Source: Massalongia carnosa (lineage: Eukaryota). From it: 64,000 nt of DNA. The notes below the pieces were generated by a model. It was not told the DNA's origin and made no database searches. It saw nothing but the letters and a program-made list of their open reading frames with translations. The position numbers and the translations under genes are program-made. Where the stretch lies: contig OZ287080.1 of assembly GCA_965645245.1 (NCBI GenBank), forward strand, positions 868,001 through 932,000. The letters are read 5' to 3'. Below are positions 1 through 64,000 of this stretch, piece after piece (positions within the stretch are counted from its first letter, which is position 1; each line of letters opens with the position of its first letter).

Positions 1-96
1 GTAGGCTCAAATGAATGAGAAGACTGAGGAAAATAAGGTGAAAAGTTTCAGTATATCAAAATATATTGTACCGATGTTTTGGGGGTTGGCTTTTTG
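1..96 (-). mobile_element. 5' terminus (5'UTR start) of a C-type Tad1-like LINE continuing left out of the window
   Basis: Aligns closely with 26561-26657, the 5' end of the minus-strand LINE at 22004-26662 (gtaggctcaaatgaatgagaag...ggctttttg). Confidence 0.8.
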
Positions 97-705
97 AATG
101 GTCGTGGGCAAATGGAAGAGCTTGATGGATAGTCCTTGTTAACGGACTGGCTTGAACTGGTGTTTGGTTTTACCAGATTCCGACGGATTGCTATTATATG
201 TTGCTTGGTTACTTGGTTCTGGCTCTTAGATCGAAAGGATCACAGTCGCTGGGCGTTTCTAGGTCCGACTTTGATGTGGACTGACCGGGAGTGACTGGAG
301 GCTAAGGGATGATAGTACAAAGCAATCCAATTTTGATTGATCTGAGTTATCCTCTAAGAGAAAAGCAACGATTTCCGCACTAGCCGCCTGAAATGTATGT
401 TTTGAATCCCTTTCAAGCCTTGTTGCCGGCCTATTATTTAGTTAAGGCTCTGAGAGTCATTGGATCTCGGCAAGAGTGCCACGTAGTAATAGGTCAGTGA
501 TTGATATAACAGATCTAAATGCAGAAGCAGATTCAGGTGCAAAGATTGATTTGAGGCGTTTAGATGTGCCTTTGGGATTGATAAATCGAGAGCGTTTTTT
601 GTTTTTCGAAGCCAAAATAATCCTACAGTCTTATAACTGATACGCAGATGCTGACAATGAATAGAGGGCAAAATCGATGGCAGGGAGATTTGGTTTAATC
701 CCAAT

Positions 706-1030
706 GGATGTCACATTCCCGGTTTTTTGTTGGGAACGTGGATTATCCGAGACATCTGGATGTCAAAATCCCGGTTTTTTATTGGGAATGTAGATCATCC
801 GAGATATCGAAGTAAATATCACATATCCGGTTTTTTATTGGAAATGTAGATCATCCGAGACACCTGGATGTCACATTCCCGATTTTTTGTTGGGAATGTA
901 GATCATCCGAGACATCAAAGTGAAGTGGATGTCACATTCCCGGTTTTTTATTGGGAACGTAGATCGTCCGAGAAATCTGGATGTCACATTCCCGGTTTTT
1001 TGTTGGGAATGTAGATCATCCGAGACATCG
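706..1030. repeat. Minisatellite, 6 units of ~52-61 bp, in the Copia leader
   Basis: Unit ggatgtcacattcccggttttttgttgggaatgtagatcatccgagacatc. The first two units start at 706 and 758 (52-bp period, not a multiple of 3). Confidence 0.9.
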
Positions 1031-1283
1031 AAACGAAGTGCGAGGAGGTGCCTGTTAAAATATTTGTTAGCGTTCGTTTAGTAATGGGCAAAGAAGAATC
1101 CGGGCGCCCGATAGTTGTGCTTAGCCATCTCAAACACTGCCGACTGTTTCATATGTGTCGATTAGTGTCGGATTTTCTGTAGGAGATTATTCGCGATGGT
1201 AATTGTTTGCGACGGTAAGGAGGCTTATGTTAGGGCAGGTAAAGTAAGACAAGCAAACACATGTAAAGAGGTGCCCTGAGGCC

Positions 1284-1295
1284 GGGCTCATAACC
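1284..1295 (-). promoter_or_regulatory. Primer-binding site GGTTATGAGCCC (tRNA-iMet internal-fragment type)
   Basis: gggctcataacc on the + strand, directly abutting the putative LTR end. Confidence 0.7.
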
Positions 1296-1519
1296 TATCA
1301 AAAGGTAGTATAGTAGATAGAGGATAGAACGCTTGCTATTGTTCTATATAGTGGGAATAGCTAGATTTATAGACAATGTACGGTATGCTAGTATTAGACT
1401 AACGATACGTCTAGCAGTTAGCGTGCGCCATACTCGTGCCGTAGAAGGTGAGTGCGGCTGAAATGAAGTAGCCTGATTTGTACATTCTAACAGGCTAGCA
1501 AGTGATCGTCATAACAACA

Positions 1520-2075
1520 TTAAACCATCAGCTGTTTTGAAGTTCAATGATCGAAATATAGCTTTGAACGCGTCGAGAGGTGTAAATATCGCGGTATGAC
1601 ACTGTGACACGGAAATATTTACATCCGTTCGTCCGAATACGCAATACATCAAATGCATAAAATTTGGATAAAAGCATTATAAATGCAAAAATCAAGCGAA
1701 ATACAATATGTTCACAAAATCATGAAACTCAAAATCATGAATGCACAACTTGCAAATTCAAAAACGCGTGTGCACATGGCGTCGTCAAATGCGTCAATTG
1801 CAATCAAAATTATCAGTCAAAATGATGAACGATGTGAAATGATTGCATCGTTAAACGTTCGAAAATCGACTGACGAGTTATTCGCTTTGTAATGGCAGGA
1901 CAGCATTCGTTGACAAACTTTGAAAATACACAAAATGTCAGATTTATTCAATACAATTGTACAAAGTCAACGAATGCAATGATTTCGTGTCTGGAATATG
2001 CAGTATTAAATATAATTTATATTGTTTTATTTCAGGAACCTTTGACACGCGATCTAAAAACTATTTCTTATCCGT
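1520..2075 (+). pseudogene. Degenerate LINE fragment (ORF1 Zn-knuckle end, TAATG at 1890-1894, start of ORF2 endonuclease)
   Basis: MAGQHSLTNFENTQNV...QEP matches the ORF2 start at 40564. Stops are present. Confidence 0.9.
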
Positions 2076-3169
2076 ACCGAATTTCAGCTGCATAATGGTA
2101 GCAAATATCATTTTCGAACAATTGTTTGACAAATGATAAAAGCTCGATTTGCCAGGTTGCATATCAAATTTCTCGTAATGTTTGCCTTTTGACCTGCATC
2201 GTTGCCATTGATTCGTCCATGTGTTTAGCGTATTTTGATGAATTTGACTTTTCAAGTAGTCAAATATGATCGCCGAGGACTCCGCTATGATTTGACTGTG
2301 TCCTGCTTTCGCCATTTTGTCTGCAATTTTATTTTCGATAATTTTCGAATGACTAGGAATCCATTGCAGAATTATCTGATAGTTGTTTTAGAATAAACAT
2401 TTTGCAATCTTTCGAATTTGCTTCGCATAAATATGATTTGTTAAATGTTGAATTTCGTTTATCGCGTTCAAACTATCGGAAAAAATCCATATTGTTTTTT
2501 CTAAATTCGATAATATATTCTCGTTCGTTAACTTGTATACCCATTTGACTGCTTGTAAAATCGCATGAAGTTCAGCATTTTTAATGCTTGACTGTTTGCT
2601 CAATTTCCAGCTTTTCGAAATTGTATGATGTTGGATAAGGCAATCTTTTTCGATAAAGTGATCGAAATCATCGATAAAATTGTTCCATTTTCGCATAATT
2701 GGTGCGAATGTGACTGCAGAAGTTGCAAATTCTACTTTGATCCATCTGTATAAAGTAATATTCGTGATATTTCGGAATTCATAGATTGAATTTTGGACAA
2801 AGTCGAATATTAACTTGATTTTGCTGTTTCTTTTGACTTTTGATTTGAAATTCGATTTCACACGACGACTTCCATGGTTTTATGAAGTTATTTAATTGTT
2901 CGAATTTATCAGTTTTGTGAACTATGTCCGAAACGGAGTGCAAAACACGAATAAGCTGACTAGGATGTCGTTTATTTGTTTGTTTTTCGTCTTCGTTCCA
3001 TTCGGCATATTTGTTGTTCCATAAGCTAGTATCAAAACCGATGTTTTCGAATTTCATCGAATATGTGTTTGGAATTCTTTGACAAATGGGATTATTTTCG
3101 GCAATCTTCAACAATCGAATAGCATATTTGTGATTTTTCATCAATAATCGTAGTTTGACTGGTAGAATA

Positions 3170-3322
3170 TACCCGTTTGCAAAATGGTGTGCCGAACTTT
3201 GAACCCCGAAACTGCGCGGTAAAAAAAAAAATAAGCGACAGAATTGGACCACACTCCAGAATTTGGTGCAGTAGCTAATGGCACTCCTCCCCTTCACACC
3301 GCCTTTTGCAGTCTGTAGGATA
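3170..3322 (+). repeat. Left TIR (153 bp)
   Basis: (c/t)acccgtttgcaaaatggtgtgccgaac...gtctgtaggata, the reverse complement of 6507-6659 with a few mismatches. Confidence 0.95.
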
Positions 3323-3385
3323 AAAGATATGTAGTGTTTTCATGTAGATCTTTATTCTTGCTACCTCGTAGTTTCAAAAGCAAAC

Positions 3386-4421
3386 ATGGGACGATCATTC
3401 AGCATCATCAAACGCCAGGCTATAAAGCTCAGACTGGAATCGGGTGAAGATGATAACACGATCATAACTGCTACTGGTGTCAGCATCAGACAACTACGTA
3501 AGATGAGACGTAATTGGGAACGGTTCAATGAGGTTGCAAAACCTCAGCTTGCTGCTGGCCGGCGCAAGAAACTGAATCAACAACAAATCGATCAACTACT
3601 CGTGTATCTGGATCAGAGACCTACCTCTTATTTGGATGAGATGTTCTGGATTTTGTATGATGAATTCGACGTCTTGGTGAGCGAGTCTACGGTTTCTCGA
3701 ACTCTGAAGCAGATGGCCTGGAATCGAAAGATGGCCATTCGTATAGCACAACAACGCAACCAATCTTTGCGTGATGAGTGGATGATTAGACTGGGAGGAT
3801 GGAGGGCTGATCAGTTGATTTTTCTGGACGAAAGCGCTGCATGCGAGCGTACTGGTCAGTACGATTTGAAGAACTTCAGTTTCTTTGCTAATTGTTATTA
3901 CTTTAGGTGATCGTCGATATGGATGGGCCGCACCAGGAATCAATCCGACCATGATTCAAGCGCTCAAACGTTCTAAGAGATGGAGTATATTACCAGCGTT
4001 CACCATCGACGGTTTCATAGCTTGAGAGGTGCATCATGGCTCTATAATATCAGATATTCTGAATGAATTCGTCAGGCTCAAGGTTTTACCATACTGCGCT
4101 GGAGGTAATGGTCCTCGTTCGGTTTTGATTATGGATAATGCCTCTATACATTGGAGTGAGGAATTGAGGATCATGTGTCAGGATGCAAATGTTTTGCTGG
4201 TTCATTTGCCTCCGTATTCACCCGATTTTAATCCAATAGAGACTTCATTCTCTATTCTAAATGCCCGGATTAAAAGTCACAGCATTTTAATTGATTCATA
4301 TAAAGAGGAAACTGGTGGATTTGGGAGATTTTTAGAAGATGCACTGCAGGCTATAAGTGAAGATGTTTCACATGATGCAGGTGCATTGTTTCGACAGTCT
4401 AGTATTGAATATAACTCATAA
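3386..4421 (+). pseudogene. DD34E (DDE_3-type) transposase, ~327 aa, two exons (3386-3854, 3907-4421), one premature stop
   Basis: N-terminal HTH-like region, FLDES, MDNASIH and LPPYSPDFNPIE, with 34 residues between D and E. Removing a 52-nt GTCAGT...GCTAAT...TTTAG intron restores the frame (ERTG/DRRYGW). TGA at 4023-4025 is TGG in copy 2. Confidence 0.9.
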
Positions 4422-4436
4422 AATTTAATTTTCTCA

Positions 4437-6440
4437 TCAGCTACTGTCTTCCGCATCATCCTCCTCGTCCTCCTCGTCCTCCTGATTGTCCTCCTCCTCG
4501 TCCTCTTCCCCCTCCTCCTCCTCCTCCTCCTCCTACTCCTCATCCTCGTCTAGGTCCTCCTCATTTTCCTCTCCCTCCTCCTCGTCATTCAAATCCTTTT
4601 GTGTAGTCCCAGTAGTTAACGGACGAAGATTGAAGCTTGGCCGGAAATTCTTTGACAGAGATTGACCGGAGGAACGTGATTCTGATAGAAGAGGAACAAT
4701 TACAGGTTCAGAATCGTGCTCGGATGATTGCTGCTTCAATTGTCTAGCAAATTTGCTGACATCGCGAGCCAAACGTATGCCGATGCCAGGTTCGATTCCT
4801 ATTTTCTCCTATTTTTCCTCATAAGCAGTACCTTTCCACTGCTGTATGGTTTGTAAATCATAGCACTTATCCTCCAGTATGTTATAGGCGTGTCTAAATT
4901 GAAACTTCAATCTAGGTGTGATTTTTATATGCCATAAAATATAATCATACAAATCACCTTGCTCCACTGGACTGCTTGGAATAGGAACGGAGGTGAGGCT
5001 TAACGGTAGAGCAGTTGTTAATTCAGATAAGTTCTTCATCTTTTTATGCTTCTGCTTTACCTTCTTCTCCACTTTCTCCGATTTTTCTTGCTGAATAGGC
5101 TGTGCTGAAGGCATATTCTGATATACGGAAGGGGAAGGAAGGGGGAAATATGGTGAAGGATACAATAAGGCTGAGGGTTGCTGATATGGATATAAAAATG
5201 GATAATGAGGAGGTGGATATGCTGGACCTGCTGTCATCGAATATATTGCCGAAGGGACGGATTCCTTAACGATTGCTTTTTGCTCTTTCTTTTCGAGAGC
5301 ATCGGCCTTTCGTTTTGATGAAAAAAGAACCTCTAGTGTAGTCGGTGGAGGCCTTTCATGAGTGGATTTTCCCTCCTCGATGGCTTGGGTCTAAGCATTA
5401 ATATGAGCTGCATTCAGCGGATAATGCTTTTCATTATCAATCTAGCAATATTTGCCTTTGAATTTGCATCTCGAACTAGTGCATAACCACATGCTTTGCA
5501 AGGCCTCCAGACGTTTATCCAGATCATCTCGTAAAATTGCACGCTCTTCTCGCTGAGCCAACAGTTTATCCGTCTTTGTGGTCCTCTTTTTGCTTCTGCC
5601 TTTGCCTCCAGCGACAGCGTCAGCAACAATGAGAGCAGCAGCAGATTCATGTCGAGAATTATTGACTAGAGCGTCATCAACAGCTGAATTGATCGTCAAT
5701 GGAACGATTCCATAGCTTCTACGGGCAAAATAATAGGAACATTCTACACTCAGTCCTCTTTTGTTATCATGATTAAGCTGACGAAGAATTTCTTCTACGT
5801 TTGCCCATGTTTGATAGGCTGAATGTTTGAGCAAGGAAGAAGTATGTTTTTCATCCTTTTTAATGGCCTTCCAAACGATAGTAAAGGTAGCAGACACTCT
5901 ATGACAAGACCAGCCCTTATTATCGGCATGAGTGCTGGCTAACGCTTCCTGTTGTTTATGCAGAGAAAGAAGATTGATCCTCCGAGTTCCATCCACCGTT
6001 GCCGCCTTTACTTCGATATCTATCTTTTCCGCTTCAAACATTGTCTTTGTCACTAGAGTAAACAAAATAGGCTCGGGCTCAGGCTCGGGTTCAGGCTCAG
6101 GCTCAGGCTCAGGTTCAGGAGTACTAGATAACTCAGAAAGATAAGGAGAAGGCGTACTATTGCGAGACGGACGAATATTCCTTGGCTCGGGAAGGAGGAG
6201 ACGAGGAGGAGGTAAAGGCGAAGCCGAAGGAGAAGATGGAGGAGATGGTGAAGGTGGACGTGATGGAAGATCAGGAATACGGGTATTTAAAACTGGTGAT
6301 GATGCTCTAGGAGGATTGATTCTAAGCCTTTGTTTGGATAGAGGTGATGAGTTCCTAGGCAATTCAGTAGTAGATGCTCGTTTTCTGGGTTGTTTGGAGG
6401 GCTGTTTTGAAGGCTGTTAAGGAGGCTGTTTTCGAGGCAT
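4437..6440 (-). pseudogene. Second (cargo/accessory) gene of the Tc1-like element, ~667 codons, function unknown; five in-frame stops
   Basis: ORF-track pieces 5442-6362, 4809-5237 and 4533-4772 are all in frame with the ATG at 6440 (MPRKQPP). Stops at 6417-19 and 4809-11 are AAA and TGG in copy 2. Contains WLCTSSRCKFKGKYC*IDNEKHYPL, a (PE)n run and an acidic tail. Confidence 0.8.
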
Positions 6441-6506
6441 GATGACTGGAATTACTACGTTGAAAGTTCATACAAACGACAATCAAAAGGATATCATTAA
6501 TCGTAC

Positions 6507-6659
6507 TATCCTATAGACTGCAAAAGGCGGTGTTAAGGGGAGGAGGGCCGTTAGCTACTGCACCAAATTCTGGTGTGTGATCCAATTCTGTCGCTTATTT
6601 TTTTTTTTACCGCGCAGTTTCGGGGTTCAAAGTTCGGCACACCATTTTGCAAACGGGTT
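6507..6659 (-). repeat. Right TIR (153 bp)
   Basis: tatcctatagactgcaaaagg...cacaccattttgcaaacgggtt. Confidence 0.95.
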
Positions 6660-6689
6660 TATGTGATTCAATTTCTATCGCCTGAACAG

Positions 6690-7202
6690 TTTTTTTTTTT
6701 TTTATTCATTAAGTGTATTCAACCTAAGGTTATGACACTAAACTATTTTTGGATATGTTTCTATATTACAAATAAATCAACCTTTTATAACCCATCTATC
6801 TATTGTCAATTTTTCCCCATTTTTACTCCGTGTTAGTAACAACCTATAGTAATCGAAGAATATCGATTTTAAAATTTGTCTTTGTAAGTTCGTGAATGTT
6901 TCAGCATAAATCGTTTCTAATTTTACTGTTCGATCTCTCCCCAACCTCCAGTTTCGAAAATCTCGTCATCAAGCTGACCTAATATTAATTTTCTTGTTGC
7001 GATTTAGTTATTGACAATGAATTTAATCAAAATGTCATTTCCGATTTTTGTATTAAACAACATATTCAAATTGATCGTAGTATCGATATTTTGTTTCATG
7101 TTTTGAATTTCATCGAAATAGTGAATGCAATTCAATAACAAGTGTATTGGCGTTTGTCGTTGATTGCATCGATTTGTGTATTTTGACGAATTATAATCTT
7201 TC
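6690..7202 (-). pseudogene. LINE 3' fragment with 3'UTR and A-rich tail
   Basis: T-run at 6690, conserved 3'UTR and ETGGWGEIEQ-like C-terminus. Confidence 0.9.
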
Positions 7203-8431
7203 TTTTTTTTATTTTATTTATTCATTAAGTGTATTCAACCTAAGGTTATGACACTAAACTATTTTAAGATATGGTTTTATTTTACAAATAAATCAACCCT
7301 TTATAACCCAACTATCTTTCGTCAATATTGCCCCGTTTTTACTCCGTGTTAGTAACAACCTTTAGTAATCGAAATATCGATTTTACAATTTGTTTTTGTA
7401 AAGCTCGTAAATATTCCAGCATAAATAATTTCTAATTTTACTGTTCGATCTCTCCCCAACCTCCCGTTTCGATATTTTCGTCATCGAGCTGACCTAGCAT
7501 CCATTTTCTAGTCGCGATTTTGTTATCAACAATAAATTTAATCAAAATATTATTTCCGATCCTAGTATTAAACAACATCTTTAAAGTAATTGTGGTATCG
7601 ATATTTTGTTTCATGTTTAGGATTTCATTTGAATAATGTATGCAATTCATCAATAAGAGTTCTGGCGTTTGACGTTCGTTGCAGCGCCCTGTGCATTTTG
7701 ACGAATTATAATCTTTCAATCGGTGCAGATATGATCGAAAATAACCGTGTCCGAATTTCATTTGCATAATAGTCGCAAATATTAATTTCGAACAATTATT
7801 CGACAGATAATATAACCTCGATTGGCCCGGCTGCATTTCGAATTTCTCATAGTATTTGCCTTTTGACTTGCATTGTTGCCATTGATTCGCCCATGTGGCT
7901 AACATATTTCGATTTATTTGACCCTTTACATAATCAAATGTTATTATCGAAGACTCGACTAGGATTCGACTATGTCCCGCTTTTGCTGCTTTATCTGCAA
8001 TTTCATTTTCGACGATTTTCGAATGACTAGGAATCCATTGTAGAACCACCTGATAATTGTTTCCGAATAAGCATTTCGAGAATTTTCGAATTTGTTTTGC
8101 GTAAGTATGATTTGTCAAGTTCTGAATTTCGTTTATCGCGCTTATGCTATCGGAAAAAATACAAATCGTTTTTTCCAAATTGAAGAGAATATTTGCAATT
8201 GTCAATTTGTATGCCCATTTTATTGCTTGTAGTATCGCTCGCATACAGTTTGATCGATCGTTTTGTCATAAAATGCTTGACCCATTGAATAAATATGCGA
8301 GATAAATGCAGCTTTTTCATAACATTTAGCAATTGATTAATCGAAACAAAGTCAAATACTCCTTTGACATCGAGTAATAGACATGATAAAACGTTTTTGT
8401 TTCGGTTTGCGATTTCGATATCATGAACGAC
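7203..8431 (-). pseudogene. C-type LINE 3' part with an internal deletion between RT and RNase H (junction ~8230)
   Basis: Tail at 7203 and RNase H/CCHC ORF 7438-8244, followed by an abrupt switch to RT sequence. Confidence 0.85.
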
Positions 8432-11400
8432 TTTTTTTTATTTTATTTATTCATTAACTGTATTCAACCTAAGGTTATGACACTAAACTATTTTAGGATA
8501 TGTTTCTATATTACAAATAAATCAACCCTTTATAACCCATCTATGTATCGTCAATTTTTCCCCATTTTTACTCCGTGTTAGTAACAACCTATAGTAATCG
8601 AAAAATATCGATTTTACAATTTATCTTTGTAAGTTCGTAACTGTTTCAGCATAAATCGTTTCTGATTTTACTGTTCGATCTCTCCCCAACCTCCAGTTTC
8701 GAAAATATCGTCATCAAGCTGACCTAGTATCCATTTTCTAGTCGCGATTTTGTTATTGACAATGAATTTAATCAAAATGTCATTTCCGATATTTGTATTA
8801 AACAACATATTCAAGTTGATCGTAGTATCGATGGTTTGTTTCATGTTTTGAATTTCATCGAAATAGTGAATGCAATTCAATAACAAGTGTTCTGGCGTTT
8901 GTCGTTGATTGCATCGATTTGAGCATTTTGACGAATTATAATCTTTCAATCGATGTAAATATGATCGAAAATAGCCGTGTCCGAATTTTAATTGCATAAT
9001 AGTAGCAAATATCAATTTGGAACAGTTGTTTGATAAATAATAAAATCTCGATATGCCAGGTTTCATTTCGAATTTCTCGTAGTATTTGCCTTTTGATTTG
9101 CATTGTTGCCATTGATTCGTCCATGTGGTTAGCATATTTTGATTTATTTGATCTTTTACATAATCAAATGTTAAAGCCGAGGACTCGACTAGGATTTGAT
9201 TATGGCCGGTCTTTGCTATTTTGTCTGCAATTTCGTTTTCGGTAATATTCGAATGACTCGGAACCCATTGCAAAATCAACTGATAATTGCTTTCAAATAA
9301 GCGTTTTGCGAGATTTCGAATTTGTCTTGCGAAAATATGATTTGTCAAGTTCTGAATTTCGTTTATCGCGTTTATACTATCAGAAAAAATCCAAATCGTT
9401 TTTTCCAAGTTCGATAAAATATTAGTATTAGACAATTTATAGACCCATTTCATTGCTTGTAAAATTGCATGCAGTTCAGCATTTTTAATGCTTGACTGTT
9501 TGCTTAATTTCCAGCTTTTCGAAATCGTATGATACTTGATCAGACAATCTTTTTCGATAAATCGATCAAAATTATTGATAATACTACTCCAATTCCTCAT
9601 AATTGGCGCAAATGTGACAGCAGACGTTGCAAATTCGATTTTGATCCATCCGTATAAAGTAAAACTCGGGATTTATCGGAGTTCATTGATTGAATTTTGG
9701 ATAAGGTCGAATAATAACTTGATTTAGCAGATTCCTTTGTATTTTCGATTTGAAATTCGATTTTGCACGGCGATTTCCATGGTTTAATAAAATGATTTGA
9801 TTGTTCAAACTCATCAGTTTTGTGAACTATGTCGGAAACGGAATGAAGAACGCGAATGAGCTGACTAGGATGTCGTTTATTTGTTTGTTTTTCGTCTTCG
9901 TTCCATTCGGCATATTTGTTGTTCCATAAACTAGTGTCAAAACCGATGTTTTCGAATTTTATCGAATATGTATTTGGAATTCTTTGACAAATAGGGTTAT
10001 TTTCGGCAATCTTCAATAATCGAATTGCGTATTTTTGATTTTTCATTAATAATCGAAGTTTAACTGGAAAAACATGTGATTCAATTTCCATCGCCTGAAT
10101 AGGTGTGGTTTTGAAAGTTCCTAAAATCTTTCGAATCATTCGATTTTGTAGGTTCTGAAATAGTTTTTCATATTTCTTTTGACCATTATACCAAATTTCT
10201 GAGCCATAGTCCGAAATAGGAATAATGCATGACAAATAGAGCTGTCTGCATGCGGTCGGTTTCAGACCCCATTCGGATTTCATCAAATTCTGAATTGCAA
10301 AAAACGATCGATTCGCAGAAGAGATTCGCGTTTCGACGTGTTTTTTGAAATTCAGTTTCCGGTCTAACCAGACGCCCAACCATTTGACTACATTTTTCGG
10401 TTCTAGTACTGTCCCGTTTGGTAATTCCAATTTGTCTTTCGATACATTTCTCTTCTTTTCGAAGTGAATCAGCTCGGATTTATCGTCATCAAATTTGACA
10501 TTATTCGATGCGGCCCAATCAAAAGCTGTTTTGACTATGATTTCGATTTCTTTGCAATTTTGTTTTGCAGTTTTATTTTCGACATATATTGCAACATCGT
10601 CAATAAAACTGAGAGAATTTGCATTAAATTTCATTCGTATTTTCGGAAACAAGTGACGAATGTAAATCAGAAATAGAATAGGCGAGATTGGTGAACCTTG
10701 TGGAATTCCTGATTCGACATAATATGTTTTGCTTTTGTTTTCATCGAATATCAAATTGATCGATCGTTTTGTCATGAAATGCTTGACCCATTGAATTACT
10801 ATGCGAGATAATTTCAGCTTTTTAATGACATTTAGCAGTTGATTAATCGAGACAAAGTCAAATGCGCCTTTGACATCGAGTAATAAACAGGATAAAACGC
10901 TTTTATTTCGATTCGCAATTTCGATATCATGAAAGACGTTCATTACTGCGTCAATTGCAGAATGATTTTTGCGTCCGCCCATCTGTTCGATATCTAGTAA
11001 ATTCGAATTTTCGCCGAAGTAGGCTAGTCGATTTGCAACGATTTTCTCAGCAATTTTACCAAGACAATTTAGTAATGTGATAATTCGATATGATTTTGGT
11101 AGCGAATAGTCTGATTTATTAGGCTTTTTCAGAACTGCACCGAGTCCTGTCCGCCAGCATAACGGGTGATAACCGATTCGAATGAATTTCGAATAAATCA
11201 TGAAAAACACGTTTTTCAACGATTGAAACGATTTTTGAACAATTGTAAAATTGATTGCATCAGGTCCACATGCTTTCTTGGGATTAAATAAATAAATCGC
11301 ATTTTGCAGCTCGTTTTCGGTCAAATCTGGCCAATTATCAATATTTTCGCTGTCTTGATTTGGTAAATCTTCGACATTATCGTCTATAAATGGGTTTTTT

Positions 11401-12931
11401 GTGTACATTGCTGACACAAACGCATCGCATTTCTCATCAAACTGAACATTAAGCTTATTTTCATGTAGAATCGGCGGTATTTTTTCGAATATGCGCGGTT
11501 TAGTATATTTATACGCGGTAAACACGTCTTTATTCGCTGCATTTTCTAGAAAAGTCAACCAGGTTTGTTGTTTTGCTTTTCGAATTGCATGAAAATACTC
11601 AATTCGACTATGTTTAAACGTCAGATGACTAAAATCGGACGGATAATTCTTCCATTCTCGACGATGCCTGCACATGATTTTTCGAAGTTCGGTTAAATCT
11701 TGCGACCACCAATTTTTCGATTTTGCACATCTTTTTGTTTTCGGAATAAACATTTCAGCCGCGTTTTTGATAATTTTTTGCAAATGTATCGCTGATTCGT
11801 CGAATTGATGATTATTCAATAAACTTTTGAACTTTTGATTCGTAGTTGATTGAATTTTCGTCTAGAAACTTCGCGAATTTATTCCAATCGGCTTTATTAC
11901 AATTGTATTTATTCGATAATGCGGTTGCATGTGACGTCAAATTCTTGAAAGATGCGATTAGTTCAAATCGGATAACTTCATGATCTGAACCTGTGACTGC
12001 GTTTTCATCGATTGCCCAGTTTGTAATTGCATTTTCAATTTTGGAATTTGCAAATGTTAAATCAATAACAGATGATGAACTTCCAGAATGGGCGTAGAAT
12101 GTGCATAAATCAGGTGTGTTTATCAAACTACATTTGTTTATTTTCAACCATTTGACTAAATTTTCTGATCGAATTGCGTGTTGAATTTTCGAATTCCACC
12201 AGTTATGATGTGCATCGAAATCTCCACATATGATGAATTGATTAGTTGATGTAGGTTGATATTTGATTAAAAGTCGATCGATCGTGTATGTTTCTCGATC
12301 ATTTTGACTTTTTTCGTTATAAATATTGAAAATCTGCACTTTTCGAACTTCATCAATTGTAATTTCAATAATTTGCATATCGGAATCGTCAATAAGATCC
12401 GTTCTAGGCGTGCATTGCAGTTTGGGATTGCATTTTGTGACAAATATAGCTACTCTCGAGCGATAAGTTGCTATTTTCGGCATAATGCATGTAAATGACA
12501 GATGTGATATTGTTTTTTGATCTCGTGTCCATGGTTCCTGAAACAAAACAATATCAATTTGATTTGATAAAGCATATTCCAAACACGAAATCATTGCATT
12601 CGTTGACCTTCCACAGTTGTGTTGAATAAATTTGACATTGTGAGTATTTTCTATATTTGCCAACGAATGCTGTCCTGCCATTATAAGGCGGATAATTCGT
12701 CAGCCGATTTTCGTGGATTTAATGCAGTAAACATTTCACAATGTTCATCATTTGATTGATGATTTTTATTGCAGTTTGCACATTTCACAACAACGTGTGT
12801 ACACGCAGTTTTCGATTTGCATGTTATGCATTCATGATTACGTGTTTCATGATTTTGTGCACAAATATTGCATTTTGATTTGATTCGACACTGATAATGC
12901 TTGTGTCCGAATTTTTGACAATTAATACATT
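8432..12931 (-). mobile_element. B-type LINE, 5'-truncated in ORF1; complete ORF2 (12681 to 8668) broken by two frameshifts
   Basis: ORFs 11812-12681 (APE), 9597-11819 (RT, FIDD) and 8668-9600 (RNase H, CCHC); tail at 8432-8450. Confidence 0.95.
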
Positions 12932-14878
12932 GCGAATCGAATATTTTCATGCAATTCGAAAAGCAAAATAACAAACTTGGTTGACTTCTCTAGAAAATGC
13001 AAATAATAAATACGTATTTAACGCGTATAAATACTCTAAACCGAATATTCGAAAAAATACCAACGATACAATATGAAAACAAGTTAAATGTTCAATTCGA
13101 TGACAAATGCGATGCATTTGTGGCGGCCATGTACAAAAAAAACAATTTATAGACGATAATGTCGAAGATTTATCGAATAAAGATAATGAAGATGACGATA
13201 TTTGGCCGGATTCGACAGAAAACGAGTTGCAAAAAGCGATTAGTTTGTTTAATTCGAAAAAGCACGTGGACCTGATGCAATCAATTTTACAAATGTTAAA
13301 AAATCGTTTCAATCGTTGAAAAAAGTGATTTTTATGATTTATTCAAAATTTATACAAACCGCTTTTCATCCGTTATACTGGCGAACAGGACTCGGTGCAG
13401 TTTTGAAAAAATTAATAAATCAGACTATTCGCTGCCAAAATCATATCAGATTATCACTTTACTAAACTGTCTTGGTAAAATTGCGGAGAAAACCGTTTTA
13501 AATTGACTTACCTACATCGGCGAAAATTCGAATTTATTAGACATCGAAAAGATGGGCGGACGAGAGAACGAAGACGAAAAATAAACAAATAAAGGACATC
13601 CCAGTCAGCTTATTCGCTTCATTCCGTTTCCGACATAGTTCACAAAATTGATGAATTTGAACAATCAAATCATTTTATTAAACCTTGGAAATCGCCGCGC
13701 ATATCCGAATTTCAAATCGAAAATACAAAAGAATCTGCTAAATCAACTTATTATTCGACTTTATCCAAAATTAAATCAATGAACTCCGATAAATCCTGAG
13801 TTTTACTTTATACAGATAGATCAAAAATCGAAGTTGCAACGTTGCAGTCACATTTGCGCCAATTATGGGGAATTAGAGTAATATTATCAATAATTTTGAT
13901 AGATTTATCGAAAAAGATTGTCTGATTAAGTATTATACGATTTCGAAAAGCTGAAAATTAAGCAAACAGTCCGACATTAAAAATGCTGAACTGCATGCGA
14001 TTTTACAAGCAATGAAATGGGTCTCTAAAATTTCGAATACTAATATTTTATCGAACTTAGAAAAACTATTTGGATTTTTTCTGATAGTATAAACGCGATA
14101 AACGAAATTCAGAACTTGACAAATCATATTTTTGCAAGACATTTGAAAGCTCGCAAAACGCTTATTTGAAAGCAATTATCAGGTGATCTTGCAATATGTT
14201 CCGAGTCATTCAAATATTACCGAAAACGAAATTGCAGACAAAATAGCAAAGACGGGCCATAATCAAATCCTAGTCGAGTCCTCGGCGATAACATTTGATT
14301 ATGTAAAAGATCAAATAAATTAAAATATGCTAACCACATGGACGAATCAATTGCAACAATGCAAATCAAAAGGCAAATACTACGAGAAATTCGAAATGAA
14401 ACCTGGCATATCGAGATTTTATTATTTATCAAACAACTGTTTGTTCCAAATTGATATTTGCTACTATTATGCAATTAAAATTCGGACACGACTATTTTCG
14501 ATAATATTTACAGCGATTGAAAGATTATAACTCGTCAAAATGCACAAATCGATGCAATCAACGACAAACGCCAGAACACTTGTTATTGAATTTCATTCAT
14601 TATTTCGATAAAATTCAAAACATGAAACAAAATATCGATACTACGATCAACTTGAATATGTTGTTTAATATAAAAATCGGAAATGACATTTTCATTAAAT
14701 TCATTGTCAATAACAAAATCGTGTCTAGAAAATGGATACTAGGTCAGCTTGATGACGAGATTTTCGAAACTGGAGGTTGGGGAGAGATCGAAGAGTAAAA
14801 TCAGAACCGATTTATGCTGAAACATTCACGAACTTACAAAGACTAATTGTAAAATCGATATTCTTCGATTACTATAGG
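12932..14878 (+). pseudogene. Heavily degenerate LINE ORF2 fragment with an internal deletion at ~13565
   Basis: Homologous to about 41637-42272 and then 43342-44657; many stops; 3'UTR truncated. Confidence 0.85.
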
Positions 14879-15697
14879 TAATTTGTCTTTCGATACATTT
14901 CTTGACTTTCGATACATTTCTTGTCTTTTCGAAGTCAATCGGCTCGGTTTTATCGTCATCAAATTTGACATTATTCGATGCGGCCCAATCAAAGAACGTT
15001 TTGACTATGATTTCGATTTCTTTGCAATTCTGTTTTGCAGTTTTATTTTCGACATATATAGCAACATCGTCAATAAACTAGGAGAATGTGCATTGAATTT
15101 CATTCGTATTTTCGGAAACAAGTGACGAATGTTAATCAGAAATAAAATAGGCGAGATTGGTGAGCCTTGTGGAATTCCTCATTTGACATAATATGTTTTG
15201 CTTTTATTTTCATAAAATATCAAATTGATCGATCGTTTTGTCATGAAATAATGCTTGACCCATTGAATTATTATGCGAGATAATTTCAGCTTTTTCATAA
15301 CATTTAGCAGTTGATTAATCGAGACAAAGTCAAATGCGCCTTTGATATCGAGTAATAAACATGATAAGACGTTTTTATTTCTATATGCAATTTCAATATC
15401 ATGAACAACATTCATTACTGCGTCAGTTGCAGAATGATTTTTGCGTCCGCCCATCTGTTCGATATCGAGTAAATTCGAATTTTTGCCGAAGTAGGCTAGT
15501 CGATTTGCAACGATTTTCTCAGCAATTATACCAAGACAATTTAGTAATGTGATAATTCGATATGAATTTGGAAACGAATAGTTTGAATTATTAGGTTTTT
15601 TCAGAACTTAACCGATTCGAATAAATCATGAAAAACACGTTTTATAACGTTTGAAACGATAAAATTGATTACATCAGGTCCACATGCTTTCTTCGGA
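14879..15697 (-). pseudogene. LINE RT fragment
   Basis: GGRKNHSA...LDIKGAFD and GIPQGSP motifs. Confidence 0.9.
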
Positions 15698-16990
15698 TTA
15701 GGATTTATTTGACGCGTTATAGTCAATAAATAGGGATAGGAAAGAAAGAGTCATTTGAACAGTAAACAGGTCTAAATTCTATTCTGACTTTTACGTCCGG
15801 GGAACGTCCGAATAAAATTATTTGGTGGCGATAAAAGGGATATTGTAAAGGAAAAAAATATTATGCTCAATCTAAGGTTTAACAGGATAGGTCATAGACC
15901 AAAGCGATTTATACCAACAACTCCACCCCCAGGCCCCCCTCCGAAACATCTATGGGTCCCCCCTACTACGCATCCGGGCCCCCCCCCGAACCGACTCCCC
16001 TGCGCTATCTTCGGTAGCGATAATTGGTAGCACCCCCCTAACCGTAGAGTACACGAAGGACATGGACCAAACGTCAGAATTTTCGTCCGCACCGTCCACA
16101 CCCACCCCAAAAGCAAAATTTTTTGTCGCGCTATCTGGTGAATTAAGTACTAATCTGCCCATGCTATCTTAGAATTCTCATATTCGACTTGGTCCACCAA
16201 TTAAACGCAACAAAAGACGAACATTTGACGAACATTCAATTGAAAGTCAAGGAGTCATCAATCGAACATAATCGATTCAACTCTTGAATACGGCAAAAAA
16301 TGCATTATTGGAGTCAATCGTACTAGATCAAAACCCTGAAACAGCTATTGTCATTGATTATGTCAATTCTCTACTGGCAAAGAAATCAATTAAGCCTAAA
16401 GCAACATTAGAAATGATCGATTGGAAATTGAATAGGGTGCTAGAACAAATAAGCAAAATTCCAGAAACAAAGAGACAATAGGTGCGACCTATACAGACAA
16501 ATTCGGATGGAAATTCAAATGGAAATTCAAATTTGACTAAAAAAGTCAATCCAGCAATTCGGAGCGAAAAGGCCGGGGTCCCGGGGCCGCAGGTCAATGA
16601 CACAGCTAGAACATGGAGCCAAATGCTCGGAAAAGCGACTGTCAATTTCGAAAATTGGACTACCGTTCCTCGATCCAAAAAAACAAATAAGACCAACAAC
16701 AATAATTCGAATGCGAACAAATTCGATAATACTGACGATTTCAAGGCGATCAATCCTCGACGGTTGATAATCTCACCGAAAGCCCAAATCGGCGATATCT
16801 ATTCACTGTTGATTCGAAAACAAATCAATTCGCTTTTTAAAGATTCGAAATTGACTATCGTTGTTAACACGGTCGAAAAGTCCAAAACGGGGCAAAACAT
16901 ACTTCCGACTACTAGTCCTGAAAACACTGCCGAAGATTTATTGAACAATATATCAGTATAGGTGCATTTATTTGATCCACGAATCATTCC
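15698..16990 (+). pseudogene. A-type LINE distal 5'UTR and degenerate ORF1 (ATG at 15863)
   Basis: Collinear with about 38737-40030; stops and frameshift present. Confidence 0.9.
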
Positions 16991-17936
16991 GAACATTCGT
17001 CAAACGCCAGCAGCAATAAGCCAACCCCCACACCAAAGACCACCTATCGAAACACAAGTACCGCAACTTTTGATACTCTAAAACTTTCATAGTCAATTGA
17101 ACATCTCTTTCTCAGTCATTTGAGCTCCTCCAGATCAAAAACGGACTCAGATTGAGTGTAGGAGAGCTCTAGCAAAGCTCCAGCAGAGATTTTCTGCTGG
17201 TCGCACGCGACAGACGTGATAAAGCGCGCTCAAGAAGTTATAAAAAACAACAAATACCAACAATATCACCAAAAATCGCTCTTTTTTCTCACTTTCTTCT
17301 GTTCTGTTGTCGCATTACCCTCAATTATTACTACAAGAATTATCTACAAAAAATATCTACTGTCGCGGTACTGTACAACAACTGTCGCGACGACCAACTT
17401 TTTTGAAGTTCATTTCTCATTTAAGGTTACGGGAACTTCCGCAAGCTCAAATATTCACAGTATATTTCACGTATAATTTCTGCATATACCATTTTAGGCT
17501 TTATCGATCTCCATTGAACGGCCGGTCAACAGATCACTGAAAAGAAGGGGAAAAACGTCTGGAATAGGATTATACCAAAGATCCTATTTCAGATTAATCA
17601 GAATAGGAAGTCTCTTATTATCTTACCTTGCCTTAGATCTATTTTTATCGCAAAAAAGCAAAAAAAAAACCCTTTCATTATTTTCAACTATTGTAGTGTC
17701 TGGTAAAGGGTTAAATAAGATTTACTGCCTAAGCGAGGAACGGTCTATTTTAACCCGATTAGGATTTATTTGACGAGTTATTGTCATATAAATAGGGATA
17801 GGAAAGCAAGAGTCGTTAGACCTGTAAATTGGTGTAAATTTCTATTCTGATTAGTACGTCCGGGGAACATCAGAATAAATTATTTGGTGGTGATAAAAGG
17901 GATATTGAAAAGGCATATCGATTTATTTATTAAATC

Positions 17937-19322
17937 ATGTTCAATCCGGTACTCCCTAGGACTCGACGAATTATATCGAGAGCCTCCCCGGGAACACCCC
18001 CGAGTTCTCCTCAAAACCCTCCCCAAATGGAATCTCCGGGGCTCTCGTCAGTAGGACTTATAGAAAAATCGCCTGTACTTGACGAGCCTATGGATCAATC
18101 ACATGAATATTCGTCCGCCCCGACTACGCCGACCCCAAAAGCAACCAAATTCCCATCTGGACAATTTACTACCAATCTACCCATGCTATCGTTAAATTCT
18201 AATATAGAATTAAGCCCGCCCATCAAACGTAACAAACGAAAAACATTCGACGAACGAGTAGAGGAAAGCCAAGAAGCAATCAATCGAGCACAATCGATTG
18301 GATTACTCAAAACGGCTAAAACCGCGTTATTGAAGTCATTTGTCTTAGATCAAAATCCAGAAACAGCAATAGTCATTGATAATGTCAATTCCTTATTGAC
18401 AAAAAAATCAATTAATATCAAAACAACACTAGACATGATGAATTGGAAATTGGACAAGGTAATTGATCAGACTAGTAATCGAACCTCAGAAACAACGCGA
18501 AAATCGACTCGGGTTCAACAAGTCAATATGACTGAAAATCCAAATAAAGTCGTCAACACGAACGCACGAAAGGAAACCGCCGGGGTTACGAGTACAAAGG
18601 TCAATAACACGCCTCCATCCTGGAGTCAAATGCTTGGAAAAGCAACTGCGAATTCCGAAAATTGGACCACTGTTTCCAGATCGAAAAATTCGAGTCAAAC
18701 CTCGAACAAACTCGACAAAACCGACGAATTAAATGCAATCAAACTCAGACGACTGATAATTACACCAAAAATTCAAATCGGCGATATCGACTCATTGAAA
18801 CTTCGAGATCAAATCAACGCGCAATTCAGCAACGCGAAGTTAGATATCGTAATCAACACGGTCGAAAAATCGAAAACCGGTCAGAATATCGTTCTCACTA
18901 CTAGTTCGAAAAACACTGCTGCAGAATTGTTGGGTAACAAATCTATATGGGAACATATGTTCGATGCACAAAGATTTCGAAAAGACGAATCCTGGTTTAA
19001 AGTGATCGCACATGGAGTAAATATTGCAACGTTTGATCAAAATATGCAATTTTTGCAAAATGAAATCCAGAAATTCAACCTTAACATGGAATTGTGCGAT
19101 TTACCCAGATGGCTAGCGCGAGATCGCGAAAATAAAGTCAATTCTTCGGTCGTTTTGACTTTTAACGATCGAAATCAGGCCTTAAACGCGTTAAAAGGCG
19201 TAAATATCGCGGGAAAACACTGTGACACGGAAATATTTACTTCCGTTCGTCCGAATACACAATGTATTAATTGTCAAAAATTCGGACACAAGCATTATCA
19301 GTGTCGAAACAAATCAAAATGA
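17937..19322 (+). CDS. LINE ORF1 (gag-like), 461 aa, ending at a premature TGA after the first CCHC knuckle (full frame would end at 19511)
   Basis: CINCQKFGHKHYQC; homologous to the ORF1 at 38906. Confidence 0.8.
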   Translation: MFNPVLPRTRRIISRASPGTPPSSPQNPPQMESPGLSSVGLIEKSPVLDEPMDQSHEYSSAPTTPTPKATKFPSGQFTTNLPMLSLNSNIELSPPIKRNKRKTFDERVEESQEAINRAQSIGLLKTAKTALLKSFVLDQNPETAIVIDNVNSLLTKKSINIKTTLDMMNWKLDKVIDQTSNRTSETTRKSTRVQQVNMTENPNKVVNTNARKETAGVTSTKVNNTPPSWSQMLGKATANSENWTTVSRSKNSSQTSNKLDKTDELNAIKLRRLIITPKIQIGDIDSLKLRDQINAQFSNAKLDIVINTVEKSKTGQNIVLTTSSKNTAAELLGNKSIWEHMFDAQRFRKDESWFKVIAHGVNIATFDQNMQFLQNEIQKFNLNMELCDLPRWLARDRENKVNSSVVLTFNDRNQALNALKGVNIAGKHCDTEIFTSVRPNTQCINCQKFGHKHYQCRNKSK

Positions 19323-19510
19323 AATATTTGTGCACAAAATCATGAAACACGTAATCATGAATGCATAACATGCAAATCGAAAACTGCGTGTGCACACGTT
19401 GTTGTGAAATGTGCAAACTGCAATAAAAATCATCAGTCAAATGATGAACATTGTGAAATGTTTACTGCATTAAATCCACGAAAATCGGCTGACGAATTAT
19501 CCGCCTCATA

Positions 19511-21958
19511 ATGGCAGGACAGCATTCGTTGGCAAATATAGAAAATACTCACAATGTCAAATTTATTCAACACAACTGTGGAAGGTCAACGAACGCAATG
19601 ATTTCGTGTTTGGAATATGCTTTATCAAATCAAATTGATATTGTTTTATTTCAGGAACCTTGGACACGAGATCAAAAAACAATATCACATCCGTCATTTA
19701 CATGCATTATGCCGAAAATAGCAACTTATCGCTCGAGAGTAGCTATATTTGTCACAAAATGCAATCCCAAACTGCAATGCACGCCTAGAACGGATCTTAT
19801 TGACGATTCCGATATGCAAATTATTGAAATTACAATTGATGAAGTTCGAAAAGTGCAGATTTTCAATATTTATAACGAAAAAAGTCAAAATGATCGAGAA
19901 ACATACACGATCGATCGACTTTTAATCAAATATCAACCTACATCAACTAATGAATTCATCATATGTGGAGATTTCAATGCACATCATAACTGGTGGAATT
20001 CGAAAATTCAACATGCAATTCGATCAGAAAATTTAGTCAAATGGTTGAAAATAAACAAATGTAGTTTGATAAACACACCTGATTTATGCACATTCTACGC
20101 CCATTCTGGAAGTTCATCATCTGTTATTGATTTAACATTTGCAAATTCCAAAATCGAAAATGCAATTACACACTGGGCAATCGATGAAAACGCAGTCACA
20201 GGTTCAGATCATGAAGTCATCCGATTTGAACTAATTGCATCTTTCAAGAATTTGACGTCACATGCAACCGCATTATCGAATAAATACAATTGTAATAAAG
20301 CCGATTGGAATAAATTCGCGAAGTTTCTAGACGAAAATTCAATCAACTACGAATCAAAAGTTCAAAGTTTATTGAATAATCATCAATTCGACGAATCAGC
20401 GATACATTTGCAAAAAATTATCAAAAACGCGGCTGAAATGTTTATTCCGAAAACAAAAATATGTGCAAAATCGAAAAATTGGTGGTCGCAAGATTTAACC
20501 GAACTTCGAAAAATCATGTGCAGGCATCGTCGAGAATGGAAGAATTATCCGTCCGATTTTAGTCATCGGACGTTTAAACATAGTCGAATTGAGTATTTTC
20601 ATGCAATTCGAAAATCAAAACAACAAACCTGGTTGACTTTTCTAGAAAATGCAGCGAATAAAGACGTGTTTACCGCGTATAAATATAATAAACCGCGCAT
20701 ATTCGAAAAAATACCGCCGATTCTACATGAAAATAAGCTTAATGTTCAGTTTGATGACAAGTGCGATGCGTTTGTGTCAGCAATGTACGCAAAAAACCCA
20801 TTTATAGACGATAATGTCGAAGATTTACCAAATCAAGACAGCGAAAATGATGATAATTGGCCAGATTTGACCGAAAACGAGCTGCAAAATGCGATTAATT
20901 TATTTAATCCGAAGAAAGCATGTGGACCTGATGCAATCAATTTTACAATTGTTCAAAAATCGTTTCAATCGTTGAAAAACGTGTTTTTCATGATTTATTC
21001 GAAATTCATTCGAATCGGTTATCACCCGTTATGCTGGCGGACAGGACTCGGTGCAGTTCTGAAAAAACCTAATAAATCAGACTATTCGCTACCAAAATCA
21101 TATCGAATTATCACATTACTAAATTGTCTTGGTAAAATTGCTGAGAAAATCGTTGCAAATCGACTAGCCTACTTCGGCGAAAACTCGAATTTACTAGATA
21201 TCGAACAGATGGGCGGACGCAAAAATCATTCTGCAATTGACGCAGTAATGAACGTCGTTCATGATATCGAAATTGCAAATCGAAATAAAAGCGTTTTATC
21301 CTGTTTATTACTCGATGTCAAAGGCGCATTTGACTTTGTCTCGATTAATCAACTGCTAAATGTCATGAAAAAGCTGAAATTATCTCGCATAATAATTCAA
21401 TGGGTCAAGCATTTCATGACAAAACGATCGATCAATTTGATATTCGATGAAAACAAAAGCAAAACATATTATGTCGAATCAGGAATTCCACAAGGTTCAC
21501 CAATCTCGCCTATTCTATTTCTGATTTACATTCGTCACTTGTTTCCGAAAATACGAATGAAATTTAATGCACATTCTCCCAGTTTTATTGACGATGTTGC
21601 AATATATGTCGAGAATAAAACTGCAAAACAAAATTGCAAAGAAATCGAAATCATAGTCAAAACAGCTTTTGATTGGGCCGCATCGAATAATGTCAAATTT
21701 GATGACGATAAATCCGAGCTGATTCACTTCGAAAAGACAAGAAATCTATCGAAAGACACATTGGAATTACCAAACGGGACATTACTAGAACCGAAAAATG
21801 TAGTCAAATGGTTGGGCGTCTGGTTAGACCGGAAACTGAATTTCAAAAAACACGTCGAAACGCGAATCTCTTCTGCGAATCGATCGTTTTTTGCAATTCA
21901 GAATTTGATGAAATCCGAATGGGGTCTGAAACCGACCGCATGCAGACAGCTCTATTAG
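19511..21958 (+). pseudogene. LINE ORF2, APE and RT portion (815 aa, truncated)
   Basis: QEPW, GDFNAHH, SDH, PQGSP and FIDD motifs. Confidence 0.9.
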
Positions 21959-22003
21959 TCATGCATTATTCCTATTTCGGACTATGGCTCAGAAATTTGG
22001 TAT

Positions 22004-25000
22004 TATTCGTTGCGGCCCAATCAAAAGCTGATTTGACGATAATTTCGATTTCTTTGCAATTCTGTGTAGCAGTTTTATTTTCGACATATATTGCAACATC
22101 GTCTATAAAGCTAGGTGAATGAGCGTTGAATTTCATTCGTATTTTCGGAAATAAGTAACGAATATAAATCAGAAATAGAATTGGCGAAATTGGTGAACCT
22201 TGTGGAATTCCAGATTCGATATAGTACGTTTTGCTTTTGTGTTCATCGAATATAAAATTGATCGATCGTTTTGTCATAAAATGCTTGACCCATTGAATAA
22301 CTATGCGATATAAATGCAGCTTTTTCATGACATTTAGCAATTGATTAATCGAAACAAAGTCAAATGCTCCTTTGACATCGAGTAATAGACATGATAAAAC
22401 GTTTTTGTTTCGGTTTGCGATTTCGATATCATGAACGACGTTCATTACCGCATCGATTGCAGAATGATTTTTCCGTCCGCCCATTTGTTCGGTATCTAAC
22501 AAGCTCGAATTTTCGCCGAGGTAGGCTAGTCGATTCCCAACTATTTTCTCCGCAATTTTACTAAGACAATTCAGTAAGGTAATAATTCGATATGATTTTG
22601 GCAGCGAGTAGTCTGGTTTATTATGTTTTTTTAAAACAGCACCGAGTCCTGTTCGCCAACATAACGGGTGATAACCGATTTGTATAAACTTAGAATAAAT
22701 AGTAAAAAACACGTATTTCAATGGTTTAAACGCTTTTTGAATTATAGTGAAATTGATTGCATCAGGTCCACATGATTTCTTTGGATTAAACAACCTAATC
22801 GCATTTTGCAATTCATTTTCGGTTAAATTCGGCCAATTGTTGTCATTTTCGCTGTCTTGATTCGTTAAATCTTCAATATTATCATCCGTGAACGGGTTTA
22901 TTTTGTACATTGCTGATACAAACGCATCGCATTTGTGATCGAATTGAACATTTAACTTATTTTCATATTGAATAGGTGGTATTTTTTCGAACATGCGCGG
23001 TTTAGTGTATTTATAAGCTGTAAATACGTCTTTATTCGCTGCGTTTTCGAGGAAAGCCAACCAAGTTTGCTGTTTCGCTTTTCGAATTGCATGAAAGTAC
23101 TCGATTCGACTATGTCTAAATGTTTGATGACTAAAATAGGACGGATTATTCTTCCATTCTCGACGATGTCTACACATGATTTTTCGAAGTCTGGATAAAT
23201 CTTGCGACCACCAATTTTTCGATTTTGCGCATATTTTTGTCTTCGGAATAAACATTTCAGCCGCGTTTTTGATAACGTTTTGCAAATATAACGCTGATTC
23301 ATCAAATTGATAATTGTTCAATAGACTTTGTATTTGGGACTCGTAGTTTACTGCATTTTCGTCTAGAAACTTAGCGAATTTATCCCAATCGGCTTTATTG
23401 CAGTTGTATTTATTCGATAATGCGGTTGCGTGAGACGTCAAGTTCTTGAAAGACGCGATAAGTTCAAATCGAATAACTTCATGATCTGAACCCGTGACTG
23501 CGTTTTCATCGATTGACCAATTTGTAATTGCGTTTTCGATTTTGGAATTTGCAAATGTTAAATCAATAATAGATGAAGAGTTTCCTGAATGAGCAAAAAA
23601 TGTATATAGATCAGGCGTATTTATCAAACTACATTTGTTTAATTTTAACCATTTGACTAGATTTTCTGATCGAATTGCATTTTGAATCTTCGAATTCCAC
23701 CAGCTATGATGTGCATTGAAATCTCCACATATGACAAATTGATCAGTTGATAGGTTGATATTTAACTAAAAGTCGATCGATTGTATATGTTTCTCGATCG
23801 TTTAGACTTTTTTCATTGTAAAGGTTAAAGATCTGCACTTTTCGAACTTCATCAATTGTAATTTCGATAATTTGCAGATCAGTATCGTTTATAAGATCCG
23901 TTCTAGGCGTGCATTGTAATTTTGGATTGCATTTTGTAACGAATATAGCTACTCTCGGCCGATAAGTCGCTATTTTCGGCATAATACATGTGAATGACGG
24001 ATGGGAAATTGTGTTTTGATCTCGCGTCCATGGTTCCTGAAATAAAACAATATCAACACGATTTAATACTGCATATTCCAGACACGAAATCATTGCATTC
24101 GTTGACTTTGCACAACTATGTTGAATAAATTTGACGTTTTGTGTATTTTCGATATTTGTCAACGAATGTTGTCCCGCCATTAACCAAGCATTAATTCATC
24201 ATTCGATTTTCTAGGATTTAGCTAGAAAAACATGTCGCAACCTATATCGTTCGATTGATGATTTTTGTTGCAATTGACGCATTTCAGAATTGCATGCAGG
24301 CATGCGATTTTAGACTTGCATGTTGTGCATTCATGATTATGCGTTTCATGACTTTGTGCGCATATATTGCATTTTGCCGGACTTTTGCATTGATAATGCT
24401 TATGTCCAAATTTCTGACAATTAATACATTGCGTGTTTGGACGAACGGAAGCAAATATTTCCGTGTCACAATGTCTACCCGCGATATTCACGCCTCTTAA
24501 CGCGTTTGACGCTTGATTTTGATTATTGAAAGTCATAACTAATGACGACGTGACTTTGTTTTGACGATCCCGAGCAAGCCATCTTGGTAAATCGCATAGT
24601 TGCATATTCGAATTGTATTTTTCGATTTCGGTTTGCAAATATTGCATGTTATTATCGAATAACGAGATATTTACTCCGTGTGCTATGACTTTAAACCAGG
24701 ATTCGTCTTTTCGAATTCTTTGTGATTCGAAAATGTGTTCCCATGAAGATTTATTTTTCAACAATTCTTCGGCATTGTTGTCTGGGCTAGTGGTGAGAAG
24801 GATATTCTGACCGGTTTTGGACTTTTCAACAGTATTGACGATGATGTTTAAATTTGCGTTATTTAATAGCGCGTTAATTTGATCACGCAACTTCATAGAG
24901 TCGATTTGAGCGTCAGGATTTTTCGGTGAAACCACGAGTCGTCTGGCCTTGATTGCATCAAATCGATCGACTTTGTTCGAATTATGATTCGAACTTTTCC

Positions 25001-26662
25001 TTTGAATAGTAGTACAATTTTCGGAGTTTTCGGTTGCTTTTCCAAGCATTTGACTCCATGTACCGATTGTGCTAACATTGTTACTAGAGACCCCGGTGGC
25101 TCCTTTACGAATGGTCTGATTTTCGATAATTGAATTTTCGTTCAATTTAACAACAGGTTTTTGGATTTTTGGACCATTCTGTAGTGGAGTCGTTTGTTAT
25201 TGTGACGTTTTTGAGGAAAGATGACTAGTTTGATCAAGTACTATGCCCATTTTATAGTTAATCATATCTAAGGATGTTTGTAAATTGATTGATTTTTTCG
25301 AAATCAACGAATTAACGTTGTCAATTACGATAGCCGTTTGTGGATTTTGGTCCAGTACAAATGATTGCAATAATGCTTTTTTGGCCGACTTTAGAAGCTC
25401 AATTGAATTTGCCCGATTGATCGCTTCTTGGCTATCTCTCGAATGTTCGTCAATGTGCGTCTTTTATTTCGTTTGATTGGTGGGCTTGATCCAATGTTTA
25501 AGTTCAATGAAGGCATCGGCAAGATAGTTGAAAATGGACCCGATGGGAATTTCGTTGCCTTTGGTGTCGGTGTTGACGGGGATGATGCATATTCGCGAGT
25601 TTGATCCATAGGTTCAAGACGGGGAGAGCTCCCTATCAACGCCACCGGAGATGGTCCGGGGGAGTGTCGGGGGGGGGCCGGGTAAGGGGTCGATAGGGGG
25701 GCGGGACCGACTGGGGGTGGTGTCCTTGGTATATTCCGGCGATTCATTACCGAGTTAAATATGGATTTATAAATAAATCGATGTTGCCTTTGCTATATCC
25801 CCTTTATCGCCACCAAATAATTTATTCTCACGTTCCCCGGACGTAAGAGTCAGAATAGAGAATTTTTACGCCGATTTACTGGTCTAAAGACTCTTGCTTT
25901 CCAAACCCTATTTATTTGACAATAACAAGTCAAATAAATCCTAGTCGAGTTAAAATAGACCGTTCCTCGCTTAGGCAATAGATCTTATTTAACTCTTTAC
26001 CTTGACACTACGATAAATAGAATATAATAAGAATTTTACGATCGAACAGAAAATTTTTTTTTTTAAAAAATGTTTTTGATCCAGAAATAAAAATCAAGTA
26101 CAATGAGTGAGAGGAGACTTCCTATTCTGGTTAGCCTGAAACAGGGCCTTTGGTTTAACCTAATTTCAGACGTTTTTCCCCTTCATTTCAGCAGATTGTT
26201 GGTCGGCAGTTCAACGAAAATCGAAAAAACACAAAATGGAATAGTGTATACGGTACCGGTAACCTTAAATTTCAAATGAACACCAAGAAGTTTTGTTGTC
26301 TCGAGAACAGGTTGTACAGTTACGCGACAGTGATGTTATTTTGTAGATAATTTTTGTGATAATAGATGAGATCTATGCGACAATTAAACCGAAGAAATAT
26401 CGAAAATCGAGCGATGTTTGAGGTTGTTGTTGGTGTTTTTGTGTTTTGTAGATTTTTTGGACGCGCTTTTTGGTGAAGGGGCGGAAAGACCGCGAGGAAA
26501 ACTCTGCAGGAGCAGTGGAAGAGCTCTCCTGTACCCAATTCTGATGGGTTTTAGCTTCTGGTAGGCTCAAATGAATGAGAAGAATGAGGAGAATAAGTTG
26601 GGAAAGTTTCAGTATATCAAAACATAGGGTACCGATGTTTTGGGGGCTGGCTTTTTGCTGAT
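22004..26662 (-). mobile_element. C-type LINE with complete 5' end, disrupted ORF1/ORF2, 3' part missing
   Basis: ORF1 pieces 25391-25747 and 24222-25145; ORF2 pieces 23743-24180 and 21972-23627; 5'UTR extends to ~26662. Confidence 0.95.
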
Positions 26663-26834
26663 AGTCGGAATGAGGCGTGCGTGGGGACGACCTAGGCGGA
26701 ACTGGTCGAGGCGGTGAGGATTGCGGAAAGGTTTTCCCAAAGGCCTCACCGTGGAGCGACCGACAAATATAGATTTGCTCCTATCTTTTCACATCAAAAC
26801 AATGCTAATTTAACGCGTTCACACGCGTCGCAGA

Positions 26835-26996
26835 TACGACGCGGAATGGGTTGGGTTTTGCCACAGTTGGGTAACCCAAGTTACTAATAATAGTATACTT
26901 TTACGGGTTTAATTCTATATATAGTATACTAGTATACTAAATATAGTTGTTTGAGTTGGGTTTTCAAAGTCAGAACCCAACCCATTCCGCAGCGTA
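26835..26996. mobile_element. 162-bp MITE, hAT-type
   Basis: 8-bp TSD gtcgcaga (26827-26834, 26997-27004); ~26-bp TIRs tacg(ac/ct)gcggaatgggttgggtt(t/c)tg; empty site in the paralogous copy at ~29416. Confidence 0.9.
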
Positions 26997-27333
26997 GTCG
27001 CAGACGTACGTACGGAAGAGGCTACGAAGGCCAACCGCCGGGGGGTAGAATGCGCGCGTCCCTGCATCATGCTTCTAAGGGTTCAAGTCCCTTCATGTTG
27101 TCATCAGCTGGAAGAAGATGTGGACTAAAGGAGCCGGATCATCCCCCACCCGGGCACAATCGACACGCGTTCTAGCTCCTGAGCGTTTAAGTCTCCCCAT
27201 GCAGTCATCAGCTGGGATCAACAGAACGCGTAAAGGCACCGGGGCGAATGCTGTCACCTCAAGAAAACTCCATCTCGGAGCAGATTTACAATATCCCATT
27301 TAATAGGCCCGGCATGTTAAATAAAATCGAGGA

Positions 27334-27490
27334 AAACATAGAGTCACAAAACACATAGTCATCAATCACATGTTGTACAAAGCGCACAGCCACAAAGCAC
27401 ATAGTCACAAACATACAGTCACAAACACACAGTCAAAAAACACACAGTCATAAAACACACAGTCACAAAAAACACAGTCATAAATCAATA
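27334..27490. repeat. CA-rich tandem repeat (~14-15 bp unit acacacagtcacaa, ~10 units); paralogue at ~29753-29927
   Basis: Directly visible; unit number differs between the two copies. Confidence 0.9.
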
Positions 27491-28245
27491 ATACGTCCCT
27501 GTAAAGGGAGTTCTGCGGGGGCTCGTTAAGACAGATCTGTACCCCGTTAATATCGGCGTACATATTTTTAGAGGTTCAAGTCCTTTCTAGCAGTTATCAG
27601 CTGAAAATGATGCATTTTGACACGGGCATGGTGAGGATTTGACACGGGTAGACCTCGATGGATCACAAAACGAATGAAAAGAGTTCAGCGGAAGTTCGTT
27701 AATATTGTTCTCGAAGACCTCGTTAATAAGATTTTCATAGACCTCGTTAACAACGTTCAGTCATACTCTTGAAGGTTCAAGTCCTTTCATGCAGTCATCG
27801 GCTGAGAGCTAAAGACGTACGACACGGGTCAGCTATGTCTGTCACACGGGTCTCCTTCGTCTACAACACGGAGCCCTCCGGCTGAAAGAAATAAAACATA
27901 TAGACACATAGTGTAGGGTCACACCCTACACGATACAAGAGATTTAGGTTATGAAAACCATCCGATTGATGGCTACCGTGAGCAGCACGTCCCGAACCGG
28001 ATTCGTACCGGGGATGGTGGAGGCAACCTAGTCATCAAATAGGACACCCTTGGGACAAGAAGAGGGCAATATACGAGGAACCCGTTAATTGATAACAGTC
28101 TAGGCCCTGAGCTACTAGACGAATTTCAAACGAGCACCCCTCCGAGTTGTCCTCGACTCGTTTTGGTTAGTAGGGACGGAAAATCGATACTATACTTCCT
28201 GGTCAGGAGCATAGTGGTCAAAATCCCTGCGATACATGGTCGGTT

Positions 28246-28289
28246 TTTTATTTTATTTTATTTATTCATTAAATGTATTCAACCTAAGG
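28246..28289 (-). mobile_element. LINE 3' tail, probably belonging to the minus-strand LINE body at 52973-56239
   Basis: ttttattttattttatttattcattaaatgtattcaacctaagg; the TSD acatggtcggtt flanks 28246 and 56239. Confidence 0.75.
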
Positions 28290-29185
28290 GCTTATGGAAC
28301 AACAAATATGCCGAATGGAACGAAGACGAAAAACAAACAAATAAACGGCATCCTAGTCAGCTTATTCGTGTTTTGCACTCCGTTTCGGTCATAGTTCACA
28401 AAACTGATGAATTCGAACAATCAAATAACTTCATTAAACCATGGAAGTCGTCGTGTAAAATCGAGTTTCAAATAGAAAACTCAAAAGAAACAGCAAAATC
28501 AAGTTATTATTCGACTTTGTCCAAAATTCAATTTATTAATTCCGAAATCACGAATATTACTTTATACGGATGGATCAAAATTAGAATTTGCAACTTCTGC
28601 GGTCACATTTGCACCAATTATGCGAAAATGGAACAATTTTATCGATAATTTCGATCACCTTATCGAAAAAGATTGCCTTATCCAACATTATACAATTTCG
28701 GAAAGCTGGAAATTGAGCAAACAGTCAAGCATTAAAAATTCTGAACTTCATGCGATTTTACAAGCAGTCAAATGGGTATATAAGTTAACGAACGAGAATA
28801 TATTATCGAATTTAGAAAAACCAATATGGATTTTTTCCGATAGTTTGAATGTGATAAACGAAATTCAATATTTAACAAATCATATTTATACGAAGCAAAT
28901 TCGAAAGATTGCAAAATGTTTATTCGAAAACAACTATCAGATAATTCTGCAATGGATTCCTAGTCATTCGAAAATTATCGAAAATGAAATTGCAGACAAA
29001 GCGGCGAAAGCAGGACACACAGTCAAATCATAGCGGAGTCCTCGGCGATCAAATTTGACTACTTGAAAAGTCAAATTCATCAAAATACGCTAAACACATG
29101 GACGAATCAATAGCAACAATGCAGGTCAAAAGGCAAACATAACGAGAAATTTGATATGCAACCTGGCAAATCGAGCTTGTATCAT
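28290..29185 (+). pseudogene. LINE RNase H-region fragment (same variant as 2076-3169)
   Basis: LTNENILSNLEK, IFSDS and NEIAD; frameshifts present. Confidence 0.9.
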
Positions 29186-31065
29186 CACATCACTAAAGCA
29201 CCACCGCATCATTTAAATTTCTATCACATTATTATATATCGGTCCTCCTCCTTCTACACCATCGGTCCTCCTCCTTCTACACCATCGGTCCTCCTCCTAC
29301 ACCATCGGTCCTCACCACGGAGACACCAAAGGCCTCACCGTGGAGCGACCGACAAACATAGATTTGCTCCTATCTTTTCGTATTAAAACAATGCTAATTT
29401 AACGCGTTCACACGCGTCGCAGACGTAGGTACGGAAAAGGATACGAAGGGCAACCGCCGGGGGGTAGAATGCGCGCGTCCCTGCACCATGCTTCTAAGGG
29501 TTCAAGTCCCTTCATGTTGTCATCAGCTGGAAGAAGATGTGGACCAAAGGAGCCGCATCATCCCCCACCCGGGCACAATCGACACGCGTTCTAGCTCCTG
29601 AGAGTTCAAGTCTCCCCATGCAGTCATCAGCTGGGATCAACAGAACGCGTAAAGGCACCGGGGCGAATGCTGTCACCTCAAGAAAACTCCATCTCGGAGC
29701 AGAATAACAATATCCCATTTAATAGGCCCGGCCTGTTCAATAAAATCGAGGAAAACACACAGTCACAAAACACATAGTCATCAATCACACGTTGTACAAA
29801 GCACACAGTCACAAAGCACATAGTCATAAACATACAGTCACAAATACACAGTCAAAAAACACACAGTCACAAACCACACAGTCACAATACACACAGTCAC
29901 AAAAAACACAGTCACAAATCAATAACACGTCCCTGTGAATGGGGTTCTGCGGGGGCTCGTTAAGACAGATCTGCACCCCGTTAATATCGGCGTACATATT
30001 TTTAGAGGTTCAAGTCCTTTCAAGCAGTCATCAGTTGAAAATGATGCATTTTGACACGGGCATGGTGAGGATTTGACACGGGTAGACCTCGATGGATCAC
30101 AAAACGAATGAAAAGAGTTCAGCGGAAATTCGTTAATATTGTTCTCGAAGACCTCGTTAATAAGATTTTCATAGACCTCGTTAACAACGATCAGTCATAC
30201 TCTTAAAGGTTCAAGTCCTTTCATGCAGTCATCGGCTGAGAGCTAAAGACGTACGACACGGGTCAGCTATGTCTGTCACACGGGTCTCCTTCGTCTACAA
30301 CACGGAGCCCTCCGGCTGAAAGAAATAAAACATATAGACACATAGTGTAGGGTCACACCCTACACGATACAAGGGATTTGGGTTATGAAAACCATCCGAT
30401 TGATGGCTACCGTGAGCAACACGGCCCGAACCAGAGTCGTACCGGGGATGGTGGAGGCAACCTAGTCATCAAATAGGACACCCTTGGGACAAGAAGAGGG
30501 CAATATACGAGGAACCCATTAATTGATAACAGTCTAGGCCCTGAGCTAATAGACGAATTTTAAACGAGCACCCCTCCGGGTTGTCCTAGACTCGTTTTGG
30601 TTAGTAGGGACGGAAAATCGATACTATACTGCCTGGTCAGGAGCATAGTGGTCGAAATCCCTGCGAGACATGGTCGGTTCATAAACGGGAGAACTTTATG
30701 AATAACGCGAAGTGGGCGTAAAAAACCCGTGAGGCGTGGTATGCAATGGGGGCCACCGTACGGAGACCGTCTGCATAGCCCGAGAGGACAGTATGCGCAT
30801 GTCGGTGTATATAGAGCAGGGAATGTCTATCTCGCTCGTAACGAAACCCAGTCGGTTCGCCGGCGCATGGGCTACGGCTAGACTCGCCCTTGATATATGC
30901 TTAAGGAGTAATCTGGGTTTGACCTGGGCGAAAGGGACGTCGTTCACACCAATCGTAGAATTCATCAATAATCTTGGGCCGTAAAACTCACCAGTGAGAT
31001 GAACGAAAACTCGGATAGAGATTTCACGAAGGAGATGTCAACTCTATTTTATCATTCTTAGCCCG
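29186..31065 (+). mobile_element. Non-coding structured repeat, copy 2 (uninterrupted, ~1.9 kb), fused at its 3' end to C-type LINE ORF1
   Basis: Paralogue of 26737-28245 plus 56240-56637; four T-loop motifs; ends ...attcttagcccg. Confidence 0.8.
29238..29313. repeat. Tandem repeat atcggtcctcctccttctacacc (~23 bp, about 3.5 units)
   Basis: Directly visible; the third unit is shortened. Confidence 0.9.
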
Positions 31066-34000
31066 ACACTCAACTGGACCATCTCGGGTGGCGTTGATAG
31101 GGAGCTCTCCCCGTCTTGAACCTATGGATCAAACTCGCGAATATGCATCAGCCCCGTCAACACCGACACCAAAGGGAACGAAATTCCCATCGGGTCCATT
31201 TTCCACTACCTTGCCGATGCCTTCATTGAACTTAAACATTGGATCAAGCTCACCAATCAAACGAAATAAAAGATGCACATTTGACGAACATTCGAGAGAT
31301 AGCCAAGAAGCGATCAATCGGTCAAATTCAATTGAGCTTCTAAAGTCGGCCAAAAAAGCATTATTGCAATCATTTGTACTCGACCAAAATCCACAAACGG
31401 CTATAGTAATTGACAACGTTAATTCGTTGATTTCTAAAAAATCAATCAATTTACAAACATCCTTAGATATGCTTAACTATAAAATAGGCATAGTACTTGA
31501 TCAAACTAGTCATCTTTCCTCCAAAACGTCACAACAACAAACGACTCCACTACAGAACGGTACAAAAATCAAAAAACCTGTTGTTAAATTGAATGAAAAT
31601 TCAATTATCGAAAATCAGACCATTCGCAAAGGAGCCACCGTGGTCTCTGGTAACAATGTTAGCATAACCGGTACATGGAGTCAAATGCTTGGAAAAGCAA
31701 CCGAAAACTCCGAAAATTGGACTATTATTCAAAGGAAAAGTTCGAATCATAATTCAAACAAAGTCGATCGATTTGATGAAATCAAGGCCAGACGACGCGT
31801 GATTTCACCGAAAAATCCTGACGCTCAAATCGACTCTATGAAGTTGCGTGATCAAATTAACGCGCTATTAAATAACGCAAATTTAAACATCATCGTCAAT
31901 ACTGTTGAAAAGTCCAAAACCGGTCAGAATATCCTTCCCACCACTAGCCCTGACAACAATGCCGAAGAATTGTTGAAAAATAAATCTTCATGGGAACACA
32001 TTTTCGAATCACAAAGAATTCGAAAAGACGAATCCTGGTTTAAAGTCATAGCACACTGAATAAATATCTTGTTATTCTATAATAACATGCAATATTTGCA
32101 AAGCGAGATCGAAAAATACAATTCGAATATGCAACTATATGATTTACCAAGATGGCTTGCTCGGGATCGTCAAAACAAAGTCACGTCGTCGGTAGTTTTG
32201 ACTTTCAATAATCAAAATCAAGCGTCAAACGCGTTAAGAGGCGTAAATATCGCGGGTAGACATTGTAACACGGAAATATTTGCTTCCGTTCGTCCAACAC
32301 GCAATGTATTAATTGTCAGAAATTTGGAAATAAGCATTATCAATGCAAAAGTCCGGCAAAATGCAATATATGCGCACAAAGTCATGAAACGCATAATCAT
32401 GAATGCACAACATGCAAGTCTAAAATCGCATGCGCACATGCAATTCTGAAATGCGTCAATTGCAACAAAAATCATCAATCGAACGATATAGGTTGCGAAA
32501 TGATTTTCTCGCTAAATCCTAGAAAATCGAATGATGAATTAATGCTTGGTTAATGGCGGGACAACATTCGTTGACAAATATCGAAAATACACAAAATGTC
32601 AAATTTATTCAACATAATTGTGCAAAGTCAACGAATGCAATGATTTCGTGTCTGGAATATGCAGTATTATATCGTGTTGATATTGTTTTATTTCAGGAAC
32701 CATGGACGCGAGATCAAAGAACAATTTCCCATCCGTCATTCACATGTATTATGCCGAAAATAGCGACTTATCGGCCGAGAGTAGCTATATTCGTTACATA
32801 ATGCAATCCAAAATTAGAATGCACGCCTAGAACCGATCTTATTAACGATACTGATCTGCAAATTATCGAAATTACAATTGACGAAGTTCGAAAAGTGCAG
32901 ATCTTTAACCTTTACAATGAAAAAAAGTCCAAACGATCGAGGAACATATACAATCGATCAACTTTTAGTTAAATATCAACCTATATCAACTGATCAATTT
33001 GTCATATGTGGAGATTTCAATGCACATCATAGCTGGTGGAATTCGAAGATTCAAAATGCAAGTCGATCAGAAAATCAAATCAAATGGTTAAAATTAAACA
33101 AATGTAGTTTGATAAATACGCATTATCTATATACATTTTTTTCTCATTCAGGAAACTCTTCATCTATTATTGATTTAACATTTGCAAATTCTAAAATCGA
33201 AAACGCAATTAAAAATTGGTCAATCGATGAAAACGCAGTCACGGGTTCAGATCATGAAGTTATTCGATTTGAACTTATCGCGTCTTTCAAGAACTTGACG
33301 TCACACGCAACCGCATTATCGAATAAATACAACTGCAATAAAGCCGATTGGGATAAATTCGCGAAGTTTCTAGACGAAAATGCAATAAACTACGAGTCCC
33401 AAATACAAAGCCTATTGAACAATTATCAATTTGATAAATCAGCGTTATATTTGCAAAACGTTATCAAAAACGCGGCTGAAATCTTTATTCCGAAGAAAAA
33501 AATATGCGCAAAATCGAAAAATTGGTGGTCGCAAGATTTAACCGGACTTCGAAAAATCATGTGGAGACATCGTCGAGAATGGAAGAATAATCCGTCCTAT
33601 TTTAGTCATCAAACATTTAGACATAGTCGAATCGAGTACTTTCATGCAATTCGAAAAGCGAAACAACAAACTTGGTTGGCTTTCCTCGAAAACGCAGTGA
33701 ATAGAGACGTATTTACAGCTTATAAATACACTAAACCGCGCATGTTCGAAAAAATACCACCTATTCAATATGAAAATAAGTTAAACGTTCAATTCGATCA
33801 AAAATGCGTTGCGTTTGTTTCAGCAATGTACACAAAAAACCCGTTCACGGACGATAATATTGAAGATTTCTCGTATCAAGACAGCGAAAATGACAAAAAT
33901 TGGCCGAATTTAACCGAAAATGAATTGCAAAATGCGATTAGTTTGTTAAATCTAAAGAAATCATGTGGACCTGATGCAATCAATTTCACAATAATTCAAA

Positions 34001-35044
34001 AATCGTTTCAACAATTGAAAAACGTGTTTTTTAATATTTATTCTATATTTATTCAATTCGGTTATCACCCGTTATGTTGGCGAACAGGACTCGGTGCTGT
34101 TTTAAAAAAACATAATAAACCAGACTACTCGCTGCCAAAATCATATCGAATTATTACCTTACTGAATTATCTTGGTAAAATTATGGAGAAAATAGTTGCT
34201 AATCGACTAGCCTACCTCGGCGAAAATTCGAGCTTGTTAGATACCGAACAAATGGGCGGACGCAAAAATCATTCTGGAATCGATACGGTAATAAACGTCG
34301 TTCATGATATCGAAATCGCAAAGCGAAACAAAAACGTTTTATCATGTCTATTAATCGATGTCAAAGGAGCATTTGACTTTGTTTCGATTAATCAATTACT
34401 AAATTTCATGAAAAAGCTGCATTTATCTCGCATAGTTATTCAATAGGTCAAGCATTTTATGACAAAACGATCGATCAATTTGATATTCGATGAACACAAA
34501 AGCAAAACGTACTATATCGAATCTGGAATTCCACAAGGTTCACCAATTTCGCCAATTCTATTTTTGATTTATATTCGTTACTTATTTCCGAAAATAAGAA
34601 TGAAATTCAATGCTCATTCACCTAGCTTTATAGACGATGTTGGAATATATGTCGAAAATAAAACTGCCAAACAGAATTGCAAAGAAATCGAAATTATCGT
34701 CAAAACAGCTTTTGATTGGGCCGCATCGAATAATGTCAAATTTGATAACGATAAATCTGAGTTGATTCACTTCGAAAAGTCATGAAATGCATCAAAAGAC
34801 AAAGTGCAATTACCAAACGGGACAATACTAGAACCGAAAAATTCTGTCAAATGGTTAGGAGTCTGCTTAGACCGAAAACTAAATTACAAAAAACACATCG
34901 AAACGCGAATTGCTTCTGCAAATAGATCGTTTTTCGCAATTCAAAATTTGATGAAGTCTGAATGGGGACTAAACCCAACTGCATGCAGACAGCTCTATTT
35001 GTCATGCATTATTCCTATTTCGGACTATGGCTCAGAAATCTGGT
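31062..35044 (+). mobile_element. C-type LINE, 5' segment (ORF1 lacking its first ~30 codons, APE, RT); resumes at 51206
   Basis: ORFs at 31088-35208, TAATG at 32551; 13-bp TSD tcagaaatctggt at 35032-35044 and 51206-51218. Confidence 0.92.
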
Positions 35045-38000
35045 TTTTTTTTATATTTATTTATTTATTTTATTTATTTATTAAGTGTATTCAACCTAAG
35101 GTTATGACACTAAACTATTTTAAGATATGGTTTTATTTTACAAATAAATCAACCCTTTATAACCCAACTATCTATCGTCAATATTGCCCCGTTTTTACTC
35201 CGTGTTAGTAACAACCTTTAGTTATCGAAATATCGATTTTACAATATGTTTTTATAAAGCTCGTAAATATTCCAGCATAAATCATTTCTAATTTTACTGT
35301 TCGATCTCTCCCCAACCTCCCGTTTCGATATTTTCATCATCGAGCAGACCTAGCATCCATTTTCTAGTCGCGATTTTGTTATCAACAATAAATTTAATCA
35401 AAATATTATTTCCGATCCTAGTATTAAAAAACATTTTTAAAGTAATTGTGGTATCGATATTTTGTTTTATGTTTAGGATTTCATTTGAATAATGTATGCA
35501 ATTCATCAATAAGTGTTCTGGCGTTTGACGTTCGTTGCAGCGCCCTGTGCATTTTGACAAATTATAATCTTTCAATCGGTGCAGATATGATCGAAAATAA
35601 CCGTGTCCGAATTTCATTTGCATAATAGTCGCAAATATTAATTTCGAACAATTATTCGACAGATAATAAAAACTCGATTTGCCCGGCTGCATTTCGAATT
35701 TCTCATAGTATTTGCCTTTTGACTTGCATTGATGCCATTGATTCGCCCATGTGGCTAACATATTTCGATTTATTTAACCCTTTACATAATCAATTTTTAT
35801 TATCGAAGACTCGACTAGGATTCGACTATGTCCCGCTTTTGCTGCTTTATCTGCAATTTCATTTTCGACGATTTTCGAATGACTAGGAATCCATTGTAGA
35901 ACCACCTGATAATAGTTTCCCAATAAGCATTTCGAGAATTTTCGAATTTGTTTTGCGTAAGTATGATTTGTCAAGTTCTTAATTTCGTTTATCGCTTTTA
36001 TGCTATCGGAAAAAATCCAAATCGTTTTTTCCAAATTGAAGAGAATATTCGCAATTGTCAATTTGTATGCCCATTTTATTGCTTGTAGTATCGCATACAG
36101 TTCAGCGTTTTTAACGCTTGACTGTTTGTTTAATTTCCAGCTTTTCGAAATAGTTTGATGTTTGAGGAGACAATCTTTCTCGATAAAACGATTGAAGTTA
36201 TCGGTGAAATTGTTCCAATTTCGCATAATTGGTGCAAATGTGACAGCGGAAGTTGAAAACTCGGTTTTTGATCAATCGGTATAGAGTAACATTCGCGATT
36301 TATCGGCGTTTATTGATTGGATTTGTGATAAAGTCGAATAATAACTTGACTTTGCTGTTTCTTTTGATCTTTCGATTTGGAACTTGATTTTACAAGACGG
36401 CTTCCATGGTTTGATGAAATTATTTACTGATTCGAATTCATCAGTTTTGTGAACTACATCCGAAACGGAATGAAGAATACGGATAAGCTGACTAGGATGA
36501 AGTTTACTCGATTTTTTCTCGTCTTCGTTCCATTCAGCATATCTGTTGTTCCATAAACTAGTGTCAAAACCGATGTTTTCGAATTTCACAGAATAGGTAC
36601 TGGGAATTCTTTGACAAATAGGATTATTTTCGGCAATCTTCAATAATTGAATTGCGTATTTTTGATTTTTCATCAACAATCGTAGCTTGGCTGGTAAAAT
36701 ATGCGATTCAATTTCCATCGCCTGAACAAGCGTTGTTTTGAATGTGCCTAAAATCTTTCGAATCATTCGATTTTGCATATTCTGAAATAGCTTTTCATAT
36801 GTCTTTTGACCGTTATACCAGATTTCTGAGCCATAGTCCGAAATAGGAATAATACACGACAGATAGAGCTGTCTGTATGCAGTTGGCTTTAGTCCCTATT
36901 CAGACTTCATCAAATTTTGAATTGCGAAAAACGATTGATTTGCAGAAGCAATTCGCGTTTCGACGTGTTTTTTAAAATTTAGTTTTCGGTCTAAGCAGAC
37001 TCCTAACCATTTGACAGAATTTTCGGTTCTAGTATTGTCCCGTTTGGTAATTGCACTTTGTCTTTTGATGCATTTCTTGACTTTTCGAAGTGAATCAACT
37101 CAGATTTGTCGTCATCAAATTTGACATTATTCGATGCGGCCCAATCAAAAGCTGTTTTGACGATAATTTCGATTTCTTTGCAATTCTGTGTGGCAGTTTT
37201 ATTTTCAACATATATTACAACATCGTCTATAAAGTTAGGTGAATGAGCATTGAATTTCATTCGTATTTTCGGAAATAAGTAACGAATATAAATCAGAAAT
37301 AGAATTGGCGAAATAGGTGAACCTTGTGGAATTCCAGATTCGATATAGTACGTTTTGCTTTTGTGTTCATCGAATATCAAATTGATCGATCGTTTTGTCA
37401 TAAAATGCTTGACCCATTGAATAACTATGCGTGATAAATGCAGCTTTTTCATAACATTTAGCAATTGATTAATCGAAACAAAGTCAAATGCTCCTTTGAC
37501 ATCGAGTAATAGACATGATAAAACGTTTTTGTTTCGGTTTGCGATTTCGATATCATGAACGACGTTCATTACCGCATCGATTGCAGAATGATTTTTCCGT
37601 CCGCCCATTTGTTCGGTATCTAACAAGGTCGAATTTTCGCCGAGGTAGGCTAGTCGATTAGCAACTATTTTCTCCGCAATTTTACCAAGACAATTCAGTA
37701 AGGTACTAATTCGATATGAATTTGGCAGCGAGTAGTCTGGTTTATTAGGTTTTTTTAAAACAGCACCGAGTCGTGTTCGCCAACATAACGGGTGATAACC
37801 GATTTGTATAAACTTAGAATAAATAGTAAAAAACACGTTTTTCAATTGTTGAAACGATTTTTGAATTATTGTGAAATTGATTGCATCAGGTCCACATGAT
37901 TTCTTTGGATTAAACAAACTAATCGCATTTTGCAATTCATTTTCGGTTAAATTCGGCCAATTGTTGTCATTTTCGCTGTCTTGATTCGTTAAATAGGATC

Positions 38001-38905
38001 GGAAAAGGCCTTTAAACACTGAACAACAAGAAACACAAGTACCGCAACTTTTGATACACTATAACTTTAACAGTCAATTGAGCCTCTATTTCTCAGTCAT
38101 TTGCGCTCCTCCAGAGTTAAAACGCTCTCAGATTGAGTGTAGGAGAGCTCTAGCAAAGCTCCAGCAGAGTTTTTCTGCTGGTCGCACGCGACCGACGTGA
38201 TAAAGCGCGCTCTAGAAGTTGGAAAAAACAACAAATACCAACAACCTCACCAAAAATCGCTCTTTTTTCTTGTTTTCTTCTGTTCTGTTGTCGCATGACC
38301 TTCAATTATTACTATAAAAATTATCTACAAAAATTATCTACTCTCGCGGGACTGTACAACAACTGTCGCGACGTCAGAGTCTTCTAAAGTTCATTCCTCA
38401 TTTAAGGTTACGGGAACTTCCGCAAGCACAAATTTTCATAGCATATTTCACGTATAATTTTTGCACATTCCATTTTCGGCTTTATAGATCTTCGTTGAAC
38501 GGCCGGTCAACAGATCACTGAAAAGAAGGGGAAAAACGTCTGGAATAGGATTATACGAAAGGTCCTGTTTCAGATTAATCAGAATAGGAAGTCTCCTATT
38601 GTCTTACATTGCATTAAAATTTATCTTTATTGAAAAAAGCAAAAAAAAAACTTTCATTATTTTCACCTATTGTAGTGTCTGGTAAAGGGTTAAATAAGAC
38701 TTACTGCCTTAGCGAGGAACGGTCTATTTTAACCCGATTAGGATTTATTTGACGCGTTATAGTCAAATAAATAGGGATAGGAAAGAAAGAGTCATTTGAC
38801 CAGTAAACAAACAGGTGTAAATTCTATTCTGACTAGTACGTCCGGGGAAAGTCAGAATAAATTATTTGGTGGCGATAAAAGGGATATTGCAAAGGCAAAA
38901 ACACT

Positions 38906-40564
38906 ATGCTCAATCGAAGATTTAACCCGATAGGTCATAGACCAAATCGATTGATACCAACAACTCCTCCCCCAGGCCCCCCTCCACAACATCTATGGGT
39001 CCCCCCGAGTACTCCCCCGTGCCCCCCCCGAACCGACTCCCCCACGCCATCTTCGGTAGCGATAATTGGGAGCAACCCCCTAACCGTAGAATCCACGGAG
39101 GCCATGGACCAAACGCGAGAATTTTCGTCCGCACCGTCCACACCCACCCCAAAAACGAAACCTTTTGTCGCGCCATCTGGTGAATTCAGTACCAATCTGC
39201 CCATGCCATCATTGAATTCTGATATTCGACTGAGTCCACCAATTAAACGCAACAAAAGACGAACATTTGACGAACATTCGATTGAGAGTCAAGAAGTCAT
39301 CAATCGATCAAAATCGATTCAACTATTGAATACGGCAAAAAATGCATTATTAGAGTCATTCGTAATAGATCAAAACCCCGAAACGGCTATGGTCATCGAT
39401 CACGTCAATTCTCTACTGGCAAAGAAATCGATCAAGCCAAAAGCAACGTTAGAAATGATTGATTGGAAATTGAATAGGGTGCTAGAACAAACTAGCCAAA
39501 TTCCAGAAACAAAGAGACAATCGGTGCATCCTATACAGACAAAATCGAAGGGAAATTCAAATGGAAATTCGAATTTGACTCAAAACGTCAACCCAGAAAT
39601 TCGGAGCGAAACCGCCGGAGTCCCAGGGCCGCAGGTCAACGATACAGCTAGAACATGGAGCCAAATGCTCGGAAAAGCGACTGTCAATTCCGAAAATTGG
39701 ACTACCGTTCCTCGATCCAAAAAAACAAACAAGAACAACAACAATAATTCGAATGCGAACAAATTCGATAATACTGACGATTTCAAGGCGATCAAATCTC
39801 GACGATTGATAATCACACCGAAAGCTCAAATCGGCGATATCGATTCACTGTTGCTTCGAAACCAAATCAATTCGCTTTTTAAACACGCGAAATTGACTAT
39901 CGTTGTTAACACGGTCGAAAAGTCCAAAACGGGTCAAAACATCGTTCTGACTACTAGTCCTGATAACACTGCTGAAGATTTATTGAACAATAAATCAATA
40001 TGGGAGCATTTATTCGACCCACGAACAGTTCGAAAGGACGAATCGTGGTTCAAAGTCGTCGCACACGGTGTAAATATTGCAACATTTGATGAAAATATGC
40101 AATATTTGCAAGACGAAATTCAAAAGTTCAATTCGAACATGCAATTATGCGATGTTCCCAGATGGCTAGCACGTGATCGTCATAACAAGATCAAATCATC
40201 CGTTGTTTTGACATTCAATGATCGAAATATGGCCTTGAACGCGTTAAAAGGAGTCAATATCGCGGGCCGACATTGTGACACGGAAATATTTACCTCCGTT
40301 CGTCCAAACACACAATGCATTAATTGTCAAAAATTTGGACACAAGCATTATCAATGCAAAAGTCAAGCGAAATGCAGCATATGTGCGCAAAACCATGAAA
40401 CACGCAATCATGAATGCACAACATGCAAGTCAAAAATTGCTTGTGCACACGCCGTTGTCAAATGCGCGAATTGCAACAAGAATCATCAGTCCAATGATGA
40501 AAATTGTGAAATGGTTATATCGTTAAATGTTCGAAAATCGACTGACGAATTAGCCGCTTTGTAA
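38906..40564 (+). CDS. LINE ORF1 gag-like nucleic-acid-binding protein, 552 aa
   Basis: Pro-rich N-terminus; C-terminal CINCQKFGHKHYQC, CSICAQNH and CANCNKNH knuckles. Confidence 0.95.
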   Translation: MLNRRFNPIGHRPNRLIPTTPPPGPPPQHLWVPPSTPPCPPRTDSPTPSSVAIIGSNPLTVESTEAMDQTREFSSAPSTPTPKTKPFVAPSGEFSTNLPMPSLNSDIRLSPPIKRNKRRTFDEHSIESQEVINRSKSIQLLNTAKNALLESFVIDQNPETAMVIDHVNSLLAKKSIKPKATLEMIDWKLNRVLEQTSQIPETKRQSVHPIQTKSKGNSNGNSNLTQNVNPEIRSETAGVPGPQVNDTARTWSQMLGKATVNSENWTTVPRSKKTNKNNNNNSNANKFDNTDDFKAIKSRRLIITPKAQIGDIDSLLLRNQINSLFKHAKLTIVVNTVEKSKTGQNIVLTTSPDNTAEDLLNNKSIWEHLFDPRTVRKDESWFKVVAHGVNIATFDENMQYLQDEIQKFNSNMQLCDVPRWLARDRHNKIKSSVVLTFNDRNMALNALKGVNIAGRHCDTEIFTSVRPNTQCINCQKFGHKHYQCKSQAKCSICAQNHETRNHECTTCKSKIACAHAVVKCANCNKNHQSNDENCEMVISLNVRKSTDELAAL

Positions 40565-43500
40565 TGGCAGGACAGCATTCGTTGACAAACATCGAAAATA
40601 CACAAAATGTTAAATTTATTCAACATAATTGTGCAAAGTCAACGAATGCAATGATATCGTGTTTGGAATATGCTTTATCAAATCAAATTGATATTGTTTT
40701 GTTTCAGGAACCATGGACACGAGATCAAAAAACAATATCACATCCGTCATTTACATGTATTATGCCAAAAATAGCGACTTATCGCTCGAGAGTAGCTATA
40801 TTTGTCACAAATGGCAATTCCAAACTGCAATTCACGCCTAGAACGGATCTTATTGACGATTCCGATATGCAAATTATTGAAATTACAATTGATGAAGTTC
40901 GAAAAGTGCAGATTTTCAATATTTATAACGAAAAAAGTCAAAGTGATCGAGAAACATACACGATCGATCGACTTTTAATCCAATTACAACCAAAATCAAC
41001 TGATCAATTCGTCATCTGTGGAGATTTCAATGCACATCATAACTGGTGGAATTCGAAAATTCAACAAGCAATTCGATCAGAAAATCTTGTCAAATGGTTG
41101 AAATTAAACAGGTGTAGCTTGATAAACACACCTGACTTATGTACATACTATGCCCATTCTGGAAGTTCTTCATCTGTTATTGATTTAACTTTTGCAAATT
41201 CTAAAATCGAAAATGCAATTACAAATTGGTCAATCGATGAAAACGCAGTCACAGGTTCTGATCATGAAGTCATCCGATTTGAACTAATCGCATCTTTCAA
41301 AAACTTGACGTCACATGCAACCGCATTATCGAATAAATACAATTGCAATAAAGCTGATTGGAATAAATTCGCGAAGTATCTAGACGAAAATTCAACCATC
41401 TACGAATCACAAGTTCAAAGTTTATTGAATAATCATCAATTCGACGAATCAGCGATATATTTGCAAAACGTTATCAAAAACGCGGCTGAAATGTTTATTC
41501 CGAAAACGAAAATTTGTGCAAAATCGAAAAATTGGTGGTCGCATGATTTAACTGAACTTCGAAAAACCATGTGCAGACATCGTCGAGAATGGAAGAATTA
41601 TCCGTCCGATTTTAGTCATCGGACGTTTAAACATAGTCGAATCGAGTATTTTCATGCAATTCGAAAAGCAAAACAACAAACATGGTTGACTTTTCTTGAA
41701 AATGCAGCAAATAAAGATGTATTTACCGCGTATAAATACACTAAACCGCGAATATTCGAAAAAATACCGCCGATTCTACATGAAAACAAGCTAAATGTTC
41801 AGTTTGATGACAAATGCGATGCATTTGTGTCAGCAATGTATACAAAAAACCCATTTATTGACGATAATGAGGAAGATTTATCAAATCAAGACAGCGTAAA
41901 TGATGATAATTGGCCAGATTTGACCGAAAACGAGTTGAAAAATGCGATTAGTTTATTTAATCCGAAGAAAGCATGTGGACCTGATGCAATCAATTTTACA
42001 ATTGTTCAAAAATCGTTTCAATCGTTGAAAAACGTGTTTTTCATGATTTATTCGAAATTCATTCGAATCGGTTATCACCCGTTATGCTGGCGGACAGGAC
42101 TCGGTGCAGTTCTGAAAAAACCTAATAAATCGGACTATTCGTTTCCAAAATCATATCGAATTATCACATTATTAAATTGTCTTGGTAAAATTGCTGAGAA
42201 AATCGTTGCAAATCGACTAGCCTACTTCGGCGAAAATTCGAATTTACTCGATATCGAACAGATGGGCGGACGCAAAAATCATTCTGCAATTGACGCAGTA
42301 ATGAACGTTGTTCATGATATTGAAATTGCAAATAGAAATAAAAACGTTTTATCATGTTTATTACTCGATGTCAAAGGCGCATTTGACTTTGTCTCGATTA
42401 ATCAACTGCTAAATGTTATGAAAAAACTGAAATTATCTCGCATAATAATTCAATGGGTCAAGCATTTCATGACAAAGCGATCGATCAATTTGATATTTGA
42501 TGAAAATTTAAGCAAAACATATTATGTCGAATCAGGAATTCCACAAGGCTCACCAATCTCGCCTATTCTATTTCTGATTTACATTCGTCACTTGTTTCCG
42601 AAAATACGAATGAAATTCAATGCACATTCTCCCAGTTTTATTGACGATGTTGCAATATATGTCGAAAATAAAACTGCAAAACAGAATTGCAAAGAAATCG
42701 AAATCATAGTCAAAACGGCCTTTGATTGGGCCGCATCGAATAATGTCAAATTTGATGACGATAAATCTGAGCTGATTCACTTCGAAAAGACAAGAAATGT
42801 ATCGAAAGACAAATTGGAATTACCAAACGGGACAGTACTAGAACCGAAAAATGTAGTCAAATGGTTGGGCGTCTGGTTAGACCGAAAACTAAATTTCAAA
42901 AAACACGTCGAAATGCGGATCTCTTCTGCGAATCGATCGTTTTTTGCAATTCAGAATTTGATGAAATCCGAATGGGGTCTGAAACCGACCGCATGCAGAC
43001 AGCTCTATATGTCATGCATTATTCCTATTTCGGACTACGGCTCAGAAATTTGGTATAATGGTCAAAAGAAATATGAAAAACTATTTCAGAACCTACAAAA
43101 TCAAATGATTCGAAAGATTTTAGGAACTTTCAAAACCACACCTATTCAGGCTATGGAAATTGAATCACATGTTTTACCAGTTAAACTTCGATTATTAATG
43201 AAAAATCAAAAATACGCAATTCGATTATTGAAGATTGCCGAAAATAACCCTATTTGTCAAAGAATTCCAAATACATATTCGATAAAATTCGAAAATATCG
43301 GTTTTGACACAAGTTTATGGAACAACAAATATGCCGAATGGAACGAAGACGAAAAACAAACAAATAAACGACATCCTAGTCAGCTTATTCGCGTTCTTCA
43401 TTCCGTTTCCGATATAGTTCACAAAACTGATGAATTTGAACAATCAAATCATTTTATTAAACCTTGGAAATCGCCTTGCAAAATCAAATTTCAAATCGAA

Positions 43501-44598
43501 AATACAAAGGAATCTGCTAAATCAAGTTATTATTCGACCTTATCCAAAATTAAATCAATGAACTCCGATAAATCCCGAGTTTTACTTTATACAGATGGAT
43601 CGAAAATAGAATTTGCAACGTCTGCAGTCACATTTGCGCCAGTTATAAGGAATTGGAGTAATATTATCAATAATTTTAATCGATTTATCGAAAAAGATTG
43701 TCTGATCAAGTATCATACGATTTCGAAAAGCTGGAAATTAAGCAAAAAGTCAAGCATTAAAAATGCTGAACTGCATGCGATTTTACAAGCAATGAAATGG
43801 GTCTATAAATTGTCGAATACTAATATTTTATCGAACTTAGAAAAAACGATTTGGATTTTTTCTGATAGTATAAACGCGATAAACGAAATTCAGAACTTGA
43901 CAAATCATATTTTCGCCAGACAAATTCGAAAGCTCGCAAAAATCTTATTTGAAAGCAATTTTCAGGTGATTTTGCAATGGGTTCCGAGTCATTCAAATAT
44001 TACCGAAAACGAAATTGCAGACAAAATAGCAAAGACGGGCCAAAATCAAATCCTAGTCGAGTCCTCGGCGATAACATTTGATTATGTAAAAGATCAAATA
44101 AATCAAAATATGCTAACCACATGGACGAATCAATGGCAACAATGCAAATCAAAAGGCAAATACTACGAGAAATTCGAAATGAAACCTGGCATATCGAGAT
44201 TTTATTATTTATCAAACAACTGTTCCAAATTGATATTTGCTACTATTATGCAATTAAAATTCGGACACGGCTATTTTCGATCTTATTTACAGCGATTGAA
44301 AGATTATAATTCGTCAAAATGCACAAATCGATGCAATCAACGACAAACGCCAGAACACTTGTTATTGAATTGCATTCACTATTTCGATGAAATTCAAAAC
44401 ATGAAACAAAATATCGATACTACCATCAACTTGAATATGTTGTTTAATACAAAAATCGGAAATGACATTTTGATTAAATTCATTGTCAATAACAAAATCG
44501 CGACAAGAAAATGGATACTAGGTCAGCTTGATGACGAGTTTTCGAAACTGGAGGTTGGGGATAGATCGAACAGTAAAATCAGAAACGATTTATGCTGA
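40564..44598 (+). CDS. LINE ORF2 polyprotein: AP endonuclease, reverse transcriptase, RNase H, CCHC; 1344 aa
   Basis: QHN/QEP/GDFNAHH/IDL/SDH; KACGPD, LDVKGAFD, PQGSP, FIDD, WLGV; YTDGS/NAEL/FSDS/NEIAD; CTNRC...H...C. A 1-nt deletion near 44539 replaces the usual IFETGGWGEIEQ end. Confidence 0.95.
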   Translation: MAGQHSLTNIENTQNVKFIQHNCAKSTNAMISCLEYALSNQIDIVLFQEPWTRDQKTISHPSFTCIMPKIATYRSRVAIFVTNGNSKLQFTPRTDLIDDSDMQIIEITIDEVRKVQIFNIYNEKSQSDRETYTIDRLLIQLQPKSTDQFVICGDFNAHHNWWNSKIQQAIRSENLVKWLKLNRCSLINTPDLCTYYAHSGSSSSVIDLTFANSKIENAITNWSIDENAVTGSDHEVIRFELIASFKNLTSHATALSNKYNCNKADWNKFAKYLDENSTIYESQVQSLLNNHQFDESAIYLQNVIKNAAEMFIPKTKICAKSKNWWSHDLTELRKTMCRHRREWKNYPSDFSHRTFKHSRIEYFHAIRKAKQQTWLTFLENAANKDVFTAYKYTKPRIFEKIPPILHENKLNVQFDDKCDAFVSAMYTKNPFIDDNEEDLSNQDSVNDDNWPDLTENELKNAISLFNPKKACGPDAINFTIVQKSFQSLKNVFFMIYSKFIRIGYHPLCWRTGLGAVLKKPNKSDYSFPKSYRIITLLNCLGKIAEKIVANRLAYFGENSNLLDIEQMGGRKNHSAIDAVMNVVHDIEIANRNKNVLSCLLLDVKGAFDFVSINQLLNVMKKLKLSRIIIQWVKHFMTKRSINLIFDENLSKTYYVESGIPQGSPISPILFLIYIRHLFPKIRMKFNAHSPSFIDDVAIYVENKTAKQNCKEIEIIVKTAFDWAASNNVKFDDDKSELIHFEKTRNVSKDKLELPNGTVLEPKNVVKWLGVWLDRKLNFKKHVEMRISSANRSFFAIQNLMKSEWGLKPTACRQLYMSCIIPISDYGSEIWYNGQKKYEKLFQNLQNQMIRKILGTFKTTPIQAMEIESHVLPVKLRLLMKNQKYAIRLLKIAENNPICQRIPNTYSIKFENIGFDTSLWNNKYAEWNEDEKQTNKRHPSQLIRVLHSVSDIVHKTDEFEQSNHFIKPWKSPCKIKFQIENTKESAKSSYYSTLSKIKSMNSDKSRVLLYTDGSKIEFATSAVTFAPVIRNWSNIINNFNRFIEKDCLIKYHTISKSWKLSKKSSIKNAELHAILQAMKWVYKLSNTNILSNLEKTIWIFSDSINAINEIQNLTNHIFARQIRKLAKILFESNFQVILQWVPSHSNITENEIADKIAKTGQNQILVESSAITFDYVKDQINQNMLTTWTNQWQQCKSKGKYYEKFEMKPGISRFYYLSNNCSKLIFATIMQLKFGHGYFRSYLQRLKDYNSSKCTNRCNQRQTPEHLLLNCIHYFDEIQNMKQNIDTTINLNMLFNTKIGNDILIKFIVNNKIATRKWILGQLDDEFSKLEVGDRSNSKIRNDLC

Positions 44599-47500
44599 AA
44601 CATTCACGAACTTACAAAGACAAATTTTAAAATCGATATTCTTCGATTACTATAGGTTGTTACTAACACGGAGTAAAAATGGGGAAAAATTGACAATACA
44701 TAGATGGGTTATAAAGGGTTGATTTATTTGTAATATAGAAACATATCCTAAAATAGTTTAGTGTCATAACCTTAGGTTGAATACACTTAATGAATAAATA
44801 AAAAAAAAAATAAAAAGATTCGTTAAATCTTCAATATTATCATCCGTGAACGGGTTTTTTGTGTACATTGCTGAAACAAACGCATCGCATTTGTGATCGA
44901 ATAGAACATTTAACTTATTTTCATATTGAATAGGTGGTATTTTTTCGAACATGCGCGGTTTAGTGTATTTATAAGCTGTAAATACGTCTTTATTCGCTGC
45001 GTTTTCGAGGAAAGCCAACCAAGTTTGTTATTTCGCTTTTCGAATTGCATGAAAGTACTCGATTCGACTATGTCTAAATGTTTGATGACTAAAATAGGAC
45101 GGATTATTCTTCCATTCTCGACGATATCTACACATGATTTTTCGAAGTCCGGTTAAATCTTGCGACCACCAATTTTTCGATTTTGCGCATATTTTTGTCT
45201 TCGGAATAAACATTTCAGCCGCGTTTTTGATAACGTTTTGCAAATATAACGCTGATTCATCAAAATGATAATTGTTCAATAGACTTTGTATTTGGGACTC
45301 GTAGTTTATTACATTTTCGTCTAGAAACTTCGCGAATTTAGCCCAATCGGCTTTATTGCAGTTGTATTTATTCGATAATGCGGTTGCGTGTGACGTCAAG
45401 TTCTTGAAAGACGCGATAAGTTCAAATCGAATAACTTCATGATCTGAACCCGTGACTGCGTTTTCATCGATTGACCAATTTGTAATTGCGTTTTCGATTT
45501 TAGAATTTGCAAATGTTAAATCAATAATAAATGAAGAGTTACCTGAATGAGCAAAAAATGTATATAGATCAGGCGTATTTATCAAACTACATTTGTTTAA
45601 TTTTAACCATTTGACTAGATTTTCTGATCGAATTGCATTTTGACTCTTCGAATTCCACCAGCTATGATGTGCATTGAAATCTGCACATATGACAAATTGA
45701 TCAGTTGATATAGGTTGATATATAACTAAAAGTCGATCGATTGTATATGTTTCTCGATCGTTTAAACTTTTTTCATTGTAAAGGTTAAAGATCTGCACTT
45801 TTCGAACTTCATCAATTGTAATTTCGATAATTTGCAGATCAGTATCGTTTATAAGGTCCGTTTTAGGCGTGCATTGTAATTTTGGATTGCATTTTGTAAC
45901 GAATATAGCTACTCTCGGCCGATAAGTCGCTATTTTCGGCATAATACATGTGAATGACGGATGGGAAATTGTTTTTTGATCTCGCGTCCATGGTTCCTGA
46001 AATAAAACAATATCAACAAGATTTAATACTGCATATTTCAGACACGAAATCATTGCATTCGTTGACTTTGCACAATTATGTTGAATAAATTTGACATTTT
46101 GTGTATTTTCGATATTTGTCAACGAATGTTGTCACGCCATTAACCAAGCATTAATTCATCATTCGATTTTCTAGGATTTAGCGAGATAAACATTTCGCAA
46201 CCTATATCGTTCGATTTATGATTTTTGTTGCAATTGACGCATTTCAGAATTGCATGTGCGCATGCGATTTTAGACTTGCATGTTGTGCATTCATGATTAT
46301 GCGTTTCATGACTTTGTGCGCATATATTGCATTTTGCCGGACTTTTGCATTGATAATGCTTATGTCCAAATTTCTGACAATTAATACATTGCGTTTTTGG
46401 ACGAACGGAAGCAAATATTTCCGTGTCACAATGTCTACCCGCGATATTCACGCCTCTTAACGCTATTGACGCTTGATTTTGATTATTGAAAGTCAAAACT
46501 ACCGACAACGTGACTTTGTTTTGACGATCCCGAGCAAGCCATCTTGGTAAATCATATAGTTGCATATTCGAATGGTATTTTCCGATTTCGGTTTGCAAAT
46601 ATTGCATGTTATTATCGAATAACGAGATATTTACTCCGTGTGCTACGACTTTAAACCAGGATTCGTCTTTTCGAATTCTTTGTGATTCGAAAATGTGTTC
46701 CCATGAAGATTTATTTTTCAACAATTCTTCGGCATTGTTGTCAGGGCTAGTGGTGAGAAGGATATTCTGACCGGTTTTGGACTTTTCAACAGTATTGACG
46801 ATTATGTTTAAATTTGCGTTTTTTAATAGCGCGTTAATTTGATCACGCAACTTCATAGAGTCGATTTGAGCGTCAGGATTTTTCGGTGAAACCACGAGTC
46901 GTCTGGCCTTGATTGCATCAAATCGATCGACTTTGATCGAATTAAGATTCGAACTTTTCGTTTGAATAGTAGTCCAATTTTCGGAGTTTTCAGTTGCTTT
47001 TCCAAGCATTTGACTTCATGTACCGGTTGTGCTAACATTGTTACCAGAGTCCCCGGTGGCTCCTTTGCGAATGGTCTGATTTTCGGTAATTGAATTTTCG
47101 TTCAATTTAACAGCAGGTTTTTGGATTTTTGGACCGTTCTGTAGTGGAGTCGTTTGTTGTTGTGACGTTTTTGAGGAAAGATGACTAGTTTGATCAAGTA
47201 CTATGCCCATTTTATAGTTAATCATATCTAAGGATATTTGTAAATTGATTGATTTTTTCGAAATCAACGAATTAACGTTGTCAATTACGATAGCCGTTTG
47301 TGGATTTTGGTCGAGTACAAATGATTGCAATAATGCTTTTTTGGCCGACTTTAGAAGCTCAATTAAATTTGCCCGATTGATCGCTTCTTGGCTATCTCTC
47401 GAATGTTCGTCAAATGTGCGTCTTTTATTTCGTTTGATTGGTGGGCTTGATCCAATGTTTAAGTTCAATGAATGCATCGGCAAGATAGTGGAAAATGGAC

Positions 47501-47985
47501 CCGATGGGAATTTCGTTGCCTTTGGTGTCGGTGTGGACGGGGCTGATGCATATTCGCGAGTTTGATCCATAGGTTCAAGACGGGGAGAGCTCCCTATCAA
47601 CGCCACCGGAGATGGTCCGGGGGAGTGTCGGGGGGGGGCCGGGTAAGGGGTCGATAGGGGGGCGGGACCGGCTGGGGGTGGTGTCCTTGGTATATTCCGG
47701 CGGTTCATTACCGCGTTAAACATGGATTTATAAATAAATCGATGTTGCCTTTGCTATATCCCCTTTATCGCCACCAAATAATTTATTCTGACGTTCCCCG
47801 GACGTAATAGTCAGAATAGAGAGTTTTTACGCCGATTTACTGGTCTAAAGACTCTTGCTTTCCAAACCCTATTTGTTTGACAATAACAAGTCAAATAAAT
47901 CCTAGTCGAGTTAAAATAGACCGTTCCTCGCTTAGGCAATAGATCTTATTTAACTCTTTACCTTGACACTACGATATTTGGAATA

Positions 47986-50640
47986 CGCCCGTTTGCAAAA
48001 TGGTGTGCCGAACTTTGAACCCCGAAACTGCGGGGTAAAAAAAAATATTAAGCTACAGAATTGGACCACACAGTAGAATTTGGTGCAGTAGCTAATGGCC
48101 CTCCTCCCTTTCACACCACCTTTTACAGTCTGTAGGATAAATGATATGTAGTGTTTTCATGTAGATCTTTATTCTTGCTACCTCGTAGTTTCAAAAGCAA
48201 ACATGGGACGATCATTCAGCATCATCAAACGCCAGGCTATAAAGTTCAGGCTGGAATCTGATGAAGATGCTACTGGTGTCAGCATTAGACAACTACGTAA
48301 GATGAGACATAATTGGGAACATTTCAGTGAGGTTGCAAAACCTCAGCTTGCTAGTGGACGGCGCAAGAAAATGAACCAACAACAAATCGAGCAACTACTC
48401 ATGTATCTGGATCAGAGACCTACCTCTTATTTGGACGAGATATGCTGGTTTTTGTATGATGAATTCGACGTCTTGGTGAGCGAGTCTACGGTTTCTCGAA
48501 CTCTTAAGCAGATGGCCTGGAATCGAAAGATGGCTATTCGTATAGCATAACAACGCAACCAATCTTTGCGTGATGAGAAGATGATTAGACTGGGAGGATG
48601 GAGGGCAGATCAGTTGATTTTCTGGACGAAAGCGCTACATGCGAGCATACTGGTCAGTACTATTTGAAGAACTTCAGTTTCTTTGCTAATTGTTATTACT
48701 TTAGGTGATCGTCGATATAGATGGGCCGCACCAGGAATCAAACCGACTATGATTCAAGCGCTCAAACTTTCTAAGAGATGGAGTATATTACTAGCGTTCA
48801 CCATCGACGGTTTTATAGCTTGGGAGGTGCATCATGGCTCTATAATATCAGATATTCTGAATGAATTCGTCAGGCTCAAGGCTTTACCATACTGCCCTGG
48901 AGGTAATGGTCCTCGTTCGGTTTTGATTATGGATAATGCCTCTATACATTGGAGTGAGGAATTGAGGATCATGTGTCAGGATGCATATGTTTTGCTGGTT
49001 CATTTGCCTCCGTAATCACCCGATTTTAATCCAATAGAGACTTCATTCTCTATTCTTAAGGCCTGGATTAAACGTTACAGTAGTTTAATTGATTCATATA
49101 TAGAGGAATCTGGTGGATTTGGGAGATTTTTAGAAGATGCACTTGTTAGATGGTAAGGACTAACATCTAACATCCATCTAGTTATTAGATGGTAAGAACT
49201 GTTAGAGGGTAAGTATTAGATGGTAAGAACTGTTAGACTACCATAATGGGCATCCGTCTAGTGCCTATCTTTGGTGACCCTACCACGGGGGCCGAAGTGA
49301 CCTCTGGGGACCGAGAATCAGTGGACCAGCTGACTCCCTATGAAAGAGGGTCGCCGGAAAGTCTTCAATGTGACTGCTATATAATGAGTAGATAGCTCAC
49401 ATATAATCCAAACCTTCAATAACAATCATGCTATTATACCTACAAAGTGAAGCTATATTTTCATAGCACTACAGGCTATAAGTGAAGATGTTTCACATGA
49501 TGCAGGTGCATTGTTTCGACAGTCTAGTATTGAATAAAACTCATAAAAATCAATTTCCTCATCAGCTACTGTCTTCCGTATCATCCTCCTCGTCCTCCTC
49601 ATCCTCCTCATCCTCCTCGTCCTCCTCGTCCTCCTCGTCCTCCTCGTCCTCCTCGTCCTCCTCGTCCTCCTCGTCCTCCTGATTGTCCTCCTCCTCTTCC
49701 TCCTCATCGTCCTCGTCAAGGTCCTCCTCCTTCTCCTCTCCCTCCTCCTCGTCATTCAAAGCCTTTTGTGTAGTCCTAGTAGTTAGCGGACGTATATTGA
49801 AGCTTGGCCGGAAATTCTTTGGCAAAGATTGACTGGAGGAACGTGATTCTGATGGAGGAGGAGGAACAATTATAGGTTCAGAATCGTGCTCGGATGATTG
49901 CTGCTTCAATTGTCTAGCAAATTTGCTGACATCGCGAGCCAAACGTATGCCGATGCCAGGTTGGATTCCCATTTTCTCCCATTTTTCCTCATAAACAGTA
50001 CCTTTCCACTGCTGAATGGTGTGGTTTGTAAATCAGAGTAAACAAAACAGGCTCGGGCTCAGGCTCAGGCTCAGGTTCAGGAGCACTAGATAGCTCGGAA
50101 AGACAAGGAGAAGGCGTACTACTGCGAGTCGGACGAACATTCCTTGGCTCGGGGAGGAGGAGACGATGAGGAGGTAAAGGCGAAGCCGAAGGAGAAGCTG
50201 GAGGAGATGGTAAAGGTGGACGTGATGGAAGATCAGGAATACGGGCATTTAAAACTGGTGATGATGATCTAGGAGGATTGATTCTAAGCCTTTGTTTAAA
50301 TGAACGTGCTGAGTTCCTAGGTAATTCAGTAGTAGATGCTCGTTTTCATGATTGTTTGGAGGGCTGTTTGGGGGGCTGTTTTAAAGGCTGTTTAGGAGGC
50401 TGTTTTCGAGGCATGATGACTGGAATAACTACGTTGAAAGTTCATACAAACGACAATCAAAAGGATATCATTAACCATATTATCCTATAGACTGCCAAGG
50501 GCAGTGTGAAGGGGAGGAGGGCTATTAGCTATGTACTGCACCAAATTCTGTTGTGTGGTCCAATTCTGTCGCTTATTATTTTTTTTTTTACCGCGCAGTT
50601 TCGGGGTTCAAAGTTGGGCACACCATTTTGCAAACGGGTG
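47986..50640 (+). mobile_element. Tc1/IS630-like transposon, copy 2 (defective)
   Basis: Same TIRs (cgcccgtttgc...gcaaacgggtg) with TA at 47984-85 and aa at 50641-42. The transposase from 48203 has stops and a frameshift and keeps the intron (48653-48704). The second gene has a ~1.2-kb deletion at ~50035. Confidence 0.95.
49144..49465 (+). mobile_element. Solo LTR (322 bp) inserted in the copy-2 transposase
   Basis: 5-bp TSD gcact (49139-49143, 49466-49470); empty site at ~4341 in copy 1; begins TGTTAG and ends CATA; TATA-like motif at ~49378. Confidence 0.85.
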
Positions 50641-51205
50641 AATAATAAGAATTTTACGATCGAACAGAAAATTTTTTTTTTTAAAAAATGTTTTTGATCC
50701 AGAAATAAAAATCAAGTACAATGAGAGAGTAGGAGACTTCCTATTCTGGTTAGCTTGAAACAGGGCCTTTGGTTTAACCCTATTTCAGACGTTTTTCCCC
50801 TTCGTTTCAGCAGATTGTTGGTCGGCAGTTCAACGAAAATCGAAAAAACCCAAAATGGAATAGTGTATACGGTACCGGTAACCTTAAATTTCAAATGAAT
50901 ACCAAGAAGTTTTGTTGTCTCGAGAACAGGTTGTACAGTTACGCGACAGTGATGTTATTTTGTAGATAATTTTTGTGATAATAGATGAGATCTATGCGAC
51001 AATTAAACCGAAGAAATATCGAAAATCGAGCGATTTTTGACGTTGTTGTTGTTGTTTTTGTGTTTTGTAGATTTTTTGGACGCGCTTTTTGGTGAAGGGG
51101 CGGACTGACCGCGAGGAAAACTCTGCAGGAGCAGTGGAAGAGCTCTCCTGTACCCAATTCTGATGGGTTTTAGCATCTGGTAGGCTCAAATGAATGAGAA
51201 GAATG

Positions 51206-52972
51206 TCAGAAATCTGGTATAATGGTCAAAAGAAATATGAAAAGCTATTTCAGAATGTGCAAAATCGAATGATTCGAAAGATTTTAGTCACATTCAAAAC
51301 CACGCCTGTTCAGGCGATGGAAATTGAATCGCATATTTTACCAGCCAAGCTACGATTATTGATGAAAAATCAAAAATACGCAATTCGATTATTGAAGATT
51401 GCCGAAAATAATCCTATTTGTCTAAGAATTCCCAGTACCTATTCGGTGAAATTCGAAAACATCGGTTTTGACATTAGTTTATGGAACAACAGATATGCTA
51501 AATGGAACGAAGAAGAGAAAAAATTGATTAAAGCTCATCCAAGTCAGCTTGTCCATATTCTTCATTCCGTTTCTGATATAGTTCACAAAACTGATGAATT
51601 CGAATCAATAAATAATTTCATCAAACCATGAAAGCCGTTTTGTAAAATCAAGTTCCAAATCGAAATATCAAAAGAAACAGCAAAGTCAAGTTATTGTTCG
51701 ACTTTATCAAAAATTCAATCAATAAACGCCGATAAATCGCAAGTGTTACTCTATACCGATGGATCAAAAACCGAGTTTTCAACTTCCGCTGTCACATTCG
51801 CACCAATTATGCGAAATTGGAACAATTTCACCGATAACTTCAATCGTTTTATCGAAAAAGATTTTCTCCTCAAACATCATACGATTTCGTAAAGCTGGAA
51901 ATTAAACAAACAGTCAAGCGTTAAAAACGCTGAACTGTATGTGATACTACAAGGAATAAAATGGGCATACAAATTGACAATTGCGAATATTCTCTCCACT
52001 TTGGAAAATACGATTTAGATTTTTTCCGATAGCATAAACGCGGTAAACGAAATTCAGAACTTGACAAATCATAATTACGAAAAACAAATTCGAAAATTCT
52101 CGAAATGCTTATTCGGAAACAATTATCAGGTGGTTCTAAAATGGATTCCTAGTCATTCGAAAATCGTCGAAAATGAAATTGCAGATAAAGCAGCAAAAGC
52201 GGGACATGGTCGAATCCTAGTCGAGTCTTCGATAATAACATTTGATTATATAAAGGGTCAAATAAATCGAAATATGTTAGCCACATGGGCGAATCAATGG
52301 CAACAATGCAAGTCAAAAGGCAAATACTATGAGAAATTCGATATGCAGCCGGGCAAATCAGTTTTTATTATCTGTCGAATAATTTTTCGAAATTAATATT
52401 TGCGACTATTATGCAAATGAAATTCGGATACGGTTATTTTCAACCGTATCTGCACCGATTGAAAGATAATAATTCGTCAAAATGCACAGGGCGCTGCAAC
52501 GAACGTCAAACGCCAGAACACTTATTGATGAATTGCATACATTTTTCAAATGAAATCCTAAACATGAAATAAAAAATCGATACCACAATTACTTTAAAAA
52601 TTTTGTTTAATACTAGGATCGGAAAGAATATTTTGATTAAATTTATTGTTGATAACAAAATCGCGACTAGAAAATGGATGCTAGGTCAGCTCGATGATGA
52701 AAATATCGAAACGGGAGGTTGGGGAGAGATCGAACAGTAAAATTAGAAATGATTTTTGCTAGAATATTCACGAGCTTTATAAAAACAAGTTGTAAAATCG
52801 ATATTTCGATTACTAAAGGTTGTTACTAACACGGAGTAAAAACGGGGCAATATTGACGATAGATAGTTGGGTTATAAAGGGTTGATTTATTTGTAAAATA
52901 AAACCATATCTTAAAATAGTTAAGTGTCATAACCTTAGGTTGAATACACTTAATGAATAAATAATAAAAAAA
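51206..52972 (+). mobile_element. 3' segment (RNase H, 3'UTR, tail) of the LINE that begins at 31062
   Basis: Resumes at the SEIWYNG motif; tail at ~52952-52972. Confidence 0.92.
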
Positions 52973-55900
52973 TTAATCAAAATTTCATTTCCAATTTTTG
53001 TATTAAACAACATATTCAAGTTCATCATAGTATCGATATTTTATTTCATGTTTTGAATTTCATCGAAATAGTGAATGCAATTCACTAACAAGTGTTCTGG
53101 TGTTTGTCGTTGATTGCATCGATTTGTGCATTTTGACGAATTATAATCTTTCAATCGCTGTAAATATGATCGAAAATAGCCGTGTCCAAATTTTAATTGC
53201 ATAATAGTAGCAAATATCAATTTGGAACAGTTGTTTGATAAATAATAAAATCTCGATATGCCGGGTTTCATTTCGAATTTCTCCTAGTATTTGCCTGTTG
53301 ATTTGCATTGTTGCCATTGATTCGTCCATGTGGTTAGCATATTTTGATTTATTTGATCTTTTATATAATCAAATGTTATCGCCGAGGACTCGACTAGAAT
53401 TTGATTATGGCCCGTCTTTGCTATTTTGTCTTCAATTTCGTTTTCGGTAATATTTGAATGACTCGTAACCCATTGCAAGATAACCTGATAATTGCTTTCA
53501 AATAAGCGTTTTGCGAGCTTTCAAATTTGTCTAGCGAAAATATGATTTGTCAAGTTCTGAATTTCGTTTATCGCGTTTATACTATCAGAAAAAATCCAAA
53601 TCGTTTTTTCTAAGTTCGATAAAATATTAGTATTCGACAATTTATAGACCCATTTCATTGCTTGTAAAATCGCATGCAGTTCAGCATTTTTAATGCTTGA
53701 CTGTTTGCTTAATTTCCAGCTTTTCGAAATCGTATGATACTTGATCAGACAATCTTTTTCGATAAATCGATTAAAATTATTGATAATATTACTCCAATTC
53801 CTTATAATTGGCGCAAATGTGACTGCAGACGTTGCAAATTCGATTTTCGATCCATCTGTATAAAGTAAAACTCGGGATTTATCGGAGTTCATTGATTTAA
53901 TTTTGGATAAGGTCGAATAATAACTTGATTTAGCAGATTCCTTTGTATTTTCGATTTGGAATTCGATTTTGCACGGCGATTTCCAAGGTTTAATAAAATG
54001 ATTTGATTGTTCAAATTCATCAGTTTTGTGAACTATGTCGGAAACGGAATGAAGAACGCGAATAAGCTGACTACGATGTCGTTTATTTGTTTGTTTTTCG
54101 TCTTCGTTCCATTCGGCATATTTGTTGTTCTATAAACTAGTATCAAAACCGATATTTTCGAACTTTATCGAATATGTTTTTGGAATTCTTTGACAAATAG
54201 GGTTATTTTCGGCAATCTTCAATAATCGAATTGCGTATTTTTAATTTTTCATAAATAATCGAAGTTTAACTTGTAAACAATGTTATTCAATTTCCATCGC
54301 CTGAATAGGTGTGGTTTTGAAAGTTCCTAAAATCTTTCTAATCATTTGATTTTGTAGGTTCTGAAATAGTTTTTCATATTTCTTTTGACAATTATACCAA
54401 ATTTCTGAACCGTAATCCGAAATAGGAACAATGCATGACAAATAGAGCTGTCTGCATGCGGTCGGTTTCAGACCCCATTCGGATTTTATCAAATTCTGAA
54501 TTGCAAAAAACGATCGATTCGCAGAAGAGATCCGCGTTTCGACATGTTTTTTGAAATTTAGTTTTCGGTCTAACCAGACGCCCAACCATTTGACTACATT
54601 TTTCGGTTCTAGTACTGTCCCGTTTGGTAATTACAATGTGTCTTTCGATACATTTCTTGTCTTTTCGAAGTGAATCAGCTCGGATTTATCGTCAACAAAT
54701 TTGACATTATTCGATGCGGCCCAATCAAAGGCCGTCTTGACTATGATTTCGATTTCTTTGCAATTCTGTTTTGCAGTTTTATTTTCGACATATATTGCAA
54801 CATCGTCAATAAAACTGGGAGAATGTGCATTGAATTTCATTCGTATTTTCGGAAACAAGTGACGAATGTAAATCAGAAATAGAATAGGCGAGATTGGTGA
54901 GCCTTGTGGAATTCCTGATTCGACATAATATGTTTTGCTTTTATTTTCATCAAATATCAAATTGATCGATCGTTTTGTCATGAAATTCTTGACCCATTGA
55001 ATTATTATGCGAGATAATTTCAGCTTTTTCATAACATTTAGCAGTTGATTAATCGAGACAAAGTCAAATGCGCCATTGACATCGAGTAATAAACATGATA
55101 AGACGTTTTTATTTCTATTTGCAATTTCAATATCATGAACAACGTTCATTACTGCGTCAAATGCAGAATGATTTTTGCGTCCGCCCATCTGTTCGATATC
55201 GAGTAAATTCGAATATTCGCCGAAGTAGGCTAGTCGATTTGCAACGATTTTCTCAGCAATTTTACCAAGACAATTTAGTAATGTGATAATTCGATATGAT
55301 TTTGGAAACGAGTAGTCTGATTTATAAGGTTTTTTCAGAACTGCACCGAGTCCTGTCCGCCAGTATAACGGGTGATAACCGATTCGAATGAACTTCGAAT
55401 AAATCATAAAAAACACGTTTTTCAAACGATTGAAACGATTTTTGAACAATTGAAAAATTGATTGCATCAGGTCCACATGATTTCTTCGGATTAAATAATC
55501 TAATCGCATTTTTCAACTCGTTTTCGGTCAAATTTGGCCAATTATCATCATTTTCGCTGTCGTGATTTGATAAATCTTCCTCATTATCGTCAATAAATGG
55601 GTTTTTTGTATACATTGCTGACATAAATGCATCGCATTTGTCATCAAACTGAACATTTAGCTTGTTTTCACGTATAATCGGCGATATTTTATCGAATATG
55701 CGCGGTTTAGTGTATTTATACGCGGTGAATACATCTTTATTTGCTGCATTTTCTAGATAAGTCAACCAGGTTTGTTGTTTTGCTTTTCGAATTGCATGAA
55801 AATACTCGATTCGACTATGTTTAAACGTCCGATGACTAAAATCGGACGGATAATTCTTCCATTCTCGAGGATGTCTGCACATGGTTTTTCGAAGTTCAGT

Positions 55901-56239
55901 TAAATCTTGCAACAACCAATTTTTCGATTTTGCACAAATTTTCGTTTTTGGAATAAACATTTCAGCCGCGTTTTTGATAAATATATCGCTGATTCGTCGA
56001 ATTGATGATTATTCAATAAACTTTGAATTTTTGATTCGTAGATCTTTGAATTTTCGTCTAGGTACTTCGCGAAACTATACCAATCGGCATTATTGCAATT
56101 GTATTTATTCGATAATGCGGTTGCATGTGACGTCAAGTTTTGGAAAGATGCGATTAGTTCAAATCGTATGACTTCATGATCGGAACCTGTGACTGCGTTT
56201 TCATCGATTGACCAATTTGTAATTGCATTTTCGATTTTA
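52973..56239 (-). pseudogene. 5'-truncated LINE ORF2 (late APE, RT, RNase H), degenerate
   Basis: ORF pieces between 53041 and 56136. Confidence 0.92.
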
Positions 56240-56637
56240 ACATGGTCGGTTCATAAACGGGAGACCTTTATGAATAACGCGAAGTGGGCGTAAAAAACCC
56301 GTGAGGCGTGGTATGCAATGGCGGCCACCGTACGGAGACCGTCTGCATAGCCCGAAAGGACAGTATGCGCATGTCGGTGTATATAGAACAGGGAATTTCT
56401 ATCTCGCTCGTACCGAGACCCCGTCGGTTCGCCGGCGCATGGGCTACGGCTAGACTCCCCCTTGATATATGCTTAAGGAGTAAACTGGGTTTGACCTGGG
56501 CGAAAGGGACGTCGTTCACCCCAATCGTAGAATTTATCAATAATCTTAGGCCGTAAAACGCACCAGTGAGATGAACGAAAACTGGGATAGAGACCTCACG
56601 AAGGAGATGTCAACTCTATTTTATCATTCCTAGCCCG
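56240..56637 (+). mobile_element. Non-coding structured repeat, copy 1, 3' part, fused to B-type LINE ORF1
   Basis: Collinear with 30668-31065; ends ...attcctagcccg. Confidence 0.85.
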
Positions 56638-59600
56638 CCTATTAAGCGTAACAAACGAAAAACATTCGACGAACGAGTAGAGGAAAGCCAAGAAGCAATC
56701 AATCGAGCACAATCGATTGGATTACTAAAAACGGCTAAAACCGCGTTATTGAAGTCATTTGTCTTAGATCAAAATCCAGAAACAGCAATAGTCATTGATA
56801 ATGTCAATTCCTTATTGACAAAAAAATCAATTAATATAAAAACAACACTAGACATGATGAATTGGAAATTGGACAGGGTAATTGATTAGACTAGTAATCG
56901 AACCTCAGAATCAACGCGAAAATCGACTCGGGTTCAACAAGTCAATACGACTGAAAATCCAAATAAAGTCGTCAACACGAACGCACGAAAGGAAACCGCC
57001 GGGGTTACGAGTACAAAGGTCAATAACACGCCTCCATCCTGGAGTCAAATGCTTGGAAAAGCAACTGCGAATTCCGAAAATTGGACCACTGTTTCCAAAT
57101 CGAAAAATTCGAGTCAAACCTCGAACAAATTCGACAAAACCGATGAATTAAATGCAATCAAACTCAGACGACTGATAATTACACCAAAAATTCAAATCGG
57201 CGATATCGACTCATTGAAACTTCGAGATCAAATCAACGGGCAATTCAGCAACGCGAAGTTAGATATCGTAATCAACACGGTCGAAAAATCGAAAACCGGT
57301 CAGAATATCGTTCTCACTACTAGTTCGAAAAACACTGCTGCAGAATTGTTGGAAAACAAATCTATATGGGAACATATTTTCGATGCACAAAGAATTCGAA
57401 AAGACGAATCCTGGTTTAAAGTGATCGCACATGGAGTAAATATTGCAACGTTTGATTAAAATATGCAATATTTGCAAAATGAAATCCAGAAATTCATGGA
57501 ATTATGCGATTTACCCAGATGGCTAGCGCGAGACCGCGAAAATAAAGTCAATTCTTCGGTCGTTTTGACTTTTAACGATCGAAATCAGGCCTTAAACGCG
57601 TTAAAAGGCGTAAATATCGCGGGAAAACACTGTGACACGGAAATATTTACTTCCGTTCGTCCGAATACACAATGTATTAATTGTCAAAAATTCGGACACA
57701 AGCATTATCAGTGTCGAAATAAATCAAAATGAAATATTTGTGCACAAAATCTTGAAACACGTAATCATGAATGCATAACATGCAAATCGAAAACTGCGTG
57801 TGTACACGTTGTTGTGAAATGTGCAAACTGCAATTAAAATCATCAATCAAATGATGAACATTGTGAAATGTTTACTGCATTAAATCAACGAAAATCGGCT
57901 GACGAATTATCCGCCTTATAATGGCAGGACAGCATTCGTTGGCAAATATAGAAAATACTCACAATGTCAAATTTATTCAACACAACTGTGGAAGGTCAAC
58001 GAATGCAATGACTTAGTGTTTGGAATATGCTTTATCAAATCAATGGATATTGTTTTGTTTCAGGAACCATGGACACGAGATCAAAAAACAATATCACATC
58101 CGTCATTTACTTGCATTATGCCGAAAATAGCAACTTATCGCTCAAGAGTAGCTATATTTGTCACAAAATGCACTCCCAAACTTCAATGCACGCCTAGAAC
58201 GGATCTTATTGACGATTCCGATATGCAAATTATTGAAATTACAATTGATGAAGTTCGAAAAGTGCAGATTTTTAATATTTATAACGAAAAAAGTCAAAAT
58301 GATCGAGAAACATACGCGATCGATCGACTTTTAATCAAATATCAACCTATATCAACTAATCAATTCCTCATTTGTGGAGATTTCAATGCACATCATAACT
58401 GGTGGAATTCAAAAATTCAACACGCAATTCGATCAGAAAATTTATTCAAATGGTTGAAAATAAACAAATGTAGTTTGATAAACACACCTGATTTATGTAC
58501 ATTCTACGCCCCTTCTGGAAGTTCATCATCTGTTATTGATTTATCATTTACAAATTCCAAAATCGAAAATACAATTACTAACTGGGCAATCGACGAAAAC
58601 GCAGTCACAGGTTCAGATCATGAAGTCATCCGATTTGAACTAATCGCATCTTTCAAAAATTTGACGTCACATGCAACCGCATTATCGAATAAATATAATT
58701 GCAATAAAGCCGATTGGAATAAATTCGCGAAGTTTCTAGACGAAAATTCAATCAACTACGAATCAAAAGTTCAAAGTTTATTGAATAATCATCAATTCGA
58801 CGAATCAGCGATACATTTGCAAAAAATTATTAAAAACGCGGCTGAAATATTTATTCCGAAAACGAAAATATGTGCAAAATCGAAAAATTGGTGGTCGCAA
58901 GATTTAACCGAACTTCGAAAAATCATGTGCAGGCATCGTCGAGAATGGAAGAATTATACGTCCGATTTTAGTCATCGGATGTTTAAACATAGTCGAATCG
59001 AGTATTTTCATGCAATTCGAAAAGCAAAACAACAAACCTGGTTGACTTTTCTAGAAAATGCAGCGAATAAAGACATGTTTACCGCGTATAAACATACTAA
59101 ACCGCGCATATTCGAAAAAATACCGCCGATTCTATATGAAAATAAGCGTAATGTTTAGTTTGATGACAAATGCGATTCGTTTGTGTCAGCAATGTACATT
59201 AAAAACACATTTATAGACGATAATGTCGAAGATTTACCAAATCAAGACAGCGAAAATGATGATAATTGGCCAGATTTGAGCGAAAACGAGCTGCAAAATG
59301 CGATTAATTTATTTAATCCGAAGAAAGCATGTGGACCTGATGCAATCAATTTTACAATTGTTCAAAAATCGTTTCAATCGTTGAAAAACGTGTTTTTCAT
59401 GATTTATTCGAAATTCATTCGAATCGGTTATCACCCGTTATGCTAGCGGACAGGACTCGGTGCAGTTCTGAAAAAACCTAATAAATCAGACTATTCGCTA
59501 CCAAAATCATATCGAATTATCACATTGCTAAATTGTCTTGGTAAAATTGCTGAGAAAATCGTTGCAAATCGACTAGCCTACTTCGGCGAAAATTCGAATT

Positions 59601-62600
59601 TACTAGATATCGAACAGATGGGCGGACGGAAAAATCATTCTGCAATTGACGCAGTAATGAACCTCGTTCATGAAATCGAAATTGCGAATCGAAATAAAAA
59701 CGTTTTATCCTGTTTATTACTCGATGTCAAAGGCGCATTTGACTTTGTCTCGATTAATCAACTGCTAAATGTCATGAAAAAGCTGAAATTATCTCGCATA
59801 ATAATTCAATGGGTTAAGCATTTCATGACAAAACGATCGATCAATTTGATATTCGATGAAAACAAAAGCAAACCATATTTTGTCGAATCAGGAATTCCAT
59901 AAGGTTCACCAATCGCGCCTATTCTATTTCTGATTTACATTTGTCACTTGTTTCCGAAAATACGAATGAAATTCAATGCACATTCTCCCAGTTTTATTGA
60001 CGATGTTGCAATATATGTCGAAAATAAAACTGCAAAACAAAATTGCAAAGAAATCGAAATCATAGTCAAAACAGCTTTTGATTGGGCCGCATCGAATAAT
60101 GTCAAAATTGATGACGATAAATCCGAGCTGATTCACTTCGAAAAGACAAGAAATGTATCGAAAGACATACTGGAATTACCAAACGGGACAATACTTGAAC
60201 CGAAAAATGTAGTCAAATGGTTGGACGTCTGGCTAGACCGAAAACTAAATTTCAAAAAAAACGTCGAAACGCGAATATCTTCTGCGAATCGATCATTTTT
60301 TGCAATTCAGAATTTGATGAAATCCGAATGGGGTCTGAAACCGACCGCATGCAGACAGCTCTATTTGTCATGCATTGTTCCTATTTCGGACTACGGTTCA
60401 GAAATTTGGTATAATTGTCAAAAGAAATATGAAAAACTATTTCAGAATTTGCAAAATCGAATGATTCGGAAAATTTTAGGAACTTTCAAAACCATACCTG
60501 TTCAGTGGATAGAAATTGAATCACATGTAAACGAAATTTCAGACAAAATAGCAAAGACGGGCCATAATCAAATCCTAGTCGAGTCCTCGGCTATAACATT
60601 TGATTATGTAAAAGATCAAATAAATCAAAATATGCTAACCACATGGACGAATCAATGGCAACAATGCAAATTAAAAGGCAAATACTACGAGAAATTCGAA
60701 ATGAAACCTGGCATATCGAGATTTTATTATTTATCAAACAACTGTTCCAAATTGATATTTGCTACTATTATGCAATTAAAATTCGGACACGGCTATTTTC
60801 CATCATATTTACAGCGATTGAAAGATTATAATTCGTCAAAATGCACAAATCGATGCAATCAACTACAAACGCCAGAATACTTGTTATTGAATTGCATTCA
60901 CTATTTCGATGAAATTCAAAAAATGAAACAAAATATCGATACTACGATCAACTTAAATATGTTGTTTGATACAAAAATCGGAAATGACATTTTGATTAAA
61001 TTCATTGTCAATAACAAAATCGCGACTAGAAAATGGATACTAGGTCAGCTTGATGACGATATATTCGAAACTGGAGGTTGGGGAGAGATCGAACAGTAAA
61101 ATCAGAAACGATTTATGCTGAAACAGTTACGAACTTACAAAGATAAATTGTAAAATCGATAATTTTCGATTACTATAGGTTGTTACTAACACGGAGTAAA
61201 AATGGAGAAAAATTGACGATACATAGATGGGTTATAAATGGTTGATTTATTTGTAATATAGAAACATATCCTAAAATAGTTTAGTGTCATAACCTTAGGT
61301 TGAATACACTTAATGAATAAATAAAATAAAAATGAGTCACATGTTTTACCAGTCAAACTTCGATTATTAATGAAAAATCAAAAATACGCAATTCGATTAT
61401 TGAAGATTGCCGAAAATAATCCCATTTGTCAAAGAATTCCAAACACATATTCGATAAAATATGAAAACATCGGTTTTGACACTAGCTTATGGAAAAATAT
61501 GCCGAATGGAACGAAGATGAAAAACAGACAAATAAACGACACCCAAGTCAGCTTATTCGCGTTCTTCATTCCGTTTCTGACATAGTTCACAAAACTGATG
61601 AATTTGAACAATTAAATCATTTCATTAAACCTTGGAAATCGTCATGCAAAATCGAATTTCAAATCGAAAATACAAAAGAATCTGCAAAATCAAGTTATTA
61701 TTCGCCCTTATCAAAAATTCAATCGATGAACTCCGATAAATCCCGAGTTTTACTTTATACGGATGGATCAAAAATCGAATTTGCAACGTCTGCAGTCACA
61801 TTTGCACCAATTTTGCGGAATAGGAATAATATTATCAATAATTTTGATCTATTTATCGAAAAAGATTGTCTGATCAAGTATTATACGATTTTGAAAAGCT
61901 GGAAATTAAGCAAACAGTCAAGCATTATAAATGCTGAACTGCATGCGATTTTACAAGCAATGAAATGGGTCTATAAACTGTCGAATACTAATATTTTATC
62001 GAACTTAGAAAAAACGATTTGGATTTTTTCTGATAGCATAAAGGCGATAAACGAAATTCAGAACTTGACAAATCATATTTTCGCAAGACAAATTCGAAAG
62101 GTCGCAAAACTCTTATTTGAAAGCAATTATCAGGTGATTTTGCAATGGATTCCGAGTCATTCGAAAATTACCGAAAACGAAATTGCAGACAAAACAGCAA
62201 AGACGGGCCATAATCGAATCCTAATCGAGTCCTCGGCGATAACATTTGACGATGTAAAAGATCAATTAAATCGAAATATGCTAACTACACGGACGAATCA
62301 ATGGCAACAATGCAAATCGAAAGGCAAATACTATGAGAAATTCGAAATGCAACCTGGCATATCGAGTTTTTATAATTTATCAAAAAACTGCTCCAAATTG
62401 ATATTTGCCACTATTATGCAATTAAAATTCGGACACGGTTATTTTCGATCATATATACATCGATTGAAAGATTATAATTCGTCAAAATGCGCAAATAGAT
62501 GCAATCAACGACAAACGCCAGAACACTTGTTATTGAATTGCATTCACTATTTCGATAAAATTCAAAACATGAAATAAAATGTCGATATTACTATCAACTT

Positions 62601-62981
62601 GAATATGTTGTTTAATACAAAAATTGGAAATGACATTTTGATTAAATTCATTGTCAATAACAAAATCGCGACTAGAAAATGGATACTAGGTCAGCTTGAT
62701 GACGAAATTGTTGAAACGGGAGGCTGTGGAGAGATCGAACAGTAAAATCAGATATGATTTATGTTGAAACATTTACGAACTTACTAAGACAAATTGTAAA
62801 ATCGATAATTTCTCGATTACTATAGGTTGTTACTAACACGGAGTAAAAACGGGGGAAAATTGTCGATACATAGATGGGTTATAAAGGGTTGATTTATTTG
62901 TATTATAGAAACATATCCTAAAATATTTTAGTTTCATAACCTTAGGTTGAATACACTTAATGAATAAATAAAAATAAAAAA
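56632..62981 (+). mobile_element. B-type LINE lacking its 5'UTR and ORF1 start (56632-60528 plus 61333-62981), multiple stops
   Basis: Collinear with 18213 onward; TAATG at 57919; tail at ~62960-62981. Confidence 0.92.
60529..61332 (+). mobile_element. 5'-truncated LINE (0.8 kb) nested in the same orientation
   Basis: TSD tgaatcacatgt (60517-60528) and tgagtcacatgt (61333-61344); has its own 3'UTR and tail. Confidence 0.9.
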
Positions 62982-63831
62982 TTATCGGGTGGTTCTACAA
63001 TGGATTCCTAGTCATTCGAAAATCGTCGAAAATGAAATTGCAGATAAAACAGCAAAAGCGGGACATAGTCGAATCCTAGTCGAGTCTTCGATAATAACAT
63101 TTGATTATATAAAGGGTCAAATAAATCGAAATATGTTAGCCACATTGGCGAATCAATGGCAACAATGCAAGTCAAAAGGCAAATACTATGAGAAATTCGA
63201 AATGCAGCCGGGCAAATCGAGTTTTTATTATCTGTCGAATAATTGTTCGAAATTGATATTTGAGACTATTATGCAAATAAAATTCGGACACGGTTATTTT
63301 CGATCATATCTGCACCGATTGAAAGATTATAATTTGTCAAAATGCACAGGGCGCTACAACGAACGTCAAACGCCAGAACACTTATTGATGAATTGCATAC
63401 ATTATTCCAATGAAATCCTAAACATGAAACAAAATATCGATACCACAATTACTTTAAAAATGTTGTTTAATACTAGGATCGGAAATAATATTTTTATTAA
63501 ATTTATTGTAGATAACAAAATCGCGACTAGAAAATGGATGCTAGGTCAGCTCGATGACGAAAATATCGAAACGGGAGGTTAGGGAGAGATCGAACAGTAA
63601 AGTTAGAAATGATTTATGCTAGATTATTCACGAGCTTTACAAAAACATATTGTAAAATCGATATTTCGATTATTAAAGGTTGTTACTTACACGGAGTAAA
63701 AACGGGGCAATATTGATGATACATAATTTGGTTATAAAGGGTTGATTTCTTTGAAAAATAAAAATAAATCTTAAAATAGTTTAGTATCATAACCTTAGGT
63801 TGAATACGCTTAATGAATAAACAAAAAAAAA
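62982..63831 (+). pseudogene. C-type LINE 3' fragment with 3'UTR and tail
   Basis: WIPSH...NEIAD and CCHC region; tail ends at 63831. Confidence 0.9.
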
Positions 63832-64000
63832 CTAGTAAATCAGGCCCAAATCGACAAATTTTTCTAAAGTTTTGCTAATGCCCTGCTCGGCGCGTTTTAT
63901 TTGTACGGCCTTCCGTTTATTATCCTTTTCTTTCTGTTTATTTTTTGCCCATTGCTATATCTGTTATCACTTTGCTGGTAATTGGGCAGCCATTTTGTTA

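Follow-up and report, generated by a model that had tools for sequence, protein, structure and literature searches.

We asked whether positions 3170–6660 of a 64,000-nt stretch of the Massalongia carnosa genome (the whole stretch analysed, hereafter the window) hold a genuine two-gene transposon of the Tc1 type and, if so, what its second gene, ORF2, might do there. It does hold a genuine two-gene, cut-and-paste element, now decayed, which belongs to the Tc1 branch of IS630-Tc1-mariner. This copy (copy 1), a DNA transposon of 3.49 kb, is composed as follows:

3168–3169, no strand: left TA target-site duplication; LINE copies without the insertion read ...AATA followed by TG(C/T)GATTC, with one TA.
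3170–3322, plus strand: left TIR, 153 nt, from the arm-to-arm comparison (96%).
3386–3854, plus strand: transposase exon 1, with the putative HTH DNA-binding part and the first D of the DDE triad; the splice fits the relatives' consensus ERTGxRxxGW.
3855–3906, plus strand: transposase intron, 52 nt, GT..AG, read from the sequence.
3907–4421, plus strand: transposase exon 2, with the DDE_3 core (DD34E), an in-frame TGA at 4024–4026 and the stop TAA at 4419–4421.
4422–4436, no strand: A+T-rich spacer of 15 nt between the two convergent stop codons; the same 15-nt spacing is found in copy 2 at 49547–49561.
4437–6440, minus strand: ORF2, 666 codons in one frame plus a stop, with in-frame stops at 6417–6419, 5442–5444, 5391–5393, 4809–4811 and 4533–4535.
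6507–6660, minus strand: right TIR, from the arm-to-arm comparison (96%).
6661–6662, no strand: right TA target-site duplication, from the sequence and the uninterrupted LINE copies.

The TIR arms, taken with their flanks (3167–3322 and 6507–6662), were 156 nt long and 96% complementary, and a second comparison of the left arm with the right gave 152 nt at 96%. A 46-nt terminal word was present at each of the four ends of two copies, giving four occurrences in the window where none was expected. The TIR of copy 1 showed no direct-repeat (IR/DR) substructure, and a search of window positions 3000–6800 gave no Rfam family. Copy 1 was inserted into a LINE, in LINE-rich surroundings of an A+T-rich fungal genome. 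The empty site could be read in two ways: LINE copies elsewhere in the window were uninterrupted at this point and carried a single TA, and contigs of other runs joined 3167 directly to 6660. The window itself is a dense pile of nested repeats. The geometry given in the initial annotation was reproduced, with the transposase ATG (3386) 63 nt inside the left TIR and the ORF2 ATG (6440, minus strand) 66 nt inside the right TIR; 216–219 nt of element precede each ATG, 153 nt of which are TIR. The two convergent genes fill the element as had been claimed, and their stop codons (4419–4421 and 4437–4439) lie 15 nt apart.

The assignment to the Tc1/IS630 type was also borne out, as DDE_3, DD34E, the TA duplication and the TIRs were all present. 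The spliced transposase, of 327 codons plus a stop, was colinear with 64 relatives, in which the triad D148, D234 and E269 was invariant or near-invariant. It matched Pfam DDE_3 (PF13358) with an E-value of 2.7e-22 and 79.6 bits against a cut-off of 28.6, and by hand count 34 residues lead from the second D (MDNAS) to the E (NPIE). The N-terminus matched HTH_32, HTH_33 and HTH_23 at E-values of 3e-5 to 1e-4, below the Pfam cut-offs, and the relatives carry PF13592 and PF13565 according to precomputed matches. Identity to the 120 listed relatives was 38–55%; those named come from Lachnellula, Penicillium, Colletotrichum, Purpureocillium and Paramyrothecium. The Pfam scan of the transposase returned no Mutator family. 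Because the transposase is of the DDE_3 (DD34E) kind and the duplication is TA, the element is not of the Mutator type. The gene of copy 1 has a single in-frame stop (TGA, 4024–4026); in all or nearly all other contig depth, position 4025 changes from A to G, which gives TGG and no stop.

ORF2 is more heavily damaged, with five in-frame stops (codons 8, 333, 350, 544 and 636), four of which read K or W in other copies. Other contigs showed T to C at 5392 and 4810 in all or nearly all depth, the relative P0005 has W at both codons 333 and 350, and copy 2 has K at codon 8 and W at codon 544. The family consensus is uninterrupted at the points where the window copy is broken. Three regions of the protein were recognized:

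5424–5489, minus strand: Cys/His motif W-x-C-x4-C-x6-C-(W)...H, codons 318–339, with C320, C325, C332 and H339 invariant in 20 sequences.
4731–4976, minus strand: SSPV motif and C-terminal helical domain, codons ~489–570, ...IQxWK...W..LGI(K/E)PGIGxxLA, from the alignment of 20 sequences.
4443–4589, minus strand: acidic D/E tail, codons ~618–666, encoded by a TCC/TCCTCC-type tandem array.

A search of 1.84 billion representatives found 121 relatives of ORF2 at E<=1e-3, 41 at E<=1e-10 and five at E<=1e-30. In an alignment of 20 sequences with 20–35% identity, P364, S489, S490, P491 and A518 were invariant together with the four Cys/His residues, and G552 was near-invariant. The Cys/His motif was present in 25 of 30 relatives of at least 350 aa. 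Among 17 long relatives, ten have an acidic stretch (at least 10 D/E in 30 aa) after the C-terminal domain, and nine a basic [KR]3..S motif. The family signature consists, in order, of W-x-C-x4-C-x(4-10)-C...H, SSP[VI] and ...LGI(K/E)PG(I/V)G..LA; the window ORF2 has all three, and all three strict patterns were found in 16 of the 122 sequences scanned, many of which are fragments. Judged by these sequence comparisons, ORF2 is a member of an unnamed, conserved fungal protein family.

Searches against known families gave little. No Pfam family matched more than two of the 105 ORF2 relatives scanned, and no SAM or HhH model matched any of 105 family members at E<=1; Myb/SANT was absent from the 25 Pfam families listed for 105 relatives at the same threshold. 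Neither ORF2 nor 18 long relatives had Pfam matches to RuvC, OrfB_Zn_ribbon, recombinase, nuclease or methyltransferase families. Searches of PDB sequences, NCBIfam and PHROGs with ORF2 and its relatives yielded nothing usable. A word-based search with ORF2 gave no match of similar length, and one with its alignment recovered, apart from the piece in the window itself, a single close copy. A metagenome scan with P0050 found no relative, nor did the prokaryote genomes and viral contigs scanned contain any. We considered ORF2 as a transposase derivative and rejected this, the profile comparison with the transposase giving a probability of 0.1%. Among named clusters, those of the SAM domain came closest to the C-terminal domain, with Atlas scores of 0.80–0.83 (0.76 for the whole protein), scores below 0.9 serving as leads only. 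Together with the motif seen by eye, they offer a lead that this domain may be SAM/helix-hairpin-helix-like.

We then compared copy 1 with the second copy in the window.

47986–50640, plus strand: copy 2, a derivative from the same family, deleted internally and doubly broken.
49144–49465, no strand: foreign insertion of 322 bp at the 3' end of the copy 2 transposase gene, with GCACT duplication flanks; unique in the window.
49562–50414, minus strand: ORF2 remnant of copy 2, in which ~128 codons from the start and ~140 from the end are kept in different reading frames.

The initial annotation had taken copy 2 to have the same layout, and the second gene to be, on that account, a stable part of the family. 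The former holds for the ends, the gene orientation and the 15-nt gap between the stops, all of which copy 2 retains. However, its ORF2 is frameshifted and lacks ~1195 bp (4861–6055 of copy 1, codons ~129–526), and its transposase gene is broken by deletions of 18 bp and 1 bp, premature stops and the 322-bp insertion. With ORF2 mostly deleted, copy 2 alone is no proof that the whole second gene is a stable family part. The empty site of copy 2 lies at window position ~26024; its left TA is intact, and the right reads AA. In runs X2 and X3, loose ends carried the same junctions of the 322-bp insertion. A contig joint of the same form as the copy 2 deletion (4853 to 6055) was found in runs X2, X3 and X5, and another (4683 to 6193) in runs X1, X2 and X5. 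Contigs bridging large ORF2 deletions thus occurred in all four runs compared, indicating that ORF2 is dispensable in cis. Copies 1 and 2 are both dead. Between them, 80 of 138 differences are transitions, and pN/pS from this one comparison was not significantly different from 1 for ORF2 (0.70, p 0.21) or for the transposase (0.64, p 0.14). RIP as the source of the TGG-to-TAG stops was rejected, as the indices were not RIP-like (TA/AT 0.68; (CA+TG)/(AC+GT) 1.43) and transitions made up no more than those 80 of the 138 differences.

Association of ORF2 with the transposase was next examined in other assemblies. At the metagenome locus L004, a relative of ORF2 (23% identity, E 8e-19) is followed, after 89 nt, by a convergent DDE_3 transposase piece with 45% identity to the window transposase (E 1e-31). 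L001–L003, which are one locus in three assemblies, have an ORF2 relative around which no transposase lies within 5.7 kb; these loci and L004 cease to be similar exactly at the transposase stop. All four share one in-frame stop and a frameshift, indicating that they are dead relics. In addition, three of 30 ORF2 clusters sit on contigs whose length and source match exactly those of contigs with transposase relatives, namely the relatives ranked 1, 4 and 12 of 120:

P0015 (ORF2) and P0134 (transposase), 4066 bp.
P0012 (ORF2) and P0137 (transposase), 10484 bp.
P0068 (ORF2) and P0145 (transposase), 50441 bp.

Linkage in these three pairs is inferred from the equal sizes, not seen in DNA, and the estimate for chance size matches among short contigs is ~0.4. 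A fourth match, at 2471 bp (P0006 and P0148), is probably due to chance, P0148 lying in another clade. In the transposase tree, the window element, P0134, P0137 and the L004 piece fell into one clade of 11 rows (SH-aLRT 98), and P0145 into a sister part of a 39-row group. The pairing recurs with transposases that are 41–51% identical. Pairwise distances of ORF2 and the transposase were uncorrelated (Spearman -0.08, 10 pairs). Since ORF2 belongs to a conserved family, and relatives of it adjoin transposases from that same group in other assemblies, it is long-standing cargo of this lineage. The possibility raised earlier, that the partner is a host gene captured once, is countered by the 121 relatives and the convergent pairing that recurs at L004; an old conserved element-borne gene is supported rather than a recent single capture.

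The explanation that we prefer, and hold on balance to be probable, is a decayed two-gene Tc1-like element in which ORF2 is long-standing cargo and encodes a trans-acting accessory protein. Its product would be a nuclear protein that binds nucleic acid or chromatin, with a putative basic N-terminus, a conserved middle domain, a Cys3-His metal-binding motif and the SSPV motif, followed on the C-terminal side by a SAM/helix-hairpin-helix-like domain and the acidic tail. It may act in trans with the transposase, e.g., in nuclear delivery, in end recognition or synapsis, or in regulating how it transposes; by analogy, PIF/Harbinger, En/Spm and MuDR encode proteins other than the transposase that have such roles. 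If ORF2 acts in trans, copies without most of it, such as copy 2 and those with the deletion joints, could still move. Both genes are predicted to be driven from the TIR-proximal 216–219 nt, probably with transcripts that overlap at their 3' ends. We tentatively extend this, in a form that we would sooner doubt than accept, to an old Tc1-like lineage of filamentous, notably lichen-forming, ascomycetes that is two-component: each autonomous element would encode a hitherto undescribed Cys3-His/SAM-like nuclear protein, driven from the opposite TIR and required for or controlling transposition, and the overlap of the convergent messages may be self-regulatory.

ORF2 might instead have been captured long ago by one Tc1-like lineage and have no part in transposition, rendering another service or none and being lost repeatedly. 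We judge this unlikely, although several observations are in line with it. Tc1/mariner transposases are classically self-sufficient, ORF2 and transposase distances show no co-divergence, and L001–L003 hold an ORF2 relative by itself. Summed contig depth was lower over the middle of ORF2 than over the transposase half, although such depth cannot rank gene parts. Derivatives that have lost most of ORF2 exist, as copy 2 and both contig joints attest; however, trans-acting genes, too, are as a rule lost from non-autonomous derivatives. A neutral passenger would not have retained the Cys/His, SSPV and C-terminal motifs, which persist at 20–35% identity over 121 relatives, and the recurrence of the pairing across such diverged transposases argues in the same direction. 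That ORF2 came from another element or a host gene and lies inside the Tc1-like element by accident is very improbable. The lack of a known family for ORF2 and the abundance of nested repeats in the window would agree with such an accident, but no second pair of ends or duplication surrounds ORF2, which occupies all the space between the transposase stop and a point 66 nt short of the TIR. Moreover, the arrangement is repeated in copy 2 and, with far-diverged genes, at L004, and the three equal-sized contig matches speak against accident as well.

A further reading concerns regulation: two identical TIRs would be symmetric promoters, and convergent overlapping transcripts would form dsRNA that tunes or silences the element, by analogy with MuDR. 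We regard this as possible and lean against it. With an ATG so close to each tip, an element-borne promoter, if there is one, has to sit within 216–219 nt of the tip. Between the stops lie 15 nt in both copies and 89 nt at L004; with gaps this short, the poly(A) sites must be placed within or very close to the opposite gene, and with 15 nt between the stops some 3' overlap is likely. According to passages of PMC3440606, MuDR has convergent genes, promoters within its ~215-bp TIRs and antisense RNA from failed termination, but sense transcripts are not suppressed by that antisense RNA. In the window element, the 63- and 66-nt stretches from TIR to ATG are dissimilar to each other; therefore, the promoters do not have to be symmetric. 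Both transcripts could also end, with only a short overlap, in the A+T-rich patch at the stops.

Comparison with known systems places the element more closely. It shares the DDE_3 core, TA duplication and TIRs, and putatively an HTH N-terminus, with fungal Tc1-like elements, whose DDE_3 transposases go by the name "Tc1-like transposase DDE domain" in Pezizomycotina, but with its 2-kb second gene it is about twice their usual size, and its TIRs are long (153 bp). Impala is a related fungal Tc1 family. Its catalytic spacing is DD37E according to PMC7325037, whereas that of the window element is DD34E. The initial description of the element as MuDR-like is correct for the convergent two-gene layout and not for membership. 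MuDR of maize (mudrA/mudrB) also consists of two convergent genes that fill the element and start near long TIRs, and its second gene, like ORF2, has no known function. However, MuDR has a Mutator transposase where the window element has a Tc1 DDE_3 transposase, and the target duplication of MuDR is ~9 bp, compared with 2 bp (TA) here. PIF/Harbinger is a two-protein DNA transposon whose second protein is a DNA-binding helper in trans, the role proposed by analogy for ORF2; this Myb-like protein is said, in work by Sinzelle et al. from 2008, to act in nuclear import and end binding. PIF/Harbinger differs from the window element in its transposase type (DDE_3 here), its Myb-like second protein (ORF2 has no Myb/SANT match) and its duplication of 3 bp instead of TA. 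Canonical PIF/Harbinger elements encode two proteins according to PMC13668399.

The earlier statement that Tc1/mariner elements normally carry only a transposase was too strong, since relatives with extra genes have been published. Passages of PMC7325037 describe Tec and TBE of ciliates, and passages of PMC3627910 describe Mariner elements with Fanzor1, endonuclease or methyltransferase genes; in both, as in the window element, the extra genes lie inside TIRs and the duplications are TA. Fanzor-carrying Mariner elements encode a RuvC-like core and a C4 OrfB_Zn_ribbon, whereas ORF2 has no Pfam match to either and its metal motif is Cys3-His. Furthermore, the extra genes of these multi-gene relatives are swapped among chimeric elements, whereas ORF2 is conserved with one transposase group, and the hosts of the window-element family are filamentous ascomycetes. 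Sleeping Beauty, which is Tc1-like with long ends, depends on HMGB1, an acidic-tailed architectural protein that binds DNA, as reported in PMC5224488 and PMC7827188. HMGB1 is host-encoded, whereas ORF2 is element-borne and has no HMG box, and the TIR of the window element shows no direct-repeat substructure. In the literature searched, open-access papers without Repbase, no fungal element of the Tc1 type was described as carrying a second gene that is conserved.

Tc1/mariner elements are the model minimal transposons, for which one protein is enough in vitro. Because one protein suffices, they cross hosts easily and serve as gene-transfer tools. A branch that has long kept a second conserved gene suggests an added requirement or layer of control; possible layers are nuclear entry, end synapsis, chromatin access and defence against host silencing. 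With the present assignment, at least 121 fungal "hypothetical proteins" acquire a family name and a genomic setting, and annotators of lichen-fungus genomes would do well to regard members of the ORF2 family as transposon genes, not host genes. If the two-component reading is true, it would make this the first Tc1 lineage that depends on a helper, within a group cited in textbooks for self-sufficient transposition by a single protein.

The element in the window is a Tc1-like transposon that makes a TA duplication, and a second, conserved gene is carried by the same group of elements. Copy 1 is a real insertion: LINE paralogues of its flank continue uninterrupted across the site and have one TA there (window ~10067, ~36701 and ~54275), and contigs of other sequencing runs join 3167 straight to 6660. 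Therefore, we delimited copy 1 as 3170-6660 with a TA duplication. Copy 2 (47986-50640) has TA on its left and a mutated AA on its right, and its flanks are contiguous at window ~26024 (97% identity). A count of the 46-nt tip gave four occurrences in the window (expected 0), one at each end of each copy.

Features of copy 1
3167-3322 and 6507-6662: arms of the terminal inverted repeat (TIR), 156 nt, 96% complementary
3386 to 4419-4421, plus strand: transposase gene, start to stop, with one 52-nt GT..AG intron (3855-3906)
6440 to 4439-4437, minus strand: second gene (ORF2), ATG to stop, a single frame of 666 codons

The ATG lies 63 nt (transposase) or 66 nt (ORF2) from the inner TIR edge, and the convergent stops are 15 nt apart; the TIRs, ATG positions and stop spacing are as the initial annotation had read them in the sequence.

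Both copies were inserted into LINE copies. Window 7400-47800 and 51000-63600 are a pile of copies and fragments of this non-LTR retrotransposon, which has endonuclease, reverse transcriptase and RNase H domains (e.g. an uninterrupted 1350-codon frame, 40546-44598). Just upstream in LINE copies lie ORFs without any Pfam match (e.g. 38879-40564 and 17934-19322), probably the first gene of the LINE.

Transposase exon 2 matched DDE_3 in Pfam (E 2.7e-22), and exon 1 gave weak matches to three HTH families, all under the Pfam cut-offs. The D, D and E positions were invariant or nearly so in an alignment with 64 relatives, and 34 residues separate the second D from the E, indicating a DD34E element. 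When longer relatives of exon 2 were sought, 193 of 631 candidate proteins reached E ≤ 1e-10; the named ones among the 120 listed belong to Pezizomycotina and are called 'Tc1-like transposase DDE domain'. The MuDR likeness first proposed thus survives as a description of the convergent layout and fails as membership, because the element belongs to the Tc1 (DD34E) branch and is not a Mutator element. MuDR, the maize element with mudrA and mudrB, is described in the relevant sections of PMC3440606 as carrying convergently arranged genes, with promoters located inside its ~215-bp TIRs and with antisense transcription; the likeness is in layout only.

ORF2 had no above-threshold match in Pfam, NCBIfam, PHROGs or PDB sequences, and it is unrelated to the transposase of the element (hhalign probability 0.1%). 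HMMER, run exhaustively on 1.84 billion representatives, found 121 relatives at E ≤ 1e-3, of which 41 reach E ≤ 1e-10 and 5 reach E ≤ 1e-30; full-length proteins of 600-800 aa are among the relatives. In a Pfam scan, 17 of 18 long relatives matched no family, and over 105 family members each family was matched by at most 2. The remaining long relative, P0025, contains an N-terminal piece of DUF7924 (E 2e-20) and is probably a gene model fused with its neighbour; DUF7924 may likewise be a domain associated with fungal repeats. The two relatives with names, both 'hypothetical protein', come from bins of Brigantiaea leucoxantha and Kuettlingeria erythrocarpa, which are lichen fungi (Lecanoromycetes, Teloschistales), and about half of the element's words are present in one lichen metagenome run. 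An ORF2 fragment 85% identical to that of the window (P0005) and a 573-aa relative 29% identical (P0263) seemingly share one contig of 1,893,471 bp; two or more diverged second-gene lineages may therefore coexist in a single genome.

Parts of the ORF2 protein, from the N-terminus
1: basic N-terminus, with a [KR]3..S motif in 9 of 17 long relatives
2: conserved domain, ~170 aa
3: W-x-C-x4-C-x(n)-C-[WY]...H
4: proline-rich linker
5: SSPV
6: helical domain ending in LGI(K/E)PG(I/V)Gxx(L)A
7: acidic stretch, in 10 of 17 long relatives

Across 20 aligned sequences (20-35% identity), C320, C325, C332, H339, P364, S489, S490, P491 and A518 were invariant. The Cys/His pattern was present in 25 of 30 relatives of at least 350 aa, and the other five resemble low-complexity matches. 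By eye, we take the motif ending the helical domain to fit the helix-hairpin-helix pattern, and the named Atlas clusters nearest to the C-terminal domain were SAM-domain proteins (scores 0.80-0.83; whole ORF2, 0.76); these are leads rather than tests.

The two-gene reading of the initial annotation was supported and extends to relatives. Four metagenome loci (L001-L004) encode an ORF2 relative with 23-24% identity to the window ORF2 (E 8e-19 to 7e-17). In L004, a convergent DDE_3 transposase piece, 45% identical to that of the window (E 1e-31), lies 89 nt past the ORF2-relative stop; other sequence truncates the piece, removing its front half. L001-L003 represent a single locus from three assemblies (96-99% alike), in which no transposase was found within 5.7 kb of the ORF2 relative; their likeness to L004 ends at the transposase stop. 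All four share one in-frame stop and one frameshift and are therefore relics. The ORF2-like pseudogene sits inside a 4.4-kb unit common to L004 579-4958 and L002 3452-7627 (94.5-98% identity, sharp borders on both sides), which extends ~2 kb upstream of the ATG, a stretch containing a proline-rich minisatellite (L004 ~1231-2063), and has its right border exactly at the transposase stop codon.

Three of the 30 ORF2 clusters looked up were on contigs identical in bp size and source to those of transposase relatives.

ORF2 and transposase relatives on contigs of equal size and source
P0015 and P0134: 4066-bp contig
P0012 and P0137: 10484-bp contig
P0068 and P0145: 50441-bp contig

These transposase relatives rank 1, 4 and 12 among the 120 listed. 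A fourth size match (P0006 and P0148, 2471 bp) is doubtful, as the sources differ and P0148 falls in another clade. By a rough estimate, 0.4 such matches would arise by chance among short contigs, and for the two long contigs the chance expectation is close to zero. The three matches are indirect evidence of pairing, stronger than the four loci. For many ORF2 relatives the contig measures 3.3-4.3 kb, matching the window element in size. In the transposase trees, the window transposase, P0134, P0137 and the L004 piece fall in one 11-row clade (FastTree 94; IQ-TREE SH-aLRT 98), and P0145 is in the sister part of a 39-row group.

Both window copies are dead. In copy 1, a TGA (4024-4026) interrupts the transposase frame and five stops interrupt that of ORF2; the transposase of copy 2 has an 18-bp deletion, a 1-bp deletion and premature stops. 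That copy 2 has the same layout, as first claimed, is true of its ends, orientation and 15-nt spacing and was overstated for the second gene, which has lost codons ~129-526 in a frameshifting deletion of ~1195 bp. RIP was rejected as the source of the stops (TA/AT 0.68; (CA+TG)/(AC+GT) 1.43), and the 80 transitions among 138 differences between the copies were also counted against it. In all other contigs, position 4025 is G, giving TGG where copy 1 has TGA, and positions 5392 and 4810 are C, giving W at ORF2 codons 350 and 544; P0005 has W at codons 333 and 350, and in copy 2 codon 8 encodes K and codon 544 encodes W. The family behind the window copies thus looks intact at the broken positions. 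Copy 2 also carries a 322-bp insertion (49144-49465) with GCACT duplicated on both sides. It begins TGTTAG and occurs once in the window; contigs of runs X2 and X3 show its junction letters as loose ends. Possible identities are a solo LTR and a small non-autonomous element.

We found no sign of selection on recent copies in identity correlations, pN/pS of the window copies or the L004 differences, results that speak against a close partnership of the two genes. Pairwise identities of ORF2 and transposase were uncorrelated (Spearman -0.08; 10 pairs, 5 elements), with ORF2 identities of 19-29%, near saturation; adding the doubtful P0006/P0148 pair gave -0.02 (15 pairs). Between copies 1 and 2, pN/pS was 0.70 (Fisher p 0.21) in ORF2 and 0.64 (p 0.14) in the transposase, and L004 differs from L001-L003 at only 18-19 positions. 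Deep motif conservation is what argues for constraint on ORF2.

Extra genes are described, in the sections concerned, for the Tc1/mariner relatives Tec and TBE of ciliates (PMC7325037) and for Mariner elements with Fanzor1, endonuclease or methyltransferase genes (PMC3627910); ORF2 matches none of the proteins named there. Second genes in Tc1/Mariner go unmentioned in the corresponding part of a survey of fungal cut-and-paste elements (PMC5751038), and full-text searches of open-access articles returned no description of a fungal Tc1-like lineage with a conserved second gene.

Upstream of each ATG the element offers only its TIR-proximal 216-219 nt, and expression of both genes from these stretches is therefore likely. 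Each TIR contains an A run of 11-13 nt (T run on the other arm; 3218-3232 and 6596-6610), ~155-170 nt upstream of the facing ATG and differing in length among copies; that it could be a promoter element is pure conjecture. Since the stops are only 15 nt apart, some 3' overlap of the two transcripts is likely, and the A+T-rich patch around them (~4403-4439) could be a terminator for both genes.

An ORF2 deletion joint of the copy 2 type (4853 to 6055) is bridged by contigs in runs X2, X3 and X5, and such bridging of large deletions indicates that ORF2 is dispensable in cis. A second, different internal joint (4683 to 6193; runs X1, X2 and X5), present in other copies of the element, skips 1509 bp with five other letters at the joint. 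We tentatively propose, with somewhat less than even confidence, that the ORF2 protein is supplied in trans and acts in the nucleus as a helper or regulator that binds nucleic acids or chromatin; such supply would explain why autonomous copies conserve the gene and derivatives have lost it.

Follow-up and report, generated by a model that had tools for sequence, protein, structure and literature searches.

A repeated tRNA T-arm-like hairpin in a LINE-associated non-coding element: a candidate cis-acting RNA module

The stretch of DNA analysed here (64,000 nucleotides, positions 868,001 to 932,000 of contig OZ287080.1 from the Massalongia carnosa assembly GCA_965645245.1; hereafter, the window) is crowded with nested LINEs whose domains include endonuclease, reverse transcriptase and RNase H, as revealed by self-comparison and a domain search. 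Within this nest lies a non-coding element that is represented by a full-length copy (copy B), an incomplete copy (copy A) and a short third copy (Table 1). Copies A and B each carry four hairpin units, or modules, resembling an arm of a tRNA, so that the window contains eight. In copy B, an array of three 23-mers (29246-29313) is followed by modules 1 and 2, a 15-mer array, modules 3 and 4, and the conserved 3' half, which ends with ...TTCTTAGCCCG and includes a covarying hairpin of its own at about 30342-30362. Copy A is missing ~140 nt at its start and ~385 nt at its end and bears a 162-bp MITE-like insertion; its 15-mer array occupies 27334-27490. The 15-mer array repeats a CAGTCA core that is also present in the 16-nt segment of the modules.

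Table 1. Principal features of the non-coding element and the adjoining LINE sequences; the core of a module extends from the 5' strand through the 3' strand of its outer stem, and bits are scores of the covariance model match
Feature	Positions	Strand	Remarks
Element copy A	26737-28245	+	95% identical to copy B (repeat finder, self-comparison)
Module 1, copy A	27072-27114	+	CTTCT/GGAAG outer stem, AAGGG-TTCAAGT-CCCTT, then CATGTTGTCATCAGCT; 63.2 bits
Module 2, copy A	27176-27218	+	degraded: GAGCG, loop TTTAAGT; 61.3 bits
Module 3, copy A	27565-27607	+	TTTTT/GAAAA outer stem, AGAGG/CCTTT inner stem; 65.4 bits
Module 4, copy A	27766-27808	+	CTCTT/GAGAG outer stem, GAAGG/CCTTT inner stem; 69.3 bits
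LINE fragment, RNase H region	28290-29185	+	between copies A and B; PF00075
Element copy B, full length	29186-31065	+	~1.88 kb, non-coding
Module 1, copy B	29491-29533	+	63.2 bits
Module 2, copy B	29595-29637	+	GAGAG/CTCCC inner stem with one A.C mismatch; 66.2 bits
15-mer tandem array (ACACACAGTCACAAA-like)	29753-29924	+	between modules 2 and 3
Module 3, copy B	29999-30041	+	64.1 bits
Module 4, copy B	30200-30242	+	71.6 bits
Conserved 3' half of the element	30300-31065	+	long blocks common to otherwise barely alignable relatives
LINE fused in sense to copy B	31062-35050	+	ORF1, then ORF2 with endonuclease and reverse transcriptase
Third element copy, 5'-truncated	56240-56641	+	last ~400 nt; 3' end as in copy B

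The limits of the element were mapped by comparing Logan contigs of four runs (X1, X4, X5 and X6) with positions 29100-31300. The stretch ~29190-31061 is very abundant in run X1, with 3988 contigs placed and a roughly even depth across 29322-31097, and in one run the element is as abundant as the LINE itself. At the 5' end, the LINE fragment lying upstream can be matched to its sister copy only as far as 29185, and two different flanks precede 29186/29187 in run X4. At the 3' end, the continuations behind 31061, 31063 and 31064 differ (X4, X5 and X6), the homology with the copy at 56240 stops at 31065, and the homologous end is seen in three metagenome loci described below (L001, L004 and L006). 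Bounded homology with differing flanks at both ends indicates that the element is a discrete unit that spans 29186-31065.

Examination of the sequences behind the 3' end shows to what the element is joined. Among eight canonical junctions, sense LINE sequence follows in five, at differing LINE positions, whereas the match is weak in one and no LINE is recognised in two. The LINE behind copy B lacks only its own ~1-kb 5' UTR; in X1 and X6, this LINE's own upstream sequence, which matches 25672-25701, ends loose before 31062. The copy at 56240 is joined (at 56637) to another LINE subfamily, starting ~190 nt further in than the LINE of copy B, and in X4 and X5 the element end is followed by sense ORF2 sequence at two further positions. 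The truncation points accordingly fall at about 1.0, 1.2, 3.5 and 4.1 kb into the full-length LINE and, in L006, at about residue 712 of ORF2 (E 1e-21); behind the element end there is only a weak RNase H match in L001/L005 (E 0.03-0.09) and no recognisable LINE in X6 and L004. The junction of copy A is non-canonical, that is, this copy stops at 28245 and is followed by ~44 AT-rich bases and the LINE RNase H fragment, into which copy B together with its LINE appears to have been inserted. When target-site duplications flanking a whole chimera were looked for, nested insertions were seen to break up the chimeras of the window, and no unique place could be assigned to the continuation of the interrupted LINE. 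A search for domains in the LINE ORF1 detects none that is recognisable, even at E<=5; among ORF2 homologues, there is a weak match from Monilinia.

This arrangement, namely a constant non-coding 5' part with a fixed end followed by sense LINE sequence with variable 5' truncation, together with 5' truncation of the composite as such, is that of MINE from Magnaporthe grisea, in which the WEIRD non-coding RNA is fused to the MGL LINE, a fusion attributed to template switching of the LINE reverse transcriptase (Gogvadze et al. 2007, PMC2104539, where Fudal et al. 2005 is cited for MINE/WEIRD). By analogy, the element has the MINE/WEIRD architecture. Thus, the earlier note correctly described a non-coding, LINE-associated element, but it is not an anonymous one, being the constant 5' partner of MINE/WEIRD-like chimeric retroelements. 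The possibility that the element is the 5' UTR of the LINE or a site-specific LINE target was considered and set aside, since one and the same end of the element is found next to several LINE positions and to more than one LINE subfamily; the element also does not resume at the interrupted point after the LINE fragment 28290-29185. Copies A and B are not a pair of LTRs either, given that their ends differ. The fixed 3' end, the variably truncated sense LINEs and one 5'-truncated copy together imply that the + strand existed as RNA and served the LINE reverse transcriptase as a template, as in the WEIRD-MGL chimeras. The junctions suggest that the RNA of the element ends at a defined 3' position and is not polyadenylated.

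The 44-nt unit was identified by direct reading of positions 26400-31200 and with a repeat finder, and all eight units that had been reported earlier are found in place. Each consists of a 5-bp stem capped by the loop TTCAAGT, together with a conserved stretch of 16 nt, CATGCAGTCATCAGCT, and an outer stem of 5 bp, pyrimidine on one strand and purine on the other, which usually lies within a longer helix. The sequence GTTCAAGTC has seven matches in 64 kb, all inside units, compared with 0.55 expected from shuffles; the 13-mer CAGTCATCAGCTG, with up to two mismatches, occurs eight times in the window (0.68 expected), and a 31-nt unit pattern occurs six times (0 expected). These counts are so far above the shuffle expectation that chance is not the explanation. 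A covariance model built from the units recovers in the window only the same eight (61-72 bits), with the next best match below 10 bits, and therefore the LINEs of the window lack the module. The complement of the 16-nt segment has no site anywhere in the window with up to two mismatches, so that no long-range partner for this segment was found. The description of four covarying inner stems in the earlier note holds in general but not for unit 2, in which GAGAG/CTCCC contains an A.C mismatch, and the stem sequences quoted there as one set mixed copies A and B. A relative has a fully paired GGGAG/CTCCC inner stem. In module 1 of copy B, contig variants show that the family majority has CA at 29517-29518, which restores CATGCAG.

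Scanning metagenome contigs with a degenerate 31-nt pattern yielded six loci, L001-L006; two of these (L001/L005) are 99% identical, so that five lineages are available beside the window. Pattern and covariance model searches identify two to three modules per locus. When these loci are compared with the window, alignment is limited to the modules (80-92% identity in alignments of 30-68 nt) and the 3' half of the element; in other words, the module is kept in five other sequence lineages in which the surrounding 5' region has diverged beyond alignment. Locus L001 contains a 175-nt tandem repeat (92% identity) with one unit in each repeat. On reading, several of the metagenome loci look TA-rich, as after repeat-induced point mutation. 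A search for the unit motif in contigs of prokaryote genomes gave 0 matches.

The window and the metagenome relatives together provide an alignment of 21 distinct units with one small indel zone. Taking the two stems as first drawn, standard pairs occupy 91.4% of the 210 stem cells, compared with 44-68% when the 3' partner is slid by 1-3 columns and 81% after within-column shuffles; changes on both sides are seen in eight of the ten stem pairs (38 cells). The covariation score of 0.55 (vs 0.35) was reached by 0 of 500 shuffles, a test that overstates significance because the units are paralogues and orthologues and not independent samples. In addition, both stems oppose a purine run to a pyrimidine run, which makes for high background pairing: the left strand of the outer stem is pyrimidine-only and the right strand purine-only, and by hand count 8 of the 13 distinct outer-stem types are fully paired, compared with ~5 predicted from composition alone. 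Unconstrained RNAalifold predicts both stems on 17 longer, freely aligned units (copy A and L005 were omitted as near-duplicates). Single-sequence folding gives a weak signal, with z-scores of -2.0, -2.0, +0.1 and -0.4 for the four units of copy B, among which the minimum-energy fold holds the T-arm hairpin in unit 4 only.

The pairing extends beyond the two stems. A unit's own 25-nt flanks form a more stable duplex (mean -10.25 kcal/mol) than flanks combined from different units (-7.63 kcal/mol), a result attained by 0 of 20000 permutations. This makes the module, in most units, an imperfect hairpin of about 75-90 nt, so that the size of ~45 nt suggested previously is too small. For example, a 9-bp helix, ACGCGTTCT/AGAACGCGT, encloses unit 2 of the window (the duplex was computed on the copy-B counterpart), and in orthologous units of L004 and L006 the extended helix reads TTACAC/GTGTAA and TTATAC/GTATAA, respectively. 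The enclosing helices of most units are unrelated in sequence. In the loop, six of the seven positions are invariant in 21/21 units and the seventh is C in 19/21, that is, TTCAAGT in 19 distinct units and TTTAAGT in the other two. With a closing G-C pair in 20/21 units, the features of a T-arm (5-bp stem, 7-nt TTCRANT loop, G53-C61 closing pair) are all present. The variants listed for the family, which cover 40 of the 78 variant positions, include none in the stems or loops of copy B.

As for the strand, the outer stems do contain the U-G pair noticed earlier, with T.G at the inner end in 8/8 window units and 18/21 distinct units. The + strand assignment drawn from it is retained, but the argument rests mostly on this one conserved T...G position: when it is set aside, 15 G.U and 9 A.C cells leave a slight strand asymmetry, and the extended helix is equally good on the minus strand. 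The + strand is better supported by the fact that the element always lies in the same sense as its fused LINE. Altogether, the pairing counts and the RNAalifold prediction support the earlier description of a T-arm-like stem-loop on the + strand that covaries and is closed off by a further helix.

Comparison with catalogued RNAs provides no closer identification. A search of Rfam 15 at E<=10 returns three chance-level matches, none at the units, and no tRNA match in 24000-34000; ARAGORN detects 0 tRNAs in the 64-kb window. Neither program finds the cloverleaf with D-arm, anticodon arm and acceptor stem that a tRNA gene or the head of a tRNA-derived SINE possesses. The absence of a D-arm and an anticodon arm, and of an assignment to a known family, both of which had been asserted from reading alone, thus hold. 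A telomerase RNA or another housekeeping RNA seems an improbable identity for the element, there being no Rfam match and, on reading of the sequence, no telomere-template word, and the copy number being as high as that of the LINE. Literature searches by topic, and by motif among the listed matches, yielded no description of the module. Judged by the Rfam catalogue, the RNA motif is likely new, and the kind of element that carries it is known.

We propose that the units are a cis-acting structured RNA module of the + strand transcript, a mimic of the T-arm that recruits a protein. Taken whole, this statement is tentative, with a chance of being right that falls slightly short of even. Its component parts differ in strength: the units probably represent a selected RNA structure, and it is doubtful that they have a specific role in protein recruitment, for which the partner is a matter of pure inference. 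Covarying stems, an invariant loop, an invariant 16-nt strand, survival amid decay and a copy number of two to four per element all speak for a selected structure with sequence-specific recognition; and because the element is copied through RNA in the sense of the LINE, the + strand modules are present in the intermediate. In the proposed fold, the stem with the UUCAAGU loop would stack on the 5-bp pyrimidine/purine helix, which usually ends in a U.G pair, and the 16-nt strand CAUGCAGUCAUCAGCU would bulge on the 3' side. The modules would then be candidate binding sites for a LINE protein or for a host factor that recognises T-arms. Such binding might bring the non-coding RNA into the LINE ribonucleoprotein or keep it there, or else stabilise or export the RNA, which could subsequently serve as the acceptor when the reverse transcriptase jumps between templates, or the chimera that it heads could propagate. 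The presence of several modules per element might increase avidity.

The strongest alternative places the function at the DNA level. The Pol III B-box has the consensus GGTTCRANTCC, and the 11-mer GGTTCAAGTCC present in most units is a full B-box match at all 11 positions. Clusters of B-boxes at heterochromatin boundaries of fission yeast are bound by TFIIIC. The 11-mer core could therefore be a B-box-like site, or a site for some other factor, within monomers of ~100-200 bp that make up an internal promoter or enhancer, much as the monomers do in the 5' UTR of mouse L1; alternatively, the units could form a TFIIIC-bound barrier, with the hairpin potential inherited from a tRNA ancestor. Considered jointly, these two versions appear unlikely, and several observations speak in their favour. 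Among the listed literature matches, the 11-mer also turns up in work on tRNAs and on their promoters. Units 3 and 4 are spaced by 201 nt, and the tandem repeats of L001 have one unit each; short motifs, namely CGTTAA, ACACGGG, CAGTCA and the E-box-like palindrome CAGCTG, recur around the units; the repeats sit in the 5' half of the element, and a retroelement depends on an internal promoter; and the invariance of loop positions 59 and 60, which are free in tRNAs, fits sequence-specific recognition. However, a DNA-level role would require no complementarity outside GG...CC, and yet complementarity persists, despite changes on both sides, in the outer three pairs of the inner stem as well as in the outer stem and the extended helix. 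Moreover, the B-box G52 and C62 change together to A and T in the units with GGGAG/CTCCC. Transcription of the units by Pol III in particular is unlikely: by eye there is no A-box at the right distance (30-60 bp upstream), TTTTT occurs inside unit 3, and no consistent T-run follows the units. A role in RNA and a role in DNA are not exclusive of each other.

Both further explanations are weaker than the DNA-level one. The units could be functionless relics, that is, decayed tRNA-derived sequences (3' halves or SINE heads) that were captured and duplicated, with the conservation reflecting recent descent. The modules are clearly tandem-duplicated, their T-arm sequence is that of real tRNAs among the listed matches, and by our reading the seven bases behind the stem can be taken for an acceptor strand; but the lack of any cloverleaf or tRNA match (ARAGORN, Rfam), the persistence of the module in lineages with unalignable surroundings, and the compensatory changes in the stems beside a loop and a 16-nt segment that hardly vary make this very unlikely. 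Least credible of all, and scarcely to be expected, is a processing signal, either a new self-cleaving ribozyme or sites of the RNase P/Z type at which the transcript would be cleaved into fragments or small RNAs. In its favour, the 16-nt segment read on the minus strand gives CUGAUGA, the core word of the hammerhead, the T-arm with its stacked helix resembles a tRNA minihelix, and the 3' end of the element RNA appears defined. Against it, none of the known self-cleaving ribozymes (hammerhead, HDV-like, twister, pistol, hatchet) matches in Rfam at E<=10; a minus-strand hammerhead is rejected because helix II is absent and CUGAUGA is altered, in unit 4 as well as in unit 3 of L001/L005, at a position that hammerheads keep invariant, with the structure on the opposite strand. 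The stack is interrupted on its 3' side, opposite to what is seen in a tRNA minihelix; all units lie well inside the element, at 820-1570 nt from its 3' end; and in the one family examined, joining of unit 1 to unit 4 with loss of modules is confined to one low-depth contig.

Returning to the RNA-level reading, it can be carried one step further. The modules might act as entry tickets to the LINE ribonucleoprotein, through binding to a LINE protein or, at the ribosome, to a host factor that handles tRNAs, such that the non-coding RNA would be at hand when the reverse transcriptase reaches the end of the LINE template and jumps. We consider this quite unlikely; if true, it would define a class of 5'-side retroelement parasites that acquire a LINE tail by template switching and supply a promoter-bearing head, and it would give a structural reason for the choice of one RNA as the chimera partner, as with WEIRD in Magnaporthe. 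LINE chimeras headed by a non-coding RNA have been known since MINE/WEIRD, and the choice of that RNA was left open. Here, a partner RNA in the same architecture is extremely abundant, is conserved across diverged fungal lineages and bears a repeated, covarying mimic of a tRNA arm. The module accordingly offers a concrete, mutable handle on how a non-coding RNA gains reverse transcription by a LINE, and a means to test whether B-box-like sequences in transposons work as RNA or as DNA. Even if it is a promoter repeat only, it remains a useful annotation for a large repeat family.

Precedents exist for the type of element (MINE/WEIRD), for T-arm mimicry as a means of recruitment in RNA viruses and for 5' monomers in mouse L1. 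A close structural counterpart is the T-arm of tRNA itself, which shares with the units the 5-bp stem, the 7-nt UUCAAGU loop and the closing G-C pair. The units differ from tRNA in that they have no D-arm, anticodon arm or acceptor stem; in that their stacked helix runs unbroken along the 5' strand but is interrupted by 16 nt in the 3' strand, the reverse of the situation in tRNA; and in the invariance of loop positions 59-60. In the RNAs of brome mosaic virus, the box B stem-loop is a T-arm mimic that is used as a recruitment signal. Like box B, the module is a T-loop-like hairpin within a longer helix of a non-tRNA RNA, with the replicase or reverse transcriptase supplied in trans; unlike box B, it belongs to another kind of replicon, is repeated two to four times and has an extra conserved 16-nt strand. 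The monomers in the 5' UTR of mouse L1 are tandem promoter DNA repeats, for which, to our knowledge, no covarying RNA hairpin has been reported. Both systems have tandem units of ~100-200 bp that lie in non-coding 5' sequence of a LINE-type element and vary in number from family to family, but the spacing here is regular only in part.

Among fungal elements, Eg-R1 and the BG_Non-LTR family of Blumeria graminis are Pol II-transcribed, non-autonomous non-LTR elements (PMC6022598), and the excerpted text of that source presents several parallels: high copy number, a (nearly) non-coding sequence, dependence on LINEs, no derivation from tRNA, and a LINE-rich fungal genome. Eg-R1 was examined as a possible identity of the element and is not supported, the module words not being found in a supplement file that may contain only part of the consensus (PMC6022598). 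With MINE, as depicted in the excerpted text of PMC2104539, the differences are as follows: the element measures ~1.88 kb compared with 1.1 kb for WEIRD, matches the LINE in abundance in one run whereas MINE has 31 copies, has relatives in several diverged lineages whereas no homologues are given there for WEIRD, and carries the repeated T-arm-like module, none being described there for WEIRD. The likeness concerns the overall plan, in which a non-coding 5' part of ~1-2 kb, present at full length, is followed by a variably 5'-truncated LINE in the same sense, with a junction that is fixed on the non-coding side (PMC2104539); furthermore, the host of the element described here is probably an ascomycete fungus too.

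The 3′ half of the element (the ~1.88-kb non-coding LINE partner) is more conserved than the region that bears the T-arm modules, i.e., the repeated T-arm-like hairpins of the 5′ half. Across diverged lineages, represented by relatives of the element in the metagenome loci L001, L003, L004 and L006, this half contains long, near-invariant blocks (see the table for examples), and it also includes a covarying hairpin (GTGTAGGGTCACACCCTACAC vs GCAAGGGGTCGCACCCTTTGC). Two independent breakpoints of the element, the end of copy A and the start of a 5′-truncated copy, lie no more than 12 nt apart; the site is possibly a breakage hot spot, or else marks a structural boundary. Elsewhere in the window, 5′-truncated LINE 3′ ends form head-to-tail arrays, and a LINE 3′ unit occurs in tandem copies; these LINEs seem to insert adjacent to one another's 3′ ends.

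Features of the element and of the LINE arrays (window positions)
Feature	Position	Sequence or remark
Element 3′ half	30300–31065	Near-invariant blocks, e.g., TTGGTTAGT, GACATGGTCGG, TAACGCGAAG, GGCGTGGTAT, ATGCTTAAGGAGTAA
Breakpoint zone	30668–30679	CATGGTCGGTT
Breakpoint 1, copy A end	28245	Within CATGGTCGGTT zone of element
Breakpoint 2, start of 5′-truncated copy	56240	Within CATGGTCGGTT zone of element
23-mer (×3), element 5′ end	29246–29313	TCCTCCTTCTACACCATCGGTCC
15-mer array	27334–27490 and 29753–29924	CAGTCA, ~10×
Copy A insertion	26835–26996	162 bp
Flanking 8-bp duplication	26827–26834 and 26997–27004	GTCGCAGA
Head-to-tail LINE 3′-end arrays and tandem LINE 3′ units	60529–63831; also 6690–7717	Tandem unit of 513 bp

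Short sequences are reiterated in the element. The CAGTCA core of the 15-mer array recurs within the conserved 16-nt strand of all modules and directly upstream of module 4, and may represent an additional binding motif, at the RNA or DNA level. Of the four sequencing runs compared over 29100–31300, three (X1, X4 and X6) reach their greatest depth in the bin containing the 23-mer repeats, and run contigs also include variants of this region that continue into other sequence. In run X4, labelled as a lichen metagenome, 227 contigs match window 29100–31300, 37 of them at ≥99%; thus, the element family is present in this sample, and it is found as well in runs labelled with four other organisms.

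Copy A carries an insertion that is absent from copy B. Its terminal inverted repeats are 26 nt long, with 88% complementarity, and the 8-bp duplication flanks it. This insertion looks like a small MITE; the size of the duplication would match hAT-type elements.

Follow-up and report, generated by a model that had tools for sequence, protein, structure and literature searches.

Chimeras of non-coding RNAs and LINEs, with a probable further case

The closest described counterparts of the units analysed here are the MINE elements of Magnaporthe, in which a 5' part derived from the WEIRD non-coding RNA is fused to a variably 5'-truncated MGL LINE in sense orientation (PMC2104539). MINE is the only well-documented case of a long non-coding RNA/LINE chimera in fungi, no other fungal case being among the papers listed by literature searches. 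In mammals, U6/L1 and other small-RNA/L1 chimeras carry a 5' partner at its native 3' end, followed by a sense, 5'-truncated LINE, and the whole product is made by the LINE machinery (PMC4476161, PMC13174262, PMC6789731). In Nicotiana, an unrelated non-coding module has taken the place of the 5' end of the LINE SolRTE and marks out a subfamily that propagates with a single junction (bioRxiv 10.1101/2022.11.04.512097). A further relevant system is Eg-R1/Egh24 of Blumeria, a SINE-like Pol II retroposon that is non-coding, high-copy and LINE-dependent and resides in a LINE-rich fungal genome (bioRxiv 10.1101/242271).

In the window, that is, the whole 64-kb stretch of DNA that was analysed, a non-coding, multi-copy element, here called E, ends twice at the same 3' position and continues directly into LINEs of different subfamilies. 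As in MINE, the 5' part would be the copy of a long non-coding RNA (1.1 kb in MINE), the LINE extends to its 3' end and the sites of chimerisation differ (PMC2104539), though the LINE clade and the host are not the same and E is set beside WEIRD by its description. A solo copy of the RNA gene has been found neither for WEIRD, according to that report, nor for E in this window. The E-LINE units share the anatomy of the mammalian chimeras and possibly their manufacture by LINE machinery; the U6/L1 partners are short, known nuclear RNAs, whereas E is long, multi-copy and matches no Rfam family. Unlike the single SolRTE junction, the E junctions differ from one another and cut into ORF1 or ORF2. 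E resembles Eg-R1/Egh24 in its general character and genomic setting; however, Eg-R1 is a polyadenylated element of ~670 bp with TSDs of its own and an AAUAAA signal (bioRxiv 10.1101/242271), none of which applies to E, a distinction drawn from the descriptions of the two.

Copies and sequence character of element E

The two full copies of E in the window, E1 and E2, are 96.0% identical across 1,725 aligned positions and consist of the following parts:

29186..31065, forward strand: E2, a contiguous copy of E
29186-29325, forward strand: variable 5' region of E2, with 3.4 copies of a 23-bp tandem repeat
29326-31065, forward strand: part of E2 common to E1
26737..28245, forward strand: 5' part of E1, equivalent to E2 29326-30679
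56240..56637, forward strand: 3' part of E1, equivalent to E2 30668-31065
29495..30240, forward strand: four copies of a ~45-nt module (...RRRGG-TTCAAGT-CCYYY-CATGCAGTCATCAGCTG) at ~29495, 29599, 30003 and 30204

In E2, the final unambiguous base of E is 31061, and the CCCG at 31062-31065 is common to E and the LINE. E1 was split by an antisense LINE (with a 28-kb nest) that is bounded by a 12-bp TSD, acatggtcggtt, at 28234 and 56240. The 5' part of E1, which additionally holds a 162-bp MITE-like insert (26835-26996, 8-bp TSD gtcgcaga), terminates in the first copy of the longer TSD (28234-28245), and the first 12 nt of the 3' part form the second. The junction near 56632 given in the preliminary description is real, but the stretch of E found there, 56240-56637, makes up no more than the 3' 0.39 kb of a full copy, the 5' 1.5 kb of which lies at 26737-28245.

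The 5' ends of E vary. Homology begins at 26737 in E1 (equivalent to 29326), reaches 29186 in E2 and goes beyond this point in other copies. The 139 bp at 29186-29325 likewise belong to the repeat family, and in other copies they are preceded by further, differing sequence, so E lacks a fixed 5' end; because this end is undefined, E is possibly the end of a larger unit. A constant 5' end and a full-length copy of the non-coding RNA, as in MINE sensu stricto, are absent from E: copies of WEIRD are invariably full length, at 1,113 nt (PMC2104539), in contrast to E, which spans at least 1.9 kb and varies at its 5' end. No TIR, tail or TSD belonging to E itself was found in the window, as had been reported from the first inspection. 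Two "unique" upstream pieces and the last 169 bp showed no meaningful similarity elsewhere in the window.

E has a GC content of 47.7%, compared with 36% for the LINE. Its longest open frame encodes 113 aa, against a shuffle mean of 110, and it yielded 0 Pfam matches. Sensitive blastn and nhmmer searches revealed no similarity between E and LINE UTRs, and telomerase-template-like CCCTAA or TTAGGG repeats are absent from E. Metagenome and viral contigs scanned for exact words of the E terminus, and metagenome contigs scanned for an internal module of E, yielded 0 occurrences in each case.

The idea that E is a structured RNA, put forward in the preliminary description, is not supported. Three segments folded no better than their shuffles (z = +1.0, -0.8 and -1.15), the antisense control behaved alike, and E matched 0 Rfam families at the gathering threshold. 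With E-values up to 10 allowed, five sub-threshold, chance-level Rfam matches were obtained, including mascRNA-menRNA (E = 8.8). ARAGORN found 0 tRNAs in E, and its relaxed calls did not exceed those in shuffles or a LINE control. The four ~45-nt modules, which occur in E1 as well, each form a T-arm/B-box-like hairpin with a 5-bp stem and a 7-nt loop. A tRNA-derived, Pol III-transcribed SINE was considered and rejected for E, which offers only these hairpins and has 0 tRNAs, no tail, no TSD and no similarity to a LINE 3' UTR.

Junctions of E with sense LINEs in the window

The LINEs involved in the two junctions, together with their neighbours and comparators, are as follows:

31062..35044, forward strand: C-type LINE fused to E2, first part, starting in ORF1 after native codon 31
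51206..52976, forward strand: second part of the C-type LINE fused to E2, ending in its A-rich 3' tail
56632..62980, forward strand: B-type LINE fused to E1, starting 92 codons into ORF1, with its tail at 62980
28246..28291, reverse strand: 3' tail end of L_as, the antisense LINE that split E1
52977..56239, reverse strand: body of L_as, reference LINE positions ~44480 down to 41202
28292..29185, forward strand: sense internal LINE fragment F, reference positions 43315-44208
25533..26657, reverse strand: 5' region of a native C-type LINE used as comparator, with the equivalent of the E2 junction at 25671
47494..47723, reverse strand: second native C-type comparator, with the junction equivalent at 47632 and the ORF1 ATG at 47723

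Both junctions lie where the preliminary description had placed them. At 31062-31065, the E2 junction reads ...ctctattttatcattcTTAGCCCG, followed by acactc, and at 56632-56637 the E1 junction reads ...ctctattttatcattcCTAGCCCG, followed by cctatt. Both copies of E terminate in ...TTAGCC(CG), with ...CTAGCCCG as the terminus of E1, and then pass directly into a sense, 5'-truncated LINE that begins within ORF1 and, with nested insertions taken out, extends to its own 3' tail. Two native C-type copies show 96.2% and 96.0% identity to the LINE after E2; they differ from it in their upstream sequence, and their ORF1 ATG lies 31 codons ahead of the E2 junction point. The sequence upstream of the comparator at 25533..26657 is unrelated to E. 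The LINE after E1 is 97.0% identical to a native B-type copy, in which the E1 junction corresponds to position 18214, 92 codons into ORF1. Since each partner is 96-97% identical to native copies with their own 5' regions, the two fusions are independent, and the LINEs downstream of E1 and E2 belong to different subfamilies with 72% identity to one another. The microhomology is as originally described or longer, with AAGCCCGCC in native B and CCCCCCCGAC in native C. The frame of the E2-C-type unit is open from 31019, with the first ATG at 31124 (MDQ), as previously noted.

The E2-linked LINE is interrupted at 35044 by an antisense C-type LINE, and its two parts are joined by a 13-bp TSD, tcagaaatctggt, at 35032 and 51206. 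The B-type LINE comprises 56632-60528 and about 61333-62980, with a nested 5'-truncated LINE fragment at 60529-61332. L_as, whose 5'-truncated end lies at 56239, lacks ~290 bp between its body and its tail piece, and the block 28292-52976 occupies this gap. Directly upstream of E2, with a 2-nt filler at the joint, lies fragment F, either the old target or the third member of a tripartite chimera; tripartite forms are known for MINE, and the combination of F, E2 and the C-type LINE is a possible parallel (PMC2104539). The LINEs encode an APE-RT-RNase H reverse transcriptase of the Tad/I-like type, with ORF2 of the intact copy at 40564-44598, and a search for ORF1 homologues returned 21 matches, none with an informative name. 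The genome is described as largely built of LINE copies.

The LINEs of the window have ordinary 11-13-bp TSDs at many unrelated insertion sites. However, the expectation that TSDs would enclose E together with its LINE was not borne out in either of the two units, with no shared k-mer of at least 8-9 nt at their boundaries, whereas TSDs of 10-20 bp were found in 19 of 31 MINE copies (PMC2104539). The E2 block lies in the ~290-bp gap of one antisense LINE, and the flanks of E1 are other LINE pieces. Such nesting and rearrangement may hide TSDs, and the count of 0 of 2 therefore weighs only weakly against a chimeric retrocopy.

Junctions in other sequencing runs

Further junctions were found in contigs of other sequencing runs, in a census for which 16 of 157 loose ends and 15 of 20 joints were listed. 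A 3,220-nt contig (X4) leaves E at 31063 and enters a sense C-type ORF2 at reference position 42169. An 8,164-nt contig (X7) and one X1 contig join E position 31061 to 31109, 47 nt further into the C-type ORF1, so that this joint occurs in runs of two coded organisms; it could be a secondary 47-bp deletion between C-runs and not an independent switch. In a contig of X5, the E end at 31064 is followed by non-LINE-like sequence beginning AGTCATCACTCC. Among the joints listed, the 3' end of E is thus fixed, at 31061-31065 in E2 and E1 and at 31061, 31063 and 31064 in X7/X1, X4 and X5, respectively. The LINE entry sites, on the other hand, are four: ORF1 codon 31 (C-type), ORF1 codon 92 (B-type), ORF1 +47 nt (C-type) and ORF2 42169 (C-type). 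All four identified partners are in sense orientation, and the LINE 3' tail is reached in both copies of the window.

These joints bear on the view that E is an exchangeable 5' UTR or promoter module of a LINE lineage and not an independent RNA. In such a process of 5' switching, E-LINE units would be transcribed from E and amplify as families, and the variety of junctions would arise through recombination of E-LINE units with other LINE RNAs or DNAs. E does occupy the place of a 5' UTR, and the ORF1 frame after E2 is open to an internal ATG. Likewise, the occurrence of the 31061-to-31109 joint in two coded organisms is expected if a chimera propagates or is inherited. 5' UTR cycling has been described for plant RTE LINEs (bioRxiv 10.1101/2022.11.04.512097). 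Among LINEs in general, replacement of the L1 5' UTR is another case of 5' UTR switching. Despite these parallels, the view is unlikely to hold. Recombination would be expected at homologous LINE positions and not between a fixed E nucleotide and non-homologous sites across ORF1 and ORF2. The X4 chimera is not a functional lineage, because ORF1 and half of ORF2 are missing, and the partner LINEs are as similar to native-5' copies (96-97%) as those copies are among themselves. Additionally, E has no similarity to any LINE UTR. The proposal of a resident LINE 5' UTR was discarded on the same absence of blastn or nhmmer matches and on the different upstream sequence of native copies.

The X5 contig is of a different kind. 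Searches of the window that allowed up to 3 or up to 9 mismatches in 30 did not recover its partner, the frame-2 peptide of this partner is absent from all frames, and the upstream sequence of X5 is likewise absent from the window. X5 holds the one of three external partners that matched nothing in the window, so that a LINE partner is shown for the other E ends and not for every one; it is also the sole candidate for a LINE-free source locus. Together with the longer 5' side of E in other copies, the X5 continuation would fit a terminal part of a larger, separately amplified repeat, to whose end LINEs were joined at the DNA level, either at a preferred insertion or break site or by microhomology-mediated end joining of truncated cDNA to a recurrent DNA end. 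The 5' junctions of R2-type elements consist of a fixed target end and a variable 5' truncation of the LINE, and this site-specific pattern also matches the anatomy of the E junctions. The lack of TSDs around both E-LINE units is in keeping with this proposal too. It is nonetheless quite improbable, given that the LINEs insert at many unrelated sites with ordinary TSDs, that neither LINE tail is followed by sequence related to E or to the X5 partner, and that every identified partner is in sense orientation.

Microhomology and probable template switching at the end of E

At all four identifiable LINE sites, the entry point is preceded by a C-run (CC, CCC, CCC and AGCCC). The baseline frequency of such LINE positions is ~3% after CC, 0.6-0.9% after CCC and at most 0.06% after AGCCC. 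The fixed E end, the variable sense sites in at least two LINE subfamilies and this microhomology confirm the observation made in the preliminary description, in a sharper form than first reported, and these parts of its interpretation stand; RNA structure, enclosing TSDs and a fixed full-length element do not.

The E-LINE units are probably chimeric retrocopies of the MINE/WEIRD kind, which arose by microhomology-guided template switching onto a non-polyadenylated RNA 3' end. The RNA copied into DNA as E would be non-coding, at least 1.9 kb long and not polyadenylated, with the 3' end ...UUAGCC(C). In the course of target-primed reverse transcription, the LINE enzyme would start to copy the LINE RNA at its 3' tail and stall as soon as a C-run had been copied, whereupon the nascent cDNA, ending in GG(G), would pair with the terminal CC(C) of a free E RNA and be extended along E. 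The predicted product consists of E, a 5'-truncated sense LINE and its tail, as in MINE/WEIRD or U6/L1 chimeric retrocopies. Truncated or variable 5' ends, as seen in the copies of E, are expected of cDNA. Service of E as a promoter or leader, an idea of the preliminary description, would be a possible later step.

Two arrangements at the DNA level were rejected. An insertion of E into a LINE would have left the LINE 5' parts on the left of E, where they are absent, in accordance with the original account. Nor is E the target of a site-specific LINE or otherwise a split insertion target, as E sequence is missing after both LINE tails, and template switching onto an RNA 3' end fits better than target insertion.

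The microhomology also bears on whether the partners were joined as cDNA or as RNA. An E RNA left with a 2',3'-cyclic phosphate after endonucleolytic cleavage might be joined by RtcB-type ligation to 5'-OH fragments of LINE RNA and then retrotransposed, which predicts the same anatomy of a fixed 3' end of the 5' partner and variable sense LINE fragments. Such a ligation route has been shown for U6/L1 (PMC6789731). However, ligation needs no overlap, yet four of four junctions have C-run microhomology of 2-5 or more nt that is rare in the LINE, and RNA ligation is accordingly very unlikely for E, at whose junctions template jumping is favoured. Template switching at C-runs also departs from MINE in one respect: the chimerisation sites of both systems are GC-rich in the LINE (GCC*A/U in MINE, C-runs for E), but the authors of the MINE report describe no microhomology, which is strong at the E junctions (PMC2104539).

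Implications for LINE biology

The formation of the E 3' end may relate to the hairpin modules. The motif AGUCAUCA(G)CU follows each of the four T-arm/B-box-like hairpins and also begins the non-LINE continuation in X5. On a speculative reading, held here with great reserve, E may be an abundant nuclear lncRNA with a non-polyadenylated 3' end that arises when a longer modular precursor is cleaved immediately before AGUCAUCA(G)CU. Its CCC-3' end would systematically capture the LINE reverse transcriptase at C-runs, making E a parasite of the LINE or a decoy of the host. By analogy, such 3' end formation would resemble the RNase P/Z-type processing of MALAT1/mascRNA. If this were true, a decoy E would turn potentially full-length LINE cDNAs into 5'-truncated dead copies and occasionally provide a new promoter.

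E-LINE chimeras would represent a second, apparently multi-copy fungal system beside MINE, in a different LINE clade and with clear C-run microhomology. They would provide a natural read-out of how a Tad/I-like reverse transcriptase jumps between templates and would show a route to the replacement of LINE 5' ends. They would also caution annotators that such "composite" consensus sequences are real and not artefacts of assembly or clustering. Furthermore, competition of E RNA with LINE RNA for the enzyme, if it occurs, could influence the number of dead-on-arrival LINE copies.

Two full copies of the repeat E

In the window, a BLAST search with 29101-31200 recovered the sequence of the non-coding repeat E at three places:

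26737-26834 + 26997-28245, first E piece, 95-96% identity to copy E2
29326-31065, second E piece, the query itself (copy E2)
56240-56637, third E piece, 95.5% identity to E2

A LINE 3' tail, in reverse complement, adjoins the first piece after its terminal ...acatggtcggtt at 28245; the third piece opens with acatggtcggtt at 56240, next to an antisense LINE whose 5'-truncated end lies just before it. Because these two pieces share a 12-mer through which E2 reads uninterrupted, the window holds two full copies, and the second of them, E1, was evidently split by an antisense LINE into which 28 kb of later insertions gathered. The preliminary description had also counted two copies; the number stands, and the picture of one copy plus a stub gives way to two full ones, E1 being split at acatggtcggtt. 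Rebuilt E1 is collinear with E2, with 96.0% identity over 1,725 aligned positions (94-98.5%, evenly along the length) and only two indels, one of which is the 8-bp target-site duplication (TSD) of a MITE-like insert:

26835-26996, MITE-like insert of 162 bp, in E1 only, with 8-bp TSD gtcgcaga at 26827 and 26997

Its terminal inverted repeats (TIRs) are about 20 bp long (tacgRYgcggaatgggttggg), E2 carries the empty site, and the 8-bp TSD suggests a hAT-type origin.

LINE partners of E

Almost throughout, the window is composed of LINE copies nested in one another, belonging to at least three subfamilies (a reference type, B and C) with mutual identities of 70-87%. The copies that bear on E are as follows:

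37995-44817, apparently intact reference LINE, ORF1 552 aa and ORF2 1,344 aa, perfect 11-bp TSD attcgttaaat at the flanks
31062-35044 + 51206-52976, sense, LINE C, fused to E2 and running to its tail once nested insertions are removed; a 13-bp TSD, tcagaaatctggt, joins the parts
56632-60528 + about 61333-62980, sense, LINE B, fused to E1 and running to its tail once nested insertions are removed

ORF1 and ORF2 of the reference LINE overlap by one base, and ORF2 carries Exo_endo_phos, RVT_1 and RNase_H domains (APE, RT and RNase H), a layout that is, on sequence grounds, Tad/I-like; none of the 21 database relatives of ORF1 has an informative name. Subfamilies B and C have 5' ends unlike the first 35 nt of this LINE, and within these 35 nt ggatcggaaaaggcct resembles ggattgcggaaagg...aaaggcct at the E1 5' border, a likeness that may be due to chance.

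E2 passes at 31062 into the C-type LINE, and from exactly this base two native antisense C copies, whose 5' parts end at 25671 and 47632, align with that LINE at 96.2% and 96.0% identity; upstream of it they share sequence with each other that differs from E, and their ORF1 starts with an ATG 31 codons before the junction point. E1 passes into the B-type LINE at 56632, with 97.0% identity to the native B copy 17049-22006, which extends 92 more ORF1 codons upstream. LINE C and LINE B are only 72% identical. A nested LINE fragment with an imperfect TSD, tga(a/g)tcacatg, interrupts LINE B. The preliminary description is confirmed in its fusions into sense ORF1 at 31062 and 56632; both downstream LINEs (2/2) reach 3' tails, as had been described, and the missing LINE 5' parts, said to be absent from the left of E, were not found there by BLAST or in the LINE map of the window. 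E as a target of LINE insertion is ruled out by the 3' flanks, where no E sequence follows the LINE tails.

Elsewhere in the window, two LINEs that both lack their final 1.8-2 kb, a sense B-type copy (17049-22006) and an antisense C-type one (21993-26657), join tail to tail at 21993-22006, an inverted junction beyond the reach of simple nested insertion. The 5' region of an antisense C-type LINE harbours a nested 2.66-kb element at 47981-50639 whose TIRs (cccgtttgcaaaatggtgtgcc...) are about 150 bp long; in a related longer copy at 3165-6658, an ORF (3386-3910) gave homeodomain-like HTH matches that are weak and sub-threshold, and together these features suggest a Tc1/mariner-like DNA transposon.

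Junctions and their origin

The E terminus reads ...TAGCCCG, and the native sequences at the junction sites read ...AAGCCCGCC in B and ...CCCCCCCGAC in C. Contigs from four other sequencing runs (X1, X4, X5 and X7) were aligned to window 29000-31600, and the junctions described here are among those listed (16 of 157 loose ends and 15 of 20 joints). A 3,220-nt X4 contig follows E up to 31063 and continues into sense C-type ORF2 at position 42169 of the reference LINE; the continuation matches 10 LINE copies with 0-3 mismatches, and CC precedes the site in native C copies. In an 8,164-nt X7 contig and one X1 contig, 31061 is joined to 31109 with 3 shared bases, where the native sequence is CTCTCCCC; this joint could derive from a window-type junction through a 47-bp deletion between two C-runs. 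An X5 contig departs from E at 31064 into sequence without a match in the window. Counting the two window junctions together with those listed for the other runs, all identifiable LINE sites (4/4) are preceded by CC, CCC, CCC or AGCCC. The share of positions with such a preceding context in three native LINE sequences is only 3.0-3.6% for CC, 0.6-0.9% for CCC and 0-0.06% for AGCCC. A fixed E end meeting sense LINE at varying (AG)CCC-type sites is what the preliminary description had predicted.

These junctions are consistent with a reverse transcriptase that would switch template from LINE RNA to the CC(C)-3' end of E RNA, because the donor 3' end is fixed, the sense LINE breakpoints vary, the C-run microhomology is rare and no E lies beyond the LINE tails. 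RNA-RNA ligation of E and LINE (PMC6789731) is disfavoured, since the C-run microhomology speaks against it. A heritable 5' UTR module does not by itself explain how a single E nucleotide comes to be joined to LINE sites that lack homology to one another, including one within ORF2. The feature itself is real; for its origin, the core idea of the preliminary description, with template switching, is the best explanation, held with somewhat better than even confidence. The joins contain no A-runs, implying that the E RNA would not be polyadenylated.

Flanks of the E+LINE units

The LINEs of the window carry clean 11-13-bp TSDs. A TSD enclosing element plus LINE, as had been predicted, was found for neither unit (0/2) when the boundaries of both units in the window were searched, a result given weak weight because rearrangement can hide TSDs. 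On the E2 side, a block separates two parts of one antisense LINE:

28292-52976, block of F (a sense internal LINE fragment, 28292-29185), 2-nt filler, E2 and LINE C
28246-28291, tail piece of the antisense LINE
52977-56239, body of the same antisense LINE

About 290 bp are missing between tail piece and body, suggesting that the block is one insertion with a target-site deletion. It would be either a tripartite chimera of F, E2 and LINE C, or E2 and LINE C inserted in F with a larger deletion. An antisense C-type LINE contributes, through its 5' terminus, at least part of the left flank of E1, and the right flank is another LINE fragment. The 8,164-nt X7 contig has, about 330 nt upstream of E, a 36-nt LINE-like piece (compared with window 29023-29058) oriented as F, which may be a coincidence in a LINE-rich genome or an F-E arrangement common to copies.

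Nature of E

E is non-coding: stop-free frames reach at most 113 aa in each copy (shuffle mean 110, n=200), and a Pfam search of five frames gave no match better than E = 0.037. Its GC content is 47.7% versus 36% for the LINEs, and it shows no similarity to resident LINE 5' and 3' UTRs. No tRNA or Rfam family match was found in E, and relaxed tRNA searches gave calls no more numerous than in shuffles. Searches for a TIR, a tail or an own TSD found none, in agreement with the earlier reading. In X1, 4,385 contigs align to a 2.6-kb stretch, with up to 43 different contigs over single E positions; E is multi-copy outside the window.

The 5' half contains internal repeats (a 23-bp unit x3.4, a 15-bp unit x11 and a 24-bp unit x2.3) and a hairpin module:

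29495-30240 (E2) and 27076-27810 (E1), module of about 45 nt, four copies per E, core hairpin GGTTCAAGTCC, then CATGCAGTCATCAGCTG

A T-arm/B-box-like hairpin, GG-TTCAAGT-CC, forms the core; in general shape the GGTTCAAGTCC hairpins correspond to a tRNA T-arm or a Pol III B box. With 92.5% of cells paired, compensatory changes at 3/5 pairs and 5/500 shuffles doing as well, support for the predicted hairpin is modest, there being only four independent units. Folding of three 375-400-nt segments was no better than shuffles (z = +1.0, -0.8 and -1.15), so the proposed structured RNA finds no support beyond short hairpins. Given its internal T-runs, a 1.9-kb Pol III product of E would be unlikely.

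The 5' end of E is variable: E1 homology begins at 26737, E2 is 140 bp longer, to 29186, and X5, X4 and X1 contigs have other sequences upstream of 29186-29238, none of them present in the window. The X5 continuation after the E end begins with AGTCATCA, the 8-mer that comes after every internal hairpin module, a post-hoc observation that may point to processing of a longer precursor at this motif. Runs X1-X8 (five organism labels and 'lichen metagenome', from 6 studies) contain 5-53% of E's sampled words, three of them exactly 0.37, which suggests that samples carrying other organism labels also contain this fungus or this E variant.

Relation to known chimeras

The anatomy of E+LINE is that of MINE in Magnaporthe, in which a non-coding WEIRD RNA of 1.1 kb precedes 5'-truncated MGL, the two being fused at 28 sites with consensus GCC*A/U; MINE has TSDs of 10-20 bp, includes a tripartite form and has no known solo WEIRD (PMC2104539). 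E differs in its variable 5' ends, its larger modular RNA, its two or more LINE subfamilies, the absence of a visible TSD at E+LINE units in contrast to the 10-20 bp of MINE, and strong junction microhomology, whereas the MINE authors found none (PMC2104539). Mammalian chimeras of the U6/L1 type and the 5' switching of plant LINEs are more loosely related, and Eg-R1 (about 670 bp, polyadenylated, with its own TSDs) is another kind of element. Among the papers listed in literature searches, no further fungal case appeared. E+LINE joins an already known type of chimera and makes no new category; once made, such chimeras might be transcribed from E.
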